A stretch of DNA of 64,000 nucleotides, taken from the NCBI GenBank assembly GCA_016712285.1, contig JADJRK010000001.1, forward strand, positions 2,821,188 through 2,885,187, read 5' to 3'. The position numbers and the translations under genes were made by a program. The notes beneath the pieces were generated by a model, which saw nothing but the letters and a program-made list of their open reading frames with translations, did no database searches and had not been told where the DNA came from. Source of the stretch: Planctomycetota bacterium. Its GTDB lineage: Bacteria; Planctomycetota; UBA8742; UBA2392. Positions 1 to 64,000 of this stretch are shown here, piece by piece; position 1 is the stretch's first letter, and the number at the start of each line of letters is the position of its first letter.

Positions 1-2747
1 CAATGCTTGAGCATGTCGGTGACGAACTGCGGCACGTCTTTGCGGCCGATCAGCTCGAACACTTCCACCGGCTCGGACTTGCCCTTGACGACGATCAGGT
101 CAATCGCGCGCGTGGTGAACTCGCCGCGGATCAGTTTCTCAGTGTTCTGGCCGATCAAAATGTCTGTCCCGTACTCCTTGCACTGCGGCTCAAGGCGCGC
201 CGCAAGGTTCACCGCGTCGCCCATCACCGTGTAGGCAAAGCGCTTGCTGCTGCCCATGTTGCCGACCGTCATCAGGCCGCTGTTGATGCCGGCGCGGGCG
301 TACAACACGGTGCCGTCCGGCTTGATCAGTTGCGGCGCAATGCCACGAATGCTGTCGGCAAACAGCGGCTGCATGCGTTGCAGCTCGGCGCGGCAGGTCA
401 ACGCGCCGCGGCAGGCGCGCACGGCGTGGTCGGCCTGGTCCACGGGCGCGCCCCAGAAGCACATGATCGCGTCGCCGATGTACTTGTCGATCACGCCGCC
501 GGTCTCGAGCATCAGGTCGGTCATGCGCTCGAGGTAGATATTCAGCAGCTCGACCAGCCGCTCGGGGTTGTTCGGCCCCAGTGTTTCCGTGACCGTGGTG
601 AAGCCGGCGACGTCGCTGAAAAACACGCTCATGGCGCGGTTTTCGCCGCCCAGTTTCAGCGCGCCGGGGTTCTTGATCACGTAATCGACCAATTCGCGGC
701 CCATGTACTGGCGCGCGAACGATTCGCGCTGGCGCTTCTGCGCGCCCTCGGTCAACGCCTTGGCAAGCGCGCCATGACTGAACCCGAACAGCAAGCCGGC
801 CAGCGGCGCTGCCAGCGGCAGGAAGTGCTGCTGCTCAAACGCCACCCAGCCGGCGACAAGCACCAGCACGGCCAGCAGCAGCGTCAGCACCAGCCCGTTG
901 CGCAACTGCCCGGCATACAACACGGTGACGACCGTGAACGCGGCGCCGAACAGCGCCAGCAGCCATGCCAGCCAGCGCGGGGACTCGGTCATGAAGTCTT
1001 CGTTCTTGAGGTTGTCGAAATACGTCGCCAGCACCCAGGTGCCGGGTGTGTTGCTGTCCAGCGGCGTATCGTGACGATCAAGCAGCCCAATCGCGGTCGC
1101 CGCGATGATGACAACCTTGTCCTTGACGATGGCCGATGGTTCGCCGAGCCCCAGCGAATGCACTGGTTGTGACTCGACGGCTTGCAGCCGCATCTGCGCA
1201 TCCGAAAGCTGGGCCTGAAGCGCTTCACGGTCTTCTTCGGCGGCTGACGCAAGGCTCTTTTCCAGTTCAGGGATCAGCGCGTTCAGGCGCTGCGTTTCGC
1301 CGGCCTTAAAGCGATTGTCGCTCAGGAAGTCCCAGTCGCGCAGGATGTCGGTGGCTGACAACTGCGGATACACCGCGAACAGGCGGTCGTCGGGGTGACG
1401 GTCTTTCACCGCTTGCTGCTGCTCAGGCGAAAGGTAGTTCCAGTCCGCATTCTGGTCAGGACGCAGATAGCCGCGATAGCGCAACTGCACGCGCGACGAA
1501 CCATCCAGCGGCATCGCGCGGCCAAGATAGCTGGCCGTGTCGCCCTCAATGCTTACCGGCACATCCTGCAACTCGTTGGCGAGATCGTACGTTACGCCGT
1601 CGCACTCCAGCCCCTGCGCCGTAAGCATCAGGCCGCTGAAGCGCGAATTGAATTCATCCAGCCGGCCGGCGGCTGAGAACTCCCGCGCATAAGACAGCAC
1701 GTACAGGCGCCAGGTCTCAAGCGGCAACGTGCGGTACAGCCGCGCGTCGTGGGCGCCGACCACGTCGTAGCGGCGCAACACGCCGTCAAGATCTTCAAAG
1801 CCCATCACCAGGCCCAGCCCTGCAACGCCTTGCGGCGCCGTCGAAGCCACCGGCAGCAACGATCGAAGGCGTGGTGACTCATTCAGCCACGGGTCACCGT
1901 TGATGCGTTTGCGCAGGCTGGCGAGTTTCTTGTCTGCACCCTCTGCACCGCGGCGGCCTTCTTCAACGAGTGTGGGCCACCCGTCCAGGAGCGCGGGGTA
2001 GGGCGCCTCGGCTGTCCGGAACTTGGCGTAGCGGTCCGCCACGTTGTCGAGCACTTCCGGCTGGCCGTCGCCGCCGAGCTTCCCGGCGTACGCGGGCAGC
2101 AGGTCGTCGCGCACGTCTTTGTTGCGATTGGTGGCGCCCAGCACCAGTGCCAGCGCGACGTCGTCTTGTGCGGTCGCTTCCATGGCGAACAGGTCATCGC
2201 CGGCCTGGTCGAACGTCCACATGCGCGTGAGGTTGCCGTTGACCTCGCGTACCAGCATGGCCTGGTTGGTGTTCGGGCCGCTCTCGCTGTAGATCATGTC
2301 GAACACGATGACGCGGGCGCCGCCTTCGCGGCAGTAGCGAATGATCTTGCTGTACACGTGGCGTGGCCATGGCCAGGCGTAACGGTCGGCTGCGGCGCTG
2401 CCGTCTTCGGCGGTTTGCCACGAGTCGCCGTATGCCAATGCGGCTTCATCTATGTTGATCAGCAGGATGTCGGGGTCGCGCTGTTCGTTGGTTTCGAATG
2501 TGCGCACGCGGGCGTCGCGGCTTGGCAATTCGACGTAGTCGATCAGCGCCGCCTCGTCCCATTGCACAAGCAGCAGGCTGGTAACAGCGCAGGCGGCGAT
2601 GCAGGCCAGCAGCGCGGTCACGGCGCGCTGGCGCGGCTCGTGCGCTTTGCCGAACTCGGTGCGGGCTTTGCGCAGCTTTTCGCCGGCGCGCACCATGGTG
2701 CTGCCCAAGCCGGACATCGCCCGCTCAACTGTGTTGCCGTCACCCAT
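1..2747 (-). CDS. CHASE2-domain adenylate/guanylate cyclase (C-terminus cut by window edge)
   Basis: Minus-strand frame reads from ATG at 2745-2747 to the window edge; translation of the 3' part gives class III cyclase motifs (FSDVAGFT, GDAVNLAARLE, VKGKSEPVEVFEL) preceded by TM segments and a long CHASE2-like N-terminal region. Absent from ORF track because no stop lies inside the window; track ORF 3..1172 (+) is its antisense shadow. Confidence 0.8.
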   Translation of the reverse strand, partial: MGDGNTVERAMSGLGSTMVRAGEKLRKARTEFGKAHEPRQRAVTALLACIAACAVTSLLLVQWDEAALIDYVELPSRDARVRTFETNEQRDPDILLINIDEAALAYGDSWQTAEDGSAAADRYAWPWPRHVYSKIIRYCREGGARVIVFDMIYSESGPNTNQAMLVREVNGNLTRMWTFDQAGDDLFAMEATAQDDVALALVLGATNRNKDVRDDLLPAYAGKLGGDGQPEVLDNVADRYAKFRTAEAPYPALLDGWPTLVEEGRRGAEGADKKLASLRKRINGDPWLNESPRLRSLLPVASTAPQGVAGLGLVMGFEDLDGVLRRYDVVGAHDARLYRTLPLETWRLYVLSYAREFSAAGRLDEFNSRFSGLMLTAQGLECDGVTYDLANELQDVPVSIEGDTASYLGRAMPLDGSSRVQLRYRGYLRPDQNADWNYLSPEQQQAVKDRHPDDRLFAVYPQLSATDILRDWDFLSDNRFKAGETQRLNALIPELEKSLASAAEEDREALQAQLSDAQMRLQAVESQPVHSLGLGEPSAIVKDKVVIIAATAIGLLDRHDTPLDSNTPGTWVLATYFDNLKNEDFMTESPRWLAWLLALFGAAFTVVTVLYAGQLRNGLVLTLLLAVLVLVAGWVAFEQQHFLPLAAPLAGLLFGFSHGALAKALTEGAQKRQRESFARQYMGRELVDYVIKNPGALKLGGENRAMSVFFSDVAGFTTVTETLGPNNPERLVELLNIYLERMTDLMLETGGVIDKYIGDAIMCFWGAPVDQADHAVRACRGALTCRAELQRMQPLFADSIRGIAPQLIKPDGTVLYARAGINSGLMTVGNMGSSKRFAYTVMGDAVNLAARLEPQCKEYGTDILIGQNTEKLIRGEFTTRAIDLIVVKGKSEPVEVFELIGRKDVPQFVTDMLKH

Positions 2748-2868
2748 CACCGGACCACCATAGAGTCTGAGCCCCCACGGCGGGAGTCTTGAGTGCTGTG
2801 TTCAGCGCGCCTTGCGGAATTCGCATTCCGAAATCCAAATCGCTTTCGTGGCTTGCTATCTTGCGGAC

Positions 2869-3879
2869 ATGCTTGAAGACGGCCACATCTTTGTCGCGGA
2901 CATTGCCGAAGGCCCTATCCACGCCGTGTACCTGGTGCAGGATGCGCGCAAGTTGACCACGCGCAACGGAAAGCCGTACCTTGCGCTTACCCTGATGGAC
3001 AACACCGGCAGCATCGGCGCCAAGCGCTGGGATGTGAGCGACGAAGAAGTCGCCACTGCCAAACAGGGCAGCTACCTCGAGATCACCGGGGCCGTGGAGC
3101 TGTACCGCAACGCACCCCAGATCATCATCTCGGCGCTTCGCCAAGCACAGCCGGAAGACATCCTGCGCGAAGCCTTTGAGCACTCACCCGAGTTTGACCC
3201 GGCCGACCTGTTGCAGCAGGTCAAGGACATGCTGCTGGGCCTGCACGATGAAGACCTGCGGCGGCTTGCACAGGCGTATCTTGACGATGATGCGTTCATG
3301 GCGCGGTTCGAAATCGGGCCCGCGGCGCAGCGCATGCACCACCCGTATCGTTTCGGCCTGCTTGAGCATGTGCACAGCGTGATGCGCCTTGGTGAGCGCA
3401 TGTGCGAGCACTACGCGTGGGTAGACCGCGGCATGGTGCTGCTGGGCCTGTTCCTGCACGACAGCGGAAAGGTCGTGGAACTGGTCGGCGAAGAGGCCCC
3501 CGGCTACAGCATCGAAGGCGAATTGCTGGGGCACATCACGATCGGCATCAACATGCTCGACCGAAAGTTGCAGGCGCTTGAGGGCTTCCCGCACCGCAAG
3601 GGCGTGTTGCTCAAGCACATCATCTTGAGCCATCACGGGCTGCAGGAGTGGGGCAGCCCAAAGCCGCCGATGACACCCGAGGCGCTGGTCGTACACACAA
3701 TCGAGATGATGGACGCCAAGATGAATGCGTTTCTGCGCGAGCAGGTTGAGGCGCCGGAGCAGACAGACGAGCTGGGCGGCCTGCGCTGGAGCAACCTGCT
3801 CAAGCGCAAGATCCTGACCACGGGCCCGGGCACAGGGCATGCGCCTTCCGCGCACGGCAACAACGGCGAATCTGAGTAA
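2869..3879 (+). CDS. OB-fold plus HD-domain phosphohydrolase (YhaM-like 3'-5' exoribonuclease family)
   Basis: Track ORF 2812..3879; N-terminal OB-fold-like segment (GKPYLALTLMDNTGSIGAKRW) followed by HD motifs (HSVMRLGERM, LFLHDSGK, ILSHHG). ATG at 2869 chosen over the TTG at 2812. Confidence 0.7.
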   Translation: MLEDGHIFVADIAEGPIHAVYLVQDARKLTTRNGKPYLALTLMDNTGSIGAKRWDVSDEEVATAKQGSYLEITGAVELYRNAPQIIISALRQAQPEDILREAFEHSPEFDPADLLQQVKDMLLGLHDEDLRRLAQAYLDDDAFMARFEIGPAAQRMHHPYRFGLLEHVHSVMRLGERMCEHYAWVDRGMVLLGLFLHDSGKVVELVGEEAPGYSIEGELLGHITIGINMLDRKLQALEGFPHRKGVLLKHIILSHHGLQEWGSPKPPMTPEALVVHTIEMMDAKMNAFLREQVEAPEQTDELGGLRWSNLLKRKILTTGPGTGHAPSAHGNNGESE

Positions 3880-3993
3880 ATTCCGCCCTAAGCCATCGCA
3901 TCAGAACCGTGGCAGCTGCCAGGATTTGCACCAAATGCAAACGCCGCGGATTACTCCGCGGCGTTGCGTTCCCTGCTGTGCATCAAGCTGGTC

Positions 3994-4019
3994 CCTTCCG
4001 GGCCCTAAGGCCCGGAAGG
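3994..4019. terminator. GC-rich perfect hairpin (ccttccgggcc-ctaa-ggcccggaagg) downstream of the HD-domain gene; no U-tract
   Basis: 11-bp perfect inverted repeat with 4-nt loop read directly from sequence; a second palindrome ccgcgg-attact-ccgcgg lies at 3943-3960. Confidence 0.4.
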
Positions 4020-4248
4020 TGCGGTGGTCAGTCAGGTTGCGGGCGGGCGATAAACCCGACTGATTCACCTTACCTTATTAAACGACTGGTTGGTTGCTTG
4101 TCATTCCCGAAGCGCACAAACACTCCAAATTCTTGCGAACTCACGAAGCTACTCACCTCACACCACCTTCCAAGGCCTCTTTGTGTTTGCGGTTACGCGC
4201 AACCTGCATACCCTTGAAGTGTTCCATTGCCTCTACTGAGGAGTCGCT

Positions 4249-5814
4249 ATGCGCTTATTCTTCACCTTGGCCATCTGTGCACTGACCCTGGTCGCCATTT
4301 CCGGCCTGGCCCGGGCAGAGCAGATTCGCCTCTCTGACGGGCGCTACCTGCAGGGCGAAGTCGCCGAGGTCAAGGAAGACGGCTTTGTCTTCAAGCTGAC
4401 CGATACCGGCGGCAAGGTGTTCCTGCGCTGGAGCCAGGTCGATGCCGGCTTGAAGAAGCGCCTGACGAACGACAAAGACCCGGACGAAGGGCTGAACCTG
4501 GAAGTCATGGTGCCCGGTGCACGCCTTGAGCTGATCGACGGCACGATTTACGAGGGCAACATCACGCAGGTCGGCGGCGGCTACAAGGTGGTCAACCGCG
4601 ACTTCGCCAAGGGCAGAACGATCGCGGATGCGGACGTGGTCGAAGAAGGCTACATCACCGACATCATGATCGACGCCTCGTCGATGATGGTCGAAAGCGA
4701 AGTGCTCAAGCTGGCTGAAGATGAGCGCTCACCGCTTGAGACAGCGCGCCAGTTCTACGAGATGGCACGCATCGCCGACAACCTGGGCCTGTACATGGAG
4801 GCCAAGGACTTTGTCACGCTGGCGCTGGCCGCCGGCCCCGATGCCAAGCTGGAAGCCCGCCTTACCGCATACGACGCGACGCTGGACGAGCTGATCCGGC
4901 AGAAGGGCCTGCTGACCGCGCTGGCCGGTGCGCGCCAGCTTGCCAAGAAGAAGAAGTTCCAGACCGCACTGGATGTGCTGACCAACGCCAAGAACGAGTA
5001 CAAGCCCACCGAGACCGTGCTGGCCAAGTGGGACCTGACCTACGCCGAGATTGACCTGCAGTTCACGGCCTTTGTCGTCACCGAGTGGTACAAGCAGATG
5101 CGCCCGGTGACCCGCACCAAACTGAAGGAAAAAGGCCTCACCATCAGCGACTGCATCAGCTGGGCGCGGCGCGAGATTGACAACATGATCAGCGCCAAAA
5201 TCGCCGAGCTTGTCGGCAGCACCACCGCCGACGACATGAAAAAGCGCTTCATCCAGCGCTTCAACCTTGAAGCCGAAGGCAAGCTGCGCCTGACCATGAA
5301 GAAGGCCAGCTTTGGCGAGACCGGCTTCTACCAGATCGTCGGCGGGCACCTGCCGATCAACGGCAAGAAGCCCGAGCCTGCGACGCCGACACCCCCGGGC
5401 GGGCGCCCGGGTCCCGGCGGCAGCGGGTCAGGCCCCGGCGGCGACCGCAGCGGCAGCGTGGTCCCCGGTGAAGACATCGGCGACTTCTTGAAGAGCCAGG
5501 GTTTCCAGGACAGCGAAAACAAGGGCGGCGAGCTGCCCGGCGGCATCAAGCCCGAGGACATCCGCGACTTCCTGAAGAAGATCGCCGGCGACGACAGCAA
5601 GTCAGACGGCGAAAAGAAAGACGGCGGCGCACCCGCCATCGGCAAGCAGGACATCTCGCACCTGAAGGTGCCGGCGACTGTGCCGACACTGCAGGAGTGG
5701 TGGGACGGCGCCAGCAGCACCACCAAGGCCAAGTGGCTTGAGGCTTACTATGCCCGCTACGCCGGCACGATGCGCGTGTTTGAACTCGACGACTGGAACG
5801 TGAAGTTCAAGTAA
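4249..5814 (+). CDS. secreted hypothetical protein with Gly/Pro-rich linker
   Basis: 521-aa ORF with N-terminal signal peptide (MRLFFTLAICALTLVAISGLARA) and a low-complexity G/P-rich segment near residue 360; no recognisable catalytic motif. Confidence 0.6.
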   Translation: MRLFFTLAICALTLVAISGLARAEQIRLSDGRYLQGEVAEVKEDGFVFKLTDTGGKVFLRWSQVDAGLKKRLTNDKDPDEGLNLEVMVPGARLELIDGTIYEGNITQVGGGYKVVNRDFAKGRTIADADVVEEGYITDIMIDASSMMVESEVLKLAEDERSPLETARQFYEMARIADNLGLYMEAKDFVTLALAAGPDAKLEARLTAYDATLDELIRQKGLLTALAGARQLAKKKKFQTALDVLTNAKNEYKPTETVLAKWDLTYAEIDLQFTAFVVTEWYKQMRPVTRTKLKEKGLTISDCISWARREIDNMISAKIAELVGSTTADDMKKRFIQRFNLEAEGKLRLTMKKASFGETGFYQIVGGHLPINGKKPEPATPTPPGGRPGPGGSGSGPGGDRSGSVVPGEDIGDFLKSQGFQDSENKGGELPGGIKPEDIRDFLKKIAGDDSKSDGEKKDGGAPAIGKQDISHLKVPATVPTLQEWWDGASSTTKAKWLEAYYARYAGTMRVFELDDWNVKFK

Positions 5815-5827
5815 CTGCCGTTCGCTC

Positions 5828-5862
5828 ACAGACCCCCGCGCTATGCGGGGGTCTCTGTTTTT
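5828..5862. terminator. bidirectional rho-independent terminator between convergent genes
   Basis: Hairpin agaccccc-gcgctatgc-gggggtct followed by ctgttttt; the stop codon of the minus-strand DMT gene (5841-5843) sits inside the loop. Confidence 0.6.
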
Positions 5863-6827
5863 GCAGGCAGCCGCGGACGCTTGCGCAAAAACTCGGCACT
5901 TATGTTTGCCAGCAGGATCATCACCGCCCCGAAAACAAGCCATCCATCCAGCCGGTCACGGCCGGCGACGATGCTGATAACTGAGGCAAACACCGGCTCA
6001 GCGGTGTAGACGATGGCGGCCCGCGACGGCAGCAGCTCTTTCTGCCAGCGGTTGAGCACACTGACGGCGACAACAGTCGCCAGCGTGGCGCACAGCAGCA
6101 TCGTGCGCCAGAACTCGACGCTCGACAGCGCCGCTGCAAGCGGTAACGGCTCAAACAGCGCAATGCCGCCGGGCGCAACCACGACCGCCACGGTTGTAAA
6201 CAGCGTCGCGAACACGAACATCACCAGCGTGACTGCCATCGGGTCGGCGCGCTTCGTGCCGGTGTCGGTCATCAAAATGTGCACGCCGAACACCACGGCG
6301 CACCCGATGGTGGCCCATGCGCCCAGCGAAAGGCCGCCCTGCGGCGGGCCCTTGATGTAGGCGGCGCCCAGTGTTGCCAGCAGCACGCCGATCATCACGC
6401 CGCGCGGCGGCAGGCGCCGAAACACAATCGCCGCGATCAACGGTGTTGCCACAACGTACAGGCTGGTCAGGAACGCCGACTGGCTGGGCAGCACGTCCGA
6501 CTGCGCCAAGCCGAAGATCTGCAGCAGAAAGCCCAGCGTAAACGGCAGGCTGAGCAGAAAGCCCCACTTCAGGGCCGTCCGGTCAAGGCGCTTGACGCTG
6601 CGGGGGACCACGATCGGCATCAACAGGGCGGCAACCAGGAAGCGCCACAGCAGAAAGAATGCCCCCACCGCGGCAGGCCGCTCGTCGCCGTAGATCGCCT
6701 GCAACGCGTCGGTGCCCTCTTTCATCCACAGGAAAGTCGCGCCCCAGAAGATGCAGACCGACAGCAGCGCCAAGATTGCGATCAGGCGCGTGCGCGGGCT
6801 CTGCACTGTGGTGGTCGGGTCCGGCAT
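5841..6827 (-). CDS. DMT-superfamily (EamA-like) transporter
   Basis: Track ORF 5841..6857; about 10 predicted TM helices in two halves typical of EamA/DMT permeases; start taken at ATG 6827 (MPDPTTT). Confidence 0.7.
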   Translation of the reverse strand: MPDPTTTVQSPRTRLIAILALLSVCIFWGATFLWMKEGTDALQAIYGDERPAAVGAFFLLWRFLVAALLMPIVVPRSVKRLDRTALKWGFLLSLPFTLGFLLQIFGLAQSDVLPSQSAFLTSLYVVATPLIAAIVFRRLPPRGVMIGVLLATLGAAYIKGPPQGGLSLGAWATIGCAVVFGVHILMTDTGTKRADPMAVTLVMFVFATLFTTVAVVVAPGGIALFEPLPLAAALSSVEFWRTMLLCATLATVVAVSVLNRWQKELLPSRAAIVYTAEPVFASVISIVAGRDRLDGWLVFGAVMILLANISAEFLRKRPRLPAKTETPA

Positions 6828-6885
6828 GGGTGGCAGAAGCGTAGACGCGCAATGCAATCACGCAATGCCAATCGCGCGCTGCCCT

Positions 6886-8655
6886 TTATGCCGACAGACG
6901 CTCGAGCTCGGATTCGACTGCCTCGACCAGCGGCTTGAGCGTTTCCGCGTCCATGCCAAAGCGCAGGCCGGCCGCCTTGAACAGGTCGCGCAACCCGCGC
7001 GAGCCGCCAAGGCTGAGGGCGTGGCGATACTTCGCCAGCGTGCCGACGGTGTCTTTGCGCGAGTGCAGCCACACCTGCAACGCGCCAATCTGCGCAATCG
7101 CGTACTCAATGAAATAGAACGGCGCCCAGAAGAAGTGGCCGATGTTGGTCCAGCGCGCGTCGCGGAACTTTTCCAGCCCGGTCCACTCGGTGCCCGCGTT
7201 GAAGCGCTGCGCCTGCGCGCGCCACTGCGCCGTCACGGCGTCGGCGCCTGCACCGGCATGGGTGTAGATCCAGTGCTGGAACTGGTCGCCCTGCGCGATC
7301 ATCACCAGCACCTCCAGCGTGCGTTCCAGTTGTTCTGCTTGCGCACGCTTGATGTCGGCCGGCGCATAGAACTCGTTGACGTGCGGCATGCCCAGCAATT
7401 CCATCGACATGCTGGCCACTTCGCAGAATTCCATGGGCGCGTGGCGATAGGCAAACAACGGCTGGTCAGCCGCCGCGAACGCGTGAAAGGCGTGGCCGCC
7501 TTCGTGCAGCAGCGTGCGCACGTCAGAGTCCAGGCCCACGGCGTTCATGAAGATGAACGGCAGGCGCGCCTCGCACAGTGTGCTCTGGTAGCCGCCGGGG
7601 GCCTTGCCCTCACGGTTGGCAAGGTCAAGCAGCCCCAGCTCGCGCATGCGGTCGAACTGGTTGCCGAGTGCCGGGTCAATGCGGTGGAAGATGCGCGAGC
7701 ACCCAAGCTTGAGCTGCTCCACGTCGTCAAAGGGCTTCAGCGGCGGCTTGCCGGTTGTGTCAACGTCAAGGTCCCACGGCCGCAACGACGGCAGGCCCAG
7801 CGCTTCGCCGCGCCGCTGCTGCATGCGCCGGACGGCCGGCAGCACGACCTGCTCTACGCCATGGGCAAACACGTCGCAATCGTCGGGCGTGTAGTCGAAG
7901 CGCAGATAGCTCTGCCACGTATAATCCCGAAAGTCGGCGCAGCCGGCATTGCGCGCGATCTGCTCGCGCAGCCGCAACTGGCCCTCGAACAGCCGTCCCA
8001 GGCCCTCATGCTCGGCCAAGAGCCGCTCGTTGCCCGCCCTCCAGGCCCTTTCGCGCAGGCTTCGGTCCTGCTCAAGCCCGAACTTTGCCATCTGCACGGG
8101 CGTGTAGCGGCTGCCCTCGAAGTCGATGGTGACCGCGCCCTGGACCTCGTCGAACTGCTTGGTGAGCTTGGCAAGCTCGGTCTGCAGCGGGATGTTCTCG
8201 GGCCGGTACAGCGCAAGCTGGGCCAGCACCGCGCGCTCGTAAACGGCGTATCGTGCGGGGTCAAGGGCGCTGCGCGCGGGGGCTGCCTGGAACTTGCGGT
8301 CCAGCGCGTCGATCGCCTGCTTCAGTTGCGGCTCGAACTTCTCGACCCAGTCCAGAAAGACCTGCTTGTTCTCTTCGCTGGCGGTATCCAGCGTGGTGCG
8401 AATGTGAATGCGCGCGCCGACTTCGTTGATGACCGCCGCGAGTTCACTGCTGTCGCGCATCCATTGTTCCAGCGCGTCGGCGTCGGCAAGGTCCGCGTCG
8501 ATCAAGCGCTGGAACAGCGGGGCTACGTCCTCATAGGCGCGCACGACCAGGCCTTGCGGCACAAAGCTGCGCGGGTAATTGCGGGGCAAGGCTTCGAGGG
8601 TGTCAGTCACAATGGCCTCCGTTGCCAGAATAACGCACCGGGGCCAAGGGGCCAT
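6886..8655 (-). CDS. M3-family oligoendopeptidase (PepF-like)
   Basis: 589-aa ORF containing the zinc motif HEGGHAFH and M3B-like architecture; the 715-aa + strand ORF 6712..8859 is its antisense shadow. Confidence 0.8.
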   Translation of the reverse strand: MAPWPRCVILATEAIVTDTLEALPRNYPRSFVPQGLVVRAYEDVAPLFQRLIDADLADADALEQWMRDSSELAAVINEVGARIHIRTTLDTASEENKQVFLDWVEKFEPQLKQAIDALDRKFQAAPARSALDPARYAVYERAVLAQLALYRPENIPLQTELAKLTKQFDEVQGAVTIDFEGSRYTPVQMAKFGLEQDRSLRERAWRAGNERLLAEHEGLGRLFEGQLRLREQIARNAGCADFRDYTWQSYLRFDYTPDDCDVFAHGVEQVVLPAVRRMQQRRGEALGLPSLRPWDLDVDTTGKPPLKPFDDVEQLKLGCSRIFHRIDPALGNQFDRMRELGLLDLANREGKAPGGYQSTLCEARLPFIFMNAVGLDSDVRTLLHEGGHAFHAFAAADQPLFAYRHAPMEFCEVASMSMELLGMPHVNEFYAPADIKRAQAEQLERTLEVLVMIAQGDQFQHWIYTHAGAGADAVTAQWRAQAQRFNAGTEWTGLEKFRDARWTNIGHFFWAPFYFIEYAIAQIGALQVWLHSRKDTVGTLAKYRHALSLGGSRGLRDLFKAAGLRFGMDAETLKPLVEAVESELERLSA

Positions 8656-8685
8656 ATCCGGATTCAGTATGAAATCTGCGGCGAC

Positions 8686-10044
8686 CTATTTCACAGCCGG
8701 GTCAGGTTCGCCCATGGCGATCAGCCGTGCGCGGCAGGCATCGGCGATCTCGCCCTGTCCTTCAAACGTGTCATAGGTCTTGCGGTACCACGCCGCGGCA
8801 TCGGCGTTGCGGCCCGCACCGTCATAGGCCTGGGCAAGCAGGTACATGCCGCTGGGTGACCCGGGCACCAGGCGCAATGCATGCTCAAGCCGGCTTGCCG
8901 ACACAGCCCAGTCGCTACGCCGCAGCGCCACAGCCCCGCCCATGAAACTGGGCCAGAAGCCTTCGCCGTCTAACGCCAGCGCCTTGCTGCTGCTTTGCTC
9001 GGCTTCGTCGTAGCGGCCCAGGTAGTACAGCGCCTGCGCGACGTTGACGTGCAGCACGGCATGGTCGCTGCGCTGGTTCACCGCCTGTTTGTACAGGTCC
9101 AGCGCCTGCTCAAGCTTCTGTTTGCGCACGGTTGCGTCTTCACTCTGTAGCGCCTCGCCGGCGAGCGCATCGCCGCGGTCGGCCAGGTCGTAGGCGGGCT
9201 GGGCCGCGCGCATGTCGACCAGGGCGCTGGTGTACTCGGCGTCGCCGCGGAAGTACTCGCCTTCTCCTTTGTATTCCTTCTCGAGTTGGCGACCCAGGTA
9301 GTCCACCCGGTTGCCGGGGTCGGGGTGGCTGGACAGGAACTCGGGCGTGCCGCCGCCGTGCTCGTGCGTGACTTCTTCCAGCATCCGCATCACGTTGATG
9401 ATGCCGTCGGGGTGATAGCCCGCGCGGGCGGCAAAGCGCATGCCGAAGGTGTCGGATTCTTTTTCGTTGTCGCGCGAATAGCTCAGGCTCAGCAACTGGT
9501 ACCCGACCAGGCCGATCAGCGCCACTCCTTCCATTTCTTCGCCGGTGCTGGCCACCAGCATCAGCCCGAGCATGACCAGCGTGGCCTCGCTCATGCGCTC
9601 AGTGCCGTGGCGCCCGAACACGTGCGTGACTTCATGGCCCAGCAGGCCCGCAAGTTCAGACTCGTCTTTCAGGCGCTGCATGATGCCGCGCGTGACAAAC
9701 ACGTGCCCGCCCGGCAGCGCGAACGCGTTGATCATGCTGGTGTTGACGACGTAGAAGTTGAACTCCCAGTCCGGGAACTGCGCCTCGCCCTTTAGCCGCG
9801 TGCGGCCGGCCTCCACGACCTTCTGGCCCACCCGGTTGACGTACTCCTGCGTGGCGCGATCGGGGTACAAGCCGCCGAGTTCTGCCACGATCGGCTGCAC
9901 GTTTTCGTCGCCGAGCTGTTTTTCGCTGTCGTAATCGTAGATGTTGAGCGTGGACTTGCCGGTGAGCGGGTCGGTCTGGCATGAGCTGACCAGCGGCAGA
10001 ACGGCAAACAGCAGGATCGGGATTGCGCGCAGCAGCAGTTTCAT
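8686..10044 (-). CDS. M48-family zinc metallopeptidase with C-terminal TPR repeats (lipoprotein)
   Basis: Signal peptide with lipobox (LVSSC), HExxH motif (LGHEVTHV) and TPR-like C-terminal repeats; AAGGAG Shine-Dalgarno upstream of the ATG. Confidence 0.8.
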   Translation of the reverse strand: MKLLLRAIPILLFAVLPLVSSCQTDPLTGKSTLNIYDYDSEKQLGDENVQPIVAELGGLYPDRATQEYVNRVGQKVVEAGRTRLKGEAQFPDWEFNFYVVNTSMINAFALPGGHVFVTRGIMQRLKDESELAGLLGHEVTHVFGRHGTERMSEATLVMLGLMLVASTGEEMEGVALIGLVGYQLLSLSYSRDNEKESDTFGMRFAARAGYHPDGIINVMRMLEEVTHEHGGGTPEFLSSHPDPGNRVDYLGRQLEKEYKGEGEYFRGDAEYTSALVDMRAAQPAYDLADRGDALAGEALQSEDATVRKQKLEQALDLYKQAVNQRSDHAVLHVNVAQALYYLGRYDEAEQSSSKALALDGEGFWPSFMGGAVALRRSDWAVSASRLEHALRLVPGSPSGMYLLAQAYDGAGRNADAAAWYRKTYDTFEGQGEIADACRARLIAMGEPDPAVK

Positions 10045-10095
10045 GGCTATCTCCTTGGCTGCCCTTTTATCCGCGTGCGCGCGGAAGCACAGCGG

Positions 10096-10530
10096 CTAGG
10101 CGTTCATGCAGCACTTCTTGTATTTGCGCCCGCTGCCGCAGGGGCAGGGGTCATTGGGGCCGACCTTGATCGTGGGCTTGCGCTGTTGCTTTTTCAACAG
10201 GTGCGCCGTGGCTGTGACGCGCGCGTAGTTGCCCAGCGCTTCACCGCCACTGAGCCGCCCCGCGTTTGCGCAGTACGCCAGGAAACTCTCCAGCAAGCCG
10301 GGCACGGCTTCGCGCTCGGTTTGCTCAAGTTGCAGGGGCCCAAGACCGATAGCAACGCCGTCGCGGATGCAGGTCTCATCAAGCTCTGCCGGGTCCGCGC
10401 CCGTGCCTTGCAGAAAGGCCACCAGCACCTGCCCGGCGCGTTCACCAAACGCCCGGGCCTGCATCTCGCCCGGCGTGCTGGTTAAATACTCGCTGACCCA
10501 GTGCTCTACGGTTTCAGTGTGCTGGCCCAT
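10096..10530 (-). CDS. SEC-C motif domain protein (YecA/UPF0149-like)
   Basis: C-terminal CPCGSGRKYKKCC metal-binding SEC-C motif; start taken at internal ATG 10530 (MGQHTETVEH) rather than the track start at 10818. Confidence 0.6.
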   Translation of the reverse strand: MGQHTETVEHWVSEYLTSTPGEMQARAFGERAGQVLVAFLQGTGADPAELDETCIRDGVAIGLGPLQLEQTEREAVPGLLESFLAYCANAGRLSGGEALGNYARVTATAHLLKKQQRKPTIKVGPNDPCPCGSGRKYKKCCMNA

Positions 10531-10899
10531 GGGCCCAGAGTAGATTCGAAAGCGGCCGACGCGAAGGCCAATCAACAGAGCCCGCCGCGTCAGCGGTGGG
10601 TTTCCGCGAACAGCGCAGCGCGAGGGCACGCGAACTGCAATTTGGCCACAAAAACACCAAAGCACTAAAGACAGCGTACCAAGAGCTTTCGTGGCAGTTC
10701 CTTTCGTGTTTTCGTGGCTAACCTGCAGTTGGCAGTTCTTTGCGGCCTTCGCGTTCTTCGCGTCGTGCTGTGCCATAGTCGCGCTCGCGTACGCATGGTT
10801 CATGTTGGCGTGGCGCATCTACCTGCGCTGAGTTGCAGCCGGAAACTCCCTTCCCGAAAGCGCCGCCAGAACCGACAATCCTTGGCCACAGGAGACACC

Positions 10900-12354
10900 A
10901 TGAAAGCTGAATGCCTTGAAGCCATTGACGCCGCGAAATCGCTGGGCGCGAACTATGCCGACGTGCGGGTGATTGAGTATCGCCGCGAAGGCGTCGCCCT
11001 GCGCAACGGCCACCCGTGCAACCTTGCCAGCGGCCAGTCCTTCGGCGCGGGCATTCGCGTCATCGTCAACGGGGCATGGGGCTTCGCCAGCACCAACCAG
11101 GTCACAGCCGCCAGCCTGAAAGCCACGTCTGCGCGGGCGGTCGAGATCGCCAAAGCCAGCGCACAGGTCAAGAAGCAGGACGTGCGCCTTGCCCCGAAGC
11201 CGCCGGTCGAAGACATCTGGTGCACGCCCTTCACCATCGACCCGTTCAAGGTGCCGCTGGAACAGAAGCTGGGCCTGCTGTTGCAGATCGACACCATCCT
11301 GCGCAAGAACCCCGCGGTGAAAGTCGCCAGCGCCGCGATGCAGTTCGCGCGCGAGAAGCAGTGGTACATGGACACCGACGGCAGCTTTATCGTGCAAGAC
11401 CTGCTGCGCAGCGGCGCCGGCTACAGCGCGACCGCGGTCGGCAACGGCGAGGTGCAGATTCGCTCATACCCGCAGTCATGGGGCGGCAACCACAAGTGCA
11501 TGGGCTATGAAATCGTGCACGCCTATGACCTGCTGGGCAACGCCGAGCGCATACGCGACGAAGCGGTGGCACTGCTCACTGCGCCCGCGTGCCCGTCCGG
11601 CCGCATGGACCTGATTCTGGACGGCCCGCAGCTTGCCCTGCAGATTCACGAAAGCGTCGGCCACGCCAACGAGCTCGACCGCGTGTTCGGCTATGAAGCC
11701 AACTACGCCGGCCGCAGCTTCATGCTGCCCGAGCTGCACAACCGCAAAGGCGGGTTCAAGTACGGCAGCCCGATCGTGAACCTGGTGGCCGATTGCACGG
11801 TGCCCGGCGGGTTGGCGACGATCGGCTACGACGACGATGGTGTGCGCGCGCAGCGCTTTCACGTGGTGCAGAACGGCATCCACAACGAGTGGTTCACCAC
11901 GCGTGAAACCGCGCCGCTGGTGGACCGCGAGGTTTCAAACGGCTGTAACCGGGCGGAGGGATTCAACAACATCCCGATCACGCGCATCCCGAATTTGAGC
12001 CTGATGCCGGGCGAGTGGGAGTACGACGCGCTGATCGCGGACACGAAAGACGGCATCATCATGGAAGTGAACAAGAGCTGGAGCATCGACCAGATGCGCC
12101 TGAACTTCCAGTTCGGGGCCGAGATCGGCCGCGTGATCAAGGACGGCAAGATCACGGGCATCGTGAAGAACCCGAACTACCAGGGCAACACGCCCGAGTT
12201 CTGGGGCGCCTGCGACGCCATCTGCAACCAGGACCACTGGGACCTGTGGGGAGTCATCAACTGCGGCAAAGGCCAACCCGGCCAAACAGCCGAGATGTCC
12301 CACGGCGGAGCACCAACAAGGTTCCGGGGTGTCGAGGTGGGGATTAGGGGATAG
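10900..12354 (+). CDS. TldD/PmbA-family metalloprotease
   Basis: Track ORF 10714..12354; family-like sequence from MKAECLEAIDAAK onward with the HESVGH region and glycine-rich C-terminus; ATG at 10900 preceded by GGAG. Confidence 0.8.
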   Translation: MKAECLEAIDAAKSLGANYADVRVIEYRREGVALRNGHPCNLASGQSFGAGIRVIVNGAWGFASTNQVTAASLKATSARAVEIAKASAQVKKQDVRLAPKPPVEDIWCTPFTIDPFKVPLEQKLGLLLQIDTILRKNPAVKVASAAMQFAREKQWYMDTDGSFIVQDLLRSGAGYSATAVGNGEVQIRSYPQSWGGNHKCMGYEIVHAYDLLGNAERIRDEAVALLTAPACPSGRMDLILDGPQLALQIHESVGHANELDRVFGYEANYAGRSFMLPELHNRKGGFKYGSPIVNLVADCTVPGGLATIGYDDDGVRAQRFHVVQNGIHNEWFTTRETAPLVDREVSNGCNRAEGFNNIPITRIPNLSLMPGEWEYDALIADTKDGIIMEVNKSWSIDQMRLNFQFGAEIGRVIKDGKITGIVKNPNYQGNTPEFWGACDAICNQDHWDLWGVINCGKGQPGQTAEMSHGGAPTRFRGVEVGIRG

Positions 12355-12826
12355 GCGTAGTGCCCTCAGCACCGGGCGGCAGTCGGAAATCAAAAGGGCC
12401 GTGAAGTTTGATCACGGCCGCTTGCACCTTGGATTGGAGTTCCTTGCATTTCTTGGTGCCCTTGATCGCGGCGTTGAGTTCTGGAATCAGCGCATGTCCT
12501 GGGTTGTCTGGGAGAGGATCGGCCGTCGCACTCAATCCCGTCTCGTGCAGTTTCGATATGCTGATTTCCGCGACACAGAACTGACCGGGTGCCTTGCCCT
12601 GCCTTGTTAACTCGTCAAAGCGCCGCTTGGCCACATCTTCGGGTTTGACGTACTTCTCTCGATCTGCAGACAGGCCAGTCGCGTCCCCTGGAGATGGCTC
12701 AAAGGCCTGGCGCTCCGCCCTTCCCTTTTCAGGGTCGCACCAGCCTGGGCGAACTGGCACCGCCCTAAGCAAGGTCTCCCTTGTTGAATCCACTGGATCT
12801 ACAGGTTCGATAGACGCCCCTGACAT
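12344..12826 (-). CDS. hypothetical protein (island gene 3 of 3)
   Basis: 160-aa ORF whose ATG lies immediately after the stop of the upstream gene (12829-12831); GC lower than neighbours; no recognisable motif; 3' end overlaps the convergent TldD gene by about 10 nt. Confidence 0.45.
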   Translation of the reverse strand: MSGASIEPVDPVDSTRETLLRAVPVRPGWCDPEKGRAERQAFEPSPGDATGLSADREKYVKPEDVAKRRFDELTRQGKAPGQFCVAEISISKLHETGLSATADPLPDNPGHALIPELNAAIKGTKKCKELQSKVQAAVIKLHGPFDFRLPPGAEGTTPIP

Positions 12827-12828
12827 TC

Positions 12829-13296
12829 TTAGCTCGAATGCAGGCGGCTGTACGACTTGTACAAGATCACGTTTCCTTGAAGGAATCCTGTCAACTCTGC
12901 AGAACCACTGGGATTGAACTGCAGTTCGATCTCTCCTTTAGGTGACTGGAACTCCCAATGGAATGCGATGCCACCGTCCACCGTTGGAATCACTCGGTCA
13001 GGCGGCGTGTCGTGTTGTTTTTTGGAGTCCATTGCAAATCGGCACGCAAGGCTCAAGGCGTTCTTACTAATGGACGCCAGGCCATCAGATTCGAACTGTG
13101 ACGGACTACGTCCCCACTCGACAAGCTTCTGATTGATCATTCGAGACCAACTTTCCTTCCACGCCTCCGGTGAACCCAGAATGCTAGCCTGTCCCAAATC
13201 GGTTTCGCAGGCCGTCGTCAGTACGAATTTAGATTGCGTGTCCGGTGCACCGAATACACTCTCAAGCCGTTCAGCGACTTCTCGCATTTCGATCAT
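12829..13296 (-). CDS. hypothetical protein (island gene 2 of 3)
   Basis: 155-aa ORF in a clearly low-GC stretch; start overlaps the upstream stop as ATGA (13293-13296); no recognisable motif. Confidence 0.55.
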   Translation of the reverse strand: MIEMREVAERLESVFGAPDTQSKFVLTTACETDLGQASILGSPEAWKESWSRMINQKLVEWGRSPSQFESDGLASISKNALSLACRFAMDSKKQHDTPPDRVIPTVDGGIAFHWEFQSPKGEIELQFNPSGSAELTGFLQGNVILYKSYSRLHSS

Positions 13297-14114
13297 CTCT
13301 TCATCCTCCAGTAGCTCAGCGCCTCGTCAGATGACATCGAACGGAATCCGGTGACTATTGCTTTTCGGCCTTCCAGCAGCCCCAATCGGATGTCATCGAG
13401 CGATCCATTCCCCGCCATCGGGCCCCTTGCCGTCAAGTTCAGCTCAAGCGAATCCGGGTCACGCTGCCTTCGTGGGTGTACATGGCGTACTCGAACATGA
13501 AGGCGTCCCTCTTTCTCGCCAATGCGGAAATGCCACTCGCCTCCCAAGTTTTCCAATTTCATATTCGGCAGGTCGGATCGGACTCCTGGCAACGACTGAT
13601 TCAGCAGGTTTGCCCAGTCCTTAGGCTCATTCCAAACTGATCCACGTGGGATAAGGTTCAGGTATGTCACCTCCCACTGATTCGCCTTTGGGGCCCCAAG
13701 CCCCATCCCCGAACAGAAGTCTACGAACGCTTGCCACCGTGCTTCAAACTGCGTCAAGCATGCCTCAAACCGGGGATACTGTTTCCCGTCCATTCCCAGC
13801 CAGTTCGAGTGAAGACGACCGTTTTGAAGCTGTACCATCCATTGGTTCGCCTTGTGTATAAACTGGCACCGACCGTCATTTGGCTTGTTGATGTTGACTC
13901 TCAATTGGACAAACATCTGCTCCATCTCGTCGAATGTTTCGAACTGGTCCGGAAGCGCTGTTTGTTCACGCACTGTGGGCCAGTCTTCACCGAGCTGACG
14001 CCAAAAGGCCCCCATGTGAGCAACTGTCCACTTTTCAAGTGGCTCGAACTGAACCCCAAGAACGGTCTCAACTACCGGCGGGTTCTCGAAGTCTGGTAAC
14101 TGGGTCTCGCTCAT
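13293..14114 (-). CDS. hypothetical protein (island gene 1 of 3; N-terminus reminiscent of the TIGR04255 family, unverified)
   Basis: 273-aa ORF in low-GC DNA (about 52-55% by eye); N-terminal FENPPVVETVLGVQFEP resembles, from memory only, the conserved N-terminus of TIGR04255-type proteins. Confidence 0.6.
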   Translation of the reverse strand: MSETQLPDFENPPVVETVLGVQFEPLEKWTVAHMGAFWRQLGEDWPTVREQTALPDQFETFDEMEQMFVQLRVNINKPNDGRCQFIHKANQWMVQLQNGRLHSNWLGMDGKQYPRFEACLTQFEARWQAFVDFCSGMGLGAPKANQWEVTYLNLIPRGSVWNEPKDWANLLNQSLPGVRSDLPNMKLENLGGEWHFRIGEKEGRLHVRVRHVHPRRQRDPDSLELNLTARGPMAGNGSLDDIRLGLLEGRKAIVTGFRSMSSDEALSYWRMKR

Positions 14115-14596
14115 TTCTTGTCTGAATCCGTGTTGGAACTACCTAGGAAAACAACGCCTCCAAGTGAACGAAGAATCCCTCGCCATCAGACTCTACCAAT
14201 GACACATTTCTTTGTGTCCGCCAAATCGTGTGCCGCAAATTGCTTGCTGGCAAAGACATACGACAAGTATGGTGTGTCAGTAACTTTTCGTCAAGTAGCG
14301 CTCCGCGTCGGGTTCGCCGCCATTCAAGTCCCGTCAGTGACAACGAGGGTGGCATGCGCGTCTCGCGCTTGCCGCAGTTCTTGACGGCCGCCATCGGCGG
14401 GACGCCGCTTAGGCTGGCTCAGGGCGGGCCGATGCCACTTTGGCTTGTGCTAGTTGCGTGGTTTCAGAGTCTTGTCGATGAAGCGCTGGATTGCGGCCTT
14501 TACTTCGGGGGCGCGCCATTGGTCGGCTACTTTTTTGTTGTGGTTGGTGAGGGCTTGTACGGCCTGCATTGTGGGGGTGGCGCGCGTTTACGCTGT

Positions 14597-14679
14597 CGCC
14601 CCTGGCGGGGCTTTGGGTCTTTCCGGGCGGTTTACCGGTGGCTTCCGCCACCGGCTATTGGCGGCCGCCCCTGCGGGGC
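14597..14679. repeat. cluster of GC-rich REP-like hairpins next to the IS200-like transposase gene
   Basis: Three short palindromes read from sequence: gcccc-tggc-ggggc, ccggtggc-ttcc-gccaccgg, ccgcccc-tgc-ggggcgg. Confidence 0.45.
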
Positions 14680-14708
14680 GGTACTGCCCTGGCGACATCG
14701 ACGGGCGG

Positions 14709-15239
14709 TCATTCCCGATCGTTTGCCTCGTGGGCGCCGCCGCTTGGCGTGGTGCCCGGTGGCGGCACACCTTCTGAATCGCGCTCGGGCGAAGCTGGGG
14801 GCGCGTCGGGCTCGTCTGTCAGGCCGTGCAGTTCTTTGAACTTGTTCAACTCTTCGGCGAGCGTTTGTTTCTTGTGGTGCTCGGCTTGGTTCTGGATGTA
14901 CTTCTTTGCCTTCTCAATGTGTGAGATGCTGACCGAAAACACGCCGTAGCCTTCCTGCCAGCCGAATTCGTGCCTGGGCCAGGTTTCGTGAATCCACTTT
15001 GACGTGTTAGATTTGATGTCGCGCAGCACGTCTGAAACTGCGTGACGTGGCGCGAACCCGATCAGCAGGTGGGTGTGGTCCTCCACTCCGCCACCTTCGA
15101 GCAATACGCAATCTCGCTTTCGCAGGATGCCGCCAACGTACGGGTAGAGACGTGCGGCGATTTCGGGGACGATCAGCGGTCGCCGATCCTTGCAGGCGAA
15201 GATGGCGTGCAGCGTGACGCTGTGGTACGTGCTTCCCAT
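14709..15239 (-). CDS. IS200/IS605-family Y1 (HuH) transposase, TnpA/RAYT-like
   Basis: Track ORF 14709..15356; HuH motif (EDHTHLLIG), conserved downstream SKW and GYGVFSVS segments, EHHKKQT tail; ATG at 15239 (MGSTYH). A P/G-rich C-terminal tail of about 35 aa is atypical. Confidence 0.7.
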   Translation of the reverse strand: MGSTYHSVTLHAIFACKDRRPLIVPEIAARLYPYVGGILRKRDCVLLEGGGVEDHTHLLIGFAPRHAVSDVLRDIKSNTSKWIHETWPRHEFGWQEGYGVFSVSISHIEKAKKYIQNQAEHHKKQTLAEELNKFKELHGLTDEPDAPPASPERDSEGVPPPGTTPSGGAHEANDRE

Positions 15240-15333
15240 GCACGCACAATAACCGACGTCGCCGGATCTGTCGCCTTTGGAAGGGCTCGGTTCGTGCTTG
15301 TTGCGATGCGGGCGACTTGCTTTCTTGGCGGCT

Positions 15334-15891
15334 ATGCCCGACGCGCATTCTGTCAACCTGCCGGTTCTCCGCCGCCGCTACGCCGACGTGCGGGCCATGT
15401 TGGCGGCTGTGCGCGGGCTGCTGGAAAAGCTGGACTTTGAGGAAATGAAAAAGTCGACCAAGCCGTCGGGACGCAATCTCTGGGAATCGCTTTCGTTCTG
15501 GCTTTGCTACCGCGGGCCCTTCCTGAACATTGTCGAGGGCGTGCCGCACGCCACGTCAGGCGTCATCAATGCCCCGCGCGGCTACACGCTGGAACAGGCA
15601 TGGCAGGCATGGGACGAATCTGTCGCGCGTGCCGACCGGATCATGGCGACGTTTTCTGTCGAGCGCTGGAACACGGACGTGGACTTCTGGATTGACCGTG
15701 AGAAGACGCGCCGCATGAAGGCATGGGAGGTCTTTCTTGCTCACTTCGCCGACCGCCTCGAACACGACTGGCGGATGATGCTTGAGGACATCTGCACCGT
15801 GGGCCACCAGAAGTGGCTGGAAAGCCTGATCGGCGAAGACTGGTACTACTTCCGCGAAGGCGAGAGCCTCAAGGACGTCTACCCGCAGTAG
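15334..15891 (+). CDS. hypothetical protein
   Basis: Track ORF 15277..15891; start taken at ATG 15334 (MPDAHSV); Trp/His-rich helical protein with no secure family assignment. Confidence 0.5.
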   Translation: MPDAHSVNLPVLRRRYADVRAMLAAVRGLLEKLDFEEMKKSTKPSGRNLWESLSFWLCYRGPFLNIVEGVPHATSGVINAPRGYTLEQAWQAWDESVARADRIMATFSVERWNTDVDFWIDREKTRRMKAWEVFLAHFADRLEHDWRMMLEDICTVGHQKWLESLIGEDWYYFREGESLKDVYPQ

Positions 15892-15933
15892 GCGCGCGCC
15901 GCAGATTCGAGGCGGGCGATGCAAGCATCGCCC

Positions 15934-16569
15934 CTACTTCAGCAGCTTGTATGCGTGGGTCCAGACTCCGTGCTTGAAGCCGTAGGCTACCCACGTCATG
16001 CACATCGCCTCCAGGTACCTTGAGCCTTCGATGCCGCCGATGTCGGCTGTCTCCCAGCCGAATTCTTTGAGCAGGCCTTCGGTCTTCTTCTTGGCGGCTT
16101 CGTCGTTGCCGGCAATGAACATGGTCGGCGGGCCGCCGGCCAGTTTTGGCTTGAACATCAGCGCATTGCCCACGGTGTTGAAGACTTTGACGACGCTCGC
16201 TCCCGGCGCGGCTTTCTGGATGTGCTCGCCTAAACTGTCATGGCCGACGATGGAAAGGCGTGGCCCGCCAGTGCTGAAGTCGAGCGGGTTGGTGGCGTCC
16301 CACAGGATCTTGCCCTTGAGCTCGGCCGACGAACCCTTGACGATTTCTTCGCTGACATTGCCGAGCGTGCACAGGGCCACGATCTCGCCGAATTTCGCGG
16401 CATCGTTGAACGTGCCTTCGCTCGCCTTGCCGCCAGCCGACTCAACCCAGGCTTTCGCCTTGGCGTTGCCCGCAGTGCGCGAGCCCATTTTCACTTCATG
16501 GCCCAGCGCGATGAACCCGTTGCCCAGGGCCTTGCCGACGTCGCCGGTGCCGAGAATGCCGATCTTCAT
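15934..16569 (-). CDS. NAD(P)-binding oxidoreductase (NADPH-dependent F420 reductase-like)
   Basis: N-terminal Rossmann motif MKIGILGTGDVGKALG and overall similarity to the NpdG/F420-dependent NADP reductase fold. Confidence 0.6.
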   Translation of the reverse strand: MKIGILGTGDVGKALGNGFIALGHEVKMGSRTAGNAKAKAWVESAGGKASEGTFNDAAKFGEIVALCTLGNVSEEIVKGSSAELKGKILWDATNPLDFSTGGPRLSIVGHDSLGEHIQKAAPGASVVKVFNTVGNALMFKPKLAGGPPTMFIAGNDEAAKKKTEGLLKEFGWETADIGGIEGSRYLEAMCMTWVAYGFKHGVWTHAYKLLK

Positions 16570-16659
16570 GGTGATCTCCGTTATCCCGCCAGAGTGTAGC
16601 GTTCCCTGAAATCAAGCCAACGCCACGGCCTGCTGCCGCCTTCCCGGCTTTTCGGCTCT

Positions 16660-17928
16660 CTACTCGGTGCGGCGCAAGGTCTTGAAACTGATGCCCAGTA
16701 CCCCGCACAACGCGCCGCATAGGCCGCCCCAGAAAAACAACTCGCGCGGCTCCAGCCATTGCAGCGCCAGCCCCGTCGCCAGCGCGCTGAGCGCCGTGAA
16801 GCCCTGCACGGTAATGGCAACCAGCGCAAAGATGCGCCCCAGGCGCTCGCGCGGGTAGTGCCGCTGGATCAGCGTGGCGCGCCCGACCGTGATCAGCGGA
16901 ATGCTCAAGCCGTGCACGAAAATCGCCACCAGGAAAGTCTCGAACGTCTGCAGCCACAAGAACGGCACATACGTAACGCCATCCAGCAACATCCCCCAGA
17001 TCACAAGCCGCCCGGTGCGCAGCTTGCGGCCAAAGCGCGCCAGCAGCAGCGTGCCGACAAGCCAGCCCGCGCCCAGGCAGGCTTCGAACACGCCATAGGC
17101 CCAGATCTCGAGGCCGAGCGTTCCCTTGATCAGGAACATCGCGCCGACAATCGCGGGGCCCATGATGAAGAAGTTGTCGACGGCGGTCAGAAAAAGCAGC
17201 GAGCGCAGACGCGCGTCACGCCAGGCCGTGCTCAGGCTTTCGCGCAGCTCGGACAGCGAACTGGGCCGCACGCCGGCTTGCGCCAGGGTCTTGCGCGGGG
17301 TGCGAATCAGCAGAATGCACGCAAAGCTGACCAGAAAGCTGCCAGCGTCGGCAACCAGCAGCCACGCGATGCCGTCGGCCCCGGCGCGCTCGCCGGCGAT
17401 CGCGGGCGCCAGCAGAATGCCCACCAGCCCGGCACCCAGGATCACGGCGAGTTGCTGGCTCGTCTGGAAGATGCTGTTCACGCGCAGCAGGTTGGCGCCC
17501 TCGGCCAAGTCAGGGATCAACGCGTCGCGGGCGGGGTTGAACAGAGTGGCAAAGCCGTAGCTGGCAAAGGCGACTACCGGCAGCAGCCACCAGTCCAGCC
17601 AACCCAGGAAGTGCAGCAGCGGAATCGCACCGACAATCAGCGCCCGGGCGATGTCAGAAAGCAGCATCGCGCCACGCCGCGAGAAGCGGTCCACCAGCAC
17701 GCCCGCGTAGGCACCGAACAGCAGAAAGGGCAGCGCATCCATCATGCGCGTCAAGCCAACCTGCGTCTCAGAGTGCGGCCCGACCAGGTAGATCACAAAG
17801 AAGCCGACCGACACCGAGAACACCGAGTCACCAGTGCCCGAAACAAACTGCCCCACCCAAAGCAGGAACAGGTTGCGCGTGCGGCGAGAGGCCACTGGCG
17901 CGGCAGTCTGGGCGACGGGCTGATTCAT
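16660..17928 (-). CDS. MFS transporter
   Basis: About 12 predicted TM helices with MFS-like loop motifs; start taken at ATG 17928 (MNQPVAQ); the + ORF 16759..17943 is an antisense shadow. Confidence 0.75.
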   Translation of the reverse strand: MNQPVAQTAAPVASRRTRNLFLLWVGQFVSGTGDSVFSVSVGFFVIYLVGPHSETQVGLTRMMDALPFLLFGAYAGVLVDRFSRRGAMLLSDIARALIVGAIPLLHFLGWLDWWLLPVVAFASYGFATLFNPARDALIPDLAEGANLLRVNSIFQTSQQLAVILGAGLVGILLAPAIAGERAGADGIAWLLVADAGSFLVSFACILLIRTPRKTLAQAGVRPSSLSELRESLSTAWRDARLRSLLFLTAVDNFFIMGPAIVGAMFLIKGTLGLEIWAYGVFEACLGAGWLVGTLLLARFGRKLRTGRLVIWGMLLDGVTYVPFLWLQTFETFLVAIFVHGLSIPLITVGRATLIQRHYPRERLGRIFALVAITVQGFTALSALATGLALQWLEPRELFFWGGLCGALCGVLGISFKTLRRTE

Positions 17929-18000
17929 GGGTGCGGAGTCTAGCCCGGGCCACCTGCGTTGTCCTTGCCGCCCGTGCGGCATTCGCTAGCCTTGCGCGCC

Positions 18001-18582
18001 ATGGCTGGAAACATGGAACAGGCACGGTTGGCGTTTGTCGGCATGGTCGATGACCTCTACCAGCGCGGCGCCACCGGCCGCACCGTCATCGCCCTTGAGC
18101 TGGCGCAGGAACTGCTGGCTGCGGCCTTTGAATCAGCGGCCACGGGGCAGGACGAAGCCGAGATCACCAACGTGCGGCTTGACCTGTTTGAAGACGCAGG
18201 CTTGTTCTCGTGCAACATCAAGGTCAAGGGCAAGGCCTGGCCGCCGCGCCCGCCCGTCGATACGCGCGTTGAACTGGGAGTGCGCGACGTGACGCACAGC
18301 GAAGCCGGCGAATCCGGCAGCGTGATGTTCCGGGTTGAAAAACCGCTGCATTTCTCCAGCACATTCGCCGACATGCTGATCGGCCTGCTGGGAAAAATCG
18401 TGCGCAAGCTGCCCGTGAGCATCGACGCGCTGCGCCACAAAGACGCGCTGGTCACCATTGATTTTGCGCAGTTCGTGAAGGCATTCCGGCCCGAGCTTGG
18501 CGCGCACGCCCGGCAGGTGCGGCTGTACGCGTTGAAGGTTTCGGCCGGCAAGGCCAAGGTCGAGATCGGCTTTCTCAAGTAA
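18001..18582 (+). CDS. hypothetical protein
   Basis: Track ORF 17959..18582; plausible coding composition, no motif recognised; start uncertain (ATG at 18001 or 18013). Confidence 0.45.
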   Translation: MAGNMEQARLAFVGMVDDLYQRGATGRTVIALELAQELLAAAFESAATGQDEAEITNVRLDLFEDAGLFSCNIKVKGKAWPPRPPVDTRVELGVRDVTHSEAGESGSVMFRVEKPLHFSSTFADMLIGLLGKIVRKLPVSIDALRHKDALVTIDFAQFVKAFRPELGAHARQVRLYALKVSAGKAKVEIGFLK

Positions 18583-18591
18583 CGCCTGCCC

Positions 18592-19564
18592 ATGGAATAC
18601 GTGCTCATAGCGGTGCAGCTTGCCTTTGGCGTCCTGGGCCTTCACTTCGGGGCGAACTGGCTTGTTTCGGGCTCAAGCAAGCTGGCGCTGACGTTTGGCA
18701 TCAAGCCGCTGATCATCGGCCTGACCGTGGTGGCGATGGGCACCAGCGCGCCGGAGTTGACAGTAAGCCTGGGGGGCGCGTTCCAGGGAAAGACCGACCT
18801 TGCCGTGGGCAACGTGGTTGGCAGTAACATCGCCAACATCGGGTTGATCCTTGGGTTGTCAGCGGCAATCCGGCCGATGAAGATCCAGATTGAGCCGCTG
18901 AAGCGTGACCTGCCGTTCATGCTGTTTGCGGCGCTGTTGCTGGCTGGTTTGCCGTTCATCGGCGGGCCGGTCGAGACTGAAAACGGCGTCGCCTTCATGA
19001 TGGACCGCTGGAAGGGCGGCGTGCTGCTGGGCGCGATGGCGCTGTTCATGTGGCTGGCCTTTCGGGGGCGCGCGCGGCGGCGGCGAAGGCGAAACGCTGG
19101 AAAAACCCAAGGGCCGCGCCATGTTCATCGTGCTGACGCTGGTCGGCCTGGGCGTGCTGTTGATCGGCGGCACACTGTTCGTGGATGGCGCCGTAAGTTC
19201 CGCGAAGTTACTGGGCATTCCGGAGCTCGTGATCGGGCTGACGGTAGTCGCCGTCGGCACCAGCCTGCCTGAGCTTGCCACCGGGGTGATCGCGACGATC
19301 AAGGGCGAAAGCGACATCAGCCTGGGCAATGTCGTGGGCAGCAACATTTTCAACGTGTGCCTGGTGCTTGGGCTGGTGGCGGTGATTCACCCGCTGGCGA
19401 TTGACGTGCGCGTCATGCAGCTCGACATGATCGTGATGCTGTTTTTCAGCCTGTGGGTCACCAGCATGGCCTGGCGCGGCAAAGACCTTTCGCGCCTCGA
19501 GGGCATCTCGTTGCTGGGGGCCTACGTGCTGTACGTGGTCAACCTTTTCTTCGGCTGGGTGTGA
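18592..19564 (+). pseudogene. Na+/Ca2+ exchanger (CaCA/YrbG family) interrupted by a +1 frameshift at a C-G5 run near 19063-19068
   Basis: Track ORFs 18592..19272 and 19121..19564 each carry one CaCA alpha-repeat (GTSAPELTVS...GNVVGSNIANIGLILG and GTSLPELATG...GNVVGSNIFNVCLVLG); frame 1 degenerates into an Arg-rich tail after MWLAF while frame 2 continues as GGARGGGEGETLEKPKGRAMFIV. Confidence 0.65.
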
Positions 19565-19630
19565 GATTTGACGTAACATAAGGCCGGCCAGCCGCGTAGA
19601 GTCTGAAACGGACTTCTGTAGGAGGTTGCC

Positions 19631-21019
19631 ATGCGCTCATCGGGCTGGATTTTCGGGCTGTTGCTGATGATTCTCGCCTGCGGTTTGTCGTTCGGCGCAG
19701 GGTACTTCATCGCCAAGCAGGACGTGCCGCCCCCCGCACCGCAGATCGAAACCGCTGAGCTTACGCCGGCTGAAGCACAGCCCGGGCGCGACAAGGTCGT
19801 ACTGCCGCTCACGAACCAGCCCTCAATAGACCAACCCGAAGACACCGGCAACCTCAAGCCAGGGCCGGGCACGGATTCATCGACTGGCCAACCCGGCACC
19901 AAGCCGGACCAGCCACCCGTCGAAGCCGGTTCCAAGCCGGAAAGCACCAAACCAGCCGGCGACCCCAAGACCGCCGCAGAGGCCGCCGAGGCGATCAAAG
20001 AACTCGAGAAGAAGCTGAAAGAACTCGAGGGCCGCGACATTTTCGACCCAGAGGCCATGCTGAACGGCCCCAAAGTTGACTTCACGGCCACGATCACCGG
20101 CTCAGTCAGCGACACCGCCGGGCAGCCGGTCGCGGGCGCCGGCATCTATGGCGAATTCAGTGAAAACTACGGTGGCGGCGGCAACGTACTGCGCGTTTCG
20201 ATTGGCGGCGACGGCCAGGACGTCGGCGACCTGCTGACGACCACGGACTCGGGCGGGACCTTCCGCATCGACATCAACCGCAAGGTCAACGAAAAGGCCG
20301 GGCTGCACGTGGACTTGACGGCCAAGTCACAGGGCTACGCCGACAGCAAGACCATCGGCGTGTCGCTCAAGAATGGCGACACCAAGGAAGGCATCAAGCT
20401 GGCGCTGCGACAGGCCGGCAGCGTGGCTGGACGAGTGGTGGACCAGTCGGGCGCCGGTGTCGCCGGCATGCAGGTCAGCCTGGGCAGCGGAAGCCAGATG
20501 GGCGACCTGGGCCTTGAGATTGAAATGGGGGGCGCGGGCAGCAAGCTTTCCGCCACCACCGATGGCTCCGGCGAATATCGCATCGAGAACGTGCCCGAGG
20601 GCGACTATCGCCTGAAGTTGCGCGGTGCGGGCTACCGCGAAGTCAGCGGCCCCGCACAAATCAAGGTCAAGGCCGGCGCCGAAACCCGCGCAGCCGCCGA
20701 CTTCGTGGTCGCCATTACTTGCAGCGTGCGGCTGGTGGTGCAGGACGCGTCTGGGCAGCCGCTGCGGGCGTGGGTCACGCTCAACTTCAAGGATGCCGAG
20801 GGCAAGAGCGTCAAGAAGCTCAACGGCATGACTGACAGCGACGGCAATTTCAGCGCCAACGAGCCCCCAGTCGGCAACTTCAACGTCGAGGTGGCGGCCT
20901 GGGGCTACAAGCCTGAAACGGTGCCCGCCAACGTCATGGAAGGCCTGGCCTGCGACCTCGGGCGCCTGACACTGCAACCGTCTGAGACTAAGCCGGGGCC
21001 AGGCGACTCCGGCGAGTAA
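19631..21019 (+). CDS. membrane-anchored protein with carboxypeptidase-regulatory-like beta-sandwich domains
   Basis: N-terminal TM anchor, Pro/Gly-rich linker, then repeats of the GxVxDxxGxPVAGAxV type. Confidence 0.55.
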   Translation: MRSSGWIFGLLLMILACGLSFGAGYFIAKQDVPPPAPQIETAELTPAEAQPGRDKVVLPLTNQPSIDQPEDTGNLKPGPGTDSSTGQPGTKPDQPPVEAGSKPESTKPAGDPKTAAEAAEAIKELEKKLKELEGRDIFDPEAMLNGPKVDFTATITGSVSDTAGQPVAGAGIYGEFSENYGGGGNVLRVSIGGDGQDVGDLLTTTDSGGTFRIDINRKVNEKAGLHVDLTAKSQGYADSKTIGVSLKNGDTKEGIKLALRQAGSVAGRVVDQSGAGVAGMQVSLGSGSQMGDLGLEIEMGGAGSKLSATTDGSGEYRIENVPEGDYRLKLRGAGYREVSGPAQIKVKAGAETRAAADFVVAITCSVRLVVQDASGQPLRAWVTLNFKDAEGKSVKKLNGMTDSDGNFSANEPPVGNFNVEVAAWGYKPETVPANVMEGLACDLGRLTLQPSETKPGPGDSGE

Positions 21020-21093
21020 GTGATTTTTGTGGTTTCGAAGGAACCCTCGCCCCGGCTGTGGCATCCTATGGGCAGTCGCTACCGGAGGATGCC

Positions 21094-22341
21094 ATGTCTG
21101 TTTCGCGTCTCGTGTTGCCCGCGCTGGCCCTGACATCGTTGATCGCATCCGCCGTGGTGGCCACGGCCCAGGATCGCGCAGAAGCGGAGTTTCCTCGCCC
21201 TCGAGTAAAGGAAGCCGCCCGAGAAGAAACTGACCCGGCACGCAAGGTCGCACCGGTCACGCTGAAGGTGTACGAGTGGGGCGTAGCCACCGAGAACTGG
21301 GACGGCAGCGCCGAGCCGCCGGAAGACGTGCCGGTGTTCTATTGGCAGGCGGAACAGATCCCGCTTGAGCCCGCGCCGGCCAAACCGCAGCCGCAGGACA
21401 AGCCCGTCCGGCCCATCACCAAACGCAAGCCCGTGCTGTACTTTGAATGCACACAGGACCTTACGTTTGACCTCGACATCAGGTTCACGTGCGGCGTGCC
21501 GACGTGGCACTATCCAAAGGCAAACCGCCGTACCGACGCAGCCACTTTGCAGTGGGACAACATCAAGTTGACCAGCGACCTGACGCCGCGGGACAAGTCG
21601 CTGCCGCCGCCGAAACTCCGCGAAGTTGCTGACCGGCACTGGGCCAACTTCAGTCGCGAAGGCTCGACCAGCTATCTTGAAGTGAACGGCGAAGCCGAGC
21701 GCTTTCTGTTCTACGAAGGCAGCGCCTCGTACCTGCCCGAGTCAGACGTGTTCGTGAAAGACGGCAAGCTGGTGGTGCGCAACTTCACCGCCGAGCCGTT
21801 TCTGGACCTGCGCGTGTGCGTCAAGCTTGAGGGCAAGGTCGTGCGCCTGCACGCCGACAATGTCCCCGCGGCATCGGGCGACACGCCGGGCGAAGTCACG
21901 CTGGACCCCGCGGCCAGCGTTGCCACCTTCGGGCCCGCGGGCACGCTGACCACGGAAACCGGCAAGGCTGGACTCACCGAGGCGCAGGCCAAGGTGTTCG
22001 AGCGCTGCTGGAACACAGAGCTGCTTGAGCAAGAGGGCACCCTTTCATGGCGTCGCACGGGCAAAGCGCTGGACGACCTGATGCAGCTCAAGCTCACGCT
22101 GCCGGCTGGCATTGCCAGCGAAACGCACCGCGTCGGCTACGTGCAGGTGCGTGGTGTTGATCTTGCCAAGATCGCAGACTACGACGCGCTCGTGACCAGC
22201 TATCTGGGCGGCGACGACGAGACCCTGAAGAAGCTGAAGGGAACAGCCGGCGCTGGTGCGCTACGCCGCGCCATGCTCGACACAGAACGGCCGCTGAAAG
22301 ACCGCATCACCTTGGCCAAGGCGTTGAGTCTCATCAAGTAG
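21094..22341 (+). CDS. secreted hypothetical protein
   Basis: Track ORF 21058..22341; ATG 21094 preceded by GGAGGA; signal peptide MSVSRLVLPALALTSLIASAVVATAQ; no motif recognised. Confidence 0.55.
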   Translation: MSVSRLVLPALALTSLIASAVVATAQDRAEAEFPRPRVKEAAREETDPARKVAPVTLKVYEWGVATENWDGSAEPPEDVPVFYWQAEQIPLEPAPAKPQPQDKPVRPITKRKPVLYFECTQDLTFDLDIRFTCGVPTWHYPKANRRTDAATLQWDNIKLTSDLTPRDKSLPPPKLREVADRHWANFSREGSTSYLEVNGEAERFLFYEGSASYLPESDVFVKDGKLVVRNFTAEPFLDLRVCVKLEGKVVRLHADNVPAASGDTPGEVTLDPAASVATFGPAGTLTTETGKAGLTEAQAKVFERCWNTELLEQEGTLSWRRTGKALDDLMQLKLTLPAGIASETHRVGYVQVRGVDLAKIADYDALVTSYLGGDDETLKKLKGTAGAGALRRAMLDTERPLKDRITLAKALSLIK

Positions 22342-22391
22342 GGCACAACATTGTCGGACCATGACGTCCAGCGCCGCATGCGGCACGGAGG

Positions 22392-23420
22392 TTATGTTGG
22401 CCCTGTGTTCGATTGCGCTCGTTTCAGCCACCTTCTGATGAACGCAGGCGCGGCTGCCAGTTTCTCTGCGTTGTCCGGCGGCAGGGGCGCGCTGCTTTTT
22501 GTGCACCAGAACAGCTTGGGCCCGGGCAGGTCGATGAAGTCCAGCAGCGCCGCGCCCGACTTGGCGGCGTACGTCGTGTCCAGCGGCGGTGCCGAAAGCT
22601 CGCGAAACTTCGCGGCAGCCAGCAGACCGGCCCTGGTGATGCGGGCGTAGCCCCAGCCGAAGTAACGGGTGTGCAGGCGCAGCCGGCTTGGGTCAATCTC
22701 GACGGTCGGGCCGCCTCGCGCCGGTATCTCGCGGGCCGTGGCCCGGGCCAGCCGCAGAATCATGCCGCGAGAGGTAATCGGCCACGGCGTCACCCGCACA
22801 GCATGCACGAGCGGAAGCGACCACGGCCACGCCTCAACCTTGCGCGCCAATGCCAGGCCGGTAAGCAAGCCGGCAGTAGTACAGGTGCTGCCCACAGCCA
22901 GCACGATGTGCGCCGGCGGCGGCATCTTTCCCGCGTGCACCTGCTCGGCCAGTTCCAGAGCGGCGCCGACGTGACCCAGCGCGCCCAGGGGCACGGCACC
23001 GCCGGGGGTGATCAGGTACTCGGCTGCGTGGGCACGGCTTCGCGCCCACCAGTGCGCCGGAAAGGTGGCAATGCTGCGCAGGGGAACTACTCGGTCACCG
23101 TGGCTGATGATGGCGCGAAGATTCTCGGCGGCGGCGGCTGTGGCGCGCTGCGGGAACAACACCGTGCCCGTGGCCAGGGGCAGCTCGCGCGCATGCAGGA
23201 TCAGTGCCAGTGCCTGGTTGCTGCCGAAGGCGCCCAGGGTCCACACGCGTTTAGCCTTGCGCGCCAGTGCGTCTGCGACCAGCGTCTCGAGCGTGCGCAG
23301 CTTGTTGCCGCCGTACAGCGGCGAGCTTGCATCTTCGCGTTTCAGCCAGACATCTCCCAGGGCGGGCAGCGGCTCAACGGCAGTGGGATAGTCGCCCAGG
23401 CGAACGTGTGGCACGTCCAT
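22392..23420 (-). CDS. PLP-dependent enzyme of the ACC deaminase / D-cysteine desulfhydrase family
   Basis: Track ORF 22392..23564; family-like N-terminus from ATG 23420 (PTAVEPLP...WLKREDASSPLYGGNKLRTLE) with SN and glycine-rich PLP-fold motifs. Confidence 0.7.
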   Translation of the reverse strand: MDVPHVRLGDYPTAVEPLPALGDVWLKREDASSPLYGGNKLRTLETLVADALARKAKRVWTLGAFGSNQALALILHARELPLATGTVLFPQRATAAAAENLRAIISHGDRVVPLRSIATFPAHWWARSRAHAAEYLITPGGAVPLGALGHVGAALELAEQVHAGKMPPPAHIVLAVGSTCTTAGLLTGLALARKVEAWPWSLPLVHAVRVTPWPITSRGMILRLARATAREIPARGGPTVEIDPSRLRLHTRYFGWGYARITRAGLLAAAKFRELSAPPLDTTYAAKSGAALLDFIDLPGPKLFWCTKSSAPLPPDNAEKLAAAPAFIRRWLKRAQSNTGPT

Positions 23421-23500
23421 GTTGGGCAGTGTGCGCAGCAGCGCAAACTCGTGGGGCAGGGCAATACAGGCTTCATTGCCGAGTTCGTGGCCGGCTTCGT

Positions 23501-23818
23501 TCACCAGCCCATCATGCCAATCATCCAGACAAGCGCACCGCACAGTGCGGGCACCGCCAGCCACGACGCCAGCAGGTAGTTTGGTGCCAGCGGGGTCTGG
23601 TGGCGGGCCAGCACCACGACGCGTTTCCCGCGGCGGTACTCCACCGGCTCAGGGTAGGGCCGGACGCTGCCAGCCGGCGGGAGGTTCAGCAGCAGTTCGT
23701 CGCTTGGGCGGCGTATCGGCCCGCCCTTGGCAACGCGCGGCGCGCGGGCCACGAAGTAGCCCTGGAACGTATCCAAGTCCGACGAGTCGGCTGGCATGTC
23801 GAGGAAGCAATACGCCAT
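23501..23818 (-). CDS. small hypothetical protein with C-terminal TM helix (doubtful)
   Basis: Part of track ORF 23501..23863 from ATG 23818 (MAYCFLD); hydrophobic C-terminus; could be a non-coding divergent promoter region instead. Confidence 0.3.
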   Translation of the reverse strand: MAYCFLDMPADSSDLDTFQGYFVARAPRVAKGGPIRRPSDELLLNLPPAGSVRPYPEPVEYRRGKRVVVLARHQTPLAPNYLLASWLAVPALCGALVWMIGMMGW

Positions 23819-23951
23819 TAGTGACCTCAACCCCAGTTTCCCACATGAAGTCCCCGCCGCCAAATGGATTCGCGTTGGAACATGAACAGTGTTCAGCCCT
23901 TACGAATCTGACGCTATCATGGGCCGATCGATTGGCAGAAACGAGGGCGTG

Positions 23952-24440
23952 ATGTCGGCGGAATTGACTCTTCTGTTTCTAGAAAAGCGCGTGGAAGCCT
24001 CGCGGCTTTGCGCCTCTATCACCGAACCGTTTGCCACGGGCAGCGAGCCCGTGAAGCCGCAGCAACTGGCCGATGACTACGAACAGGTCTGCCAGGAGCT
24101 TGAGGGCACCTACGAAGACCTCAAGAAGCTCAACGACGGCTTGCTGAAAGACAAGACGCTGGAAGCGGGCGACATTCGGCATCTGCGTGGGCGCATTGCC
24201 ACGGCAGTGACTGAGGTGGCGCGTGCCGCGCAGGATATGGCGGCGCAGATCAGGTTTTTCGAAGCCATGAACCCCAACGATGCCGCGACCACCAAGCCCG
24301 CGCTGGACCACTTTGACCGCATCGATAAGTCTACGCGCGAATTCACGGTACCCGACGAGCCCGAAGACGGAGCCGAGCTGGCCCCCGCCGAAGACACCGG
24401 CATGGCCCACGAAGAAGACGTCGACCCGATGATGATGTAG
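23952..24440 (+). CDS. hypothetical protein, acidic and helical (cassette gene 1)
   Basis: Track ORF 23889..24440; start at ATG 23952 (MSAELTL); first gene of a tightly packed four-gene + strand cassette. Confidence 0.45.
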   Translation: MSAELTLLFLEKRVEASRLCASITEPFATGSEPVKPQQLADDYEQVCQELEGTYEDLKKLNDGLLKDKTLEAGDIRHLRGRIATAVTEVARAAQDMAAQIRFFEAMNPNDAATTKPALDHFDRIDKSTREFTVPDEPEDGAELAPAEDTGMAHEEDVDPMMM

Positions 24441-24446
24441 GCGGTA

Positions 24447-24884
24447 ATGCGCATGATGGCACATCCCATAATCCAGGCGGTGCTTCTATGCGACGGTGCG
24501 TGGAAAGTCGGCGACAAGTGGACGATTCAGGGCATTTTCAATCGGATTACGAGCAAGGCATATCCATCGCTGTTTCCGAAGTTTTTCATCTATGTAAATC
24601 TTGTGGAGTTGATGATCCGGAACGGCACCAGTTTGGCGGTAGAGATCCGACATTCCTCACTGGAGGAGATTGAATCGCCATCGGGCCCGGTCTTTCGAGG
24701 CACCATGGACTTCTCCCTGGGCGGCGAGCCGGGTACAATGGTCGGGCCGGTGGGGTTTGATTTTGCAGTGCCGGTAGACGAAGTCGAGTTTCCCCACGCT
24801 GGCACCTATGACCTAGTGTTTCTTGCCGGAGACACGCTCTTAGGGTTATGGACTTTGCGGGCAGAAGTGGTGAAGCCAGAATGA
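24447..24884 (+). CDS. hypothetical protein (cassette gene 2)
   Basis: 145-aa ORF in the lowest-GC part of the cassette (about 54% by eye); stop overlaps the next start as ATGA (24881-24884). Confidence 0.5.
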   Translation: MRMMAHPIIQAVLLCDGAWKVGDKWTIQGIFNRITSKAYPSLFPKFFIYVNLVELMIRNGTSLAVEIRHSSLEEIESPSGPVFRGTMDFSLGGEPGTMVGPVGFDFAVPVDEVEFPHAGTYDLVFLAGDTLLGLWTLRAEVVKPE

Positions 24885-25138
24885 AGCCAAAGGAAGTCCA
24901 AGTATCTGAGGCTATCGCGACGCCGGCCTTTCATGCCCGTGTGGTTGTGACGGCTGAGTCCAACCCCGCGCGCGACGTTCTTTCAGCGGCCCAGCGCGCT
25001 GCGATACGGGTTGAGGCTGAGCGGCTTCTGCGCGAGAGAAACAATGCGCGCTTTCGCGCGCTGCGCGAGAGGGAAGAGTCGGAATCCGACCAGTCATCGT
25101 CACGCCTGTATCGCCGAGAGGCTCTGAACCTGGACTAA
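24881..25138 (+). CDS. small basic protein, candidate antitoxin (cassette gene 3)
   Basis: Part of track ORF 24848..25138 from ATG 24881; 85 aa, Arg-rich helical; ends 8 nt before the MazF/PemK-like ORF. Confidence 0.4.
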   Translation: MKPKEVQVSEAIATPAFHARVVVTAESNPARDVLSAAQRAAIRVEAERLLRERNNARFRALREREESESDQSSSRLYRREALNLD

Positions 25139-25146
25139 CACCTGCA

Positions 25147-25497
25147 ATGGCGCGACTTCGTAAGGGCGACGTAGTCTGGTTCAGCTTTCCCCGCGTAGTT
25201 CCGCCCGGAGCCGACGCTGCCACCAAGACCGAAGACATGCGTCCCGCACTGGTGCTGCAGACCATCGGTGTCAACGTAGTCGTCGGCATGCTCACCACCA
25301 AGGACTACACCGACCAAGGTGCGCTGAAACTTACCCCCGCCGACTATGCCGCTGGGGGATCCGACGAAGTCAGCTTTTTCCGCCCTGATCGCCTCTGGAC
25401 AGATCATGAAGATTGGGCGGAAAGCTGGGTAGGGCGTCTGCAAAGCCAGAAGCTGACGCAGTGCTACGACGCGATCGATCGCTTCCTCCGTTCCTGA
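25147..25497 (+). CDS. MazF/PemK-family toxin-like protein (cassette gene 4)
   Basis: 116 aa; RKGDVVWFSFP, RPALVLQ and a Thr/Lys-rich loop match the spacing of the PemK/MazF fold (compare GDVYFADL...RPVLVIQ in EndoA); family call from motif pattern only. Confidence 0.6.
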   Translation: MARLRKGDVVWFSFPRVVPPGADAATKTEDMRPALVLQTIGVNVVVGMLTTKDYTDQGALKLTPADYAAGGSDEVSFFRPDRLWTDHEDWAESWVGRLQSQKLTQCYDAIDRFLRS

Positions 25498-25554
25498 CTT
25501 TCCGACACGAATCCACATCGCCCGCGCTGGCGCTGCGGCTGCTATGTTCGCGCC

Positions 25555-26496
25555 ATGCCCAACTACTTCTCTCGAGCAAAAATCTATGTCGTCGGCCGGC
25601 AGGTGATGCCCCCCGACGAAGTGCAGCGCTTTCTGGATGACGAGGGCGCGCTTTGGCAGACCGACACCGACAACCCCGCCCAGCGCATCCCCGAGCTTGC
25701 GGGCCGCATCTGCTACATGAGCTTTGGCGACAAGCAGGGCCGCAAAGACAACGCCAGCTACCTCGGCCACATCCTGCAAGTCGGCCACGGCAGCGTCCTT
25801 GAGCACACCGTCTTCAGCCTGGTGTTCACCGGCATCTCGCGCAGCCTGACCCATGAGCTGATTCGCCACCGCGCCGGCTTTGGCTACAGCCAGCTTTCAC
25901 AGCGCTACGTCGATGAGTCTGAGGCCAACTTTATCGTGCCGCCGGCGCTGCAGGGTGACGCCGCGCTGGAAGCAAAGCTGCGCGAGTTCTGCGACGTCAG
26001 CCTGAAGGTCTACGGTGAGCTGACAGACGCGCTGGCCGAAAAATACGCGACGCCGCACGGGCTGGTGGACTTCGCCCTGCGGGAAGAGATGCTCACTGAG
26101 GGGGAAACCGGAAAGTTCTCGCTCAGTGAGCCCGTCGCGGGCCGCAACGCGCTCAGCGTTGACGCGTGGCGCAAGTTCGTCGCCGACGACGCCGATGCCG
26201 CCAAGGCCTTCAAGAAGCTGACCGTGCGTGCCCGCCGCAAGGCTGCGCGCGAAGCCGCCCGCGCCGTGCTGCCCAACGCCACCGAAACCAAGATCTTCGT
26301 GACCGGCAACGCGCGCGCCTGGCGCCACTTCATCGAGCTGCGCGGCGACATTCACGCCGAGGCCGAGATTCGCGCGCTGGCATGCGACGTCTGCCGCCTG
26401 CTGCTGAAAGAAGCACCGAACCTGTTCGGCGATTACGAAGTGGTCAAGCTCGGCGACGGCAGCGAACGCACGCGCACCAAGCACCGCAAGGTCTAA
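25555..26496 (+). CDS. thyX: FAD-dependent thymidylate synthase
   Basis: ThyX signature RHRxxxxxS (THELIRHRAGFGYSQLSQRY) and overall ThyX-like sequence. Confidence 0.85.
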   Translation: MPNYFSRAKIYVVGRQVMPPDEVQRFLDDEGALWQTDTDNPAQRIPELAGRICYMSFGDKQGRKDNASYLGHILQVGHGSVLEHTVFSLVFTGISRSLTHELIRHRAGFGYSQLSQRYVDESEANFIVPPALQGDAALEAKLREFCDVSLKVYGELTDALAEKYATPHGLVDFALREEMLTEGETGKFSLSEPVAGRNALSVDAWRKFVADDADAAKAFKKLTVRARRKAAREAARAVLPNATETKIFVTGNARAWRHFIELRGDIHAEAEIRALACDVCRLLLKEAPNLFGDYEVVKLGDGSERTRTKHRKV

Positions 26497-26695
26497 GAGG
26501 CTGATTCAAAAACCTCTCGCGGACCGGTTTGGGCGGGGCACTTCGCATCTCTGCGTCGCGCTCCCTGCGCCATATCACCAGGATATGGCTCAGTCGCGCG
26601 CCTTGATCTGCTCGCGCCGCGCTCCAAACCGGCCTCGCTCAGGGTTCTGAAACAGCCTCTAAGCGCGAAAACGTAATTTGGGCCTGCACATCGCC

Positions 26696-27109
26696 ATGAC
26701 CAAAGTAGTATTGGGTGGCAGGCCGCGCCGCGGGCGCGAAACAGGAGACCGGACCATCGACACCCTTGAAGCCGCGCGCATCGCATATGCCGCATGCGCT
26801 GAGAAACGAGCCACCGATATCCGCATCCTCGAAGTCCGGGGGCTCACCATTGTCGCCGATTATTTCGTCATCTGCACCGCCAGCAGCTCGGTGAACGCCA
26901 AGGCCATCGCCGACGAAGTACGCGACCAGTTGAAACTGCGCGGCAAACGCACGCCCATCGGCATTGAAGGCCGCGAAAGCGGCTGGTGGGTGCTGGTGGA
27001 CTTCGGCGACCTGATTGTCCACGTCTTCCAGTCCGATGCGCGCGAGTACTACGGCATCGACGAAACCTGGGCAGATGCCCGCGTCGTCGAACAGTCGGAA
27101 GCCGCCTAG
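26696..27109 (+). CDS. rsfS: ribosome silencing factor RsfS (Iojap-like)
   Basis: Track ORF 26678..27109; conserved core ADYFVICTASSSVNAKAIADEV...WVLVDFGDLIVHVF typical of RsfS. Confidence 0.8.
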   Translation: MTKVVLGGRPRRGRETGDRTIDTLEAARIAYAACAEKRATDIRILEVRGLTIVADYFVICTASSSVNAKAIADEVRDQLKLRGKRTPIGIEGRESGWWVLVDFGDLIVHVFQSDAREYYGIDETWADARVVEQSEAA

Positions 27110-27140
27110 GCCAGCCCCAAAACCCCGTATTTCGCCCTGA

Positions 27141-28025
27141 ATGCGCACTTTTGCTGAAGTGTTTGATGCCTATTTGACGTTTAAAGTAATGCAGGCGGAG
27201 GCGAATGTGGCGCCCGACTTGAACATCTCGCACCATGACGTCATCCGCGCGCTCCGGATCTACTGGCGCCATGCCTGGCCTGCTGGATCGGGCATCTGCC
27301 CGGTGCTGCCGGACTGGTCTGACCTGTCGCTACCCGAAGTGCTCAACCGCTTTGCTGATGAAACCGGCCGCACGGCACATGCCTGCCGCCGGTTTGTGCT
27401 TCGGCTTGGCAACTACCTGTACCCGCACATGAAGTTCGCCATTGAGCAGTGCGTGTACGGCGGCGGCTTCTACTTTCTGGCCGACTGCCACGACGACGCC
27501 GGCGCACCCCGCGCCGAAGACAGCGGCCAGTGGCAGGTTCTGCGCACACGCAACTTCGAGATCAAGCTGGCGATTGAAGCCGGCTGGGAAGACGCCTCAC
27601 TGCCCACATTTCGAACCACCAGCGAAGCCGCCACCGGCACCTTCAAGCGCCCCGGCACGGATCACCGGCGCATCTTGATTGTCGACGACGAGCCCGCCAA
27701 CGCCGCGTTGACCGACGCCATGCTGCGCGCCGAGGGATTTGGCACTGAAACCGCCGCCAGCGGCGCCGACGCACTGCACCGCGTGAATGAGCAAAAACCC
27801 GACCTGGTAGTCTCAGACTACGAAATGCCCGGCTTGACCGGCCGCGATGTCGCACGGCGCCTCAAAGCCGACAAGGACACGCGGCAGATCCCGGTACTGA
27901 TCTGTACGTATGCCGACGTCTCGGAAGCCGACCTTCGACCTGCCGACGCCCTGTTGCGCCGGCCTTTTTCTCGCGAAGACCTGAGCGCCGCCGTCGGTCG
28001 CCTGCTGGGCCGGAGGGTTTCGTGA
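27141..28025 (+). CDS. response regulator with C-terminal receiver domain and N-terminal domain of unknown function
   Basis: C-terminal REC motifs (RILIVDDEP, phospho-acceptor in DLVVSDYEMPGLTG, KADKDTRQIPVLICT); N-terminal about 160 aa has no recognised motif. Confidence 0.7.
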   Translation: MRTFAEVFDAYLTFKVMQAEANVAPDLNISHHDVIRALRIYWRHAWPAGSGICPVLPDWSDLSLPEVLNRFADETGRTAHACRRFVLRLGNYLYPHMKFAIEQCVYGGGFYFLADCHDDAGAPRAEDSGQWQVLRTRNFEIKLAIEAGWEDASLPTFRTTSEAATGTFKRPGTDHRRILIVDDEPANAALTDAMLRAEGFGTETAASGADALHRVNEQKPDLVVSDYEMPGLTGRDVARRLKADKDTRQIPVLICTYADVSEADLRPADALLRRPFSREDLSAAVGRLLGRRVS

Positions 28026-28240
28026 GCGAGCCGCCCCTGCGCATTTCCCGCCCGTTGCGCTACACGATCATCTGCGCCGGTTGCCGCGGCGAAGTCGAGA
28101 TCTGCCCCGACGAACTGGATGAGAAGCTGGCAGTCTGCCCCAAGTGCAACCTGCCCAACCGGACGCCCGTGTTCGCGCTGCTGTCGGGCCGCCGCCGCGC
28201 GACGATTGACGAGACCGGGCAAGACGACCTCAAGGAATAG
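28022..28240 (+). CDS. small zinc-ribbon protein (CxxC...CxxC)
   Basis: 72-aa ORF with GTG start overlapping the response-regulator stop (GTGA); two Cys pairs (CAGC, CPKC). Confidence 0.4.
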   Translation: MSEPPLRISRPLRYTIICAGCRGEVEICPDELDEKLAVCPKCNLPNRTPVFALLSGRRRATIDETGQDDLKE

Positions 28241-28277
28241 GCCCCGCGCTGCCGACAGGATGCACTGAGGCAGCGCC

Positions 28278-29213
28278 ATGCATCATCCCAACGCCACACG
28301 GTACAGAATCGCCAGCAGCCGCCTGCCAAGGCTGCCCGGCGGCCTGCGTGTTGCACCGCTGCTCGTGCTGCTGGGCTGCCTGTGCGTTGCCGCGCTGGCG
28401 CCGCTGCGCGCCCTGGATGGCGACGCTGAAACCAAGCGCTGGGCGCGGCGCGCGCTGTTGGACGAAGCCACGCGCAAGCACATGAACCTGGACGTCGGCG
28501 AAGTTGAGCCGCTGACGCTCGCACTTGCAGCACCGGGCGACTTCGGCGACGCCGATGACCAGGCAGTGGTGGTGCGCCGCGATGCCGCCACAGCCGTCGT
28601 GATCATGCGCGGCACTACGCCGCTGGGGCGCTGTACATTCAGCACCACGGGGGCGCTGACCATTGCCACACGCAAGCTGGCCGGCCAGACGTGGGTGCTG
28701 CTGGACGAAAGCAGCGAACTGGCGGGCGTGTCTTCGACGCTGCGGCGGCTGATCAGCCTGCGCGATAGCCAGCTTTCGGTGCGCCAGAGCTGGGTGCACT
28801 CGGCGACCGTGAAGATCGGCAAACGCTTTGTGCGCGAACAAAGCAGCGACCTGCGCGAGCTGGGCGGCAGCCTGCTGCTGACCACGCTCGTGGTTGACCG
28901 ACTGGATGGCAAGGCGATGGCAGACTGCGAGTCCGAGACCATTCTCAAGCTGACACCGCAGCCCGACGGCAGCCTGCGCGCCGAAGTAGATAAGGACAAG
29001 CCCGTGCCCGTTGCCGTGCGGCTGCGCCATGCCCGCACCCTTGAGCGAGAAGGCCTTGAGGAAGCCGCCATGCTGCTGGCACGCGAAGCCCGCGAACAGA
29101 GCACCAAACTGCCCGCCGAAGATGCCCGCCGCCTCGACGCAGCCGGCCTTGTCGCAAGGCTTGAGGCCCGGCTGTTGCCCGCCGACAAACCCGTGCAGGT
29201 TTCCCCGCGATAG
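28278..29213 (+). CDS. secreted hypothetical protein
   Basis: 311 aa with hydrophobic N-terminal segment; the competing minus-strand ORF 28283..29251 is Ser/Arg-rich low complexity and judged antisense. Confidence 0.45.
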   Translation: MHHPNATRYRIASSRLPRLPGGLRVAPLLVLLGCLCVAALAPLRALDGDAETKRWARRALLDEATRKHMNLDVGEVEPLTLALAAPGDFGDADDQAVVVRRDAATAVVIMRGTTPLGRCTFSTTGALTIATRKLAGQTWVLLDESSELAGVSSTLRRLISLRDSQLSVRQSWVHSATVKIGKRFVREQSSDLRELGGSLLLTTLVVDRLDGKAMADCESETILKLTPQPDGSLRAEVDKDKPVPVAVRLRHARTLEREGLEEAAMLLAREAREQSTKLPAEDARRLDAAGLVARLEARLLPADKPVQVSPR

Positions 29214-29253
29214 CAGCGTTGCGCCTGTCCCCGCTTGCCGCTAAACCGCACGC

Positions 29254-29700
29254 ATGGCCGTATCGCTGAAGCTCAAACGCCTGCCCCACGGTTCGGGATT
29301 GCCGCTGCCCGCGTATCAATCCGAACACGCCGCCGGCGCCGATGTGCACGCAGCCATCGAGGCATCCGTGCTGCTGTCGCCGGGTCAGCGCGCGCTGGTG
29401 CCGACCGGTTTCTGCTATGAGATTCCGCCCGGGTACGAAATGCAGGTGCGCCCGCGCAGCGGTCTGGCGGCCAAGCATGGCGTCACGGTGCTGAACACGC
29501 CGGGCACGATAGACGCCGACTATCGCGGTGAGCTGAAGGTGCTGCTGGTCAACCTCGGCGTTGAGCCCTTTGAGATCAAGCGGGCCGAGCGCATCGCTCA
29601 AATCATTATTGCCCCGGTCAGCCACGCGACGTTCCACGAAGCTGACGAGCTCTCTGATACCGTTCGCGGCAGCGGCGGCTTTGGCTCCACGGGCAAGTAG
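29254..29700 (+). CDS. dut: dUTP diphosphatase
   Basis: Conserved dUTPase motifs ([51 protein letters not shown]). Confidence 0.9.
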
Positions 29701-29707
29701 CCCGGGT

Positions 29708-30634
29708 TCAATCCCACAATCCCGTGGAGTAGTAGCGCTCGCCGGTGTCGGCAAACACCGTCACGATCTTCGCGCCGGGCTCGTCTTCGGCCAGCTTTCG
29801 GGCCGCGGCGAGGTTCGCGCCGCTGCTTTGGCCCACGAACAGCCCGTTGCGCGCGAGCAGGCGGCTTGCCTCGAAGGCTTCTTCCACGGTGATCTCGATG
29901 CGCTGGTCCACCAGATGCTCGTGGAAATTCTTCGGCTTGATGCTGCCGGGGGCCTTGAGCGGCTTCAGGCCTTCGATGCCCGGAAACTCCTCGGGTTGCA
30001 CCAGCACCACCTGGATGTCGGGGTTGTGGTCTTTGAGGCGCTCGCCAATGCCGGTCAGCGTGCCGCCAGTGCCGACGCCGGATATGAAGTGCGTGATCTC
30101 GCCGGCTTGCGCAACGATCTCGGCGCCGGTGCCGAAGTAGTGGGCCTGCCAGTTTGCGCGGTTGCTGTACTGGTCGATCAGGAAGTACTTGTCCGGCGCG
30201 GCGTGGGCCAGGTCATGGGCCTTGCGCATGGCTTCGTCGTAGCCCAGCAGCGGGTCAGTCAGGATGACTTCGGCGCCGTGGGCCTTGATGCGGCGCAGGC
30301 GCTCAAGGCTCGCGTTGCCCGGGATGACCAGCGTGACCGGGATGCCGAGCGCTGCCCCGATCATCGCGTACGCGATGCCGCTGTTGCCGCTGGTTGAGTC
30401 CAGCACGCGGCGCCCCTGCAGCGTGTCGTCCTCAAGCAGCTTCGCCAGCATGTTCAACACCGGGCGGTCCTTGATGCTGCCACCGGGGTTGACCCATTCG
30501 GCTTTGGCCTTGATGGAAAGTCGCGGAAACAGGTTTTCGTAGACGTTGACCTCAAGCAGCGGCGTGTTGCCAATCAGCTGCAAAGCCGGCACTCGGCGTT
30601 TGAGTTCGTTCACGGATGTAAGCGTCGTCGTCAT
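29708..30634 (-). CDS. cysteine synthase (CysK/CysM family, PLP-dependent)
   Basis: PLP-lysine region GGSIKDRP, motifs SGNSG and GVGTGGTLTG; lies directly downstream of a JAMM/Mec+ gene, the arrangement seen in CysO-dependent CysM pathways. Confidence 0.85.
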   Translation of the reverse strand: MTTTLTSVNELKRRVPALQLIGNTPLLEVNVYENLFPRLSIKAKAEWVNPGGSIKDRPVLNMLAKLLEDDTLQGRRVLDSTSGNSGIAYAMIGAALGIPVTLVIPGNASLERLRRIKAHGAEVILTDPLLGYDEAMRKAHDLAHAAPDKYFLIDQYSNRANWQAHYFGTGAEIVAQAGEITHFISGVGTGGTLTGIGERLKDHNPDIQVVLVQPEEFPGIEGLKPLKAPGSIKPKNFHEHLVDQRIEITVEEAFEASRLLARNGLFVGQSSGANLAAARKLAEDEPGAKIVTVFADTGERYYSTGLWD

Positions 30635-30649
30635 GGCTGGTTCTCTTCA

Positions 30650-30749
30650 GGAGCGCAGGCTTCCCGCCTGCCCGGGGCGCGGACGTCTTGTCCGCGCAAT
30701 GCCGTGGACGAGACGCCCACGGCAGGTGCAGGCCGGAGGCCTGCGCTCC
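30650..30749 (-). promoter_or_regulatory. nested-hairpin element in the mec-cysM intergenic spacer (possible cis-regulatory RNA or REP-like element)
   Basis: Outer 11-bp stem (ggagcgcaggc/gcctgcgctcc) enclosing two hairpins (gcgcggac-gtctt-gtccgcgc and gccgtgg-acgagacgc-ccacggc), all read from sequence. Confidence 0.4.
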
Positions 30750-30750
30750 C

Positions 30751-31161
30751 TCAACATCGCAGCTCTTCCTGCCTGAAGGCGCCTTCGCCCAGCTCAAACG
30801 AGTGAAAGTCGCCGGGTTTGCCCTGGTTCACGGCCACGATGACGTAGCTGTAACCCTCCCACGCGGCTGCCAGGTCGGTTTCGCTGGGGCGCGCCGGGTG
30901 GTCGGGGTGAGAGTGATAGATGCCGATAATGTCCAACCCGCGCGCCCGCGCGTCGCGGTCGATGCGCATGTAGTCTTTCGGGTCCAGCTCAAAGCGGTCG
31001 TGGGCGCGCTGCGTGTTCAGGTTGCCGGTGCGCGCTGATTCAACGGCGACGCGCCCGCCGGCGTCGATGCGACCGACCAGCACGCCGCAGCATTCGTGCG
31101 GGTAGGCTTCAACGGCGTGAACTTCAATCAAGGCCTTGATGGCCGGGGTAATCGTCAACAT
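30751..31161 (-). CDS. JAMM/MPN+ metalloprotease (Mec+-like)
   Basis: Track ORF 30751..31182; JAMM motif HSHPDHPARPSETD, upstream E...CG(V/L)L motif (HECCGVLVG); start at ATG 31161 (MLTITPAIK). Confidence 0.8.
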   Translation of the reverse strand: MLTITPAIKALIEVHAVEAYPHECCGVLVGRIDAGGRVAVESARTGNLNTQRAHDRFELDPKDYMRIDRDARARGLDIIGIYHSHPDHPARPSETDLAAAWEGYSYVIVAVNQGKPGDFHSFELGEGAFRQEELRC

Positions 31162-31279
31162 GGGATTGGTCCGAACAGTCAAACAACGTTGGTCGCACGG
31201 CGGGGAGCCGGGTTATCGACAACAACAGTTGCTCGGACACATGAACATGGCCGCGAGGTTATCCCGACGTGCCTTGCTG

Positions 31280-32014
31280 TCAAGCCGGCGACCGCTGCCA
31301 CTTGCCGTTGACCAGCAGCTCAAAGGGCCTGTAGTGCTGCTTGTACTCCATCGTGCTGCAGCCCTTGACCCAGTAACCAAGGTAGTAGTGCGGAATCTTC
31401 TTGCGGCGGCACAGCTCAATCTCGCTCAGCACGCTGAACACGCCGATGCTGCGTTTGGCCTCTGCGGGCTCAAAGAAGTGGTACACGCTGCTCATGCTGC
31501 GGCGGCTGATGTCGCAGATGCTTACGCCCAGCAGGCGCCCCTGCGGGTCACGGTACTCGACCTCAATGCTGGCCACGCAGCTTGAGTACAGGAATTCCCG
31601 CAGGCTGTCTTCATCCGCGCCCTGCGGGCTCTTGTCGTGCTGGGCCGCCAGGTAGCGCTTGTAGACGTCATGCTTTTCGGGCGTGAGCTCGGGCTCGCTG
31701 ATCGACATCTGCACGTCTGCGTTGCGGCGCAGAACGCGGCGCTGGCTCCTGGTCGGCTTGAAGTCGGCGACCGGCACCCGGATCGGCACGCACATGCGGC
31801 AACCCTGGCAGCGCGTGCGGTACAGAATGTTGCCGCTGCGCCGGATGCCGCGGTCCATGAGTTCGTGGTAAGCCGCCGGGCTGACCTGCCATGCCAGCCA
31901 GGCTTCCTCGGTGGCCTGGCGGTCCGGCAGATAGCTGCACTCGTGCGAATGCAGGCCCAGGGGCACCGAGTGCGGGCCGATCAGGGTAGGAACGCTGACG
32001 TTCTGGGTGCCCAT
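31280..32014 (-). CDS. bpt: arginyl/leucyl-tRNA-protein transferase (Ate1/Bpt family)
   Basis: N-terminal Cys cluster (CQGCRMC) and C-terminal YHFFEP...IPHYYLGYWV segment typical of bacterial Bpt. Confidence 0.65.
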   Translation of the reverse strand: MGTQNVSVPTLIGPHSVPLGLHSHECSYLPDRQATEEAWLAWQVSPAAYHELMDRGIRRSGNILYRTRCQGCRMCVPIRVPVADFKPTRSQRRVLRRNADVQMSISEPELTPEKHDVYKRYLAAQHDKSPQGADEDSLREFLYSSCVASIEVEYRDPQGRLLGVSICDISRRSMSSVYHFFEPAEAKRSIGVFSVLSEIELCRRKKIPHYYLGYWVKGCSTMEYKQHYRPFELLVNGKWQRSPA

Positions 32015-32063
32015 GCGCTACCAAGGTAACCGATTTCGGGTTGCAGGTAGAACGAGTTTCCGG

Positions 32064-32606
32064 CTACACCGGATCCGCCACCACCCGCCTGATCTTGCTG
32101 CGCGCGAGCATCACGACCCGGGCGCACGCCTCTGCGTCGCTCAACGCATCGTGGTGATTCAGCGGAATGTTCAGCACGCGCGCCACATGGCCCAGGTGCG
32201 CAGGGTAAATCCCCAGTGTGCGCCGCGCCTGCCGTACCGTGCACACCCACGGCAGCCCGGGCGCTTCCAGGCCGGCGGTTTCGCAACACGCTTCAAGCAC
32301 TGCCCGGTCAAAGCCGGCGTTGTGCGCCGCCAGAAACACCGCGCCATCCAGCACTTCTTTCAGCAGCAGCCACGCCCGGCCAAACGCCGGTTTGTCCGCA
32401 ACTTCATCCAGAGTGATGCCGTGAATGTGCGTGAAAAACATCTGTTCGCGCGGCGGCTTGAGCAGCTGGCGCACGCGCCTCACCACGCGCCCGCGCTCGA
32501 CGCGCACCATCCCAATGGCGCAGGCTGAATCAGCGCCGTGGTCCGCAGTCTCGAAATCGATCGCGACAAAGGGGCCGGGCACGGGGTCAATGAAGGCGCG
32601 ACTCAT
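32064..32606 (-). CDS. DEDDh 3'-5' exonuclease (DnaQ/epsilon-like)
   Basis: Track ORF 32064..32669; Exo motifs VAIDFETAD, FLAAHNAGFD, HHDALSDA; start at ATG 32606. Confidence 0.75.
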   Translation of the reverse strand: MSRAFIDPVPGPFVAIDFETADHGADSACAIGMVRVERGRVVRRVRQLLKPPREQMFFTHIHGITLDEVADKPAFGRAWLLLKEVLDGAVFLAAHNAGFDRAVLEACCETAGLEAPGLPWVCTVRQARRTLGIYPAHLGHVARVLNIPLNHHDALSDAEACARVVMLARSKIRRVVADPV

Positions 32607-32665
32607 GGCTGCATTGTAACCGGCAGCGCGACATCGCGCATTCAGCGGCATTCGTTGGCTTTCGC

Positions 32666-34066
32666 TCACTGCACCCGTGACAACAGCGATTGCACAGCCT
32701 CGCTTGCGCCGCGTATGCAGTCTGGAATGCCCACGCCGTCGAAGGCGTTGCCACAGATCGCCAGCCGCGCGTGCCGGGCTGCAAGCTCGCGAATCCGCGC
32801 CACGCGCTCAAGGTGGCCCACGTGATACTGTGCCATTGCGCCCGTGTGGGCTGCGGCGACTGCGAACTTCGGCTCGCCCTTGACCCCGATCAACTCGCGC
32901 AGCTCGGCCAAGGCCACTGCCGTCAATTCAGCCGCCGGCAGCTTTGCCACCTCGGGCGCCGTGCCGCCGCCCATGAACACCCGCACGACCGCCAGCCCTT
33001 CCGGTGCGCGGCCCTCGAACTTCACGCTGCTGAAGCTGAATGCCACGATGCGCCGGTTCTCGACCGCCGGGATCACCGCGCCTATGCCGTCCATGGCATG
33101 GCTGATCTGGGTGCGCTCAAAGATGAAATTCACGACAGCCGCGCCCGCATACTCAACCTGCGAAAGCGCGCCTGCCAACGCGGGGTCCGTGCCCGAAAGC
33201 AGGCCCGCGGCTTTGTGCGCCGGCAGCGCCAGCACCGCCGCATCTACCTGCACCGGGCCGTCCGGCAGCGCCAGGGACACGGCGCTTTCTGTTGCATGCA
33301 GCGCCAGCACTGGGGTGTTGCGTTGCAGGCAGCCCGGCGGCAGCGCGGCTTCGAGCGCGCCGGTCAGCGTGCCCATGCCCTGCTTCAGCGTGACGAACAT
33401 GCCATAGCGCGGGCCGGCGGCTTTGGCGTCGATCTTCTCGCCGGCCGCCCCGGAACGGGCCTTGCTGCGCAGGGCGGCGATCACGCTGCCGTGTTCCTGT
33501 TCCATGGCGATGAATTGCGGAAAGGTTGCCTTGAGGCTCAGTTTTTCGGGATCCGCGGTGTAGATGCCGGCGATCATCGGCTGCGCAATGCGTTGCAGCG
33601 CCTCTACGCCGAAGCGGCGCCGCACGAAGCTGGCCAGCGATTCGTCGCCGCCGCCCCACTTGCGCGGGCAGACCAGTTCGTAGGCCATGCGCAGCTTGCC
33701 CCGCGCGCTGAGAATCGGCGTCTTGAGCAGCGCACCCAGCGACATCGGGCTGATCAGGAAGAACCCCTCCGGCAGGCGCTTGAGCGTGCCCTTGTGCAGG
33801 ATGAAGCTGCGGCGCACGCCCTGGCGCGTGCCGATCAGTTCGGCCTCCAGCCCCAGCTCGCGCACCAGCTCAACGCCCGCGGGCTTGTTGCCCGCCCAGC
33901 AGTCGGGGCCGGTTTCAAGCAGGCAGCCCTGCTCGTGCAATGTGCGTATGACTCCGCCGGTGTGGTCGCCGCCCTCGAACAGTGTGACGCGCGCGCCGGC
34001 CTTTGAGAGCCGATACGCCGCGGTCAAGCCGCTGATGCCTGCACCGATGACAGCCACATGCGCCAT
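32666..34066 (-). CDS. hemY: protoporphyrinogen/coproporphyrinogen oxidase (HemY family flavoprotein)
   Basis: N-terminal FAD-binding motif VAVIGAGISGLTAAYRL and amine-oxidase-like length and organisation. Confidence 0.7.
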   Translation of the reverse strand: MAHVAVIGAGISGLTAAYRLSKAGARVTLFEGGDHTGGVIRTLHEQGCLLETGPDCWAGNKPAGVELVRELGLEAELIGTRQGVRRSFILHKGTLKRLPEGFFLISPMSLGALLKTPILSARGKLRMAYELVCPRKWGGGDESLASFVRRRFGVEALQRIAQPMIAGIYTADPEKLSLKATFPQFIAMEQEHGSVIAALRSKARSGAAGEKIDAKAAGPRYGMFVTLKQGMGTLTGALEAALPPGCLQRNTPVLALHATESAVSLALPDGPVQVDAAVLALPAHKAAGLLSGTDPALAGALSQVEYAGAAVVNFIFERTQISHAMDGIGAVIPAVENRRIVAFSFSSVKFEGRAPEGLAVVRVFMGGGTAPEVAKLPAAELTAVALAELRELIGVKGEPKFAVAAAHTGAMAQYHVGHLERVARIRELAARHARLAICGNAFDGVGIPDCIRGASEAVQSLLSRVQ

Positions 34067-34123
34067 GTCGTGGGTATAACCCCACGGGCGGGGCAGCGCT
34101 ATTCTGCGATGTTCAGGGAATGC

Positions 34124-34645
34124 TCAGGCGGCGGCTGGCAGGCGAATGCTGTCGGGAAAGTCATCTTCCACGACAAGCAATGCCGGCAGCCGGATGCTGT
34201 CGGGAAAGTCCTCTTCCACAATGATCAGCGTACCCTCAAGCTCAGGGTCGGTGTTATCCGCGTACTCGACCAGCACCTCGCGCAGGCCGTAAAGTGTGAA
34301 GGCATTCCAGACCTGGCGCGTCGGCTGAATCAGCTGCAGTGCAGTCCCGCGCGCCATGCAGGCCTGCGCAAACTCGACCAGTACCGCCAGCGCACAGCCA
34401 TCCATGAAGCGCACGCCGGACAGATTAACTGAGAGGAGCCGGTGCTTCTCAGCCAGCAACCGGAACAGTCGTTTGCGCAGCAGGGCGGCGCCCTGCATGC
34501 ACAGGCGCCCGGCAACATGAGTGCTGGGGTTGGCGCGAACGGGCGGGGCGCTGGATGGCGGCTCAGTCTCCGCAATGAGTTTGCGGATGCGGGTGGTAAT
34601 GCGCTTGATCGCAGCGACCGGCATGAAGCCTCCGGCAAGCTTCAT
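34124..34645 (-). CDS. STAS-domain protein (anti-sigma-factor antagonist-like) with a duplicated C-terminal 15-aa unit
   Basis: Track ORF 34124..34786; STAS-like core (LSVNLSGVRFMDGCALAVLVEF); C-terminus contains VEEDFPDSIRLPA twice, encoded by a tandem DNA repeat of about 45 bp. Confidence 0.6.
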   Translation of the reverse strand: MKLAGGFMPVAAIKRITTRIRKLIAETEPPSSAPPVRANPSTHVAGRLCMQGAALLRKRLFRLLAEKHRLLSVNLSGVRFMDGCALAVLVEFAQACMARGTALQLIQPTRQVWNAFTLYGLREVLVEYADNTDPELEGTLIIVEEDFPDSIRLPALLVVEDDFPDSIRLPAAA

Positions 34646-34970
34646 CGGCGTGACTTGTGTGCAGGCTTGAGGAAAGGCCGGAATTTCAGGCATTTGCCCG
34701 GCTTCGCGTGTTCGCGAGGCCAAATCCCGCTGTTTGAAAAACCGCGAACCCCGACACGAAAAAATGCCCAAAAGAGACGCACACATGACTTAGCGCGTGG
34801 TATGTTACCCGCGTTGACAACCACAGCTTACGCCGACCCGTATGGAGTTGGTTTCCTTTAAGGGGGGGAATCTGGCTTCGGTGTCGGTACGCGCAGGCGG
34901 GCAGGATCGTGACTTCGATTTTTAAGGGGGATTGAAGTTATCTCTGTTCGCCTGCGCACCTAATCCCTTC

Positions 34971-35003
34971 GCCCGGCGCCCACAAGGCGCCGGGTTCGTT
35001 TTT
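34971..35003 (+). terminator. intrinsic terminator/attenuator hairpin in the infC leader
   Basis: cccggcgcc-cacaa-ggcgccggg followed by ttcgtttttt, about 140 nt upstream of the infC ATG; a further inverted repeat (gcgcaggcg / cgcctgcgc) lies upstream at about 34889-34957. Confidence 0.55.
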
Positions 35004-35143
35004 TCGTGCCGAGGCCGCAGCCACCGGCGCGGAACCCGCTACGCCCGGTTGTGGAAAAACTCTCTGCTGCTATCATCCCGCCGCCAATTGACTTACCGGC
35101 GCGCCCGACGGGTGCGCCTTTATGCTGCTGCCAGAAGGAGTCT

Positions 35144-35815
35144 ATGCGAGCAAAACGGCCACCCCCGGTTACCGCATTTCGCGGGCCGCAGACTGAGCAC
35201 CGCATCAATCGACGCATTCGCATTCCGCGCGTGCAGTTGATTGACCATGAAGGCACGAATCACGGGGAGCTGGCGACGGAAGATGCGCTGAAACTGGCCG
35301 AAGAAGCCGGTTTGGACCTCGTGGAAGTCAGCCCGACCGCACGCCCGCCCGTGTGCAAGATCATGAATTACGGGCAGTATAAGTACTCGCTGAAGAAGCG
35401 GGCCAAGGGCAACAAGGCTCACCAGGCCAAGGTCAAGGGCATACGGCTTCACCCGAATACAGCCGAGCATGACGTGCAGGTAGCATTGAAGAAAAGCATC
35501 GGGTTCCTGGAGCGCGGCGACAAGGTGCTGATCCAGGTGTGGTTCAAGGGCCGTGAGCTTGCGCACTCAGAGCGCGGCGACGAGATCCTGAAGCGCTTTA
35601 TCGAGGAACTGAAGGACCTGAGCAAGGTTGAATCGCCGATCCGCCGTGAAGGCAAGCGCATGCACCTGCTGCTGACGCCGATGACGCCGGAAGAGCGCAA
35701 CGCCCGCAAAAAGCAGATCGAAAAAGACAAAGAAAAGGCCATGGAACTGCGCATCAAGCAGGCCAAAGAAGAAGCCGCCAAAAAAGCAGAGGCAGAGAAG
35801 GCCCAACAAAGCTAA
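35144..35815 (+). CDS. infC: translation initiation factor IF-3 with Lys-rich C-terminal extension
   Basis: Part of track ORF 35006..35815; IF-3 core (INRRIRIPRVQLIDHEG...VCKIMNYGQYKY); ATG at 35144 preceded by GAAGGAG. Confidence 0.85.
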   Translation: MRAKRPPPVTAFRGPQTEHRINRRIRIPRVQLIDHEGTNHGELATEDALKLAEEAGLDLVEVSPTARPPVCKIMNYGQYKYSLKKRAKGNKAHQAKVKGIRLHPNTAEHDVQVALKKSIGFLERGDKVLIQVWFKGRELAHSERGDEILKRFIEELKDLSKVESPIRREGKRMHLLLTPMTPEERNARKKQIEKDKEKAMELRIKQAKEEAAKKAEAEKAQQS

Positions 35816-35949
35816 AAGCTTCACCCCGCAATGGTCGCGGGAAACAGTGACCGGCACCTGTTGCACAAGCAGCGGGGCCAAACAGAGACGCGCACGGCGG
35901 TTCCAAGTCGAACCAGGTTCGCCCGGCGTGACGTCGAAAGGACAGAGAC

Positions 35950-36201
35950 ATGCCGAAGATGAAGACCCACAAGGGCGCGTCCAAGCGCTTCAAGGTCACC
36001 AAGAAGGGCAAGATCAAGCACCACAACGCGGGTCGCTCGCACTTGATGAGCACCAAGAGCCCCAAGCGCCGCCGCAACAAGCGCCGCACCCACCTGCTGA
36101 GCCCGACCCACGCGCGCAACGTCGCCAAGCTGATGGGCGTGCGTCGCAAGCCGCCTGCGCCGACACCGCCGCAGAGCGAGTTGAAAGAACAGGCAAGCTA
36201 G
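35950..36201 (+). CDS. rpmI: 50S ribosomal protein L35 (with C-terminal extension)
   Basis: MPKMKTHKGASKRFKVTKKGKIKHHNAGRSH matches the L35 N-terminus; position between infC and rplT. Confidence 0.85.
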   Translation: MPKMKTHKGASKRFKVTKKGKIKHHNAGRSHLMSTKSPKRRRNKRRTHLLSPTHARNVAKLMGVRRKPPAPTPPQSELKEQAS

Positions 36202-36316
36202 GCAATACGCTTCACCGCCGGTCTCAAGTCGAGTGTGAACTCGCCCGGCACAATCGGTACGCCAACCGGATTCAAGTCGGGCCAGGCCCGCCCGGAAGGC
36301 ACCAAGGAGAAGGCAC

Positions 36317-36670
36317 ATGGCACACGCAGTCAGCCGGGTAGCGCGCCACGCGCGCAAGAAGAAGTTCCGCAAACTCGCCAAGGGATACTGGGGCCGCCGC
36401 CGCACGACGTACCGGCAGGCGCGCGTCGCCGTTGAACGCGCATGGCGCTACGCGTGGTTCCATCGCATGGCCCGCAAGCGCGACTTCCGGCGCCTCTGGA
36501 TCACGCGCCTCAACGCCGCCGCACGCATGCACGGGGTGACTTACAGCCAGCTGATTCACCTGCTGGACAAAGCCGGCATCGAGCTGAACCGCAAGAGCCT
36601 GAGTGAGCTGGCCATCCGCGACCCCAACGCCTTTGCCAAGGTCATGGAACAGGCCAAGTCAGCCAAGTAG
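36317..36670 (+). CDS. rplT: 50S ribosomal protein L20
   Basis: Basic N-terminus and conserved L20 core ([45 protein letters not shown]); AAGGAGAAGG upstream. Confidence 0.9.
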
Positions 36671-36739
36671 CTGTCACAATCCGGGTGTAAAACAGATCGC
36701 CCGCGCACACGCGCGGGCGATTCATGTTTGCTCGGGCAC

Positions 36740-38236
36740 TCAATCGTGCCGCAGGGCCTTCACGGGGTCGATGCGTGCGGCGCGCCGGGCCGGGAAGATC
36801 GCCGCCAGCACGGCCGTGACAGCGCCCAAAGCCGGGCCGGCCAGCGCAAGCCAGAGCGGCAGGACGAACACGCTGCCATTGTAGGGCACGGCTGCGCGCT
36901 CGGCGATCATGCTGCCGGCGATTGCGTCGCCGGGAATCATCGCGAGCACAGCCACGAGCAGGCCGAGCGTGCCGCCGATCAAGCCGATCAACGCGCTTTC
37001 GGTCAGGAACACCGCCTGCACCTGCCAGTTGGTGGCGCCGACGGCTTTGAAAATGCCGATCTCGCGGGTGCGCTCCAGCACGCTGGTGATCATGGTGTTG
37101 ACGATGCCCAGCGTGCTGACGATCAATGCGATGCCAGTCAGAAACGCGATGATCACCGTGATCACGGTCAGCATCGTCTCGACCTGTTGGAGCACACTGG
37201 CGACGCTGAAGGCTGTGAATCCCTTATCGCGCAGCGCTTGCTCAACGGCAGGCGCGTTCTCGGCGTCGTCCACCAGCACCAGTGCCCGCGGATAGCCAAG
37301 CTCACGGTTCACGGCGCTGGCATTGAACAGGTTGCGTGCTGTCCCTTGCGGAAGAAACACGTCGGTCTGGACCGCGTTGCCGTCCTCAATCACGTTGAAC
37401 ACGTCGCCGGGCACGGCTTCGCGCAGCACGCCGACGATGGTGACCTGGCGTTCCACGGGCTTGCGGGCCTGGCTGGCGATCTGCCCGAACTGTTCCAGCA
37501 GCTTGGGCAGGATCTTCATCATCGCCTGGCGCTCTTCTTCGGTCAGGCTTTCCATGAAGGCGCGCAGTTGCGGCGGCGCGTCTGCCATCGGGTCGTCGTT
37601 GGGGTTCACGATGCTGCGCAGCATGATCGTCTTGCCCAGCACCTGCTGGTAGTCCTGCTCGGTCAGCAGGCCCATCTTGTACAGCATGTACTCGTGCAGG
37701 ATGACTTCGTCGGCGTCGGGCCCGCTGAAGTAGCGCCCGGCAATCACGCGCTCGGCATAGCGCTGCCGCGCCACATCCACGCCGCCGCTAAGGCTGCCTT
37801 CGCTGCTCCATGCCCCGGCATCGATCGCGTAGCGTTCAATGATCACGGGCGTAATGCTCTCGACGTGCTCAAGCTGCGACAGCGCGGCGATGGTCGTGTC
37901 GTCGATCTCGTTCACGCGGCGGCCGCTCCACTGGCGGATCTGCCGGCGGTTGATCGCCGCACGCCGCAATCTCTCGCGCCGGTCTTCTTCCATTTCGCCG
38001 TCGATCTGCACCTCGGCCGGGTTGTTCGACAGCTCAATGCCGAAGCCCCCCGTCAAGCCGATCTGCCGCAGGTTGTCGCTGCCGCTGACGGTGTCGGTGA
38101 TCGCGCTGCTCAGGCCCTGCCCCAGCGAAACAATCATGGTCAGCGCGAACACGCCGATCAGCACGCCCGTCATGGTCAGCAGGTTGCGCGACTTCTTGCG
38201 CAGCAGGCCTTCCAGCGCCAGAGCCAGGACGTTCAT
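36740..38236 (-). CDS. ABC transporter permease (FtsX/MacB-like)
   Basis: N-terminal TM helix, large periplasmic domain and C-terminal FtsX-like four-helix region; stop overlaps the ATPase gene; + ORF 36728..38296 is an antisense shadow. Confidence 0.8.
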   Translation of the reverse strand: MNVLALALEGLLRKKSRNLLTMTGVLIGVFALTMIVSLGQGLSSAITDTVSGSDNLRQIGLTGGFGIELSNNPAEVQIDGEMEEDRRERLRRAAINRRQIRQWSGRRVNEIDDTTIAALSQLEHVESITPVIIERYAIDAGAWSSEGSLSGGVDVARQRYAERVIAGRYFSGPDADEVILHEYMLYKMGLLTEQDYQQVLGKTIMLRSIVNPNDDPMADAPPQLRAFMESLTEEERQAMMKILPKLLEQFGQIASQARKPVERQVTIVGVLREAVPGDVFNVIEDGNAVQTDVFLPQGTARNLFNASAVNRELGYPRALVLVDDAENAPAVEQALRDKGFTAFSVASVLQQVETMLTVITVIIAFLTGIALIVSTLGIVNTMITSVLERTREIGIFKAVGATNWQVQAVFLTESALIGLIGGTLGLLVAVLAMIPGDAIAGSMIAERAAVPYNGSVFVLPLWLALAGPALGAVTAVLAAIFPARRAARIDPVKALRHD

Positions 38237-38925
38237 GCCGCCGCCCCCTCATGCACAAACTGGCCGTCGGCCATGCGCAGCGTGCGGCTGGCATAGGTGG
38301 CAGCGAGGTCAGGGTCATGCGTGACCATCACCAGCGTAGTCCCGCCCTGGTGGGCGTCGCGCAGGATGGCCATGATCTGTTCGCTGGTGGCGGTATCGAG
38401 GTTGCCCGTGGGCTCGTCGCACAGCAGCATGCGCGGGTTGTTGACCAGCGAACGCGCAATCGCGACACGCTGCTGCTCGCCGCCCGACATCTGGCTTGGC
38501 ACATGGTTGGCGCGCTTGGACAACCCGACGCGCTCAAGCAACTCAGTGGCCCGGCGCTTGCGCTCAAGGCGGCCGACTCCCTGGAACACCAGCGGCAGCG
38601 CCACGTTTTCCCAGGCGCGCAATGACGTCACCAGGTTGAAGCTCTGGAAGATGAACCCGACCGTGGTGCGCCGGTAAAGGCTAAGCTCAGTGGCGCTCAT
38701 GCCCGCGAGCTCGCGGCCGTCCACGACGATGCTGCCGCCAGTCGGTTGATCGAGCCCGCCCAGCAGGTTCAGCAGCGTGCTCTTGCCGCTGCCTGAGCGA
38801 CCCAGCAGCGCGACAAAGTCGCCGCGCGCGACGGCGATATCCACCTCGCGCAAGGCGCTGACGGTTTCGCCGCCGAGGTGATAGGTGCGCGTCAGCCGTG
38901 TCGCGGTGACCAGCGGTTCGTTCAT
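38233..38925 (-). CDS. ABC transporter ATP-binding protein (MacB/LolD-like)
   Basis: Walker A GRSGSGKST, signature LSGGEQQRVAIARSL, Walker B LLCDEPTGNLD, H-loop. Confidence 0.9.
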   Translation of the reverse strand: MNEPLVTATRLTRTYHLGGETVSALREVDIAVARGDFVALLGRSGSGKSTLLNLLGGLDQPTGGSIVVDGRELAGMSATELSLYRRTTVGFIFQSFNLVTSLRAWENVALPLVFQGVGRLERKRRATELLERVGLSKRANHVPSQMSGGEQQRVAIARSLVNNPRMLLCDEPTGNLDTATSEQIMAILRDAHQGGTTLVMVTHDPDLAATYASRTLRMADGQFVHEGAAA

Positions 38926-39009
38926 GAACTCCGTTCCCTTCCGGACGTTCTTAGCATAGTCTCTTTGCCGCTTTCTGGCCGCTTTCTGGCTTTCGCCCCG
39001 GGGAAACGC

Positions 39010-39495
39010 ATGCGAACTGTTTCAATATTCCTGCTGTTTGGCGTTCTGGTAGCCGGCTGTGGCGGAGGCACAAATGCCGCGGCCGAGACAACCGACACCG
39101 ACCTGCGCGAGCGCGCCAAGCCCGCCGAAGGAAACCTTGAGCGGATTCGTGACTCGGTTCTCAAGTACTACGCAGCCAAGAAGGCGCCGCCACACTCGGT
39201 GAGCGACCTGGAGTCTTTCGGTGCATCCGAGAAAGACCTGCTCCCCACCGAAGACTACGCCGACATCGGCTATGCCTTCTTTTCGCTGAAATTTGACGCA
39301 TCGGGCAAGCTGGTACGCGGCTGGTTTCTTGCCACGCCCAAGGGCAACAGCGACGCGCTGCAGGTACGCATGAACGGTGTGACTGGAAAGTTCGAGCACC
39401 TGCCCAAGGGCGAAACCTGGCTGGCCGCCAACGAAGACGAAGGCTGGGCCCCGGGCGAAGAACCCAAGGAAAGCGACGGGGTCGAGGTCAAGTAG
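39010..39495 (+). CDS. lipoprotein, hypothetical
   Basis: Track ORF 38878..39495; ATG 39010; signal peptide with lipobox (LVAGC). Confidence 0.5.
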   Translation: MRTVSIFLLFGVLVAGCGGGTNAAAETTDTDLRERAKPAEGNLERIRDSVLKYYAAKKAPPHSVSDLESFGASEKDLLPTEDYADIGYAFFSLKFDASGKLVRGWFLATPKGNSDALQVRMNGVTGKFEHLPKGETWLAANEDEGWAPGEEPKESDGVEVK

Positions 39496-39504
39496 GGCTG
39501 CTTG

Positions 39505-41397
39505 CTATGGGACCAGCGGCTTGGGCAGCTCAACGGCTTTCTTCTCCACCCATCCGCCACCTTCTTTGTACTTCACCTGCGGCACGTACTTGTGGTCACG
39601 CTTGCGGATCACTTTTGCGCTCTTGATGGCGTCGTCTTTCTGCACCAGCGCCGCCAGCTCCAGGCCGTACATCACTTCGCCGAACGCGCAGTATGGGCTC
39701 TGCTCTTTGTCCCAGTCCGGCCAGTCTTTCAGGTTGATGAAGAACTCGGTGCTGGCGCTGTCCAAGTCGCTGGTGCGTGCCATGGCAATCGTGCCGCGGC
39801 TGTTGCCCAGGCCGGCGGCCTTGTACTTGGGGTTGTCGACGGCCTCGTTGCGGATGCCGTAGTCGTAGCCTTCGCGTGATCCAGCCTGCGCAAAGCCGCC
39901 CTGGATGATGCGCAGCCCCTGGGCCTTGTAGATCTCGGCGATGTCGGATGCCGTGCCCTCTATGCGGTAAAATTCGCACTCACTGTTGAAGAAGCCTTCC
40001 TCGATCAGGTTGATCAGGTTGGCCACGGTGTTGGGGCAGGCGTCTTCAAACAACTCGACGACGATGTCGCCCTTTTCCAGCTCAAAGACGACAATCGGGT
40101 TCAGCTTGCTGTCCGCGGGCACAACCTCGACCTTGACCTCGCTGAAGCGCACCGGCTTGGGTACTTCCGTGCGCTTGTCCATCGGCACGGGCCAGCCGTC
40201 GTAGTAGACCTTGGGGACGTACTTGGTGCTTTTGCGCTTCTGCTCAACGTAGGTGTAGTAGATCTCGGCCTGGTGAAGGCGGCGGGCCACGTTCAGGCCC
40301 TTCTCGCCGTCAAGCACGCGGCCCAGGGGCAGGAAGTTCTGGCCCAGCGCGGGGCTGGTCTCGATCACGACAAAGAACTCGCCGCGGGCGCGTGACGGGT
40401 CATCGGCGTCGCGGGATAGCGCGATCGAGCCCACAGTAAAGGGCTGCGTCGTGCTGCCCTGGTAGTCGATCTGGTACGGGTTGTTCTCGGCCACGGTGTC
40501 AACGTCATCGCCTTCTTTGGCCGTGGTGGGTTTCTCAAGTTCCACGCCAGCCGGCCGGCCCTGCTTGCCCGCGCTGATGACCGTCGAGCCCTTGAAGGGG
40601 CCGGTCGGGTTGAAGCTGTTGCTGAAGCTGAGCGTGCCCGCGTCGCCGCGGTCGAAATATCCCTCGTCGCACAGGCTGACGAAGTGCTTCACGGCGTTGG
40701 GTGCCTCGTCTTCGAACAGTTCCATGCGCAGCGTGCCGACGGCGGTCTCGAAGACCACGATCGGGTTGCCCGCGTCCACTTCTTTGGTGGCGGGCTTGTC
40801 GGCTTTGCTGTGGTGATCCCAAGGCAGAAGTTTCTTGTTCTCGGGCTTCTCAAGGAATTCAAGGTCGGCCTTGAGCTTGGCTTGCAGGCCATCGAGGTGG
40901 CGCACCCAGGCGTCATTGGCGGCGTCTTCAAGCGCTTTGATCTTGTCGGATGAGCCGCCCAGAATGCCGATCACGTCTTTCAACTCGTCGGCTTTGTAGG
41001 GGTGCGAGAGCAGTGCATAGGCGCGGGTGCCGAAACGATAGTTGGCGTACGCGACCAGCAGCTCTTCTTCTTCAGACTCGGCGATGACCACTTCCATGCC
41101 GGTTTTGAGCTCGGGCAGCTTTTCGACCATGGCCGCACGGTCAATCTTGTTCTTGAAGGCGACTTCACCCGACGCCTGTGACTGCGTCAGGAAGTACACG
41201 GTGAAGAAGCCGGCCACAATCAGCACGATGGCCGGGCCCAGCACCTTGCCGTAGCCGGCCAGGAACTTGCTGGCGCTGTCGACAAACGTGGCGCCAAGGC
41301 CCATGCCGGTGCGGGGCAGGACGTCGCGGCTGGCGTCTTTGGAGGCGGCAACGAGCTCGCCCTTCTTTTGCTTGCTTTTGACTTTGGTGCGGACCAT
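39505..41397 (-). CDS. membrane-anchored protein with two cyclophilin-type peptidyl-prolyl isomerase-like domains
   Basis: N-terminal TM anchor; two regions resembling cyclophilin cores (GEFFVVIETSPALG... and STEFFINLKDWPDWD...). Confidence 0.65.
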   Translation of the reverse strand: MVRTKVKSKQKKGELVAASKDASRDVLPRTGMGLGATFVDSASKFLAGYGKVLGPAIVLIVAGFFTVYFLTQSQASGEVAFKNKIDRAAMVEKLPELKTGMEVVIAESEEEELLVAYANYRFGTRAYALLSHPYKADELKDVIGILGGSSDKIKALEDAANDAWVRHLDGLQAKLKADLEFLEKPENKKLLPWDHHSKADKPATKEVDAGNPIVVFETAVGTLRMELFEDEAPNAVKHFVSLCDEGYFDRGDAGTLSFSNSFNPTGPFKGSTVISAGKQGRPAGVELEKPTTAKEGDDVDTVAENNPYQIDYQGSTTQPFTVGSIALSRDADDPSRARGEFFVVIETSPALGQNFLPLGRVLDGEKGLNVARRLHQAEIYYTYVEQKRKSTKYVPKVYYDGWPVPMDKRTEVPKPVRFSEVKVEVVPADSKLNPIVVFELEKGDIVVELFEDACPNTVANLINLIEEGFFNSECEFYRIEGTASDIAEIYKAQGLRIIQGGFAQAGSREGYDYGIRNEAVDNPKYKAAGLGNSRGTIAMARTSDLDSASTEFFINLKDWPDWDKEQSPYCAFGEVMYGLELAALVQKDDAIKSAKVIRKRDHKYVPQVKYKEGGGWVEKKAVELPKPLVP

Positions 41398-41408
41398 GGG
41401 TTCCTGCG

Positions 41409-41852
41409 TCAGTCGAATTTCGGGTTCATCTCAACAGTAAGGACGCTGAAGCGCTTGCTGCTTTGCACGCGAGCGTCGGGCGCGAGTTGCAACTCTAGCT
41501 GGTCGTCTGCCTTTTTGAAGCGCACCTTCATGGTGCCCTCGGAATCATTGTGCTCTTCTACCATCAGTTCCCAGCCTTCGCCGGGCAGCGTGTCCTTGAA
41601 CCAGCCCAGCACCTTGCTGGGCGTATCCAGGCTGTCGCCGGTGCTGCGGTAGCTGTAGCGGCCATAGATGCGCTTGCCGGCGGCGCTGTCCTGCCGCTTG
41701 AAGGCCGGGTTGTCGTGCGGCTCATAGTTCGCGGGCACCGGCACGTCCGCGTAGGGCTCGCCCCAGGCGGACTTGTTGGTCCCGTTGGTGGTTTTGCAAC
41801 CCGCGATCAGCAGCACTGCCAGCAATGTCAGGAATGTGAGCGAAAGCTTCAT
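41409..41852 (-). CDS. lipoprotein, hypothetical
   Basis: Track ORF 41409..41864; ATG 41852 (MKLSLTF); lipobox LIAGC. Confidence 0.5.
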   Translation of the reverse strand: MKLSLTFLTLLAVLLIAGCKTTNGTNKSAWGEPYADVPVPANYEPHDNPAFKRQDSAAGKRIYGRYSYRSTGDSLDTPSKVLGWFKDTLPGEGWELMVEEHNDSEGTMKVRFKKADDQLELQLAPDARVQSSKRFSVLTVEMNPKFD

Positions 41853-41982
41853 CCCATCCTCCATGAGGGGGCCAGACTATACATATCCGGCTTTCCACCA
41901 AGCAGGGGGAAACCGGGCCAAATACCATGCATGTATATCGGCATTCTGGCGCCCTGCGCTTGGGCCAAATCGGGGCCCAAGC

Positions 41983-42798
41983 CTACGACACGAGGCGCGT
42001 CCTGGCCTTCTCCATGCGCTCGCGACGCTGGCGAATCGGGTCAGGGGCATTCAAGCCGTCGCGGGCGATCGACTTGGCCTCGAGGTGCTGCTGGTACTCG
42101 CGCTCGCGCTCATGCAGTGGCCCGTTGATGATGCCGCGAATGCGCTCAGACAGCACTTCCTGGTAGTCCTTCTCGCGCATGCCCTCGGGCATTTCGGACA
42201 TGTACTGCTCGTAGGTCAGCGGCTTGTGCACGACCTGCGTGTGGCGCCGGAAGAAGTACGGGCGCCAGCGCGACTTGGGCCAGAATTCGCCCCCGGTGAC
42301 AAACGTGATCGGCAGGATCGTCGCCTTGGCCGCAAAGGCGGCGCGCAACGCGCCGGGCTTCCATGGGCCCATCAGGCGGCCTTCACTGCGCGAACCTTCA
42401 GGAAACACGCCGGCTGCGCCGCCTTGCTCAAGAATGCGCACCAGTGTCACGTAGGGTCCGCGGCCCGGGTTGGCACGATTGACCGGGTAGGCCTTGTACG
42501 TGCGGGCAAAGAAGCTGACGACCGGGATCCGGAACAGCTTGTCCCATGCCATGATCGATAAGTCACGGTCGGCGTGATAGATCATCAATGCCACCAGCGT
42601 CGGCGGCTCGAGATAGCTGGGGTGGTTGGCCAGCACCAGCAACGGCCCGGCCTTCGGAATGTTCTCGACTCCCAGCGGCTGCCAGAACAGCAACGCGCGA
42701 CCCAGGCCAGCCGCAAAATTGACGGCTGTGCGGTAAACCCAGCCGCGCAACCCCGTGGGGCGCGTCTGGTCCACCAGCATGTGTTCGTCGCGTTCCAT
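41983..42798 (-). CDS. lysophospholipid acyltransferase (PlsC-like)
   Basis: Track ORF 41983..42975; acyltransferase block LANHPSYLEP and FPEGSRS motif; start at ATG 42798. Confidence 0.7.
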   Translation of the reverse strand: MERDEHMLVDQTRPTGLRGWVYRTAVNFAAGLGRALLFWQPLGVENIPKAGPLLVLANHPSYLEPPTLVALMIYHADRDLSIMAWDKLFRIPVVSFFARTYKAYPVNRANPGRGPYVTLVRILEQGGAAGVFPEGSRSEGRLMGPWKPGALRAAFAAKATILPITFVTGGEFWPKSRWRPYFFRRHTQVVHKPLTYEQYMSEMPEGMREKDYQEVLSERIRGIINGPLHEREREYQQHLEAKSIARDGLNAPDPIRQRRERMEKARTRLVS

Positions 42799-42800
42799 GT

Positions 42801-43235
42801 TCAGGCTCGAAGCTTCTGCCGGGTTTCCATCAGGATGCGGCCAAGCATGTTGCGCCCGCTGCCGTCTTTGCCACAGCCCCAGTAATAGTCGCCCGGGGCG
42901 TTTTCTACCAGTTCCTGCTCGCCGGTGCTGAGCAGTAACGCCTTGAGTTCGGGGTGGGTGGTGAACTTGGCCCATACGGCTTTGCGCATGACATCGTCCT
43001 TGACCTGCTCCCAGTCAGGGCGCAAGGGCCGTGATCGTTCGCGCCCCATGCGGGCGGCGTCATTGGGTTTGCGCGCCGCACGAATTGCCTCTTCGTGCTC
43101 GGTGCCGGCAAACTTCTGCGCCTGGAAGTAATGCTCGCTGGTGGGCCAGACCTTTCCGTCAAGCTCAAACGGAAAGTGGGCGAAATTGCTGAACTCGCCC
43201 CATTGGCCGGTCCGCCCATAAAAGTAGATCGCCAT
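42801..43235 (-). CDS. NADAR-family protein (YbiA-like)
   Basis: Track ORF 42801..43244; conserved YFYGRTGQWGEFSNF, SEHYFQAQKF and GDYYWGCG segments typical of NADAR/DUF1768. Confidence 0.7.
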   Translation of the reverse strand: MAIYFYGRTGQWGEFSNFAHFPFELDGKVWPTSEHYFQAQKFAGTEHEEAIRAARKPNDAARMGRERSRPLRPDWEQVKDDVMRKAVWAKFTTHPELKALLLSTGEQELVENAPGDYYWGCGKDGSGRNMLGRILMETRQKLRA

Positions 43236-43347
43236 GGCACTCACTTTCTCGACTGGCTGCCTAACGAATCACGGATTCCGTTTGGCATAGTGTCGTTCGC
43301 ACACTATACTAAGTGTGTAGGATACACATAGAGAGGAGCGCCGAGCC

Positions 43348-44388
43348 ATGGCCACTATCACCAAACTTGCAGGGCTTCGCCACCTGCGCGCCGAGCCCAA
43401 CCAGTACATCCTGCACTACCGCGCCGGCAAGCTTGCCCGCCAGGGCGCAGGCATCGCCTACTGGTTTCTGCCCATGAGCGCAAGCATCGCGCAGCTGCCG
43501 GTCGAAGATGCGGAAGCCACCTGCATCCTGAACGAACGCACCATCGACATGCAGGCGATCAACGTGCAGGCCGTCATCCGCTACCGCATCCAAGACCCCG
43601 AACGCGCGGCACGACGCGTCAACTTCACGATCAGCACCGCCACCGGCGCATGGACCGAACAGCCGCTCGAAAAGCTGACCGAGTTCTGGCACCAGCGCGT
43701 GCAGGAACCGGCACGCAGGGCGCTCAGCGGCATGGCGTTGACTGAAGCGGTCCGCAGCGGCGCCGAAGCCGTGCACAACGCGATTCGCGCGGCGTTCGAA
43801 CATGACCCGGAGCTGGCAGACATGGGCCTGTCGATTGTCGAGGTCCACGTCGTACGCGTGTCACCCAGCAGCGAGATGGAAAAGGCGCTGCAGACCCCGG
43901 CCCGTGAAAGCATGCAGCAGAAGGCCGACGAGGCGATTTTCCGGCGCCGCGCCGACGCGGTCGAAAAGGAACGCGCAATCAAGGAAAACGAGTTGTCTAC
44001 GCAGATCGAGCTGGAAAAGCGCAACGAGCAGTTGATCGCCCAGCAGGGCGCCAACAAGGTCCGCGAGGTCACCCAGGACGCCGAAGCCGAGAAGCTCGCC
44101 GCCCAGGCAGGCATCGAGCGCGCAAACCTGCAGGCCACGGCAACGGCGGAGCATATCCGCTTGCGGGCCGACGCCGACGCCGATGCGGCGCGCGCGCTGG
44201 GCCAGGCCAACGCAGACGCAGAGGCTGCGCGGGCCGCGGCATGGAAGGACCTGCCAAGCAAGGTGCTGCTGGGTCTGGCCGCAATCGAGTTCGCACGCAA
44301 GATTGAGCACATCCAGCACCTGAACGTCAGCCCCAACATGCTGGGCGACCTGTTGGGCGAGTTCCTGCAGGGCAAGGTGGAGAAGTGA
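43348..44388 (+). CDS. SPFH/band-7 family protein (stomatin/flotillin-like)
   Basis: N-terminal SPFH-like region followed by long Ala/Glu-rich coiled coil; GAGAGGAG upstream of ATG. Confidence 0.65.
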   Translation: MATITKLAGLRHLRAEPNQYILHYRAGKLARQGAGIAYWFLPMSASIAQLPVEDAEATCILNERTIDMQAINVQAVIRYRIQDPERAARRVNFTISTATGAWTEQPLEKLTEFWHQRVQEPARRALSGMALTEAVRSGAEAVHNAIRAAFEHDPELADMGLSIVEVHVVRVSPSSEMEKALQTPARESMQQKADEAIFRRRADAVEKERAIKENELSTQIELEKRNEQLIAQQGANKVREVTQDAEAEKLAAQAGIERANLQATATAEHIRLRADADADAARALGQANADAEAARAAAWKDLPSKVLLGLAAIEFARKIEHIQHLNVSPNMLGDLLGEFLQGKVEK

Positions 44389-44530
44389 GTGTGTGTGGTG
44401 AGGAGTGCGACGTGCGTAGTGCGTAGTGGGTGGAGGGCGATCACAACACCCGACAGAGTTCATTGCCTTCGATCGACGAGCACTACGCACCAAGCACCCA
44501 GCACTACGCACTCCCCCGGAGGGCCAAGCC

Positions 44531-45454
44531 ATGAAAACCACACTCCCACGCATCGTGGTCATCACCCGCCCCACACCGCTGGACATGCTGCTGCGCCGCT
44601 TCGGCACCCAGGACAACGCCAAATTCTACGTCGAGTCACGGGGGCAGGACTTCGCCCGCGTCCTGCACATCCACGAGTTGCAACAGCAGGCCGTGTCTGC
44701 CGTGCTGCGCGCGATCCCACCGGAGCAGCGCCGGGCCCAGGTCAGCCGCGACGACCTTGACCGCTTTCTGTTCAACCGCGACGACGTGGTCTTCGCGATC
44801 GGCCAGGACGGCCTGGTCCCCAACGTCGCCAAGTATCTCGACGACCACACCATTGTCGGGTTCAACCCCGACCCCGCCACGGTCGGCGGCTTACTGTGCC
44901 GGTTCACGCCGGCGGAGGCTCCCGGCGTGATCGCAGCCCTGAACACGGACACATTGGGCGGTTTCGTGCTGGAGCGCCGAACCATGGTCGTGGCCGTGCG
45001 CGAAGACGGCCAGCAACTGCTTGCCCTGAACGAGCTGTTCATCGGCCACCACACACACCAGAGCGCGAAGTATCGCGTCAGCGTCAGCGGCAATGGCCCC
45101 GGGCAATCGGAACGCCACTCATCCTCCGGCGTAATCGTCTCGACCGGCACCGGCGCCACCGGCTGGACAGCCAGCATTGTCAAGCAGCGCGGAATCGTGC
45201 AGCAACTGCCAACGGCCGTCGAACGCAAGCTGACATACATGGTGCGCGAGCCATGGCCCAGCATCGCCACGGGCACGGACATCAATTTCGGGTTTCTGGC
45301 CGAGGGCGAAACGCTCACCCTGAGCAGCGAGATGGAGGAAGGCGGTGTGGCCTTCGGTGACGGCATCGAAGCCGACTTCCTCGAGTTCAATGAGGGCCAG
45401 ACCATCACCGTGCGACTGGCCGATCGCACGCTGAACCTGCTTGCCAAGCCATAG
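44531..45454 (+). CDS. NAD kinase-like (ATP-NAD/diacylglycerol kinase fold) protein
   Basis: Track ORF 44426..45454; start ATG 44531; motifs IGQDGLV (GGDG-like), NELFIGHHTH and STGTGATGW resemble NadK-family segments. Confidence 0.5.
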   Translation: MKTTLPRIVVITRPTPLDMLLRRFGTQDNAKFYVESRGQDFARVLHIHELQQQAVSAVLRAIPPEQRRAQVSRDDLDRFLFNRDDVVFAIGQDGLVPNVAKYLDDHTIVGFNPDPATVGGLLCRFTPAEAPGVIAALNTDTLGGFVLERRTMVVAVREDGQQLLALNELFIGHHTHQSAKYRVSVSGNGPGQSERHSSSGVIVSTGTGATGWTASIVKQRGIVQQLPTAVERKLTYMVREPWPSIATGTDINFGFLAEGETLTLSSEMEEGGVAFGDGIEADFLEFNEGQTITVRLADRTLNLLAKP

Positions 45455-45458
45455 CGGC

Positions 45459-45938
45459 TCAGCCGGCAAACAAACCGCGATGCTCTACCAGCCATTGCCG
45501 TTGCTCAGGCGTGTCGGGCACGGCAACGCCCCGCGCAGTGCCGACCTGCGCAAACGCACCCTCGACTTCGTGGCCAAGGCGCACCAGCATCGCAGCCGCC
45601 GCCAGGCCGCTGCGGCCAATGCCGGCGCGGCAGTGAACGCCCACGGCTTTGCCGCTGTTGGCCAGGTCGTTGATCGTGGCTGCAAACAGCGCCGGCGAGC
45701 GCGGCACGCCGCGGTCCGGGATGGCGTAGCGCATGAAGTCGAGGCCGAACTTTTCGGCAAACAGGACCTCGTCGAACAGGCCCAGTTCAAGCTCTTCCGC
45801 GGGCTCGAGCAGCGAAAGCAGCACCTGCACGCCCTGCTGCGCGTAGCTGGCAATTTCGTCCTCAAGCCAGTCGCCGCCGCGCGGGCGCGGCAGGATGGCG
45901 ATGCGGCGGTCCATCACCCAAAGTACGTCTGCTTTCAT
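45459..45938 (-). CDS. protein tyrosine/dual-specificity phosphatase
   Basis: Track ORF 45459..45971; CX5R active-site loop VHCRAGIGRSG. Confidence 0.7.
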   Translation of the reverse strand: MKADVLWVMDRRIAILPRPRGGDWLEDEIASYAQQGVQVLLSLLEPAEELELGLFDEVLFAEKFGLDFMRYAIPDRGVPRSPALFAATINDLANSGKAVGVHCRAGIGRSGLAAAAMLVRLGHEVEGAFAQVGTARGVAVPDTPEQRQWLVEHRGLFAG

Positions 45939-45974
45939 TCGGATTCCAAATAGTGAAAACGACTGGGCCAAGAC

Positions 45975-46811
45975 TCAAAAGGCCACGGGCGGCGGTTCCT
46001 TGCTTGGTGCTGGTTCCGTCACCCGGATGCTGCCGTCGGCTTCGACGGCGACGCGCAACCGGTCATAGCCAAGCCGCGCCCATGTCGGCAGCTCTGCGTT
46101 GATCTGTTCGTGTTCGAGGTCATGGTTGATGTGGGTGAACAACACGCGCTCAACGCCCGCTTGCTCGGCGATGTGCAGGGCCTTGCCCAGGCTCAGGTGC
46201 GTGGGGTGCGGGGCGCGGCGCAGGGCGTCAAGAATCAGCACGCGCACGCCCTTGAGCCTCGCGATGCTGCTTTCAGGCACTTCGTTGGTGTCAGTGATGT
46301 ACGCGCAGTCGCCGATGCGAAAGCCCGCCACGCGCATGTTGCCGTGGACCACAGGGATCGGCGTGACCGTGATGCCCGCGGCAACAAATGCTTCGTGCTC
46401 GAAGACGTGCGTGTTGAACCGCGCAATGCCCTTGTAGTCGTACTCGTCGTCGAACAGGTAGCCGAACGTGCGCTTGAGCTGCTCCAGCGATTCGGGGTAG
46501 GCAAACAGCTCCAGCCGCTCGCGCCCGCCGCCCCAGTACAGGCCGCGCAGGTCGTCCAGGCCGTGGCAATGGTCGGCGTGGGTGTGCGTGATCAGCACGC
46601 CGTGCACGCTGGTCAGCCCGGCACGCAAGGCCTGCATGCGTATATCCGGAGTGACGTCCACCAGCAGGCGGCGCTCGTCGTCGCCGGCGCCCACGCGAAA
46701 CAGGATGCTGCTGCGAAGCCGCTTGTTGCGCGGATTTGGCGAGTGGCACACCCAGCAGTCGCAACCGATAGTCGGTATGCCGCTGCTGGTGCCGCTGCCA
46801 AGGAATTCCAT
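45975..46811 (-). CDS. MBL-fold metallo-hydrolase
   Basis: Track ORF 45975..46823; HxHxDH motif (ITHTHADHCHG) and N-terminal Cys cluster; start at ATG 46811. Confidence 0.75.
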   Translation of the reverse strand: MEFLGSGTSSGIPTIGCDCWVCHSPNPRNKRLRSSILFRVGAGDDERRLLVDVTPDIRMQALRAGLTSVHGVLITHTHADHCHGLDDLRGLYWGGGRERLELFAYPESLEQLKRTFGYLFDDEYDYKGIARFNTHVFEHEAFVAAGITVTPIPVVHGNMRVAGFRIGDCAYITDTNEVPESSIARLKGVRVLILDALRRAPHPTHLSLGKALHIAEQAGVERVLFTHINHDLEHEQINAELPTWARLGYDRLRVAVEADGSIRVTEPAPSKEPPPVAF

Positions 46812-46978
46812 TTCAACGCGCATGGCGCAAGGTTACCGCGGCTGCACATCCGGGACTACTGCCGGCGGCGATTCAGGAACTTGCGGCCCCGGCGTGAAGA
46901 AACCGAGGTAAACTGAAAGTTAGGCTTGGCTTTCAATAACGACGTGATAGACTGCATAACGTCGTTATAGGTGACACC

Positions 46979-48184
46979 ATGGCAAGACTGCGCAAGAAAC
47001 TTCCGTTCCGCGAACTCGGCATTGCCGTCAAAATGCTGCGCGGCTGGAGCAACAACCGCAAGCGCCACATCACGCCGTTCCGCGAATTGACCCTGCCCAA
47101 CGGCAGCCTGCAATTGATCGACGGCGTGCCCCTGGCCCGCGTGCGCGGCACACCGCGCGAAATGGGCCGCGCGCTCGGCAACCTGGTCGGCGTGCAAGCC
47201 GCCGAGACCTTCCATAGTTACATGCAGTGTTTCGCGCCCGACTTCAAAGGCGACCTGGCGTTGGCCCGCGAAATGGAACCCAACCTGCCGCCCTGGCTAG
47301 TCGAAGAAATGCGCGGTTTCAGCGAAACCAGTGAACTCACTTACGACGAGATGCTGGTCGGCCAGTGCTTTCTCGACATTCACAAGGTCGCCGCGTGCAG
47401 CACCATCGCCGTGCACGACAAGCAAAGCGAACGCGGCGAAATGCTGCTTGGCCGCAACCTCGACTTCCCCAGCCTTCACATCGCCGACGAAGCCAACATG
47501 GTCGTGGTCTATGAACCACTGGACGCCCCCGCCTACGCCGGCGTCACCTGGCCCGGCTTTCTGGGCATCTTGACCGGTTTGAACACCGCCGGCTTGGCGC
47601 TGTCGATGATGCTGGTCTACGGTCAATCGCGCCACGAGCACCTGACAGGCCAGCCATTCCCGACCGTGTTCCGGCGCCTGCTGCACGAGTGTGCCACCGT
47701 GCGCGAAGCCGACACGCTGCTGCAAACCCGACCCTACTGTACTGCGACCAATTTGATTCTCGGCGACAGCAGCCGCACCGCCGCCCGCTTTCAACTGCAC
47801 CCGCGCCAGGCCGTCGTCGAGTACACCAGCGCCGAGCGCCCGGTGACGGCGTGCACGAACCACTATCACGACAAGCGCATCAAGGGGTTCGCGTTCACGT
47901 GGTTCAGCAGCGTGGTGCGCTACAACAAGATGCTCAAGCGCATCAACAGCGGCCAGACCTGGGACACGCACAAGATCAAGCTTGCGCTGCAAGCCACCGG
48001 CATTCCCGCCATCAACCTGCAACGCACGATCATGCGCCCGGAGCAGCTGAGCATGGAAGTGAGCTTCCAGAACAACGGCCGCGCCTTCGGCCGCTGGGTA
48101 AACCTGCCCCGCGAACTGCTGTTCTCCGAGTCTGCGGCGCAACAACCCGCACCCGAGGCACTTTCCGTGTCCGCGGCCCAATGA
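46979..48184 (+). CDS. C45-family (acyl-CoA:6-APA acyltransferase-like) Ntn hydrolase
   Basis: 401-aa ORF with a candidate nucleophile Cys in AACSTIAV and overall C45/choloylglycine-hydrolase-like organisation; assignment tentative. Confidence 0.5.
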   Translation: MARLRKKLPFRELGIAVKMLRGWSNNRKRHITPFRELTLPNGSLQLIDGVPLARVRGTPREMGRALGNLVGVQAAETFHSYMQCFAPDFKGDLALAREMEPNLPPWLVEEMRGFSETSELTYDEMLVGQCFLDIHKVAACSTIAVHDKQSERGEMLLGRNLDFPSLHIADEANMVVVYEPLDAPAYAGVTWPGFLGILTGLNTAGLALSMMLVYGQSRHEHLTGQPFPTVFRRLLHECATVREADTLLQTRPYCTATNLILGDSSRTAARFQLHPRQAVVEYTSAERPVTACTNHYHDKRIKGFAFTWFSSVVRYNKMLKRINSGQTWDTHKIKLALQATGIPAINLQRTIMRPEQLSMEVSFQNNGRAFGRWVNLPRELLFSESAAQQPAPEALSVSAAQ

Positions 48185-48320
48185 ACCGGCAATCCGTGAG
48201 TTCAGTAACGCACAGAAAAATTTGCGCGGAAGGCGGGCGCGTCTTTGCGCGAGTTGAGTAAACTGCCGGGCGGACGATCAGGGGTGCGGCTGGATGCGAT
48301 CTGCTGGTGGCAAAGTAATC

Positions 48321-51300
48321 ATGGGGGCGGTGGCCGGCGTCGTTGTCGTCGTGCTGCTGCTGCTGTTGAACGCCAACGTCAATGCGCCAGCACCTCACGA
48401 CGAAGCCGGAAACACGCCCCTCACCAACAAGCCGCAGAACAAGGGCAACGAGCCCGATCATCCGTCCAATACACCGCAGGATCCGCCGCCGGACGACCCG
48501 CCACCAGACGTGCCCGAAGACCCACCCGAGGTTGTGCTTGAGCCGCTGCCGGGGCCGAAGATCGAGGTGCAGGTCAAGGTGCGCGTATTGACGCCCGCCG
48601 GCAGCCCGGTGTCCGGAGCTACCGTTTCCCTGCGCGCGATGCCGCGCGGGCACCAGTTTGAAGAAGATTGGTTTGAGCCACCCGAGCTGGTTGAGCTGAA
48701 GTCAGGCACGACCGACGGCGCCGGGGAAGCACAGTTCGACGTGTACATCGGCACGGACAGCAACGGCGAGCGCATGCTGCAGGCACACGCGGCTGCGCAA
48801 GGCTATGCCCCGGGCCGCTCAGCCACGACACTCTTGAACGTTCACAATCACACGTGCCTGCTGACGCTGCGGCTGCATGCGGAATGCGCAATCCTGGGGC
48901 GGGTCGTAGACAGCGCGGGCAACGGGGTCTCCGGCGCGCGGGTAAACGCATACGTGTTCGGCGCGTCGACCACGCTGCCTTGGGCCAGCACCGACAGCGG
49001 GCAGGACGGGCGTTTTCGTATCGACAACATGCCCGCGACAGCCGGCATCATTGGCGCCCGCGCCGCGGGTTTCGCGCAGGCCTGGCCATGGAACTACCGC
49101 TACACGCCGATCCCGCCTGAGCACGACGTGGGCGACCTTGTGCTGCAAGCCACCGGCGGCGTGACTGGCCGCGTGCTGGACCCGTCCGGCAACCCATTGC
49201 CGGGGGCGCACGTCTTTGTGCGTCCGACCGACACGTTGTTCGGCGGTGAAGACACCGCGCAGACGGATGCGGACGGGCGCTTCACAATCGCCGAGCTGCG
49301 GCACGGGGCCGGCACGTACCGTCTGGCGGTCTGCCACGCCAAGTTCGCGCGCGCGCTGCTCGAAGAATTCGACGTGGCGTCAGGCCAGGTCACCGACGTC
49401 GGCGACCAGCGCGTCACCGCAGGTGCCACCCTGACGGTCAAGGTCACGCATGAACGCGATGCGCCGCTGGGCGGCGCGCTTGTGCGCGTGCTGTATCGCG
49501 GCGCGCACTCGGAACTCGGCCACGCCTGGATGCGCCAACGCGGCCAAGCAACCACGGGTGCCGACGGCATCGCCAGGCTTGTGGGCATGGACGCGGGCAG
49601 TTGGTCGCTGAAAGTCAGTGCCGCAGGGTTTGCAAGCCACAGGGCTGAACTGGAAATGGCCGGGGACCTTGAACATCCGGTGCGGCTGGCCGCCGGCAGC
49701 ACAGTGGAAGGCAAGCTGCTCACGCACGAACGGTTGCCAGCTGCAGGCGCACTGGTGGGGCTGATTTCGTCTGACAGTTCGTCGTACGAGAAGCTCAAGG
49801 ACGGCACGCTTGCGCTAACGGGCGTTGACTGGCCTCCGCGGACCGCAGTGCCCGCGGTGCGCACGGACGCGCAAGGAATGTTTGTTATGAACGACGTTGC
49901 CCCGGGCGCCTATCTGCTCGCGGCCGTTGACTTTGAAGGCCGGGCTTCGCTGGTTGACGGCAGCGTGAATGTGCCACCGCTGTCTGTACTGGACCTGGGA
50001 GAGTTGACGTTTCCGGCCCTCTCAAGGCTGCTGGTGGAAGTCACAGATGATGGCGTGCCCCAGGCCGGGCTGGAACTGCGCATTGTAAAGGACTCGACGC
50101 ACCAGGTCGCCACTACAGACAGCGCGGGAGTGGCGCTCTTTCCCGATCTTCAGCCGGGCGCGTGGCTGGTCATGACTGGCGACGAAGACCTTGCGCCCTC
50201 GTTGCCCGAAGCCGACGCGCGCCGCGTGCAGGTGGTTGAGGGGCGCGACGTGCAGTTCAAGCTCGAGTTGCCGGGGCCGGGGCGCTCGCGCGTCGTTGGC
50301 CGCCTGAGTGTGAACTCGCGGCACGTGTTTCACCGGGTCGTGCTTGAGCGCGAGGGCGCCCGCTATTGGGCCGACGTGGGCGATGACGGGCGCTTCGAGA
50401 TTGGGTCGGTGCTGCACGGTGCCTACGAGTTGAAGGCATACCAGGCAAGCCGTGTCGAAGCCGCGCTGCCCGTGCAGGTGGGCCCGGACGACGGCATCGC
50501 TGAGATCAACCTCGACTTCAGCGGCGGCTCAGTCTCAGGTCGCGTGGAAGGCGGCAACGCCGAAAGCGTGGTGCTGCTGCAGAAGATCGACGCCGAAAGC
50601 TCTCACTTTCGGGCCGAGACGAAGTGTGACGCCAACGGCGTGTTCGACTTCAGCGGGGTGCCCGCGGGGCGCTGGCGGCTGGGCGTCGCGGGCACATCGG
50701 GTGCCGCCCATGTGGATATCGACGTTGGGGCAGTTGATGTCACGGATGTTGTGCTGCAACCCGCGCCGGCCGGCTCGCTGGTGGTGATCGTCGCCAAGCT
50801 GATTGGCAACCCGGGCACCAACATGTTCGTCGCGCGTCTGCGTGACTCGCAAGGCCACCTGATCTTGCCCGGGGACGGCGTCTTCCCCAGTGAGGGCGCA
50901 CGGGTCGTCATCGAGGGCATTGAGCCCGGCGACTACACGCTGGAATTCACCGGCATGGGCTATGCCAGCCGCTACGCGCCGGTCAGCATTAAGGCTGGTG
51001 AGCGCACCGAGGTCTCCCTTGAGTTGCCCGCGGCGGCAACAGCAACCATTGAACTCTCCGGTGAGGGTCTCGATGCAACGGCCGTGGCACAAGCCGCCGT
51101 CGAATGGCTGGACAGCGCTGGCAAGCCGATTCGTGTGCCGTACTGGCAAGGCAAGCCGCGCCAGAAGTCGGCGCTCGAGCTTGAGGTGCCGGGGTTGATG
51201 CCCGAGGTGAAACAGGTCGTATTGACTGTGCCCGGGTACAAGCCCGCGACCCTGACCATTGATTTCAAGCCGGGTGCGAAACTGTCGCTGAAGTACCAGC

Positions 51301-51326
51301 TCAGCCCGGCAGTTGAGCCGGAATAA
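48321..51326 (+). CDS. giant membrane-anchored protein with about 8 carboxypeptidase-regulatory-like domains
   Basis: Track ORF 48294..51326; TM anchor, Pro-rich linker, then repeated modules with GxVxDxxGxPLPGAxV and DADGRF/DSAGxA-type turns. Confidence 0.6.
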   Translation: MGAVAGVVVVVLLLLLNANVNAPAPHDEAGNTPLTNKPQNKGNEPDHPSNTPQDPPPDDPPPDVPEDPPEVVLEPLPGPKIEVQVKVRVLTPAGSPVSGATVSLRAMPRGHQFEEDWFEPPELVELKSGTTDGAGEAQFDVYIGTDSNGERMLQAHAAAQGYAPGRSATTLLNVHNHTCLLTLRLHAECAILGRVVDSAGNGVSGARVNAYVFGASTTLPWASTDSGQDGRFRIDNMPATAGIIGARAAGFAQAWPWNYRYTPIPPEHDVGDLVLQATGGVTGRVLDPSGNPLPGAHVFVRPTDTLFGGEDTAQTDADGRFTIAELRHGAGTYRLAVCHAKFARALLEEFDVASGQVTDVGDQRVTAGATLTVKVTHERDAPLGGALVRVLYRGAHSELGHAWMRQRGQATTGADGIARLVGMDAGSWSLKVSAAGFASHRAELEMAGDLEHPVRLAAGSTVEGKLLTHERLPAAGALVGLISSDSSSYEKLKDGTLALTGVDWPPRTAVPAVRTDAQGMFVMNDVAPGAYLLAAVDFEGRASLVDGSVNVPPLSVLDLGELTFPALSRLLVEVTDDGVPQAGLELRIVKDSTHQVATTDSAGVALFPDLQPGAWLVMTGDEDLAPSLPEADARRVQVVEGRDVQFKLELPGPGRSRVVGRLSVNSRHVFHRVVLEREGARYWADVGDDGRFEIGSVLHGAYELKAYQASRVEAALPVQVGPDDGIAEINLDFSGGSVSGRVEGGNAESVVLLQKIDAESSHFRAETKCDANGVFDFSGVPAGRWRLGVAGTSGAAHVDIDVGAVDVTDVVLQPAPAGSLVVIVAKLIGNPGTNMFVARLRDSQGHLILPGDGVFPSEGARVVIEGIEPGDYTLEFTGMGYASRYAPVSIKAGERTEVSLELPAAATATIELSGEGLDATAVAQAAVEWLDSAGKPIRVPYWQGKPRQKSALELEVPGLMPEVKQVVLTVPGYKPATLTIDFKPGAKLSLKYQLSPAVEPE

Positions 51327-51418
51327 CGCAGCGAAAGCAGGCGTGGGACAGCTAGCCGTTGCGGCCAGATGTTGGCGCTTGTTCCCACGGCCTGTGGCCT
51401 TTCCTATATTGCCTGCCC

Positions 51419-53566
51419 ATGCCCGACACCCTTGCATGTGAAAGCCGCATTTCGCGCGTGGTGGTTTACGCGCGCGGCGCGGTCGTAACGCGCGAAGTTG
51501 AGCTGCCGGTGTCGGTGCCGCCGGAGGGCGTGACGCTTGAGCTTCGCGGCATTACGTCCCTTGCCGAACCGGCGAGCTTTCGCACGTCCGTTGATGGCGA
51601 ACGCATTGTCACCAGCCTGCGCGCGCCACTGATCGCGCCTGTAACGCCCCCGCCGCCAACTCCGGACGAAGCGCTGGTATCGAAGCTGCAACGCGAGATC
51701 AGCCGGCTGAACGAACTGACCCAGCGCAAGCAGCGACAACGCGATGCCGTCGCCGCCATGTCGATCGACGCGGACTTGAAGGCACCGAAAGAGACTGAGT
51801 CAGATGGCGCTGGCGGTGCTGGTGGTATTGAAAAGCGCGTTGGCGACGTGCTGGCAATCAGTGCTTTGCAGCATGAAATCCTGACTGCACTGGACGCAGA
51901 GCTCGATGCGCTGGCCGAGAAAGTCCGTGCCAAGGGCACCGAGCTGAAGGCGGCCCGCAACCCGGCGCGCGCAGCCGCCGGCACCCAGTACTCTCGCTCG
52001 GCCCAGGTCACGCTGGCACCCGGCAGCGCGCAGTTGCGCAAGCTGGAGGTCTCCTACACCGTGCGCCCGGCGCGCTGGTGGCCCGCTTATTCGGCGCGGC
52101 TTGAGGGCGGCGGCAAGCACGCCCACTTCGCGCTGGAAGCGTTCGTCGCACAGGTCAGCGGCGAGAACTGGACCGGCGCGCGCATTGCACTGTGCACCGC
52201 CGACATGCTGACCGACGTGACGCTGCCTGAACTGGCCAGCCTGCGCCTCGGCCGCCGACAGCCGCCCCGCCGCACCGGTTTTCGCGCGCCGCCTGAGGGC
52301 CTGGACGCACTGTTTGCCGGGTACGACAGCTTTGTCACACCGCCGCAGATCCCGATGCCCGCGATCGCCGAGCCATCGCCCCGCGACTACGGCGAAGACA
52401 TGGACGACATGGTGGTGGGCTCAGTCTCTGCAATGCCCGAAGAGGAATGGCAGCAGGCACCAACCATGTCTGCGCCTGCCGCGCCGGCTTCGGGCTTTGG
52501 CGGTGCCGCAGACATGCGGATGGAAGCCAAGGCCATGCCGCGGCAGTCTGCACCGGCGAAGTCCGCAAAGAAGGGCCGCGGCGATGCCAGCCGCGACAGG
52601 CTCAAGGATGCTGGCGTCGAGCGCTCACGCTCGCTGAAGCGCAGCGTGGAGATGGAATCCGCCGACGAGGCGGGCGGCGCGGCGCTGGACGAAGACTACG
52701 AGGGCGCCGACGGAGTCGAAGAAGATTTTGCCGACGAGGGCGCAGACGCCGAGTCCTGGCTTGACTTCGACACACTGGAAGTGACACCCGGCGAAGTCTA
52801 TGGCCGCGGCCGGCTTGCGCGCGGCAGCGTGGCCTCGGCGCCGGGGTTGCACCAGGCGCTCAATCATCTGGAAGGGCTGGCCGGCCCGGGCGGCAGCTCG
52901 GACCCGCGCTATTCGCGCGGCATGTTTGACCACCAGTTCGAAGCCGAGGACCTGGTCGAAATCCCCGCCGACGGCACCGCCCACCGCATTCGGCTGCTGA
53001 GCCGCCCCGCAAAGTCGCGCATGCGCATGCGCTGTGTGCCCCTGGCCGACGAGCGCGTGTTTCGTGAAGTCGAGCTGGAGAACCCGCTGGAGGCGCCGCT
53101 GCTGCCCGGCCCGGTGGACGTGTTCATGGATGGCGCATTGCTGATCACCGCGCAGGTTGGCTCGGTAGACCGCGGCGGCACTGTGCGCTTCGGGCTAGGC
53201 GAAGAGCAACGCGTGACCGTGGCCCGCAACATGCGCGCCAGCGAAGAAACCAAGGGTCTGCTCGGCGGCAAGGCGTCTGTGGCGCACGTGGTGACGCTGG
53301 AAGTCGCATCGTCGCTGCCTGCCGAGATTGAACTGGAATTGATTGAGCGGGTACCAGTCGCAGCGGGCAAAGACATCCACATTGAAGTCAACAGCAGCAC
53401 GCCCAAAGCCGAGCTGTACAAGCAAGAAGAGCGCGACTACCCGGTCAAGGGCGGCTATCGCTGGTTGTTGAAACTGCCGGCAGGCGGCAAACAGGAAGTG
53501 AAGCTGCAGTACACGCTGGCGTTTGACAAAGACTATGAAGTTGAGGGGGGCAACCGTCGTGCCTGA
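51419..53566 (+). CDS. DUF4139-type protein (mucoidy-inhibitor MuiA-like), paralog 1
   Basis: Track ORF 51359..53566; beta-rich N-terminus, coiled coil, acidic low-complexity insert and C-terminal domain matching the DUF4140/DUF4139 layout as recalled. Confidence 0.55.
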   Translation: MPDTLACESRISRVVVYARGAVVTREVELPVSVPPEGVTLELRGITSLAEPASFRTSVDGERIVTSLRAPLIAPVTPPPPTPDEALVSKLQREISRLNELTQRKQRQRDAVAAMSIDADLKAPKETESDGAGGAGGIEKRVGDVLAISALQHEILTALDAELDALAEKVRAKGTELKAARNPARAAAGTQYSRSAQVTLAPGSAQLRKLEVSYTVRPARWWPAYSARLEGGGKHAHFALEAFVAQVSGENWTGARIALCTADMLTDVTLPELASLRLGRRQPPRRTGFRAPPEGLDALFAGYDSFVTPPQIPMPAIAEPSPRDYGEDMDDMVVGSVSAMPEEEWQQAPTMSAPAAPASGFGGAADMRMEAKAMPRQSAPAKSAKKGRGDASRDRLKDAGVERSRSLKRSVEMESADEAGGAALDEDYEGADGVEEDFADEGADAESWLDFDTLEVTPGEVYGRGRLARGSVASAPGLHQALNHLEGLAGPGGSSDPRYSRGMFDHQFEAEDLVEIPADGTAHRIRLLSRPAKSRMRMRCVPLADERVFREVELENPLEAPLLPGPVDVFMDGALLITAQVGSVDRGGTVRFGLGEEQRVTVARNMRASEETKGLLGGKASVAHVVTLEVASSLPAEIELELIERVPVAAGKDIHIEVNSSTPKAELYKQEERDYPVKGGYRWLLKLPAGGKQEVKLQYTLAFDKDYEVEGGNRRA

Positions 53567-55106
53567 TCCCGCGACAACCCCAAGCAAGGCGCAACTCGTG
53601 CGGTTCTTTGAGGACCGGGCCGAGGTCGTGCGCACCGCCACCGTGAGTCTGCACGAAGGAACGCAGTGGGTGCGCGTGTCGGGCGCAGGCTTGTTCGTGC
53701 ATGACCGCAGCGTGCAGGCGCGCGTTCTGTCGGGCGGCGCCACGGTACTGGCTGCCCGCGTGACCCGGCACACGCGCGAGACGCCGGCTCTGCCCGCCGA
53801 CGAGGTGGCCGGGCTGACCAGCAAGATCACCGAGTTGCACCGCGAGATGCAGCGCCAGCAGCTGTTGCAGTCGCGCCACAACACGCGCGCGAGTATCGCC
53901 GAGGCATTGCTGCGGCGCTGGGCCCTGACGCTGGCTGTCCAACAGCGCCTGGAAGGCAGCGAGAGCATTGAGCACTGGAAGAAAGCCTGGCAGGCCCTGC
54001 TGGCGCGCATTGACGACGCTTATGGCAACGTGCAGTCCATTCGCGAACGCATTGAGGACGTGCAGGTTGAGCTGGCACAGCTTCAGCAGCGGGTCGCCCT
54101 GGGCGAAACCACGCAGCAGCACAATGAATGCCTGGTCGAGGTGCAGTTGTCTGCGCGCGCTGGCGGCGACTGCGAAATTGAACTGACCTACCGCACGCCG
54201 TGCGCGCTGTGGCGCCCCGAGCATGCGGCACGGCTGATTGCGGGCAAAGAGCCCGCCATCGAGTGGGCCAGCTTCGGCGTGGTGTGGCATCGCGCCGGCG
54301 AAGACTGGAGCGACGTCGAGGTGCGCTTCTCGACAGCAAGGCCGGCTGCAATCGCCGACGCGCCGAACATCGACGACGACGTGCTGAGCCTGCGCAAGAA
54401 GACCGCCGAGGAACGCAAAGAGATCAGGGTCGAAGTGCGCGAGCAGACAATCGCCAGCGCGGGCAAGCGCGAAGAACCGGAAATGCCCGGCGTAGACGAC
54501 GGCGGCAAGCCCGTCGAGTTCGCGCCCAAGGGCCGTTTCAAGCTTACGGGCGATGGCAAACCGATCCGTGTTGAGATCAGCAAGCGCACGCTCAAGTGCA
54601 GCATCGAGCGCGCCCTGTACCCCGAGCGCGCGCAAACGGCGTTTCTGAAGGCGACGGCAAACTGGCAGGGCGACGCGCCGCTGCTGGCAGGACCGCTGGC
54701 ACTGGCCCGCGGCGCCTCATTGATCGGGCGCTCACGTGCCGGGTTTGTCGGCGTGGGCGAACGCTTTGACACCGGGTTCGGGCCCGAAGACGGCATGCGC
54801 TGCAAACGAAGCGTCAGCGAACAGCGCGAAACCGCGAAGCTGACGGGCTCGCAGACCATCACCCGCGAGGTCACGCTGCGCATCAGCAACCTGTCCGATG
54901 AAACGCGCCCGCTGGCCATCACCGAGCGCCTGCCCGTCAGCGAAATCGAAGGCCTCGAGGTCAAGCCGCTTGATTTAAAGGGCTGGGAGCACGACCAGAC
55001 GGATGGCTACGTGAAACGCACCCTCGAGCTGAAGCCGCGCGAGAACCTGACACTGACGCTCAAGTACGAAATCCGCGCCAAGTCGAACGTGGTACTTCCC
55101 TTCTGA
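53535..55106 (+). CDS. DUF4139-type protein (MuiA-like), paralog 2
   Basis: Track ORF 53523..55106 (TTG); ATG at 53535 overlaps the end of paralog 1 by about 30 nt; same domain order. Confidence 0.55.
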   Translation: MKLRGATVVPDPATTPSKAQLVRFFEDRAEVVRTATVSLHEGTQWVRVSGAGLFVHDRSVQARVLSGGATVLAARVTRHTRETPALPADEVAGLTSKITELHREMQRQQLLQSRHNTRASIAEALLRRWALTLAVQQRLEGSESIEHWKKAWQALLARIDDAYGNVQSIRERIEDVQVELAQLQQRVALGETTQQHNECLVEVQLSARAGGDCEIELTYRTPCALWRPEHAARLIAGKEPAIEWASFGVVWHRAGEDWSDVEVRFSTARPAAIADAPNIDDDVLSLRKKTAEERKEIRVEVREQTIASAGKREEPEMPGVDDGGKPVEFAPKGRFKLTGDGKPIRVEISKRTLKCSIERALYPERAQTAFLKATANWQGDAPLLAGPLALARGASLIGRSRAGFVGVGERFDTGFGPEDGMRCKRSVSEQRETAKLTGSQTITREVTLRISNLSDETRPLAITERLPVSEIEGLEVKPLDLKGWEHDQTDGYVKRTLELKPRENLTLTLKYEIRAKSNVVLPF

Positions 55107-55455
55107 ACAACTGGATGGGTACCAGCATCAGATTGCCGGCTGAGGTCTACAGTCGACGGTCGACAGTTCACGGTAACTGCGGCTACTTGCAGTAACCGTA
55201 GACTGTGAACCGTTGACCGTGAACCTGCTCCCTGACTCTGGTGGTCATGCAATTCTGAACAAGCGAGTGGTCCGGAACCCGCCGCGCCAAAGGCCCGGCG
55301 GGCGGTGAGGCTTTGCAGGCACGGCGCACGTGTCATTTTGGACAAGTTAGGTCTTTTGGGCCACTTTTATCCATTTTATATTGTCCGTTGAAATTTTAAA
55401 CCGCCGGTATAATATTCGCCCGTGATGCAGCCCCGCTGCACTTCGGGAGAGAGCA

Positions 55456-56868
55456 ATGCCGGACGCCGACCCACCTGCCACCCACGACGAGTTCGGCCTC
55501 GTCAAATTCCACATCATCGCCGGGATCACGTGGCTGTTTGTCGGCATGCTGGCCGGCACGCTGATGGGCTACCGCCTGTCGGGCGCCGCCGCAGCCGAGT
55601 TCATCGGCGACATCGCCGAGCTGAGCTACGGCCGCGTACGCATGCTGCACACCCACGCCGTGGTCTTCGGCTGGCTGAGCAATGGCTTCCTGGCGTTCAG
55701 CTACTACGCAATCCCTAAACTGACCGGGCGACGCCTGTGGATGCGCGGGTTGGCGCGGGGCAACGCGGTGTTCTTCCAGGTGGCGGTGCTGGTGGGCGCG
55801 ATCGGGTTGCTGACCGGGCACGCCGAGGGCGTGGAGTACGCTGAGGCGCCGTGGTGGGCCGACGTCGTATTTGCGCTCAGCTTCGTGGGCGCGGTGCTGG
55901 TCAACGTCGGCACGATCCTGACCAGCGGCGTGAAGAACATGTACGTCACGCTGTGGTACCTAATACTCGGGTTCGTGTTCACCACGCTGAACTTCGTGAT
56001 GGCCAACACCATCGTTGCCCACGTTGCGCCGGGCGCCGCGGGCGCAAGCATCGAGGGCCTGTGGATTCACAACGCCGTCGGCCTGTGGGTCACGCCGATG
56101 GGTGTTGCGATCATCTACTATCTGCTGCCCGTGATCCTCAAGCGCCCGATTGCCAGCCACAAGTTGAGCTTGCTGGGCTTCTGGACACTGGCCTTCTTTT
56201 ACCCACTGGGCGGCAGCCACCATTTCTTTTACTCGCCGACGCCGTGGTGGTTGCAGGTACTGGCTGTGCCGCTGACGTTCACGCTGATCTTTGTGGTCTA
56301 CAGTGTCGTCTACAACTTCTTCGCGACGATGAAGGGCCGCTGGAAAGAGATTGCGAAAGACATCCCGCTGCGCTGGCTGACGTTCGGCTTGATCAACTAC
56401 ATCATCACCTGCACGCAGGGCCCGTTTCACGCGCTGCTGAGCGTGCAGCAGGTCATCCACTTCACCGACTGGGTGGTGGCGCACGCGCACTTGGCACTGT
56501 TCGGCGTGTTCTCGTGGTGGGTGTACGCGTTCATTTACTGGATCTGGCCCAAGCTCACGGGTCGCGCCTACTCGCGCGCCTTTGCCGAGTGGCACTTCTG
56601 GTTGACACTCGTCAGCTTCTGGGTGCTGTACTACGTGGCCGACACCGTCGCCGGCCTCATGCAGGGCATGTTCTGGCTGACCACACTGCCGCTGCAGGAT
56701 TCCATCGAAGCAGCATTGCCCTTCTGGGCCACGCGCGCCATTTCTGGCGTGTTGATCCTGGCCGGCACAATCTGCTTCGTGATCAGCCTGGCCCGCAAGG
56801 GCAAGCCTGTCATTGACGACGACACGAAACAGCCGCAAGCGCAACCGGAGGTCGCACATGTCGAATGA
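55456..56868 (+). CDS. ccoN: cbb3-type cytochrome c oxidase subunit I
   Basis: 12-TM heme-copper oxidase with CcoN-like His ligand regions (MLHTHAVVFGWLSNGF, HNAVGLWVTPMG, WVVAHAHLALFG); AT-rich promoter-like region upstream. Confidence 0.85.
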   Translation: MPDADPPATHDEFGLVKFHIIAGITWLFVGMLAGTLMGYRLSGAAAAEFIGDIAELSYGRVRMLHTHAVVFGWLSNGFLAFSYYAIPKLTGRRLWMRGLARGNAVFFQVAVLVGAIGLLTGHAEGVEYAEAPWWADVVFALSFVGAVLVNVGTILTSGVKNMYVTLWYLILGFVFTTLNFVMANTIVAHVAPGAAGASIEGLWIHNAVGLWVTPMGVAIIYYLLPVILKRPIASHKLSLLGFWTLAFFYPLGGSHHFFYSPTPWWLQVLAVPLTFTLIFVVYSVVYNFFATMKGRWKEIAKDIPLRWLTFGLINYIITCTQGPFHALLSVQQVIHFTDWVVAHAHLALFGVFSWWVYAFIYWIWPKLTGRAYSRAFAEWHFWLTLVSFWVLYYVADTVAGLMQGMFWLTTLPLQDSIEAALPFWATRAISGVLILAGTICFVISLARKGKPVIDDDTKQPQAQPEVAHVE

Positions 56869-58045
56869 GAAAGCGGTTGTTGCCGAGAAACCGATGTTCG
56901 TGCTGACCGTGGCCGGGCTGGGGTTCTTCCTGCTCAGCTTCGTGGGCATGGGGCTTGGCCCGTGGTTGGGCCTTGAGCTGGGCATGGAGCCGCCCGAGGA
57001 ATTCGTCAATCCATACGAGGACGAAGCCGGCGAAATCAACGCCATCGGCCGCGGCCGCAAGGTCTACATTCGTGAGGCGTGCTGGCACTGCCACAGCCAG
57101 TTCGTGCGTCCCGTTGCCAACGAAGAGTTCCGGTACGGCCCTGTCAGCCAGGCGTGGGAGTACATGTACGACGTGCCCAACACGTTCGGCACCCGCCGCA
57201 TCGGGCCCGACCTGGCGCGCGAAGCCGGCCGCCGCAGCGATGACTGGCACTTCGCGCACCTGTGGAACCCGCGTAGCACTGTGCCGGCCAGCATCATGCC
57301 CAAGTACAAGTGGCTGTTCACGGAAAGCGCCGACGGCATTGAGCCAACGCAGGACGCGCAGGACCTGGTGGCCTACCTGCAATACCTGGGCATCAACTTC
57401 AAGCAGGACGTGCGCCGGCAGGTATGGCCCGAGCGCGTGGTTGTGTCAGGTGCGCCCGTGACGACACCCGAAGCCGGGCGGCGCGGCGAGGAACTGTTCA
57501 ACAAGTACTGCACCGGCTGCCACGGCGAAAGCGGCAACGGGCAAGGCATGGCATCGCCGTTTCTCAAGCCGTCTGCGGCGGACCTGACGACACGATACCT
57601 GCCGCGCGAAGAAGTCTTCCGCATCCTGTTCATGGGCAGCGAGGGCAGCAGCATGCCCAGCTTCAGCGAACTGACTGAAAAGGACCTGTGGGCGATCAGC
57701 CAGCACGTGCACTACATAGGCCGCGACGTCCGTGCCGAAGCGCTGAAACCCGCGGCAAACGCGCAGCTGGTGGCGCGCGGCCGCGAGGTCTACGACCGCT
57801 CGTGCAAGAGCTGCCACGGTGAAGACGGTCTGGTGCCCGAGATCATGGAAAAGGCGCTGAAACCCGCACCCAAGCACTTCCGCGACCGGGTCTATCAGCC
57901 TGCCTACGTGCGCAAGGTGATCGACGAGGGCCGGCCCGGCACGACTATGGCGTCGTTCGCTCACCTGCCTTCGGAAGACAAGGATGCGCTGGTCGCCTAC
58001 CTGGCCAGCCTGTTCGACGCCGACAAGTACAAGGAGAAACCATGA
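56858..58045 (+). CDS. fused cbb3 oxidase subunit II (CcoO, monoheme) with a C-terminal diheme cytochrome c domain (CcoP-like)
   Basis: Track ORF 56813..58045; ATG 56858 preceded by GGAG; TM anchor, then CWHCH (CcoO-like) plus two further CxxCH motifs (CTGCHG, CKSCHG). Confidence 0.75.
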   Translation: MSNEKAVVAEKPMFVLTVAGLGFFLLSFVGMGLGPWLGLELGMEPPEEFVNPYEDEAGEINAIGRGRKVYIREACWHCHSQFVRPVANEEFRYGPVSQAWEYMYDVPNTFGTRRIGPDLAREAGRRSDDWHFAHLWNPRSTVPASIMPKYKWLFTESADGIEPTQDAQDLVAYLQYLGINFKQDVRRQVWPERVVVSGAPVTTPEAGRRGEELFNKYCTGCHGESGNGQGMASPFLKPSAADLTTRYLPREEVFRILFMGSEGSSMPSFSELTEKDLWAISQHVHYIGRDVRAEALKPAANAQLVARGREVYDRSCKSCHGEDGLVPEIMEKALKPAPKHFRDRVYQPAYVRKVIDEGRPGTTMASFAHLPSEDKDALVAYLASLFDADKYKEKP

Positions 58046-58236
58046 ACCTTGCCTGCTTCTTCTGCGATGAGGGTGCCTACAACACGGCGCTGTTCGTGGT
58101 GACCATCTTCGGGCTGTTCTTCATGGGCATGTTCATGCTGTGCGTGGGTTACTGGAAAGCCGGCGCCTTCAAGGCTTCCAACCAGACCGAACTCAGGGTG
58201 CTTGAAGCGGAGGGCATCATGGAGGAACGGTCATGA
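58042..58236 (+). CDS. small single-TM protein (CcoQ-like accessory subunit, tentative)
   Basis: 64-aa ORF overlapping the upstream stop as ATGA; one hydrophobic helix; position within the cbb3 operon. Confidence 0.45.
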   Translation: MNLACFFCDEGAYNTALFVVTIFGLFFMGMFMLCVGYWKAGAFKASNQTELRVLEAEGIMEERS

Positions 58237-58412
58237 GCAACGACACCACTCAGCCCGCCCCGCCGGACAGCGAATCGATCGATACAGAAATTCCCGGCAT
58301 GGAGAACCCGAAGATACCGCTGTGGATCAAGCTGATGTGGCTTGGCGCGGTGCTGTTCATCCTGTGGTACATCATCTTCGGCTTGCAGGCATCGCCGACA
58401 ACGTGGGCTTAG
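58233..58412 (+). CDS. 59-aa ORF resembling the FixP N-terminal TM domain of CcoP (not in ORF track)
   Basis: Translated by hand: MSNDTTQPAPPDSESIDTEIPGMENPKIPLWIKLMWLGAVLFILWYIIFGLQASPTTWA; ENPxIPLW plus TM helix resembles the FixP_N segment; ATGA overlap with the preceding ORF. Confidence 0.45.
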   Translation: MSNDTTQPAPPDSESIDTEIPGMENPKIPLWIKLMWLGAVLFILWYIIFGLQASPTTWA

Positions 58413-58428
58413 GGCAGGCTAAATAGTC

Positions 58429-58456
58429 GCGGCGCGGACCGTGTGGTCCGCGCCGC
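58429..58456. terminator. GC-rich hairpin between convergent genes (end of cbb3 operon)
   Basis: 12-bp perfect stem gcggcgcggacc-gtgt-ggtccgcgccgc followed by aattcttc. Confidence 0.5.
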
Positions 58457-58463
58457 AATTCTT

Positions 58464-60689
58464 CTATCGGCCGTAGCTGCCTACCGCCACGACATCGCCC
58501 AGGCTGGTGAGCCTTTCCATGCTGTCGGTGCGGCTGTCCCATGCCCACAGTTCGCCGTAGGTGACGTTGCCGTCGGGTCGGTACATTACGCAGTAGGCGA
58601 CGTAAGCCTTCGCGTCCAGTGCCATCGACTGGCAGCTCTGGCCCGCAAGCTGCATCCAGCGACGTCCGCCGGCGCCGCCTGTTTCTATGGTCGCCACGCC
58701 GATGCCCGGCGCGCCATAGACAGATTCACCCATGGTCGCGTTGGTCCAGCACGAATAGCAGAAGTATGCGTTGTCGCTGGTCCAGGCGCCTTCGCTGTTG
58801 TACGCGGGCTCAAACGCAGCGTTCGCGATGGACTTGATCAGCTTGCCGTCGGGACCCCATACGCCGACGTGGCTGCCGTTGGCCGTGAACGCGAACATCT
58901 TGCCATTCGGGCTGCAGGCAAAGCCGCCGTTCATCATGTCCAGCGCTTCGCCGAACTTGTGCTCTGCAAACGTGTGCTCGGGGTAGCCCACGGCCATGGC
59001 ACTGTTCCAGCCGTCGTACACGTGCCAGATCTCTCCGCCACGCCAGGTCGGGCGGCCCAGCGCCTGTCGCGTGCGGTGGCTGTTGATGCGGACATCACCC
59101 ATGTCGTAGACGCCGCCTTCAGTGGGCAGAATCACGCTGCCCGCACCCGCCCAGCGCTTCATGACGTCGTTCTCGCCGCGCGTTTTGCCGTTGCGGTAGA
59201 TCAGCGGGAGTGTGCCCTGGATGTCCACGTATAGCGAATGGCCGACGGGCACACCGGCCAGGCTGAACGTGCCGTCCGAGTTGATCACGCCGCGGCAGAC
59301 CGTGTGGTCAACAATAATCGAGCCCGTGAACCCATCGTTTCGGTCGCGTCCGCCCATGGGGTCGTCGTCGTACCACACGATGCGGCCCTTGAGTGTGCAT
59401 GTCTGCTCAGACTTCAGCGGCTGCGCGATGCCCTTGTTGTCGGCCCAGCGGGGGCTGATCTGGTTGACCGTGCCGGACTCAAGCTCAAGCACGAACACGT
59501 CGCGCTCGAACGAGCATATGCCGCTGTTGAGATTGCTGGAGAAGGCAACGCGCTTGCGGTCAGGAGAGACGGCGATCTGCGAGACAGTTGTGCCCTCCCA
59601 CAGTGTGAGCAGGTTCTTCACTACCTTCTTCGTCTTGGTGTCAAAGGCCTGCAGTCGGGTGACCTTGCCGTTGTTGCGGCCGATCACGATTTCGTGTTCC
59701 TCCAGCGCCCGGAATTTCTCGCCCAGTACTTTGCCCGTTTCGCCTTTTTCCGGCCCGGCGCTGCCGTTGTCGGGCTTGGCGTCGATCACTTTGCCGTAGC
59801 TGTATGTGTAGCTCTCCTTGAGCGTGGCGTTTGCCTCAATGTCTGCGCCTGACAATTTGCCTTTGGCTTTGAGTGTGCCGCTCCAGCCCAGGCTCACCAT
59901 GCGGCCCTCAGTTGCGTTGAACACGGCCTCGCCGCTCAGTGTGGACTCAGTGGTGTATCGCGTTGAGGACGCATCATCGAACTCGTTGATCTGCTCGGTG
60001 AAGTGCGTGAACTTGATTGCCAGCTTCAACTTGACTGTCAGGCCCTCGTCTCGGGCCATGTTCATTCCTGACACCGTAGCGGTGATGTCATGGGACTTGA
60101 TGACGTCACTCGCGCTGAATCCCCCAAGAATGCCGATTTGCGCCGGCTGCAACTTGAAGCTGTCGCCCACGCTTACCGACTTGCCGTGCGCAATCACGGG
60201 CTGCCGCTCGCCACAGGCGGCTCCTTGGTTCTCGGCGTCGATCAACGCGCTCGGTTTGACGGCCAGGCTGCGCGAACCATCAGCCGCCACAGCCAGCACG
60301 AACGAGACGTTGGCTTTCCAATCCTGGCCATCGGTGATCATTTCCTCTGGGCCCTTGCCCATATCCAACACCTGCATGTTCTTGCGCATGATCGCGCCGT
60401 AGCTGCGCCAGAGCTGGGTCACCCGGCTGCCATCCATGCCGGTGATCCACTCGTCCACGTCACGATGGATGGTGAACCCGAAGCGGTTGTCTGTGGCCCA
60501 GTCTTTGCCGGGACTGTAAGTCACGGTAGACGCGAACTCGACGGTTTCACTGGTGCGCCGCAGCGTGCCGACTTCAAGCTTTTCGGCCAGCACGGCCGAT
60601 TCCTGCGCCATCACAACTTTCGGTGACTGCGTGTTGCCGACCGACCAGATGACCAGCATCGCTGCACTCAAAGCAACCAGGCGTCCCAT
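58464..60689 (-). CDS. large secreted hypothetical protein (beta-propeller-like)
   Basis: 741 aa, N-terminal signal peptide, beta-rich Gly/Asp/Trp-containing repeats; no catalytic motif recognised. Confidence 0.55.
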   Translation of the reverse strand: MGRLVALSAAMLVIWSVGNTQSPKVVMAQESAVLAEKLEVGTLRRTSETVEFASTVTYSPGKDWATDNRFGFTIHRDVDEWITGMDGSRVTQLWRSYGAIMRKNMQVLDMGKGPEEMITDGQDWKANVSFVLAVAADGSRSLAVKPSALIDAENQGAACGERQPVIAHGKSVSVGDSFKLQPAQIGILGGFSASDVIKSHDITATVSGMNMARDEGLTVKLKLAIKFTHFTEQINEFDDASSTRYTTESTLSGEAVFNATEGRMVSLGWSGTLKAKGKLSGADIEANATLKESYTYSYGKVIDAKPDNGSAGPEKGETGKVLGEKFRALEEHEIVIGRNNGKVTRLQAFDTKTKKVVKNLLTLWEGTTVSQIAVSPDRKRVAFSSNLNSGICSFERDVFVLELESGTVNQISPRWADNKGIAQPLKSEQTCTLKGRIVWYDDDPMGGRDRNDGFTGSIIVDHTVCRGVINSDGTFSLAGVPVGHSLYVDIQGTLPLIYRNGKTRGENDVMKRWAGAGSVILPTEGGVYDMGDVRINSHRTRQALGRPTWRGGEIWHVYDGWNSAMAVGYPEHTFAEHKFGEALDMMNGGFACSPNGKMFAFTANGSHVGVWGPDGKLIKSIANAAFEPAYNSEGAWTSDNAYFCYSCWTNATMGESVYGAPGIGVATIETGGAGGRRWMQLAGQSCQSMALDAKAYVAYCVMYRPDGNVTYGELWAWDSRTDSMERLTSLGDVVAVGSYGR

Positions 60690-61008
60690 GGCTTCTCCCT
60701 TTCAGGCCCGTGAGTCTGTGACGGAAGGCAGATTGTAGGAAGGCATCGACAGGCTGACAGCCCTTCGTCGCCGGGCTGAGCGGTGCCCGGAGTCAGATAC
60801 AGTACGGGTGAGGCCACGCTGCCGTTACGCCAATCGTTAGCCTTGGGCGCACAAGGGTTTACGGCCCGTTTTCACACTCGCGCTTGGGTCCGTGGGCCAA
60901 GGCACCCACTGCGCCGGCACTTGATCGGGAAAACGACGCCACCGGCGGTGATTCGGATGCGCCACTGGAAAGTGCCGCTACAATTCCTCGCGCTTCAGCG
61001 GGGACTGA

Positions 61009-61974
61009 ATGACCGACGACACCGTGATGACGCATGCCACGCGCGACTTTCTTGCGCTGCGTCACGATTGGACCTTCGAGCGCGCATTGCGCGAGATCCG
61101 CGACCGGCAGGTACCCGGGCCGATTCTCTACTTCTATGTGACCGACGATGCCGGCCGCCTGATGGGGGTGCTGCCGACACGGTCGCTGCTCGTGGCGCCG
61201 CTCGACATGCGCCTTGAAGAGAAGATGGTCAAGCGCGTGGTGTCGTTGCCGCACACCATGAAGCTCAGCGACGCCTCGGAACTGTTCGTGATGCACCGCT
61301 TTCTCGCACTGCCCGTGGTTGACGAGCAACGCCGCGTCGTTGGCGTAATCGACGTGAACGCATTCACCGAGCAGGTCTTCGACGTGGCTGAGCGGCGCAA
61401 CTTCGACACCATGTTCGAAGCCATCGGTCTGCGCGTCTCTGAGGCCCGCGACGCCTCGCCTCTGCGGGCGTTCCGGTTGCGGTTTCCGTGGCTGACTGCA
61501 ACCATCGCCGGCGGCACGGCGTGTGCCCTGTTGTCGTCGCTGTTTGGCGCAACGCTTGAACAAAGCATTGTGCTGGCCTTCTTCCTTACCCTGGTGCTGG
61601 GCCTGGGCGAATCCGTGGCTGCTCAGTCGATGACGCTGGCCGTGCAATTACTGCGCACGAACAAGCCGACGCTGGGCTGGTTCGCCAAAAGAGCAACGCG
61701 CGAACTTGCCACTGCGTTGCTGCTCGGCGCTGTCTGCGGCGCGGTCGTTGGCGGCATCGTGCAAGCATGGCATGGTGATGTCGTGGCCGCAGTCACGATC
61801 GGCGGCAGTATCATGGCCGCGATCACATGTGCCGCGTTGCTGGGACTCGGCGTTCCATCGCTGCTCCATGCACTGAAGCTTGACCCGCGGGTTGCAGCCG
61901 GCCCGCTGACCTTGGCGCTGTCCGACCTGGCAACGATCGGCATCTACTTCAGCATCGCCACTGCAATGCTGTAG
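61009..61974 (+). CDS. MgtE-like magnesium transporter (CBS pair plus MgtE TM domain, short form)
   Basis: CBS-like segments (VVSLPHTMKLSDASELF, ALPVVDEQRRVVGVIDVNA) followed by hydrophobic helices ending LSDLATIGIYFSIAT; lacks the usual MgtE N-domain. Confidence 0.6.
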   Translation: MTDDTVMTHATRDFLALRHDWTFERALREIRDRQVPGPILYFYVTDDAGRLMGVLPTRSLLVAPLDMRLEEKMVKRVVSLPHTMKLSDASELFVMHRFLALPVVDEQRRVVGVIDVNAFTEQVFDVAERRNFDTMFEAIGLRVSEARDASPLRAFRLRFPWLTATIAGGTACALLSSLFGATLEQSIVLAFFLTLVLGLGESVAAQSMTLAVQLLRTNKPTLGWFAKRATRELATALLLGAVCGAVVGGIVQAWHGDVVAAVTIGGSIMAAITCAALLGLGVPSLLHALKLDPRVAAGPLTLALSDLATIGIYFSIATAML

Positions 61975-62027
61975 CCAGATGCGTTGCTTCTGTTCTATCG
62001 GCCCGCCGCGTCGCTATAACCTGCCAC

Positions 62028-64000
62028 ATGCACTTTCTTGCCGAGACCGAGCTTGAGCACCTGGGCTTCCTGATTGACCTGGGGGTTGTGCTCGGTGCCG
62101 GCGTGATTGCGTCGCTGCTGATGGCAACGCTGCGCCTGCCTGCGGTCACCGGACTGTTGCTGGCCGGGGCAATCTGCGGGCCGTTCGGGTTTGCGCTGGT
62201 CGAGGACCAGGGCACGATCAATACACTTGCCGAAGTGGGCGTGGTGCTGCTGCTGTTCACCATCGGCCTCGAGTTTCCGCTTTCGCGCTTCCTGCGCATC
62301 GGCAAAACGCTGGCCATTGGCGGCAGTTTGCAGGTCGGCCTGACCAGCGCCGCAGTCATCGGCGCCTGCATGCTGCTTGGGCTTGAGTTCAAGTTCGCCG
62401 TGCCGATCGGATTTGCCGTGGCGTTGTCCAGCACCGCGATCGTGCTGCGCGGCTTGTCGGACCGTGGAGAAGTCGATGCGCCCCACGGCCGCTTCATCGT
62501 CGGCACGCTGCTGTTTCAAGACTTGTGTGTGATCCCGATGATGCTGGTGCTGCCGGTGTTGGCTGGCAGCGGGACAGCACTCGACATTGTGCAAAGCACT
62601 GCCATCAGCCTGGGCCTGGCAACGGCAGCCGTTGTGCTGACTTACATCGTGTCGAGAGTCCTGCTGCCGCCATTGCTGCGCCGCGTTGACAAAACCCGAA
62701 GCCGCGAAAGCTTCGTGCTGGCCATTCTGTCGATCTGCCTTGGAATCGCCCTGGCGACCGGCTATGCGGGCCTGAGCCTTGCGTTGGGCGCGTTTCTGGC
62801 GGGGATTGTGCTTGCGGACTCGCCGTTTGCGAATCGCGCGCTGACAGAAGTGATGCCGTTGCGCGACGTGCTGACCGGCTTGTTTTTCATCTCGCTGGGC
62901 ATGATGTTTGATTGGCGTGCGCTTGTTGAGGGGCCGCTGATCGTGGGCGGTGTCTTTCTGGCCATATTCTTCGGCAAGGCGCTGCTGGCGACCATTGCCG
63001 CGATGGTCATGCGCTTTCCGCCGCGCGCGGCCATTGTCGCAGGCCTTGGCTTGGCCCAGTTTGGCGAGTTCGGGTTCGTGCTGCTGAACAACGCAGCCGC
63101 CCTGGACACTCCATTGTTTGACGTGCAGGGCGACGGCCGCTGGTTGTGGGCCGCGGCCTTGATCACCATGTTCATCACGCCGCTTGTGCTTCGGTTCTCG
63201 CCGCACCTGGCGGCAGGGGCTCGGCTGCTCAAGCCGCTGGAAAGGCTCCTGGGAGCGCGCGGCATGGACGAGCCCGCCAAGGGCGACGCCGGACTGTCTG
63301 ATCATGTCGTAGTCGCCGGCTATGGCGTGTCCGGGCGCATGGTGGTCAGCGCGCTAAAGACCGTCGGCATTCCATACCTGATTCTGGAAATGAACGCCGA
63401 GACAGTGCGCGCAGCCCAGGCGGCCAACGAGCCCGCCTACTACGCCGACGTCAGCAGCGACGAGGCGCTGCACCACGCGCGCGTAGAGCATGCCCGCGCG
63501 TTCGTGCTGACAATCAACGACCCCGGGGCTGTGCAACGCTCGATCGACACCGTGCGTCGCGTCGCGCCCAACGTGCCGCTGCTGGTGCGTGCCCGCTATC
63601 TGGCTGAGCGCGACACATTTCTCAAGCTGGGTGCGTCCGAAGTCGTCAGCGGCGAGCTCGAAGGCGCAGTCGAGATCATGGCCCGCGTGCTGCGCCTGAT
63701 GGATATCCCGCGCAACCTAATTGACCGCGAAGTCGCGCTCGTCCGTGAACGCACACAGACGTCGGTCCGCGAGCACACGATACCGCGAGCAACGCTGGCG
63801 GCCTTCAGCATGCTCAAGGACCTGAAAATCGAAACCTTTCTCGTTGAGCCGGAGTCGAGCGCCGCTGCCAAGTCATTGCGAGACTTGAACTTACGCAAAG
63901 TCACCGGGGCTACGGTCATTGCCGTCAGCCGCGGGCCCCAAGTGATGGACAACCCGGCCCCCACCATGCCGCTGCAGCCGGGCGACATGGTCTACCTGCT
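62028..64000 (+). CDS. CPA2-family cation:proton antiporter with RCK/TrkA-N domain (3' end cut by window edge)
   Basis: Hand translation from ATG 62028 (MHFLAETELEHLGFLIDLGVV...) gives Kef-type TM helices; in-frame DHVVVAGYGVSGRMV Rossmann motif at about 63300; absent from track because no stop in window; minus ORF 61995..63305 is its low-complexity antisense shadow. Confidence 0.75.
   Translation, partial: MHFLAETELEHLGFLIDLGVVLGAGVIASLLMATLRLPAVTGLLLAGAICGPFGFALVEDQGTINTLAEVGVVLLLFTIGLEFPLSRFLRIGKTLAIGGSLQVGLTSAAVIGACMLLGLEFKFAVPIGFAVALSSTAIVLRGLSDRGEVDAPHGRFIVGTLLFQDLCVIPMMLVLPVLAGSGTALDIVQSTAISLGLATAAVVLTYIVSRVLLPPLLRRVDKTRSRESFVLAILSICLGIALATGYAGLSLALGAFLAGIVLADSPFANRALTEVMPLRDVLTGLFFISLGMMFDWRALVEGPLIVGGVFLAIFFGKALLATIAAMVMRFPPRAAIVAGLGLAQFGEFGFVLLNNAAALDTPLFDVQGDGRWLWAAALITMFITPLVLRFSPHLAAGARLLKPLERLLGARGMDEPAKGDAGLSDHVVVAGYGVSGRMVVSALKTVGIPYLILEMNAETVRAAQAANEPAYYADVSSDEALHHARVEHARAFVLTINDPGAVQRSIDTVRRVAPNVPLLVRARYLAERDTFLKLGASEVVSGELEGAVEIMARVLRLMDIPRNLIDREVALVRERTQTSVREHTIPRATLAAFSMLKDLKIETFLVEPESSAAAKSLRDLNLRKVTGATVIAVSRGPQVMDNPAPTMPLQPGDMVYL

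Follow-up and report, generated by a model that had tools for sequence, protein, structure and literature searches.

A mobile three-gene cassette of a Planctomycetota genome codes for TIGR04255-family, acidic and predicted ADP-ribosyltransferase-fold proteins: a candidate tripartite conflict module

The cassette described here lies in a 64-kb window (the whole stretch of DNA that was analysed) and consists of three translationally coupled genes on the minus strand, coding for proteins of 273, 155 and 160 amino acids: ORF1 (13293-14114), a TIGR04255-family protein, ORF2 (12829-13296), a small acidic protein, and ORF3 (12344-12826), a protein predicted from its structure model to have an ADP-ribosyltransferase (ART) fold. 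The coordinates, strands and lengths are exactly those of the first-pass annotation, and a direct reading of the sequence bore out the packed junctions that it had described (an ATGA overlap, and a start at 12826 after a stop at 12829-12831). The stop codon of ORF1 and the start codon of ORF2 share the ATGA at 13296-13293, and the TAA of ORF2 (12831-12829) is followed by a 2-nt spacer (GA) and by the ATG of ORF3 (12826-12824). The 3' ends of ORF3 (stop at 12346-12344) and of the convergent tldD gene (stop at 12352-12354) overlap. A terminator-like hairpin at 12419-12397 was dismissed, as it is part of the ORF3 coding sequence and shuffled sequences give matches of this kind no less often.

The sole sigma70-like match between positions 12000 and 15600 is found upstream of ORF1, in a predicted promoter region on the minus strand (14232..14297) with a putative -35 TTGACG (14294-14289), a 17-nt spacer and a putative -10 CATACT (14271-14266). 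Upstream of ORF1, one block alone could be aligned with locus L001, a 66-71%-identical relative; the match falls within it, and about 30 nt downstream of the predicted -10 are also conserved. From this match and alignment we infer that the TTGACG/CATACT block acts as the cassette promoter, and the predicted block marks the upstream boundary of the cassette. The segment between it and the start of ORF1 (14115..14231, minus strand) is probably a 5' untranslated leader; it is poorly conserved in the alignment with L001 and has no Rfam match.

The neighbours named at first, a TldD/PmbA gene and an IS200-like transposase gene with REP-like hairpins, were confirmed by HMM matches. The downstream neighbour is a TldD/PmbA-family protein with three Pfam domains, and the gene at 14709-15356, outside the cassette, codes for an IS200/IS605 Y1 transposase (NF033573, 68.6 bits for a cut-off of 55; PF01797, E=2.3e-25). 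The REP-like hairpins are accounted for by a GC-rich double hairpin (14635-14680), which matches the Rfam family Acido-Lenti-1 just above the gathering score. We consider it most improbable that the trio is a cargo of this IS200-like element, or else a secreted polymorphic toxin with its immunity protein (T6SS-, CDI- or Rhs-type competition). IS200-mediated mobilisation was rejected because the Y1 transposase gene recurs beside no other trio, and no terminal repeats bracket the cassette; the IS200-like gene only shares this variable slot with it. A single inverted repeat spans the cassette (12253-12269 / 14369-14385; 17 nt, 88%); it was rejected as a transposon end, since one arm lies inside the conserved tldD coding sequence and a repeat of this quality is expected, by our own estimate, about once by chance in 4 kb. 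Against a secreted toxin, ORF3 is a stand-alone protein of 160 amino acids that lacks an N-terminal delivery domain, a signal peptide and transmembrane segments, no secretion genes lie nearby, and the gene order and the obligate third gene are atypical of that class.

A TIGR04255 gene followed by ORF2-like and ART-fold genes was found in about 90 loci from at least three phyla, a plasmid and a viral contig, and the trio is obligate in these loci (80 species-level genomes, mostly of Planctomycetota, one plasmid and one viral contig). The dN/dS ratio was about 0.06-0.25 for most genes (pairs with usable dS), which indicates purifying selection. The three genes co-evolve as a unit under this selection, and the ORFs are real genes rather than chance frames because of the ~90 homologous trios and the low dN/dS. 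Comparison of the loci showed that the trio moves between unrelated genomic contexts and replicons: its flanks are almost never conserved, and its contexts in other genomes are unrelated. The trio of a Mycobacterium paragordonae plasmid adjoins a relaxase gene, that of the viral contig adjoins an integrase gene, that of locus L044 is embedded between hsdM and hsdS of a type I restriction-modification (RM) locus, and one genome carries divergent double copies of the cassette. Among the viral contigs scanned the cassette was rare (1 locus in two scans); in tblastn searches, an annotated phage collection contained no ORF1 and no ORF3-like protein, and an annotated plasmid collection contained no ORF3-like protein and ORF1 in one Mycobacterium plasmid only.

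Conservation of the cassette at the same locus was then checked among relatives. It was absent downstream of tldD in 8 contigs whose TldD is 81-87% identical to that of the window, and it was present there in a single lineage (TldD 84-89% identical), so that relatives with a tldD just as similar are without it. One clade keeps the cassette beside hutU through a dS of ~2, and this retention over a long divergence indicates stable vertical inheritance in that subclade. The immediate neighbours of the trios are overwhelmingly housekeeping genes, RM methylases making up ~3/108, so that there is no general enrichment in defence islands. The first-pass annotation had proposed a candidate acquired accessory or defence module read as one coupled transcript, and this is supported at candidate level by a self-contained unit with its own predicted promoter; its accessory status agrees with the patchy presence at tldD among relatives, the varied contexts and the occurrence on a plasmid and a viral contig.

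ORF1 matched the NCBIfam model TIGR04255.1 over its full length (64.2 bits for a cut-off of 30; model positions 2-251 of 252), which bears out the likeness to this family first suggested by its N-terminus, and the identical GenBank protein (P0003) is named 'TIGR04255 family protein'. The family is described in NCBIfam as a 'sporadically distributed' protein of unknown function, and the literature searched contained no mention of it and no published function. The protein was modelled with confidence as a duplicated beta-alpha-beta(3-4)-alpha cradle, which bears a distant, weak resemblance (TM ~0.3) to guanidino/protein-arginine kinases and TBP, and glutamine-synthetase-like ligases are also among its closest folds. 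Of the three genes, ORF1 varies least (mean identity 46%), and the strands of its product carry invariant polar residues (E16, R82, Q95, Q97, N104, E148, N153 and R204). The guanidino-kinase sequence signature is absent from the 40 family members examined, and an ATP:guanido phosphotransferase (phosphagen / McsB) catalytic domain was not detectable in ORF1 by sequence. With so weak a fold match the role of ORF1 is guesswork; we propose a sensor/regulator or a partner enzyme.

ORF2 directly follows the TIGR04255 gene in 84 of the 85 loci. It evolves faster than the other two genes (mean identity 31%), and all members of its family are acidic (median pI 4.7) with conserved residues W50, W61, P76, P99 and G108-G109. 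It has no Pfam match and no PDB match; a match to a Holliday-junction resolvase (E=0.05, profile against PDB sequences) was dismissed as not significant, and none of the three family profiles had a significant match among PDB sequences. A protein of 287 amino acids (P0230) that could have been an ORF2-ORF3 fusion was rejected, as it looks like a frameshifted assembly. We propose that ORF2 is an ART-binding neutraliser or adaptor (antitoxin-like).

The earlier statement that none of the products has an assignable motif fails for ORF3. Its structure model (pLDDT 93) is a single compact domain of 160 amino acids with the split beta-sheet of ART/NAD+-binding folds, and a fold search placed it closest to Tpt1/KptA (ART superfamily, PF01885), then to pertussis-like, Rhs, RES and DarT toxins. 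R21 is located in strand 1 (18-24; LLRAV, LYRRIP in the family) and is conserved in at least 90% of sequences, and S53 is located in strand 2 (52-56; GLS) and is invariant in 111 sequences; by analogy with the R/H of strand 1 and the S/Y of strand 2, a pattern which they fit, these would be the NAD+-binding positions. The catalytic [QE]-x-E of the R-S-E clade is absent from ORF3: the equivalent strand (111-114) begins with H111 (PGHALIPE), which is invariant and takes the position of the catalytic Glu of classical ARTs. The family consensus is H-A-E (E113 in ~74%), and the protein of the window has H-A-L-I-P-E. Lacking the classical catalytic Glu, the ORF3 of the window might not be a transferase at all. 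With a median pI of 5.9 the family is mildly acidic, an unusual property in a toxin targeting nucleic acids. Giant 'ORF3-like' proteins (1,600-4,800 amino acids, 7-11 stretches) proved to be spurious leucine-rich-repeat proteins unmatched by the family HMM.

Bacteria use ART-fold enzymes as toxins in toxin-antitoxin and anti-phage systems, and we propose that ORF3 is a putative NAD+-dependent effector or toxin. The only PADLOC family matched by the cassette was PDC-M32, no other family, the CmdT-type ART included, giving a match. PDC-M32 is a two-gene candidate (A, ~375 amino acids; B, ~125 amino acids), one of the PDC systems which were predicted by 'guilt-by-embedding' and which their authors present as candidates only (Payne et al., bioRxiv 10.1101/2024.01.29.577857). 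ORF3 matched PDC-M32B with E=3.6e-10 (profile positions 5-111 of 123), as did 25 of its 67 relatives at E<=0.01. ORF2 resembles the C-terminal ~90 positions of PDC-M32A: 30 of the 72 family members matched at profile positions ~261-353 of 375 (best 1e-5 to 1e-6), the ORF2 of the window weakly and at positions 302-342 only (E=0.035). These profile matches show ORF2 and ORF3 to be distant homologs of the A(C-terminal)/B pair of PDC-M32. The order, an A-like then a B-like gene, is the same, and trio L044 is itself embedded in a type I RM locus. However, the similarity is remote, there are three genes here instead of two, and no cassette protein matched PDC-M32A over its full length (~375 amino acids); its N-terminal ~260 positions are unmatched, and ORF2 is preceded instead by a TIGR04255 protein of about that size, encoded by a gene of its own. 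Neither ORF1 nor its 39 relatives matched PDC-M32A or any other PDC-M32 model. The defence candidacy put forward at first thus gains from the distant kinship of ORF2 and ORF3 with PDC-M32 and from the predicted toxin-type ART fold of the terminal gene.

We think that the trio is probably an autonomous coupled operon forming a tripartite ART-based toxin-antitoxin or abortive-infection-type conflict module. ORF3 would use NAD+ in modifying or depleting a target inside the cell, which would arrest growth. Its nearest folds (Tpt1/KptA, DarT) and the invariant His replacing the catalytic Glu suggest that the acceptor may be a phosphate or nucleic acid rather than the arginine of classical protein ADP-ribosylation. 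ORF2, which is the only partner domain in common with PDC-M32, is always acidic and evolves fast, would bind and neutralise ORF3. ORF1, the most conserved component, with a polar patch on its TBP/guanidino-kinase-like sheet, may be a sensor or regulator that frees the toxin when phage infects or the element is lost or, alternatively, an enzyme acting against, or controlling, the modification made by ORF3. The benefit to the carrier would be phage defence or element addiction.

The missing classical Glu and the mild acidity of ORF3, the weak fold match of ORF1, the housekeeping neighbours, the rarity in viral contigs, the absence from the phage collection and the retention beside hutU count against such a conflict module. 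A non-conflict role would be the NAD+-dependent processing of RNA or nucleotide ends, or a regulatory ADP-ribosylation, in the service of host physiology; ORF3 would be a minimal Tpt1/KptA-like enzyme, with ORF1 and ORF2 as its substrate-binding or ATP-dependent partners. We regard it as unlikely, in view of the patchy distribution even among close relatives, the lack of a conserved neighbourhood and of an RNA ligase, 2H or macro domain partner, the mobility genes beside the plasmid and viral-contig trios, the divergent double copies, the embedding in a type I RM locus and the homology to a defence-candidate pair. PF01885 (PTS_2-RNA) matched neither ORF3 nor any of its 67 relatives, even at E<=1, and the compact model leaves no room for the separate N-terminal RNA-binding lobe of Tpt1. 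The conserved residues (R21/S53/H111) also differ from those of Tpt1/KptA, which is a stand-alone repair enzyme, whereas ORF3 belongs to a mobile three-gene cassette.

Within the conflict module, the roles of the partners could be exchanged: ORF1 would be the true antitoxin, an enzyme reversing or preventing the modification made by ORF3 as the macrodomain protein DarG does against DarT, and ORF2 would act as a scaffold or as an adaptor for specificity. For ARTs, antitoxins that work as enzymes are already established (DarTG), and the high conservation of ORF1 (46%), its enzyme-like invariant E/R/Q/N set and its closest folds, ATP-dependent guanidino kinases and glutamine-synthetase-like ligases, would suit such a role. 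However, PDC-M32 keeps the ORF2-like domain, not TIGR04255, with its ART, which makes ORF2 the universal partner; the fold search found no likeness of ORF1 to known folds that remove ADP-ribose, such as macro, ARH or NADAR, and none of the 40 members has the guanidino-kinase signature. We therefore hold this exchange of roles to be quite unlikely.

Comparison of the trio with known ART systems gave a plausible working model in CmdTAC (PD-T4-9; Vassallo et al., Nature 2024, PMC11618068), a tripartite anti-phage system of toxin, antitoxin and chaperone in which the ADP-ribosyltransferase acts on mRNA. Both have three genes and an ART-fold effector, that of CmdTAC being held inactive by its partners, and the trio may likewise comprise a sensor, a labile neutraliser and an ART toxin. 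Unlike CmdTAC, it has no SecB-like chaperone, the fold matches of ORF1 being guanidino kinases and TBP. It differs from DarT-DarG and from the RES-Xre systems (MbcT/MbcA, ParT/ParS, NatRT) by its obligate third gene and its other predicted catalytic residues, and Pfam RES (PF08808), DarT (PF14487), macro and Xre domains were not found in the cassette proteins. More tentatively, the trio might represent a previously unrecognised tripartite abortive-infection/toxin-antitoxin family, widespread in Planctomycetota and found also in other phyla and on mobile elements, in which a TBP/guanidino-kinase-like TIGR04255 sensor or enzyme controls a Glu-less, Tpt1-like 'R-S-H' ART with a phosphate or nucleic-acid target; PDC-M32 would then be a cousin with a different N-terminal module of ~260 residues fused to the ORF2-like adaptor.

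These results give the uncharacterised family TIGR04255 a first functional context. If the proposal is true, this NCBI-named family of hundreds of members can be assigned a testable role, that of obligate partner to an ART-fold effector, and an architecture of three components, with a Tpt1-like core and an unusual His-for-Glu configuration, joins the ART conflict repertoire (DarTG, RES-Xre, CmdTAC). This configuration and core may hint at an ADP-ribosylation chemistry or target that is new. To our knowledge, there is very little experimental phage-defence biology in Planctomycetota, and the trio would be among the first candidate immunity or toxin-antitoxin modules defined for them.

The AT-rich character first noticed by eye was borne out by windowed GC: the cassette has a GC content of 0.547, against 0.635 +/- 0.023 in same-size windows across the 64 kb (z = -3.8). 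It is the lowest-GC stretch of the window, the 11 of 1245 windows that are as low or lower all overlapping it. The GC contents of ORF1, ORF2 and ORF3 are 0.543, 0.519 and 0.580, and their GC3 values are 0.62, 0.57 and 0.60, compared with 0.86 in tldD. The low GC fails as a sign of recent acquisition, because it is a family-wide trait: the cassette is ~6 points lower in GC than its flanks in 57 of 59 genomes, the hutU clade included, and follows host GC (r=0.79, slope 0.88). Persistently low GC in cassettes of this kind can therefore characterise a whole family and need not date a transfer.

The three minus-strand ORFs of the cassette, ORF1 (273 aa, 13293-14114), ORF2 (155 aa, 12829-13296) and ORF3 (160 aa, 12344-12826), lie exactly where the first-pass annotation had placed them. 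Reading of the sequence gave the junctions it had described: the ORF1 stop and the ORF2 start overlap as ATGA (13296-13293), and the ORF2 stop TAA (12831-12829) is followed, after two bases, by the ATG of ORF3 (12826-12824). The ORF3 stop in turn overlaps that of the convergent TldD/PmbA-family gene (tldD), which together with an IS200/IS605 Y1 transposase gene (14709-15356, minus strand) forms the expected surroundings of the cassette. The listed tldD ORF (10714-12354, plus strand) opens at GTG 10714 with a 62-residue Arg-rich extension, and its true start is likely the ATG at 10900 (MKAECLEA...), where its homologs begin. On the upstream side of ORF1, conservation with the closest relative, L001, is limited to a block of about 64 nt, which contains a predicted sigma70-like promoter (TTGACG, 17 nt, CATACT), the only such match in the region; the cassette thus spans from about 14297 to 12344.

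The tentative placing of ORF1 in TIGR04255 was borne out by a score of 64 bits against a curated threshold of 30, and 401 ORF1 homologs were detectable. With each species represented by a single genome, 80 ORF1 loci were found, mostly from Planctomycetota (Planctomycetaceae, Pirellulales, Phycisphaerae, Tepidisphaeraceae, Gemmataceae and Kuenenia) and also from MAGs labelled Hydrogenedentota, Opitutales and Chitinophaga. Of 85 loci searched with HMMs of the downstream genes, 84 proved to have an ORF2-like gene and 81 an ORF3-like gene, every miss being a contig that ends too early. The genes overlap or are separated by at most a few tens of bases across the trio loci, and remote ORF3 homologs led to seven further contigs with this arrangement (about 260-300, 137-163 and 123-169 aa). 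The TIGR04255 gene and the ORF2-like and ORF3-like genes are therefore a conserved, obligate unit. Their pairwise-identity matrices are correlated (r = 0.57-0.69); ORF1 evolves most slowly (mean identity 46%), followed by ORF3 (42%) and ORF2 (31%), and six independent pairs gave dN/dS values of 0.06-0.25 for most genes. Along the operon, dS increased from ORF1 through ORF2 to ORF3 in the close pairs L030/L041 (0.14, 0.28 and 0.41) and L061/L074 (0.11, 0.33 and 0.79), a gradient that suggests recombination or module exchange inside the cassette. The metagenomic protein P0230 (287 aa) looked like an ORF2-ORF3 fusion, but its middle section resembles neither family, which makes a frameshifted assembly likelier than a genuine fusion.

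Structural comparison of the ORF3 model leaves little doubt that this protein has the fold of an ADP-ribosyltransferase (ART). It matched pertussis-like ArtA (5.6) and Tse2 (5.4), the Rhs toxins TreX and TreTu, heat-labile enterotoxin, RES toxins, DarT, diphtheria toxin, Scabin and pierisin. R21 and the invariant S53, on the first and second core strands respectively, form the classical R-S arrangement, while the strand that usually bears the catalytic Glu opens with an invariant H111 (H-A-E in the family consensus, H-A-L-I-P-E in the window protein). ORF3 has neither a Pfam family nor a sequence match in the PDB, and by their membership criteria it falls outside the R-S-E, Tpt1, RES and DarT groups. 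In GenBank, the Planctomycetes MAG from which the window comes has it at just 96 aa (P0002, IPK87_11805); the 160-aa frame is kept in relatives (157 aa in P0001) and the N-terminus absent from the shorter call carries the R21 and S53 motifs, so that the latter is likely a start-codon mis-annotation.

ORF2 had no match in Pfam or PDB searches. However, 30 of 72 members of its family matched the C-terminal part (profile positions about 261-353 of 375) of the A protein of PDC-M32, a predicted two-gene phage-defence candidate of PADLOC, while PDC-M32B was matched by the window ORF3 (E = 3.6e-10) and by 25 of its 67 relatives. ORF2 and ORF3 are thus distant relatives of the PDC-M32 proteins; the trio lies outside that system, since it lacks a full-length A protein and has an additional obligate gene. 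In the literature searched, TIGR04255 is unmentioned and PDC-M32 appears in a single paper. We regard the trio as a putative ART-based conflict module, new in its three-component architecture, and it is fairly probable that it is of the TA or abortive-infection type. On the model of the ART-fold toxins of TA and defence systems, namely DarTG, RES-Xre and CmdTAC (PMC11618068), ORF3 would most likely be an NAD+-dependent effector causing growth arrest. That its acceptor is phosphate or nucleic acid is hinted at by the Tpt1-like core and by the His in place of the catalytic Glu; the mildly acidic pI of ORF3 is a weak argument against direct binding of nucleic acid. ORF2 would most likely bind and neutralise ORF3, being the sole partner domain in common with PDC-M32, fast-evolving, and acidic across all genomes (median pI 4.7); ORF1 could be a sensor or regulator, or else a partner enzyme. 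Our confidence in these individual roles of ORF1 and ORF2 is low. The benefit of such a module might be phage defence or element addiction.

The GC content of the cassette is 0.547 against 0.635 ± 0.023 in equal-size windows across the 64 kb (z = -3.8), which upholds the atypical composition first noticed by eye and makes it the lowest-GC region of the window; GC3 is 0.57-0.62 in its genes and 0.86 in tldD. Compared with its flanks, the cassette had the lower GC in 57 of 59 loci (mean difference -6.4 points; Wilcoxon p = 3e-11), its GC followed that of the host (r = 0.79, slope 0.88), and the deficit was kept in a vertically inherited clade beside the urocanase gene hutU despite a dS of about 2. 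The low GC is therefore a trait of the family and not a tool for dating the insertion in the window.

An acquired block, as the first-pass annotation had proposed, agrees with the comparison of relatives at tldD. The cassette is absent from eight metagenomic contigs (TldD 81-87% identical), which extend 1.5 kb or more beyond tldD, each with a different sequence there, and is present at this site in the single lineage L001-L004 (TldD 84-89% identical). Downstream of tldD, one contig (L100) has an IS3-like transposase, another (L095) a low-GC segment (50-52% GC) with a 473-aa ORF, and two (L096 and L097) three unrelated ORFs and, beyond these, a 70-aa ORF homologous to the window gene at 15277-15891 (plus strand, 204 aa), which has no Pfam family and is conserved near tldD in relatives. 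The differing content defines 12355-15276, from tldD to the 15277 gene, as a variable slot, occupied in the window by the cassette together with a hairpin motif and the IS200-like gene.

Flanks are practically never shared between loci (395 neighbouring ORFs in 366 clusters), and the neighbours are mainly housekeeping genes (urocanase, aminotransferases, OTCase, ThiC, aconitase), with RM methylases in about 3 of 108. Several contexts are consistent with mobility. On a Mycobacterium paragordonae plasmid, a TIGR04255 gene and genes for 181 and 143 aa, with overlapping starts, directly follow a MobF relaxase, the second matching PDC-M32A and the third both the ORF3 HMM and PDC-M32B. On an 85-kb contig from IMG/VR the trio is flanked by a tyrosine integrase and a ParB-methylase gene, one MAG has two copies only 45/32/30% identical, and in L044 the trio and an IS5-like insertion separate hsdM (E = 4.5e-121) from hsdS (E = 1.9e-31); hsdM is also immediately upstream of the trio in L022 and L028. 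The L044 locus (3767-10352) resembles a small defence island, in the order two small ORFs (possibly a DUF433/PIN-type TA pair, from the look of their N-termini), hsdM, trio, IS5-like transposase and hsdS, and its ORF3 C-terminus departs from the family GPF ending as though clipped by the IS insertion. However, the absence of the trio from the phage collection and its rarity on viral contigs count against high mobility, as does the largest recurrent neighbourhood found: in L007, L011, L037, L052 and L060 the same gene lies directly upstream on the same strand, matching urocanase (hutU) Pfam domains in four of them, and these four or five cassettes are mutual nearest relatives, which indicates long vertical inheritance at the hutU site.

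The only Rfam match in the 64 kb is a GC-rich double hairpin at 14635-14680 (plus strand), which matched the complete model of Acido-Lenti-1 (RF01687) with 38.4 bits against a gathering score of 37; in the literature searched, this motif appears only in its first listing. The hairpin is on the strand opposite to the Y1 transposase gene and 30-75 nt past its stop, a position which suggests that this 'sRNA' motif, itself little studied, may belong to the hairpins of the REP/IS200 type.

Follow-up and report, generated by a model that had tools for sequence, protein, structure and literature searches.

An apparently split calcium/sodium antiporter gene in a planctomycete long-read assembly, and its very probable origin in a single homopolymer-length error

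YrbG-type calcium/sodium antiporters of the CaCA superfamily (TIGR00367) follow a common plan: two Na_Ca_ex repeats (PF01699), with the motifs GTSxPE and GNVVGSN in both halves, and a short cytoplasmic loop rich in basic and acidic residues. The same two-repeat architecture, comprising 10 transmembrane (TM) segments, is found in the structures of the exchanger NCX_Mj from Methanocaldococcus jannaschii (MJ0091; PDB 3V5U, 5HXC and others).

The locus described here also has to be compared with a technical phenomenon. Indels in homopolymer regions are the recognised residual error of polished Nanopore assemblies (PMC9262707). The source genome is such an assembly: the MAG Fred_18-Q3-R57-64_MAXAC.456 (JADJRK000000000; 3 contigs; p__Planctomycetota; c__UBA8742; o__UBA2392; Singleton et al. 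2021, PMC8012365, Supplementary file 5) comes from a study in which Nanopore reads were assembled with CANU and polished with Racon, with two rounds of medaka (r941_flip213) and with one round of Racon using Illumina reads (PMC8012365). Both kinds of reads are on record for the Fredericia WWTP sample SAMN14825693, namely the Illumina run SRR11674035 and its ONT partner SRR11673978 (PMC11809585).

The window, i.e. the whole stretch of 64,000 nucleotides that was analysed, contains two overlapping plus-strand ORFs of 226 and 147 residues at 18592-19564, in adjacent frames. Their features, and the evidence for each, are as follows (L012 is a short-read contig described below).

18592..19564, + strand: whole CaCA / YrbG-like calcium/sodium antiporter gene (TIGR00367, alignment with NCX_Mj, identity to the gene on L012).
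18610..19062, + strand: first Na_Ca_ex repeat, TM1-5, with the alpha-1 motif GTSAPE ... GNVVGSN, residues 7-157 (PF01699).
19064..19068, + strand: G5 run, responsible for the frame change; the short-read assembly of the same population has G4 here (DNA alignment, Illumina contig).
19069..19272, + strand: out-of-frame Arg-rich tail of 67 residues plus stop (protein alignment).
19121..19564, + strand: 147-residue ORF, the second Na_Ca_ex repeat, TM6-10, with the alpha-2 motif GTSLPE ... GNVVGSN (PF01699).

The frame break amounts to one base at the run CGGGGG, in which c19063 is followed by g19064-g19068, and the 30 bases from 19063 have a G+C content of 90%. The upstream ORF (18592..19272, +, 226 residues) is genuine antiporter sequence through ...FMWLAFR; it reads as a membrane protein up to ...GAMALFMWLAFR, after which comes GRARRRRRRNAGKTQGPRHVHRADAGRPGR..., and its Arg-rich tail, GRARRRRRRNAGKTQGPRHVHR..., continues to a stop codon at 19270-19272. 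With the Gly codon at the extra G counted as well, 68 residues are out of frame. Read one base later, the DNA of the tail (19069..19272) codes for the inter-repeat loop and the beginning of repeat 2. This second frame is open from 19001, reads ...GGARGGGEGETLEKPKGRAMFIVLTLVGLG... and ends with a stop codon at 19562-19564; its first start codon, the ATG at 19121, yields the 147-residue ORF.

A complete Na_Ca_ex domain is present in each ORF. In the 226-residue ORF, PF01699 covers residues 7-157 (profile 3-150/151, E 4.5e-33, Pfam), and in the 147-residue ORF it covers residues 3-143 (E 1.5e-32, Pfam); the break therefore falls exactly in the loop between the repeats. Apart from the extra G, both halves of the gene are free of further lesions. 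An earlier note, made from the DNA letters, had placed the two CaCA alpha-repeat halves in neighbouring frames, with the shift located at a C-G5 run, and had remarked that the N-terminal frame turns Arg-rich after MWLAF. The domain search, the switch point and the translation bear out this description.

When one G of the run is removed, there is a single ORF of 323 residues, or 972 bases including the stop codon, where the window holds 973. The repaired protein scores 242.8 bits against TIGR00367 ('calcium/sodium antiporter'; cut-off 179.65), and 235.5 bits against NF008005, the E. coli YrbG equivalog, for which the cut-off is 432; it is thus a member of the family, with orthology to YrbG not assured. 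In the repaired protein, as in the gene on L012, two PF01699 stretches lie in one polypeptide of 323 residues (E 2.2e-64), whereas in the window as written the two repeats fall in two ORFs. The alpha-repeat motifs are present in both halves as GTSxPE and GNxxGSN (GTSAPE/GNVVGSN in repeat 1, GTSLPE/GNVVGSN in repeat 2); they vary little or not at all among relatives, and in the structural alignment they coincide with their NCX_Mj counterparts. Against the NCX_Mj structures the repaired protein aligns end to end (query 10-321 to chain 9-302, E 3.9e-35), which puts the frameshift site in the loop between TM5 and TM6. On the strength of profiles and motifs, the assignment to the YrbG-type calcium/sodium antiporters of the CaCA superfamily is unambiguous, and exchange activity is predicted.

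The most direct evidence on the origin of the extra base comes from short reads. An exact look-up of the neighbouring 462-residue protein (19631-21019) led to the Logan contig SRR11674035_123540 (L012), which derives from the Illumina run named above. L012 is 14,297 bases long and corresponds to window positions 12256-26553 with 0 mismatches and one gap; a Logan contig is a k-mer consensus, and the comparison is one of contig against contig. The gap lies at the G run, which is G5 in the window and G4 on the contig, and all sequence after it is identical. On L012 the antiporter is one gene of 323 residues (6337-7308), identical to the repaired protein. Two further contigs of SRR11674035 are 100% identical to window positions 797-7399 and 55226-60309. 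Taken together, the three Illumina contigs allow 25,985 bases of the window to be checked, and they show one indel and not a single substitution; these stretches contain 48 homopolymer runs of at least 5 bases, and the only one that differs is the G run at 19064-19068.

These observations bear on the explanations that the earlier note had listed. It had named a sequencing or assembly indel as one possibility, and had proposed that read data with one G fewer or more, restoring a single ORF, would mark an assembly error. The Illumina-derived contig from the same sample has one G fewer and a single ORF, and it agrees with the window throughout its 14,297 bases save this one G, which favours this option. 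With high confidence, the extra G can be regarded as a residual homopolymer-length error in the Nanopore R9.4.1 CANU assembly, from an organism that has G4 and one intact gene.

The polishing counts against the error reading: it made use of the very Illumina reads from which the contig derives, and G5 nevertheless persisted, as a real allele would. Homopolymer runs are natural hotspots for slippage mutations too, and it is conceivable that a subpopulation at Fredericia carries a slipped-strand insertion (G4 to G5) that inactivates the antiporter, either as a recent pseudogene or as a strain polymorphism. The long reads would then have taken the G5 allele and the short-read consensus the other; a minority G5 allele could be masked in a contig that is a k-mer consensus. 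Even so, this explanation is unlikely. The absence of substitutions in the 25,985 bases shared by the long- and short-read assemblies leaves no second strain in evidence; the sole difference is of the type that Nanopore R9.4.1 systematically produces; neither half of the gene has decayed; and all readable relatives, described below, are intact. The earlier suggestion of recent pseudogenisation is accordingly left unsupported, and would hold only with G5 as a minority allele. Were G5 a real minority allele, of which the short-read consensus would display the majority G4 only, it might act as a slippage-prone on/off switch for the antiporter, or might give rise to two half-transporters that still assemble; this is very doubtful.

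Relatives of the antiporter also locate the lesion. In a search of a collection of 5.8 billion proteins, the closest relatives (P0001-P0004) are 93-96% identical and 321-323 residues long, and many further matches at 60-73% identity have 318-338 residues. Complete matches are all about 310-340 residues long, and the shorter ones are located on short contigs. The sole match of 226 residues, P0051, is the window's own ORF, which departs from all relatives after AFRG in the protein alignment. Once one G is deleted, the loop of the window protein, AFRGARGGGEGE, equals that of the closest intact relative, P0001; the closest relative in the protein alignment has FMWLAFRGARGGGEGEVTEKPKGRA, which is the repaired reading. 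At the DNA level, the window has TTTCGGGGGCGCG where L001, the locus of a relative, has TTTCGGGGCGCG; one G has thus been inserted, and there is no further indel. Alignment to intact homologues (P0001, L001), a check suggested in the earlier note, places the indel at the run: with respect to P0001 and the Illumina contig, one inserted base shifts the downstream frame by +1.

The relatives also bear on the idea that the gene is genuinely expressed in two parts. Mammalian NCX1, when split into two halves in its cytoplasmic loop, can reconstitute activity. By analogy, the products of 226 and 147 residues could form a working exchanger, or the full-length protein could be restored by programmed +1 frameshifting of the ribosome at the G run. 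This would fit the presence of one complete Na_Ca_ex repeat in each ORF, with the break in the loop between them and an ATG just before repeat 2. The sequence of the same population in short reads, however, is one ORF without a frame change, and the antiporter matches in a single frame in 63 of the 63 readable relatives among species-representative genomes (genome_contigs; 64 loci in all, with the source genome not among them). The locus left out of this count, L023 (JAGQRI010000042.1, HKST-UBA88), is partly masked with N; its match in two frames spans 192 masked bases at 3154-3345 and gives no evidence of a frameshift. No relative with the antiporter as two adjacent genes was found among the 63 readable loci or among the nearest proteins, which have 321-324 residues, and the uniform length of the complete protein matches points in the same direction.

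The site itself is not conserved. L001 and L012 have G4 at this position, and L002, L006 and L008 lack a G run altogether (CGTGGC, CGCAAC). All five are free of a frame change; a conserved shift or recoding site was thus not found among them. In addition, G5 would be too short for transcriptional slippage, and appears to lack a stop or hungry-codon context. Natural gene splitting and programmed frameshifting were rejected on account of the unconserved site and the unbroken relatives, and two working halves or a recoded gene must be rated the least probable of the explanations. The syntenic relatives agree: they share a conserved gene order, consisting of an MFS transporter (-), a 189-residue protein, the antiporter and a 462-residue CarboxypepD_reg protein, and the antiporter is one gene in every syntenic relative compared. 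L006 and L008 have a different, DUF3037-like gene farther upstream.

The earlier note had further drawn attention to the second half's own ATG at 19121. The codon is indeed present and is the first start codon in its frame, but its role as a start does not stand. It sits 150 bases inside the upstream ORF and, judged from the alignment, encodes residue 177, an internal Met, rather than serving as a start: the position is variable, P0002 having M and the relatives P0001, P0003 and P0004 having L. With an ordinary M/L loop position in place of a start, and 0 split relatives among the 63 that are readable, the option of two genuine genes is left unsupported.

A homopolymer-length error would account for the locus in the following way. 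The organism would carry CGGGGC (G4) and express an ordinary calcium/sodium antiporter of the CaCA family, with 323 residues, 10 TM segments and both alpha-repeats intact. The G5 call would have arisen by Nanopore homopolymer miscalling and would have outlasted polishing with Racon, medaka and Illumina-Racon; its escape may be due to the stretch of 90% G+C, where the coverage or alignment quality of short reads may have been lower. The 226-residue ORF, the 147-residue ORF, the Arg-rich tail and the apparent start codon of the second half would then all be results of one miscalled base. The split is almost certainly an artefact of the assembly, in a long-read MAG that is otherwise well polished, and no real biological feature.

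The whole window was scanned for ORFs on the same strand, in different frames and with high GC3, whose ranges from stop to stop overlap. This ORF-overlap scan returned six further pairs.

23501-23899 and 22392-23648, same strand: overlapping ORF pair.
32666-34123 and 32064-32807, same strand: overlapping ORF pair.
42801-43268 and 41983-43014, same strand: overlapping ORF pair.
51356-53566 and 53502-55106, same strand: overlapping ORF pair.
55426-56868 and 56783-58045, same strand: overlapping ORF pair.
61009-61974 and 61884-63998, same strand: overlapping ORF pair.

All six were judged to be unrelated neighbours rather than broken genes, on the basis of their translations and of gene calls on the Illumina contigs. 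Combined GC3 and ORF-overlap scanning, which misses frameshifts that leave a fragment of fewer than 80 residues, found no other convincing broken gene in the window, in agreement with the low discrepancy rate against the Illumina contigs. The large adjacent same-strand ORFs at 51359-55106, of 735 and 527 residues and with no assigned family, overlap slightly in different frames and are judged from their translations to be separate genes.

Some further observations concern other parts of the window. At 12256-15240 (L012 1-2984) there are three minus-strand genes without a Pfam match; the G+C content is 0.56 at 12001-14000, compared with about 0.64 elsewhere, and a Y1_Tnp (IS200/IS605-type) transposase of 176 residues lies at about 14709-15239 (-). 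This segment, beside the antiporter neighbourhood, is a candidate for a small island of mobile or foreign DNA. Three other proteins of the window were matched exactly in the Fredericia Illumina assembly, unlike a 630-residue protein (39505-41397, -); its missing match could reflect a break between contigs, a start codon called elsewhere or a further residual error of the assembly in that gene. Exact look-ups of this protein and of the 226- and 147-residue ORFs returned no record in the gene-position index, from which the source genome is absent.

The significance of the finding is limited to quality control: the gene is to be read as one intact calcium/sodium antiporter of 323 residues. The window's 226-residue ORF is the nr entry MBK8207459.1 ('sodium:calcium antiporter'), which consists of a truncated first half and an out-of-frame, Arg-rich tail of 68 residues; the second half of 147 residues was absent from the searched protein collection by exact look-up, and protein sets derived from the annotation lack it likewise. 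Homology-based pipelines that rely on MBK8207459.1 would inherit its error. The route taken here, in which an exact look-up with the protein of a nearby gene can lead to an independent short-read contig of the same sample, is a cheap way of vetting frameshifts in long-read MAGs. Extrapolated from this single event, roughly one residual error per about 26 kb could mean errors of the order of 150 in the 4.1-Mb genome.

In comparison with known systems, the antiporter is a new, though unexceptional, representative of the YrbG-type CaCA family, with which it shares the two PF01699 repeats, the GTSxPE/GNVVGSN motifs in both halves and the short basic/acidic cytoplasmic loop. It differs from the E. 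coli YrbG equivalog in falling under the NF008005 cut-off, and its ion specificity is a prediction only. With NCX_Mj, a distant relative, it has the architecture of 10 TM segments and two repeats in common; the two proteins differ in the lengths of the inter-repeat loop and of the loop that precedes TM5. As regards the break itself, the locus resembles other residual homopolymer indels in Nanopore R9.4.1 assemblies, in that a one-base miscall in a G run breaks an ORF and Illumina data from the same sample disagree. Nothing sets it apart from them, although the run, with G5 called for a true G4, is a short one and the miscall survived one round of Illumina polishing.

Follow-up and report, generated by a model that had tools for sequence, protein, structure and literature searches.

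MazF/PemK toxins are among the best-studied effectors of toxin-antitoxin systems and are encoded in two-gene operons with antitoxins of the AbrB, RHH or HTH type. In type II systems, the gene directly upstream of the toxin usually encodes the antitoxin, antitoxins usually evolve fastest, and systems whose antitoxin has no DNA-binding domain are unusual. The tails of MazE and Kis bind and block their toxins. Three-gene arrangements are represented by the TAC systems (Mycobacterium tuberculosis HigBA-SecB-like and CmdTAC), in which a SecB-like chaperone accompanies toxins of the HigB, MqsR, HicA or ADP-ribosyltransferase type, and by omega-epsilon-zeta and PaaR-PaaA-ParE, whose first gene encodes an RHH/HTH DNA-binding repressor. 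In type II Gabija, GajC is a split MazF-like effector with the UvrD-type helicase GajB as its partner (PMC13069673).

The locus described here comprises four genes, g1 to g4, which are all annotated as "hypothetical" in GenBank (Table 1). It lies in a window of 64,000 nucleotides, by which we mean the whole stretch of DNA that was analysed. The last three genes, hereafter the triad, share several features with MazEF, PemIK (Kis-Kid), ChpBIK and EndoAI-EndoA: g4 aligns with these toxins over its full length, with an Arg-Pro motif and a conserved Thr, a small and tightly coupled gene precedes it, and the triad occurs patchily on chromosomes, as mobile elements do. In contrast, g4 is very divergent, g3 exhibits no AbrB/MazE, RHH, HTH or Phd domain, and a third gene, encoding a DUF6941 protein, is present in all six genomic contexts. 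The triad resembles a canonical type II pair in its patchy distribution and its dispensability, but neither in the two-gene architecture nor in the DNA-binding antitoxin. With regard to TAC, the likeness lies in three tightly linked genes with a protein additional to the putative toxin and antitoxin; the triad differs in having a predicted all-beta DUF6941 protein without a SecB match, in the family of its toxin, and in gene order, as its accessory gene stands first. Omega-epsilon-zeta and PaaR-PaaA-ParE show the same order (first gene, antitoxin, toxin) and a toxin of a classical family, whereas the product of g2 is a predicted beta-sandwich. GajC is comparable in that a MazF-like domain occurs in a non-canonical multi-gene context, but the triad has no helicase.

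Table 1 Genes of the locus, with positions in the window.
Gene	Position	Strand	Product
g1	23952..24440	+	162 aa from ATG; alternative start GTG 23889 gives 183 aa
g2	24447..24884	+	145 aa; DUF6941 (Pfam PF22091)
g3	24881..25138	+	85 aa; proposed antitoxin
g4	25147..25497	+	116 aa; divergent PemK/MazF-like, proposed endoribonuclease-type toxin

The first-pass annotation had described four packed open reading frames, and their junctions can be read directly from the sequence: 6 nt separate the stop of g1 from the ATG of g2, g2 and g3 overlap by ATGA, and 8 nt separate the stop of g3 from the ATG of g4. The AT-richness that it had noted for g2 is likewise real, with a GC content of 0.541 vs 0.635 for the whole window. 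The GC3 of g2, g3 and g4 is 0.64, 0.65 and 0.68, respectively, compared with 0.76 for g1, 0.84 for thyX and 0.76 for rsfS. The four are genuine coding genes and evolve under purifying selection, with dN/dS values between the window and lineage L007 of 0.02 (g1), 0.06 (g2), 0.19 (g3) and 0.07 (g4). No flanking direct repeats or terminators bounding the g2-g4 module were found in the window, and no shared operator palindrome 5' of g2 was consistent across seven loci.

The conserved unit is made of three genes and not of four. The order g2-g3-g4 was found in six different genomic neighbourhoods, namely those of the window lineage (between a PALP gene and thyX), L010, L014-16, L017, L018 and L021-23, and the three genes are tightly coupled in all of them, with overlaps or gaps of at most 18 nt. 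In contrast, g1 is confined to the lineage of the window, and no copy of it precedes the triad in L010, L015, L017, L018 and L021. As g1 is absent elsewhere, has a host-like GC3, and is intact (dN/dS 0.02) in the lineage in which g2-g4 are pseudogenised, it falls outside the conserved module, and the earlier view of a four-gene cassette had to be abandoned. The gene upstream of the triad in L018 has no similarity to g1, and g1 was accordingly rejected as a module member.

The triad behaves, as far as its sequence contexts tell, like a mobile or selfish element. The flanking genes are different in every lineage, and the GC content of the host loci ranges from 0.48 to 0.665. In L021, the triad lies directly 3' of a tRNA-Val gene; the L010 copy comes after the 3' end of a tRNA (T-arm, acceptor stem and CCA) and a recombinase fragment; in L020, a DUF6941 gene adjoins a tyrosine integrase. 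In the window lineage, the triad occupies a stable chromosomal position, and in L017 and L021 it has housekeeping neighbours. g2 and g4 give conflicting pictures of relatedness, the identity between the window and L021 being 27% for g2 and 49% for g4. In the sister lineage L001-L006/L013, g2, g3 and g4 are all broken, whereas g1 and thyX are intact and strongly constrained. There, g2 has lost an internal segment at a TGGAC microhomology and retains 29 codons, the start codon of g3 has changed from ATG to ATA, and a 1-nt deletion in g4 cuts off the C-terminal helix. The triad thus decays as a unit, and the at least 18 contigs of this lineage show no sign of compensation. The first-pass annotation had named conserved housekeeping genes as the finding that would speak against its reading; the six unrelated neighbourhoods, some of them adjacent to a tRNA or a recombinase, and the decay in the sister lineage indicate otherwise.

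The family looks rare. Word-indexed homologue searches with g4 and with g2 returned no more than three close relatives in each case, even when a profile was used, and a pattern scan of GTDB genomes returned one locus, in a Planctomycetota MAG. Scans of JGI metagenomes and IMG/VR, sequence searches of all four proteins against the PDB, and comparisons of the window proteins with NCBIfam and PHROGs yielded nothing or almost nothing.

With regard to g4, profile comparisons place it as a divergent member of the MazF/PemK family, in agreement with the first-pass annotation, and the RKGDVVW...RPALVLQ pattern on which the latter had relied is present. Against Pfam PF02452, g4 scores 23.1 bits, a marginal value that equals the cut-off of 23.1 (E 9.1e-5, profile positions 2-108 of 109). 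Its homologues score 33.3 bits in L021, 28.6 in L010 and, under the cut-off, 19.5 in L015, with no match in L017 and L018. The L018 homologue nevertheless matches PHROG 1936, 'MazF-like growth inhibitor' (E 3.2e-7), and the L021 homologue gave a tblastn match to an annotated PemK/MazF toxin of a Methanohalobium plasmid. When eight g4-family sequences were aligned by hhalign with eight MazF/Kid-type toxins (EcMazF, ChpBK, Kid, EndoA, SaMazF and MtMazF4/6/9), a probability of 96.5% (E 8.8e-10) was obtained over 103 columns, covering the full length; each of the reference sequences was confirmed at 54-131 bits against PF02452. Controls with a reversed template, CcdB and DUF6941 gave 0.8%, 0.1% and 0.1%, respectively.

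Residues R32-P33 of g4 align with R29-P30 of Escherichia coli MazF, R32 being invariant in the eight sequences. The equivalent of the catalytic threonine is ambiguous in the alignment: T50 is invariant, yet profile alignments pair T55 with MazF T52. As the loop after N43 is shorter, T50/T51 is the more likely equivalent of MazF T52. The homologues of L010, L015 and L017 exhibit an insertion of about 25 residues in the beta1-beta2 loop, which recalls the insertion near the beta1-beta2 active-site loop of GajC, whereas the window g4 lacks any large insertion. The AF2 model of g4, built from a three-sequence alignment, reached a pLDDT of 40 and a pTM of 0.29, so the fold is assigned entirely from sequence profiles. 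The g4-family profile retrieved no solved MazF and no significant match among PDB sequences (HMM-to-sequence). The acidic pI of g4 was considered as an objection to an RNase function and was rejected, as ChpBK and EndoA are equally acidic.

The g3 protein is composed of an N-terminal beta-strand motif (hVVVT..P), a long Arg/Glu-rich segment, expected to be helical when judged by eye, and a conserved C-terminus with an E-rich stretch followed by R-x-x-R-P/R-E-A-L. Its unlikeness to the usual antitoxins, already pointed out for this 85-aa protein, was confirmed. Searches of g3 against Pfam, NCBIfam, PADLOC, PHROGs and the PDB gave no match, nor did those of its homologues against Pfam, NCBIfam and the PDB, and a profile of the g3 alignment found nothing significant in the PDB. 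No AbrB/MazE, RHH, HTH or Phd/YefM DNA-binding domain was recognisable in g3 or its homologues, and hhalign comparisons with MazE, Kis and EndoAI gave at most 0.3%, i.e., no similarity. The homologues of g3 are alignable and occupy the middle position in all six contexts. Mean pairwise identity is 28% for g3 vs 40% for g2 and g4, which makes g3 the fastest-evolving of the three, and its dN/dS rises from 0.19 in the lineage with an intact triad to 0.48 in the one where the triad has decayed. Its charge varies widely (pI 4.8-9.7), the protein of the window being basic (pI 9.7).

The first-pass annotation had assigned neither of the two upstream proteins to a family; this no longer applies to g2, which matches DUF6941 (PF22091) with 48.6 bits vs a cut-off of 27. 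DUF6941 has 172 representatives at E <=1e-3 among 1.84 billion. The g2 proteins are acidic (pI 5.0-6.6), and a weak structure prediction suggests an all-beta, Ig-like/arrestin-like sandwich. Beta-sandwich domains are typical protein-recognition modules. No DNA-binding family or domain was found in g2, no significant match to PDB sequences was obtained with a DUF6941 alignment profile, and the search for domain fusions of DUF6941 returned none that was informative. Searches of plasmids and phages by tblastn with DUF6941 proteins gave no or almost no matches, and a broad alignment of DUF6941 proved too diverse for use as a scan query. DUF6941 proteins that are more distantly related are also encoded away from any PemK gene, so the domain is not in itself one of toxin-antitoxin systems. 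A reading of the beta-sandwich and SH3-like pair as phage structural genes was considered and rejected, as no context contains phage genes.

Based on these sequence comparisons, the explanation that we favour, and to which we give about an even chance, is that g2-g3-g4 form a horizontally moving three-gene toxin-antitoxin-like module lying between the resident gene g1 and thyX in a Planctomycetota chromosome. The divergent g4 protein, of the MazF/PemK fold, retains both Arg-Pro and an invariant Thr; once freed, it would most likely act as a sequence-specific endoribonuclease and cause growth arrest. The g3 protein would most likely bind and block g4 in the manner of the MazE and Kis tails, with an unrelated fold. 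As an obligatory third partner, translationally coupled to g3 through the ATGA overlap, g2 would most likely bind the N-terminal beta-strand region of g3, and could either act like a TAC chaperone, stabilising or positioning the antitoxin, or tie the release of the antitoxin to a trigger. If the analogy with TAC holds, the conserved N-terminal beta-strand motif might serve g3 as a chaperone-addiction segment, for which it is no more than a candidate. The roles of g2 and g3 are drawn from position, evolutionary rate and composition. Of the atypical toxin-antitoxin or defence cassette with extra components that had been suggested initially, a three-gene toxin-antitoxin-like unit is retained, the four-gene extent is not, and a defence role is possible.

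The simplest alternative, an ordinary PemIK/MazEF-type pair g3-g4 with g1 and g2 as functionally unlinked neighbours, would account for the adjacency and sizes of g3 and g4, which fit a classical type II system, and for the PemK-like character of g4. It is nevertheless very unlikely, as each of the six independent contexts has g2 ahead of g3-g4, in frames that overlap or nearly abut, as g2 is under strong purifying selection and disappeared together with the other two genes in the decayed lineage, and as g3 is unlike any known partner antitoxin of MazF. Equally improbable is that the genes form a conserved but non-toxic operon and no addiction or defence module, the PemK-fold protein having been co-opted for some other task in which g2 and g3 assist it. 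The stable position in the window lineage, the housekeeping neighbours in L017 and L021, the weak PemK match and the lack of a DNA-binding antitoxin would suit such an operon, but the varying flanks, the sites adjacent to a tRNA or recombinase, a GC3 below that of the host genes and the uncompensated loss of all three genes in the sister lineage would not. The conservation of an Arg and a Thr matching the catalytic residues of MazF also argues against it, with the reservation that the alignment of the Thr is ambiguous.

Somewhat less improbable, although still unlikely, is an exchange of roles by analogy with omega-epsilon-zeta and PaaR-PaaA-ParE, in which g2 would neutralise g4 and g3 would be a small regulator or adaptor. 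The triad is conserved, g2 is acidic, its deletion co-occurs with the inactivation of g4 in the decayed lineage, and g3 of the window is basic, as a nucleic-acid binder might be. However, g3 varies in charge among the homologues and matches no DNA-binding family, it lies directly upstream of the toxin, in the usual place of an antitoxin, and its acidic conserved C-terminal tail resembles a toxin-binding tail; none of these points is decisive. We hold it to be no more probable that the triad mediates anti-phage abortive infection, with the DUF6941 sandwich sensing a phage component and freeing the MazF-like effector, an explanation that is compatible with the one we favour. A beta-sandwich suits protein recognition, and the island-like sites (tRNA, integrase, recombinase), the patchy distribution, the decay in one lineage and the shuffled relatedness of the components are all in keeping with defence; MazF-like effectors are used by validated defence systems, e.g., type II Gabija GajC (PMC13069673). 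In contrast, PADLOC-DB v2 gave no matches for the window proteins, for any of the three genes of L018 and L021, or for g4 of L010, L015 and L017, and no defence genes were seen beside the triad in the contexts examined. A broader version, which we consider rather unlikely, is that DUF6941 represents a novel type of third partner of such toxins, a beta-sandwich protein that would hold the structurally novel antitoxin g3 and sense a trigger, e.g., a phage protein. The triad would then belong to a tripartite family of abortive-infection/toxin-antitoxin systems that has so far escaped recognition and that tRNA-targeting islands have carried into several bacterial phyla.

The three-gene unit is apparently undescribed so far, as no description of this arrangement was found in the literature on DUF6941, PF22091 and tripartite or three-component MazF/PemK systems, and none of the papers found names DUF6941. 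It represents a conserved three-gene form of MazF system with a candidate antitoxin that has no known fold and with a domain of unknown function as extra partner. If confirmed, the module would provide the first functional context for DUF6941, g3 would add a new type of antitoxin, and the triad would offer a simple system for studying the control of a MazF-like toxin by a third protein. The practical value is modest, given the apparent rarity of the family and the computational nature of the support.

As for the resident upstream neighbour, g1 encodes an acidic protein (pI 4.4) that is probably a coiled-coil, with sub-threshold coiled-coil matches, and g1 is probably co-transcribed with g2-g4.

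The four small ORFs at 23952-25497 of the window (g1 to g4) are all present, and their tight packing is as the first-pass annotation described it, with a 6-nt gap between g1 and g2, an ATGA overlap between g2 and g3, and an 8-nt gap between g3 and g4. The proposed four-gene cassette, however, has to be reduced to three genes, as g2, g3, and g4 recur elsewhere, where g1 has no counterpart. All four genes are kept between the PALP gene and thyX in the close relatives L007, L008, L009, L011, and L012. Wider contexts were obtained from the contigs of more distant DUF6941 proteins (the family of g2) found by HMMER search. In five further neighbourhoods, which have no flanking genes in common with the window, a DUF6941 gene is followed by a gene for an 85-101-aa protein and by a gene for a 110-143-aa PemK-like protein. 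A counterpart of g1 was looked for in these five neighbourhoods (L010, L014-16, L017, L018, and L021-23) and none was found. The GC content of the host locus ranges from 0.48 to 0.665 across the triad loci.

Features of the window and of related loci (positions in the window or in the respective contig)
Locus	Feature	Coordinates	Strand	Remarks
window	g1	23952-24440	+	162 aa; 183 aa if started at the in-frame GTG 23889
window	g2	24447-24884	+	145 aa; DUF6941
window	g3	24881-25138	+	85 aa
window	g4	25147-25497	+	116 aa; PemK/MazF-like
window	conserved small ORF	23501-23818	-	left flank; 105-108 aa
window	PALP-family enzyme gene		-	left flank, after the small ORF
window	thyX	25555-26496		right flank, followed by rsfS and a response regulator gene
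window	conserved gene run	25555-28025 and beyond		3' of the module
L001	conserved gene run	8408-12386		equivalent of the window run
window	Acido-Lenti-1 RNA match	14635-14680	+	Rfam
window	transposase-like ORF	14709-15356	-	resembles IS200/Y1-type (HUH)
L002	pseudogenised module	6311-6994		sister lineage
L010	triad			preceded by the 3' end of a tRNA gene (T-arm, acceptor stem, and CCA readable within the first 30 nt); serine-recombinase fragment next
L014-16	triad			different flanking genes
L017	triad			between cofH and DUF1844/pheA-like genes
L018	triad			different flanking genes
L021-23	triad			immediately 3' of tRNA-Val, downstream of a his operon, 600-kb contig
L010	g4 homologue	1005-1415		with insertion
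L015	g4 homologue	1023-1448		with insertion
L017	g4 homologue	2127-2558		with insertion
L020	distant DUF6941 gene	831-1467		
L024-L027	distant DUF6941 genes	5001-5582		
L021	DUF6941 gene as called (P0013)	5001-5597		
L021	tRNA-Val	5067-5142		inside the called P0013 ORF

The last ORF had been described as PemK/MazF-like, and it does match the whole Pfam PemK_toxin domain, with a marginal score of 23.1 bits, which is exactly the curated cut-off. As this match is marginal, family members were gathered from related loci, and eight g4-family sequences were compared by hhalign with eight established toxins (MazF, ChpBK, Kid, and EndoA). Each of these reference sequences was validated against PF02452, with scores of 54-131 bits. 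The two sets align over their full length with a probability of 96.5% (E 8.8e-10), or 94.1% with seven g4-family sequences, and the controls were negative (reversed template 0.8%, CcdB 0.1%, DUF6941 0.1%). Against PemK, scores of 28.6 and 33.3 bits were obtained for other members of the family; one member matches the PHROG "MazF-like growth inhibitor", and for one a tblastn search found a protein on a Methanohalobium plasmid that is annotated as a PemK/MazF toxin. Two residues do not vary within the family, T50 and R32, of which R32 is aligned with the catalytic Arg-Pro of MazF. The threonine matching T52 of MazF is ambiguous in the alignments. Since the predicted structure of g4 is of very low confidence (pLDDT 40), the fold assignment rests on the profiles. 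By HMM and profile criteria, g4 can be classed among the divergent members of the PemK/MazF family, as a putative toxin. The g4 homologues of L010, L015, and L017 have about 25 additional residues (AIDxRLxxAE...), expected by eye to be helical, inserted after the first strand and before the Arg-Pro motif, which is the position of the beta1-beta2 active-site loop of MazF. The g4 proteins of the window, L018, and L021 do not have it.

Both upstream proteins were initially thought to lack a family, which stands for g1 and not for g2, as g2 scores 48.6 bits against DUF6941 (PF22091; cut-off 27). Its AF2 model, of low to moderate confidence (pLDDT 57.6, pTM 0.55), is all-beta with eight strands. 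Foldseek of this model against the PDB gave no significant match, and the DUF6941 profile gave only sub-threshold Ig-like matches among PDB sequences; g2 is read here as a putative beta-sandwich module for protein interaction. DUF6941 or PF22091 was mentioned in no paper found by full-text literature search. An exhaustive HMMER search returned 172 DUF6941 representatives at E <=1e-3, only 10 of which are at E <=1e-10. Distant members have other neighbours, with only a 49-aa ORF after P0048 and an unrelated gene after P0017, so the link with PemK is a property of one DUF6941 clade. The distant DUF6941 genes of L020 and L024-L027 are followed by a 49-50-aa ORF and no PemK-like gene. In L020, where only 11 nt of contig remain after the small ORF, this ORF looks by eye like the region of g3 that holds the N-terminal strand, and a pair of DUF6941 and a small protein may, judging from these sequences, exist independently of the toxin. 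The public calls P0013, P0027, and P0038 begin inside the upstream tRNA gene, their N-termini containing translated T-arm signatures (GSNP/VRFP), and the true start of the L021 gene is probably near 5175.

The protein encoded by g3 is, as first noted, unlike MazE-type antitoxins, as hhalign shows it to be dissimilar from MazE, Kis, and EndoAI. Searches of Pfam, NCBIfam, PADLOC, PHROGs, and PDB sequences gave no significant match for g1 or g3, and the g3 family matches no solved protein and no DNA-binding family. The middle proteins of the triad loci can be aligned. Common to them are a strand motif near the N-terminus (hVVVT..P), a long stretch rich in Arg and Glu, and an E-rich/R-x-x-R-P-E-A-L tail at the C-terminus. 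This is the fastest-evolving component of the triad, with a mean pairwise identity of 28% versus 40% for g2 and g4. No operator palindrome common to the regions upstream of the triads was found.

Where the module is intact, its three genes evolve under purifying selection (dN/dS of 0.06 for g2, 0.19 for g3, and 0.07 for g4). In one sister lineage (at least 18 contigs and the only GTDB match, Planctomycetota MAG PLA1, JAMQHL010000032.1), the module is pseudogenised in three places in L001-L006 and L013: g2 is reduced to a 29-codon remnant by an internal deletion with a TGGAC microhomology at either side, the ATG start codon of g3 is ATA, and a 1-nt deletion in g4 causes a frameshift that replaces the C-terminal helix. 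There, the dN/dS of g3 is relaxed to 0.48, and g1 and thyX are intact (0.02 and 0.03). This joint decay, with g1 and thyX constrained, indicates that the module is dispensable and behaves as one unit, independent of g1. The DUF6941 gene of L020 lies directly 3' of a tyrosine integrase gene. Between the window and L021, identity is 27% for g2 and 49% for g4, which suggests that modules have exchanged components or that evolutionary rates differ strongly. The proximity to tRNA and integrase genes, this discordance, and the fast evolution of g3 are signs of a mobile, modular element. Between the window and L015, identity is 41% for g4 and 37% for g2.

The best-supported reading, to which we give about an even chance, is that g2, g3, and g4 form a tripartite toxin-antitoxin-like module. 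In such a module, g4 would be a MazF-type endoribonuclease toxin, g3 would inhibit it directly via the conserved C-terminal tail, and g2 would be a third, indispensable partner that binds g3 at its N-terminal strand and acts either as a stabiliser, much like the chaperones of TAC systems, or as a trigger sensor, as in abortive-infection systems. That g2 and g3 have these roles the other way round is unlikely. A plain g3-g4 pair, which is improbable, is the alternative most weakened by the synteny data, and a non-toxic function of the three genes seems equally improbable.

The proposed tripartite module differs from a canonical type II pair by the absence of a DNA-binding antitoxin and the presence of a third gene, and from TAC by the absence of a SecB-like protein and by a different toxin class and gene order. 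A MazF-like effector, GajC, has been reported from the non-canonical defence operon of type II Gabija (PMC13069673), but its partners differ from those of g4. The PADLOC defence models matched none of the module components, and a full-text literature search found no description of a comparable MazF/PemK system with three genes.

The lower GC content seen earlier in g2 was confirmed (0.541 versus 0.635 for the window), and GC3 is lower in g2, g3, and g4 (0.64, 0.65, and 0.68) than in g1, thyX, and rsfS (0.76, 0.84, and 0.76). In GenBank, g1 to g4 (MBK8207464-67) are all annotated as hypothetical proteins, and g4 (MBK8207467.1) is called from an internal methionine as 86 aa. This call lacks the conserved strand at the N-terminus (RKGDVVW), a segment that is aligned with beta1 of MazF and subject to purifying selection; the 116-aa ORF is the better gene call. 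The conserved minus-strand ORF on the left has no family match and is transcribed divergently from g1; in all relatives it shares 4 nt with the start of the PALP-family gene that follows it. The conserved run 3' of the module comprises thyX, rsfS, the response regulator gene, two small unknown genes, and a dUTPase/dCTP deaminase gene, so that thyX and the dUTPase gene are clustered around translation and regulatory genes. Further upstream in the window, an Acido-Lenti-1 RNA match (38.4 bits, gathering score 37) lies about 30 nt past the 3' end of the transposase-like ORF, whose equivalent in L011 is annotated PF01797 Y1_Tnp, and may represent an RNA element of a transposon end or one associated with the transposase.

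Follow-up and report, generated by a model that had tools for sequence, protein, structure and literature searches.

In a bacterium of the phylum Planctomycetota, the gene for a Mec-like JAMM metalloprotease and that for a cysteine synthase are separated by a short spacer which is almost wholly palindromic, and the locus thus raises the question of what such a structure is doing between two genes of a cysteine pathway. An earlier note on this DNA had left three readings side by side: a cis-regulatory RNA able to occlude the ribosome-binding region of cysM, a processing site, and an insertion of the REP type. The DNA analysed, hereafter the window, is a stretch of 64,000 nt (GCA_016712285.1, contig JADJRK010000001.1), and all statements on the organism's own genome are restricted to these 64 kb. 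Our reading is that positions 30650–30749 are one copy of a dispersed composite repeat of approx. 100 bp and of REP/REPIN type. We give this a probability of roughly 85%, a figure that covers the whole explanation developed below, including copying by a REP-associated tyrosine transposase (RAYT) and the proposed effects on expression.

The locus and its fold

The features of the locus are the following:

29708–30634, minus strand: gene for a CysM/CysK-type PLP-dependent cysteine synthase (cysM), 308 aa, PALP (PF00291, 1.2e-66)
30635–30750, both flanking genes on the minus strand: mec–cysM spacer, 116 nt, without credible ORF
30635–30649, minus strand: linker UGAAGAGAACCAGCC, 15 nt, predicted single-stranded, between the composite repeat and the cysM AUG
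30650–30749, minus strand: composite palindromic repeat, 100 bp, a REPIN-type doublet with two inner hairpins (recognised by fold, covariance model R1 and paralogues)
30650–30672, plus strand: REP unit B (H4), GGAGCGCAGGC TTCCC GCCTGCC, inverted copy of unit A
30677–30697, minus strand: inner hairpin H3, mRNA sense GCGCGGAC AAGAC GUCCGCGC, perfect 8-bp stem
30701–30723, minus strand: inner hairpin H2, mRNA sense GCCGTGGGC GUCUC GUCCACGGC
30727–30749, minus strand: REP unit A (H1), GGAG tag, CGCAGGC(C) stem, loop, GGCCTGC and A
30751–31161, minus strand: gene for a Mec-like JAMM/MPN+ metalloprotease (mec), 136 aa from the ATG at 31161, open frame up to 31182

The Mec product, whose TGA stop codon lies at 30753–30751 on the minus strand, matches Prok-JAB (PF14464, 2.6e-27) in Pfam and the NCBIfam desampylase with 4e-24, the latter under its cut-off; homologues with 96% and 87% identity have 136 aa each. 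The cysteine synthase matches TIGR01136 (1.7e-85) and TIGR01138 (2.9e-83), both under their curated cut-offs, and cysteine synthases in the PDB.

The nested arrangement reported in the earlier note, an 11-bp outer helix around two inner hairpins, was recovered with the same sequence and coordinates. The outer helix is formed by GGAGCGCAGGC at 30650–30660, perfectly complementary to 30739–30749. Read on the plus strand, H3 is GCGCGGAC GTCTT GTCCGCGC, a perfect 8-bp stem with a loop of 5 nt, while H2 (30700–30724 / 30701–30723; GCCGUGGGC GUCUC GUCCACGGC in mRNA sense) has a perfect stem of 7–8 bp, which in the minus-strand mRNA is lengthened through a G·U pair. What had been missed is that the arms of the outer helix also fold locally, into small hairpins at 30728–30744 and 30655–30671; the composite repeat therefore consists of four REP-like hairpins. 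In mRNA sense, H1 reads GGAG-CGCAGGC CUCCG GCCUGC-A and H4 reads GGGCAGGC GGGAA GCCUGCG-CUCC (reverse complement GGAGCGCAGGC TTCCC GCCTGCC), and the 11-bp outer helix exists because the two represent the same REP unit (GGAG-CGCAGGC-N5-GCCTGC) in opposite orientations. Unit A provides the 5' arm of this helix along with its own local 7-bp hairpin, and unit B the 3' arm in the mRNA. Both units, 30727–30749 and 30650–30672, have the size of REPs (23 nt each, with stems of 6–7 bp and loops of 3–5 nt), H2 and H3 measure 21–23 nt, and the two inverted units can form a single long hairpin via the perfect 11-bp helix, as REPINs do.

The RNA folding suggested in the earlier note confirmed that the spacer is strongly structured. 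In mRNA sense, a 136-nt stretch folds with −85.7 kcal/mol versus −58.3 ± 4.1 kcal/mol for 200 dinucleotide shuffles (z = −6.6), none of which (0/200) reached the energy of the real sequence. The plus strand folds almost equally well (z = −6.3), as is to be expected of a near-perfect palindrome. The nested form, at −81 to −86 kcal/mol (−84 kcal/mol where the two folds were compared), and the four local hairpins, at about −66 kcal/mol, are both stable.

A spacer so structured speaks in principle for a locus-specific cis-regulatory RNA (a riboswitch, attenuator or element sequestering the ribosome-binding site) that evolved to tie cysM to sulfur or cysteine status. However, with the spacer folded alone, the 15 nt ahead of the cysM AUG, presumably the ribosome landing site, have an unpaired probability of approximately 1, so that riboswitch-like sequestering of the cysM ribosome-binding region is not seen in the RNA fold. 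When a longer flank was included, only 4 nt of the linker (CAGC) paired, weakly, with the 3' end of mec; this pairing would fit a regulator, and it is not kept in the relative L013. An Rfam scan, as the earlier note had advised, gave no match in the spacer: cmscan of 29000–32500 at E ≤ 10 returned three chance-level matches, all of them elsewhere. Nor does the element contain a conserved unpaired core resembling a ligand pocket, and its variation falls on loops and stems alike.

Absence of cysO from the locus

That no cysO lies between mec and cysM, and that mec-cysO-cysM is the usual order, had both been stated before, and both statements held. A CysO/ThiS-like gene was found neither in the spacer nor in the 64-kb window: none of the ORFs with a terminal GG had coding character, a Pfam search of small ORFs gave no match, and tblastn with eight CysO sequences from distant loci against the window and the sister loci yielded nothing (best E = 0.026). 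The usual order was seen in most of 80 distant metagenomic mec loci (42–54% Mec identity), where the next gene is usually ThiS-like, encodes about 92–96 aa (MSVTVKIPTPLRP...LPSIAGGx), overlaps the mec stop codon by 4 nt (ATGA) and ends in ...AGG(x); in the remaining ones, a TusA-like or ThiF-like gene follows mec. Compared with these distant loci, the absence of cysO from the locus throughout the clade of the window is unusual. One relative (L009) has neither cysO nor the repeat, so that the loss of the gene is not tied to the insertion.

CysO-dependent cysteine synthesis in Mycobacterium tuberculosis is reportedly encoded by a mec-cysO-cysM operon. As there, the JAMM protease gene of the window adjoins a gene for a CysM-type PLP enzyme on the same strand; unlike there, the window and the sister loci have no cysO, and the CysM is no closer to that of M. 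tuberculosis (155 bits against the PDB entry) than to enterobacterial CysM (E. coli/Salmonella, 177 bits), a comparison that does not discriminate for CysO-dependence.

A dispersed repeat family

Scanning one genome per GTDB species with the pattern GGAGCGCAGGCCNNNGGCCTGCA (20 specified bases), which represents the 23-mer GGAGCGCAGGCCnnnGGCCTGCA, we obtained matches in at least 118 genome stretches. By our own calculation, approximately one match is expected by chance at uniform base composition, and more in GC-rich genomes; about a dozen of the matches, located in GC-rich coding regions of Proteobacteria and Actinomycetes, resemble such chance matches. The others concentrate in particular genomes, including ones of Verrucomicrobiota, Acidobacteriota and Planctomycetota with many copies each. 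Among these are at least 21 loci in Horticoccus sp. 23ND18S-11, an isolate of the Verrucomicrobiota, at least 14 in one Acidobacteriota MAG, at least 7 in one Chthoniobacterales MAG and at least 3–4 in each of two sister Planctomycetota MAGs, for which the overall copy counts are at least four loci (SJ873) and at least five loci (ACE_PLA33). For genome-wide searches, the REP unit is described by the patterns G[GT]AGCGCAGGC and GCCTGCGCT[AC]C. The window copy and the majority of the others carry GGAG as their tag, with true GTAG in paralogues from L018, L107, L031 and L070. We take GGAG as a degenerate form of GTAG and hence as a terminal tag of REP type; degenerate tags (GYRG, GTGG) have been accepted for GTAG REPs (PMC3733652).

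Among the matches listed, 66 inverted doublets of the REP unit were extracted. Those of Opitutaceae are 54–66 bp long and have no inner hairpins, those of Chthoniobacterales and Spartobacteria measure 120–135 bp, and those of Planctomycetota, 99–102 bp in length, have exactly the four-hairpin layout of the window copy. At least eight unrelated Planctomycetota loci carry copies with 75–83% identity to the window copy over its full length. Several copies in the sister MAGs lie in-frame within ORFs, others are intergenic, and both orientations occur; they are situated in or beside oxidoreductase, hydrolase, fabZ and further unrelated genes. In an alignment of ten copies, the RNAalifold consensus structure is identical to the minimum-free-energy structure of the window copy. 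Double compensatory changes were observed at 11 of the 38 pairs, every one of them in the inner hairpins, whereas the outer REP stems are nearly invariant. Both inner stems covary among paralogues, that of H2 with the variants CCGCGGAC, CCGGGGAC and CCGTCGGC, and that of H3 likewise.

R1, a covariance model built from the Planctomycetota copies and with E-values that are rough by design, recognised 30650–30749 at 108 bits as the sole significant match in the 64-kb window; the next best, 58429–58456 (18.6 bits, E of approx. 0.09), is marginal. Beyond the latter, no second copy was found in the window by an 11-mer search with one mismatch, by a repeat finder or by unfiltered R1. Outside its training set, R1 detected copies in L014 (4444–4544, 82.6 bits, directly after the cysM of that locus), L122 (6656–6755, 58 bits), L094 (50 bits), L051 and L136 (1114–1191, 46 bits).

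The earlier note had reasoned that repeated occurrence of the same sequence across the genome would speak for a generic REP element and against a regulator, and such recurrence is what we found in sister genomes and other phyla, with a single copy in the organism's own 64 kb. The copies stand at unrelated genes, including the interior of oxidoreductase and hydrolase ORFs, and not solely in the leaders of functionally related genes, as would be typical of a riboswitch. The idea of a locus-specific regulator is largely refuted through these dispersed copies.

Membership in the family also bears on the processing-site reading, in which the mec transcript would end in the spacer, at a plain terminator or RNase processing site that has nothing to do with mobile repeats, and cysM would have a promoter of its own. 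The repeat does start right after a stop codon, and other perfect GC-rich hairpins stand at the 3' ends of genes in the window (5830–5854, 36696–36721 after rplT, and 58429–58456); these, however, are single hairpins and not 100-bp composites. The helix is followed by UGAAGAGAACCAGCC instead of a U-tract, so that classical intrinsic (Rho-independent) termination is not predicted, and a terminator scan of the spacer came back empty. A promoter scan found no sigma-70-like promoter in or after the composite repeat, and the sequence is fully accounted for by its membership in the repeat family. We regard a plain terminator or processing site as highly improbable.

A cognate transposase in sister genomes

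No RAYT gene was found in the 64-kb window. In SJ873 (GCA_020849795.1), the closest sister MAG, with a Mec 96% identical to that of the window, the exact 23-mer of H1 is present in inverted orientation at 4110–4132 (plus strand) and 4798–4820 (minus strand) of locus L022, and a RAYT of the Y1/HUH type is encoded between the two copies. This protein matches PF01797 (4e-7, 30.6 bits versus a Pfam cut-off of 23) and the NCBIfam model for REP-associated tyrosine transposases NF047646 (6e-19; its 68 bits do not reach the curated cut-off of 80), and contains the motifs YLPHW, MPNHVHVV and YTLEKPNVAGL. The same arrangement of repeat and RAYT was detected in ACE_PLA33, whose RAYT is 65% identical. Of the other loci, L018 has this arrangement, and in L079 the RAYT is accompanied by a variant repeat. 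Sister genomes thus contain RAYT genes flanked by the repeat.

As a separate observation, the RAYT of the sister Planctomycetota sits in-frame inside fabZ. The N- and C-terminal parts of FabZ, the catalytic residues of the RAYT and the insertion site are conserved over at least 36 protein clusters (51–100% identity), with REP-encoded linkers of variable length. Related RAYTs occur in-frame within recG (L079) and alaS-like genes, and further ones are called as one protein together with class-I tRNA-ligase, ilvC and other housekeeping domains. This pattern of RAYTs in-frame in housekeeping genes may not have been examined before.

The perfect 11-bp inverted termini, the size of approx. 100 bp and the multiple copies could also be those of a MITE moved by a DDE transposase through terminal inverted repeats. 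Yet no consistent direct repeat of the kind expected from target-site duplication flanks the 13 copies inspected, the termini are themselves hairpin-forming REP units which are also found singly, and the enzyme flanked by the repeat belongs to the Y1/HUH type and not to the DDE type; a MITE is, in our judgement, scarcely credible. A candidate duplication at the mec–cysM junction itself, GAAGAG flanking the insertion in comparison with L009, was rejected, as Mec ends in ...RC* in all relatives, whether they have the REP or not, and the 13 copies have no duplication. A repeat-flanked RAYT, an inverted doublet and the lack of duplication are the defining traits of REP/REPIN–RAYT systems (PMC3733652, PMC5581495). 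With the same repeat at many unrelated loci in sister genomes and other phyla and a cognate RAYT in the closest sister, the REP-type insertion, listed last in the earlier note, is therefore the right one of its three readings.

History and constraint at the junction

Adjacency of mec and cysM is kept in all relatives examined, and the state of the junction varies as follows (identity is that of Mec to the window's):

L001–L004, 96%: same 116-nt spacer
L005–L008 and L130, 87%: same 116-nt spacer
L013 / L087, 80%: same outer REP pair, single inner hairpin
L056: H1 and H2 plus additional hairpins
L015, 80%: diverged REP hairpins, R1 22 bits
L014, 77%: diverged REP hairpins, R1 31 bits
L136, 73%: GTAG version at the orthologous site
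L016, 79%: 39-nt spacer without the composite repeat
L009, 79%: mec and cysM overlapping by ATGA, without the composite repeat

In L136, the only relative with more than 54% identity in a metagenome scan for mec loci, the GTAG tag itself provides the mec stop codon. The mec–cysM pair also occurs without the composite repeat (L009, L016). From this pattern we conclude that the insertion is old, vertically inherited and structurally fluid.

As a yardstick, we used how far four flanking genes have diverged at their 4-fold degenerate sites:

Window versus L005: 4 differences in the 100-bp repeat; 26.6% at 4-fold sites; p = 3e-9
Window versus L001: 8 differences in the 100-bp repeat; 20.1% at 4-fold sites; p = 8e-4
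L001 versus L005: 10 differences in the 100-bp repeat; 28.4% at 4-fold sites; p = 7e-6

The composite repeat of the window is thus under constraint beyond that on synonymous sites. The ate–mec spacer is conserved equally (0.96, 0.92 and 0.90), and family-level selection is known to maintain REPIN families (PMC8049555); the constraint is therefore no proof of a local function. The earlier note had called for conservation and covariation of the helices in related genomes. The first part stood, the helices being kept in relatives, and the stems covary among paralogues; the second did not extend to the orthologous site, where the three haplotypes differ at only 10 positions (7 in stems, 3 in loops), too few for covariation statistics.

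Both the conservation above synonymous sites in three lineages and the retention of structure at the junction down to 73% Mec identity would suit a locus-specific regulator of cysM. Against it, the inner content varies, with one hairpin in L013 and others in L014, L015 and L056, and the element is absent from the junctions of L009 and L016. Along with the unpaired 15 nt before the AUG, the lack of an Rfam match and the copies elsewhere, this speaks against the cis-regulatory RNA of the earlier note, and we consider such a regulator very unlikely.

Possible consequences for expression

In the course of events that we propose, a REP-associated tyrosine transposase (HUH/Y1), with its gene at another place in the genome, would copy two inverted GGAG-tagged (degenerate GTAG) REP units together with the two further REP-like hairpins that they enclose, in a manner that leaves no target-site duplication, and the window copy would have been inherited vertically in its planctomycete clade after landing 1 nt past the mec stop codon. 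The repeat would be transcribed within the mec–cysM message and fold very stably, with the 15 nt before the cysM AUG free. It may thereby break the translational coupling of mec and cysM that goes with the ATGA-overlap layout, and cysM would be initiated independently at the 15-nt open site. The structure might, in addition, act as a barrier to 3'-exonucleases which protects the upstream message, or as a partial block to transcription with attenuated read-through, either of which could result in unequal levels of mec and cysM. Since no more than 15 nt separate it from the mec stop codon, the repeat may also slow the termination of Mec and cut Mec output, by analogy with E. coli, where REPs at such a distance from a stop are reported to reduce translation (Liang et al. 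2015, cited after PMC12306157). Any RNA-level effect of the mec–cysM repeat is, in this sense, extrapolated from enterobacterial REPs.

Another possible explanation is that the role of the repeat is confined to DNA, as a cruciform or as a gyrase or nucleoid-protein site of the kind proposed for enterobacterial REPs/BIMEs, and that its position in the mRNA is incidental. The near-equal palindrome on both strands (z of −6.3 and −6.6) and the presence of copies in both orientations and within ORFs agree with such a role, but the G·U pair of H2 on the mRNA strand corresponds to an A·C mismatch on the other strand, and intergenic copies hug stop codons, at distances of 0–3 nt, which suggests a constraint tied to translation or transcripts. 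A purely DNA-level role appears unlikely.

Returning to the REPIN-type repeat, REPs, REPINs and RAYTs are already well known, including intragenic copies and stop-donating tags (PMC3733652). A full-text search for GGAGCGCAGGC retrieved only unrelated oligonucleotides and primers, and we found no description of the GGAG-CGCAGGC family in the literature, the families of PMC3733652 being compared by their text, so that identity with one of these is possible. As a tentative and rather doubtful proposal, this could be a so far undescribed, GGAG-tagged REPIN family whose 23-nt head is near-identical in Planctomycetota, Verrucomicrobiota, Acidobacteriota and Armatimonadota. In-frame residence of its RAYT in housekeeping genes (in Planctomycetota fabZ; for related RAYTs recG, alaS and tRNA-ligase) would then anchor the replicator in essential ORFs, and the mec–cysM copy, long constrained more strongly than synonymous sites and 1 nt past the stop codon, would have been co-opted to set the Mec:CysM ratio in a clade that has lost the adjacent cysO.

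For annotation, a false lead is removed, as the fold between the cysteine-pathway genes is a generic repeat and not a sulfur-responsive RNA. REPIN biology gains a well-defined family in poorly studied phyla, with a fixed four-hairpin layout, compensatory stem variation and persistence at orthologous sites, to which are added the frequent in-frame residence in ORFs and a cognate transposase embedded in fabZ. If the copy did tune mec versus cysM, nature would offer here an example of a selfish repeat that has taken the place of translational coupling in an operon.

Comparison with known repeat systems

GTAG-tagged REPs are known in PVC bacteria, namely GTAG-17 to -20 in Opitutus terrae and GTAG-20 to -22 in Rhodopirellula baltica (Di Nocera et al. 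2013, PMC3733652). These share with the family of the window a tetranucleotide tag, a GC stem of 6–9 bp with a short loop, head-to-head dimers, a site just 3' of the upstream ORF where the tag sometimes serves as the stop codon, frequent in-frame intragenic copies and RAYT genes flanked by the repeat. The loop GGGAC/GTCCC of O. terrae GTAG-19, back-translated by us from the peptides GTGVPPV and HGRDARAT, is present in the GGAG family. Unlike them, the tag is mostly GGAG here (GTAG being a minority), the stem is CGCAGGC and not CACGGGC, the Planctomycetota unit is a fixed composite of approx. 100 bp with four hairpins, and the 23-mer is common to at least 3–4 phyla; as the comparison is one by description, the exact family may coincide.

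With the REPINs and RAYTs of Pseudomonas fluorescens and E. coli, and the BIMEs of the latter (Bertels & Rainey 2011, PMC3116915; Bertels et al. 2017, PMC5581495), the repeat has in common an inverted doublet folding into a long hairpin, the doublet and not the single REP as the repeated unit, an HUH/Y1 transposase that is single-copy and has the repeat on either side, vertical inheritance with persistence at orthologous positions, and the lack of target duplication. It differs in the two additional hairpins within the REP pair, in a RAYT that is in-frame within fabZ and not free-standing, and in its low density, with one copy in 64 kb.

Control of upstream translation and mRNA stability by E. 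coli REPs (Liang, Rudd & Deutscher 2015; Newbury et al. 1987; both as summarised in PMC12306157) likewise involves a stable REP in an operon less than 16 nt past a stop codon, the distance here being 1 nt. The present structure is much larger, and the ribosome rescue and RNase repertoires of planctomycetes may differ. The palindromic elements of Rickettsia (RPE, PMC3733652) resemble the family in their in-frame insertion into coding genes, which has its counterpart in the 99- or 102-bp members within ORFs of the sister MAGs; unlike them, the window copy is intergenic and 100 bp long, and it belongs to another sequence family and host phylum.

Other structured and repeated segments of the window

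Besides the four-hairpin REP doublet between mec and cysM, the window holds the following hairpins and repeats:

58429-58456: perfect 12-bp hairpin, GCGGCGCGGACC GTGT GGTCCGCGCCGC, between convergent genes
3940-3965, 3994-4019, 5830-5854, 36696-36721 and 41958-41982: perfect GC-rich hairpins of 9-11 bp, at gene 3' ends
34134-34219: direct repeat with a 48-nt period, two 38-nt copies (89% identical), in the 3' part of a STAS-domain gene
44391-44511: imperfect inverted repeat of 32 nt, around the gene junction 44388/44420

The 12-bp hairpin has the core GCGCGGAC/GTCCGCGC in common with the inner hairpin H3 of the element and was the second-best window match (18.6 bits, E about 0.09) of R1, the covariance model built from Planctomycetota family copies, whose E-values are rough by design. 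It may represent a REP-like unit standing alone, or just an ordinary terminator. The GC-rich hairpins of 9-11 bp lack clear U-tracts and occupy sites that include the 3' side of rplT (L20) and positions between convergent genes; they are probably the usual terminator or 3'-end structures of this organism.

Upstream of mec lies a further spacer:

31162-31279, minus strand: ate-mec spacer, 118 nt

It is conserved at the level of coding DNA, with identities of 96%, 92% and 90% in comparisons of the three haplotypes, and its folding is not unusual (z = -1.3). The mec-cysM unit may have its promoter or leader here.

Neighbours of mec and cysM in other genomes

In most of the distant metagenomic mec loci that were compared (L137-L215), the next gene encodes a ThiS-like CysO and overlaps the mec stop codon through ATGA; in the remaining ones, a TusA-like or ThiF/MoeB-like gene takes its place. 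After ...AGG, the CysO proteins carry 1-5 further residues at the C-terminus, which is consistent with trimming of this end by the JAMM protease. On the other side of cysM, the gap to the convergent dut is only 7 nt in the window, whereas in MAG GCA_020638675.1 it is filled by a family copy situated 3 nt and 1 nt from the cysM and dut stop codons, respectively:

L014 4444-4544: full family copy, with the variant termini GTGTTGCGGGC...GCCCGCAACAC

Distribution of the REP head

Pattern matches in genome contigs (loci L017-L134) revealed the same 23-nt REP head in many copies per genome in Verrucomicrobiota, Acidobacteriota, Planctomycetota and Fimbriimonadaceae (Armatimonadota), among the matches listed. 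The doublets vary by lineage in inner content and in length (about 55-66, 100 or 120-135 bp). That several phyla have this head in common suggests that a single lineage of REPs and their RAYT transposase has spread across them.

RAYTs and family copies within genes

In two sister MAGs, SJ873 (L022, contig JADZFR010000022) and ACE_PLA33 (L018), fabZ is interrupted in-frame by a REP-RAYT-REP unit:

L022 3845-5044, plus strand: REP-RAYT-REP unit in fabZ
L018 1063-2223, minus strand: REP-RAYT-REP unit in fabZ

The whole is a single open frame of 399 aa, in the order FabZ N-part, SAGLRPA (REP-encoded), RAYT, DAGRRPAL (REP-encoded) and FabZ C-part. Proteins that combine FabA/FabZ and Y1_Tnp domains make up at least 36 clusters (51-100% identity), most of which come from MAGs of Planctomycetota; across them the insertion site in FabZ is identical and residues of both FabZ and RAYT are conserved, while the REP-encoded linkers differ in length.

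Related RAYTs were also seen in-frame within, or fused to, other housekeeping ORFs:

L079 5323-7998, minus strand: RAYT in recG of a Chthoniobacterales MAG, with GGAGCGCACGC-type REPs on both flanks
P0159: RAYT with an AlaRS-like protein
P0235: RAYT with a class-I tRNA ligase
P0222 (L135 1501-3360): RAYT at the C-terminus of ketol-acid reductoisomerase

In further called proteins, Y1_Tnp is joined to AdoMet decarboxylase, NAD synthase or YacG domains. No description of such arrangements was found in the literature searched; long proteins of this type were discarded in PMC6006769.

Some copies of the repeat family itself also lie within genes:

L018 4199-4300 and 4547-4645: intragenic family copies
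L022 1913-2014: intragenic family copy
L086 4958-5056: intragenic family copy
L107 3951-4049: intragenic family copy

These copies measure 99 or 102 bp, both multiples of three, and leave unbroken the reading frame of long ORFs, among them those for an FAD oxidoreductase and an alpha/beta hydrolase; in these ORFs they encode peptide segments such as GSAGLRPA...AGGTPALP. Comparable elements are the intragenic REPs found in O. terrae and the RPEs of Rickettsia.
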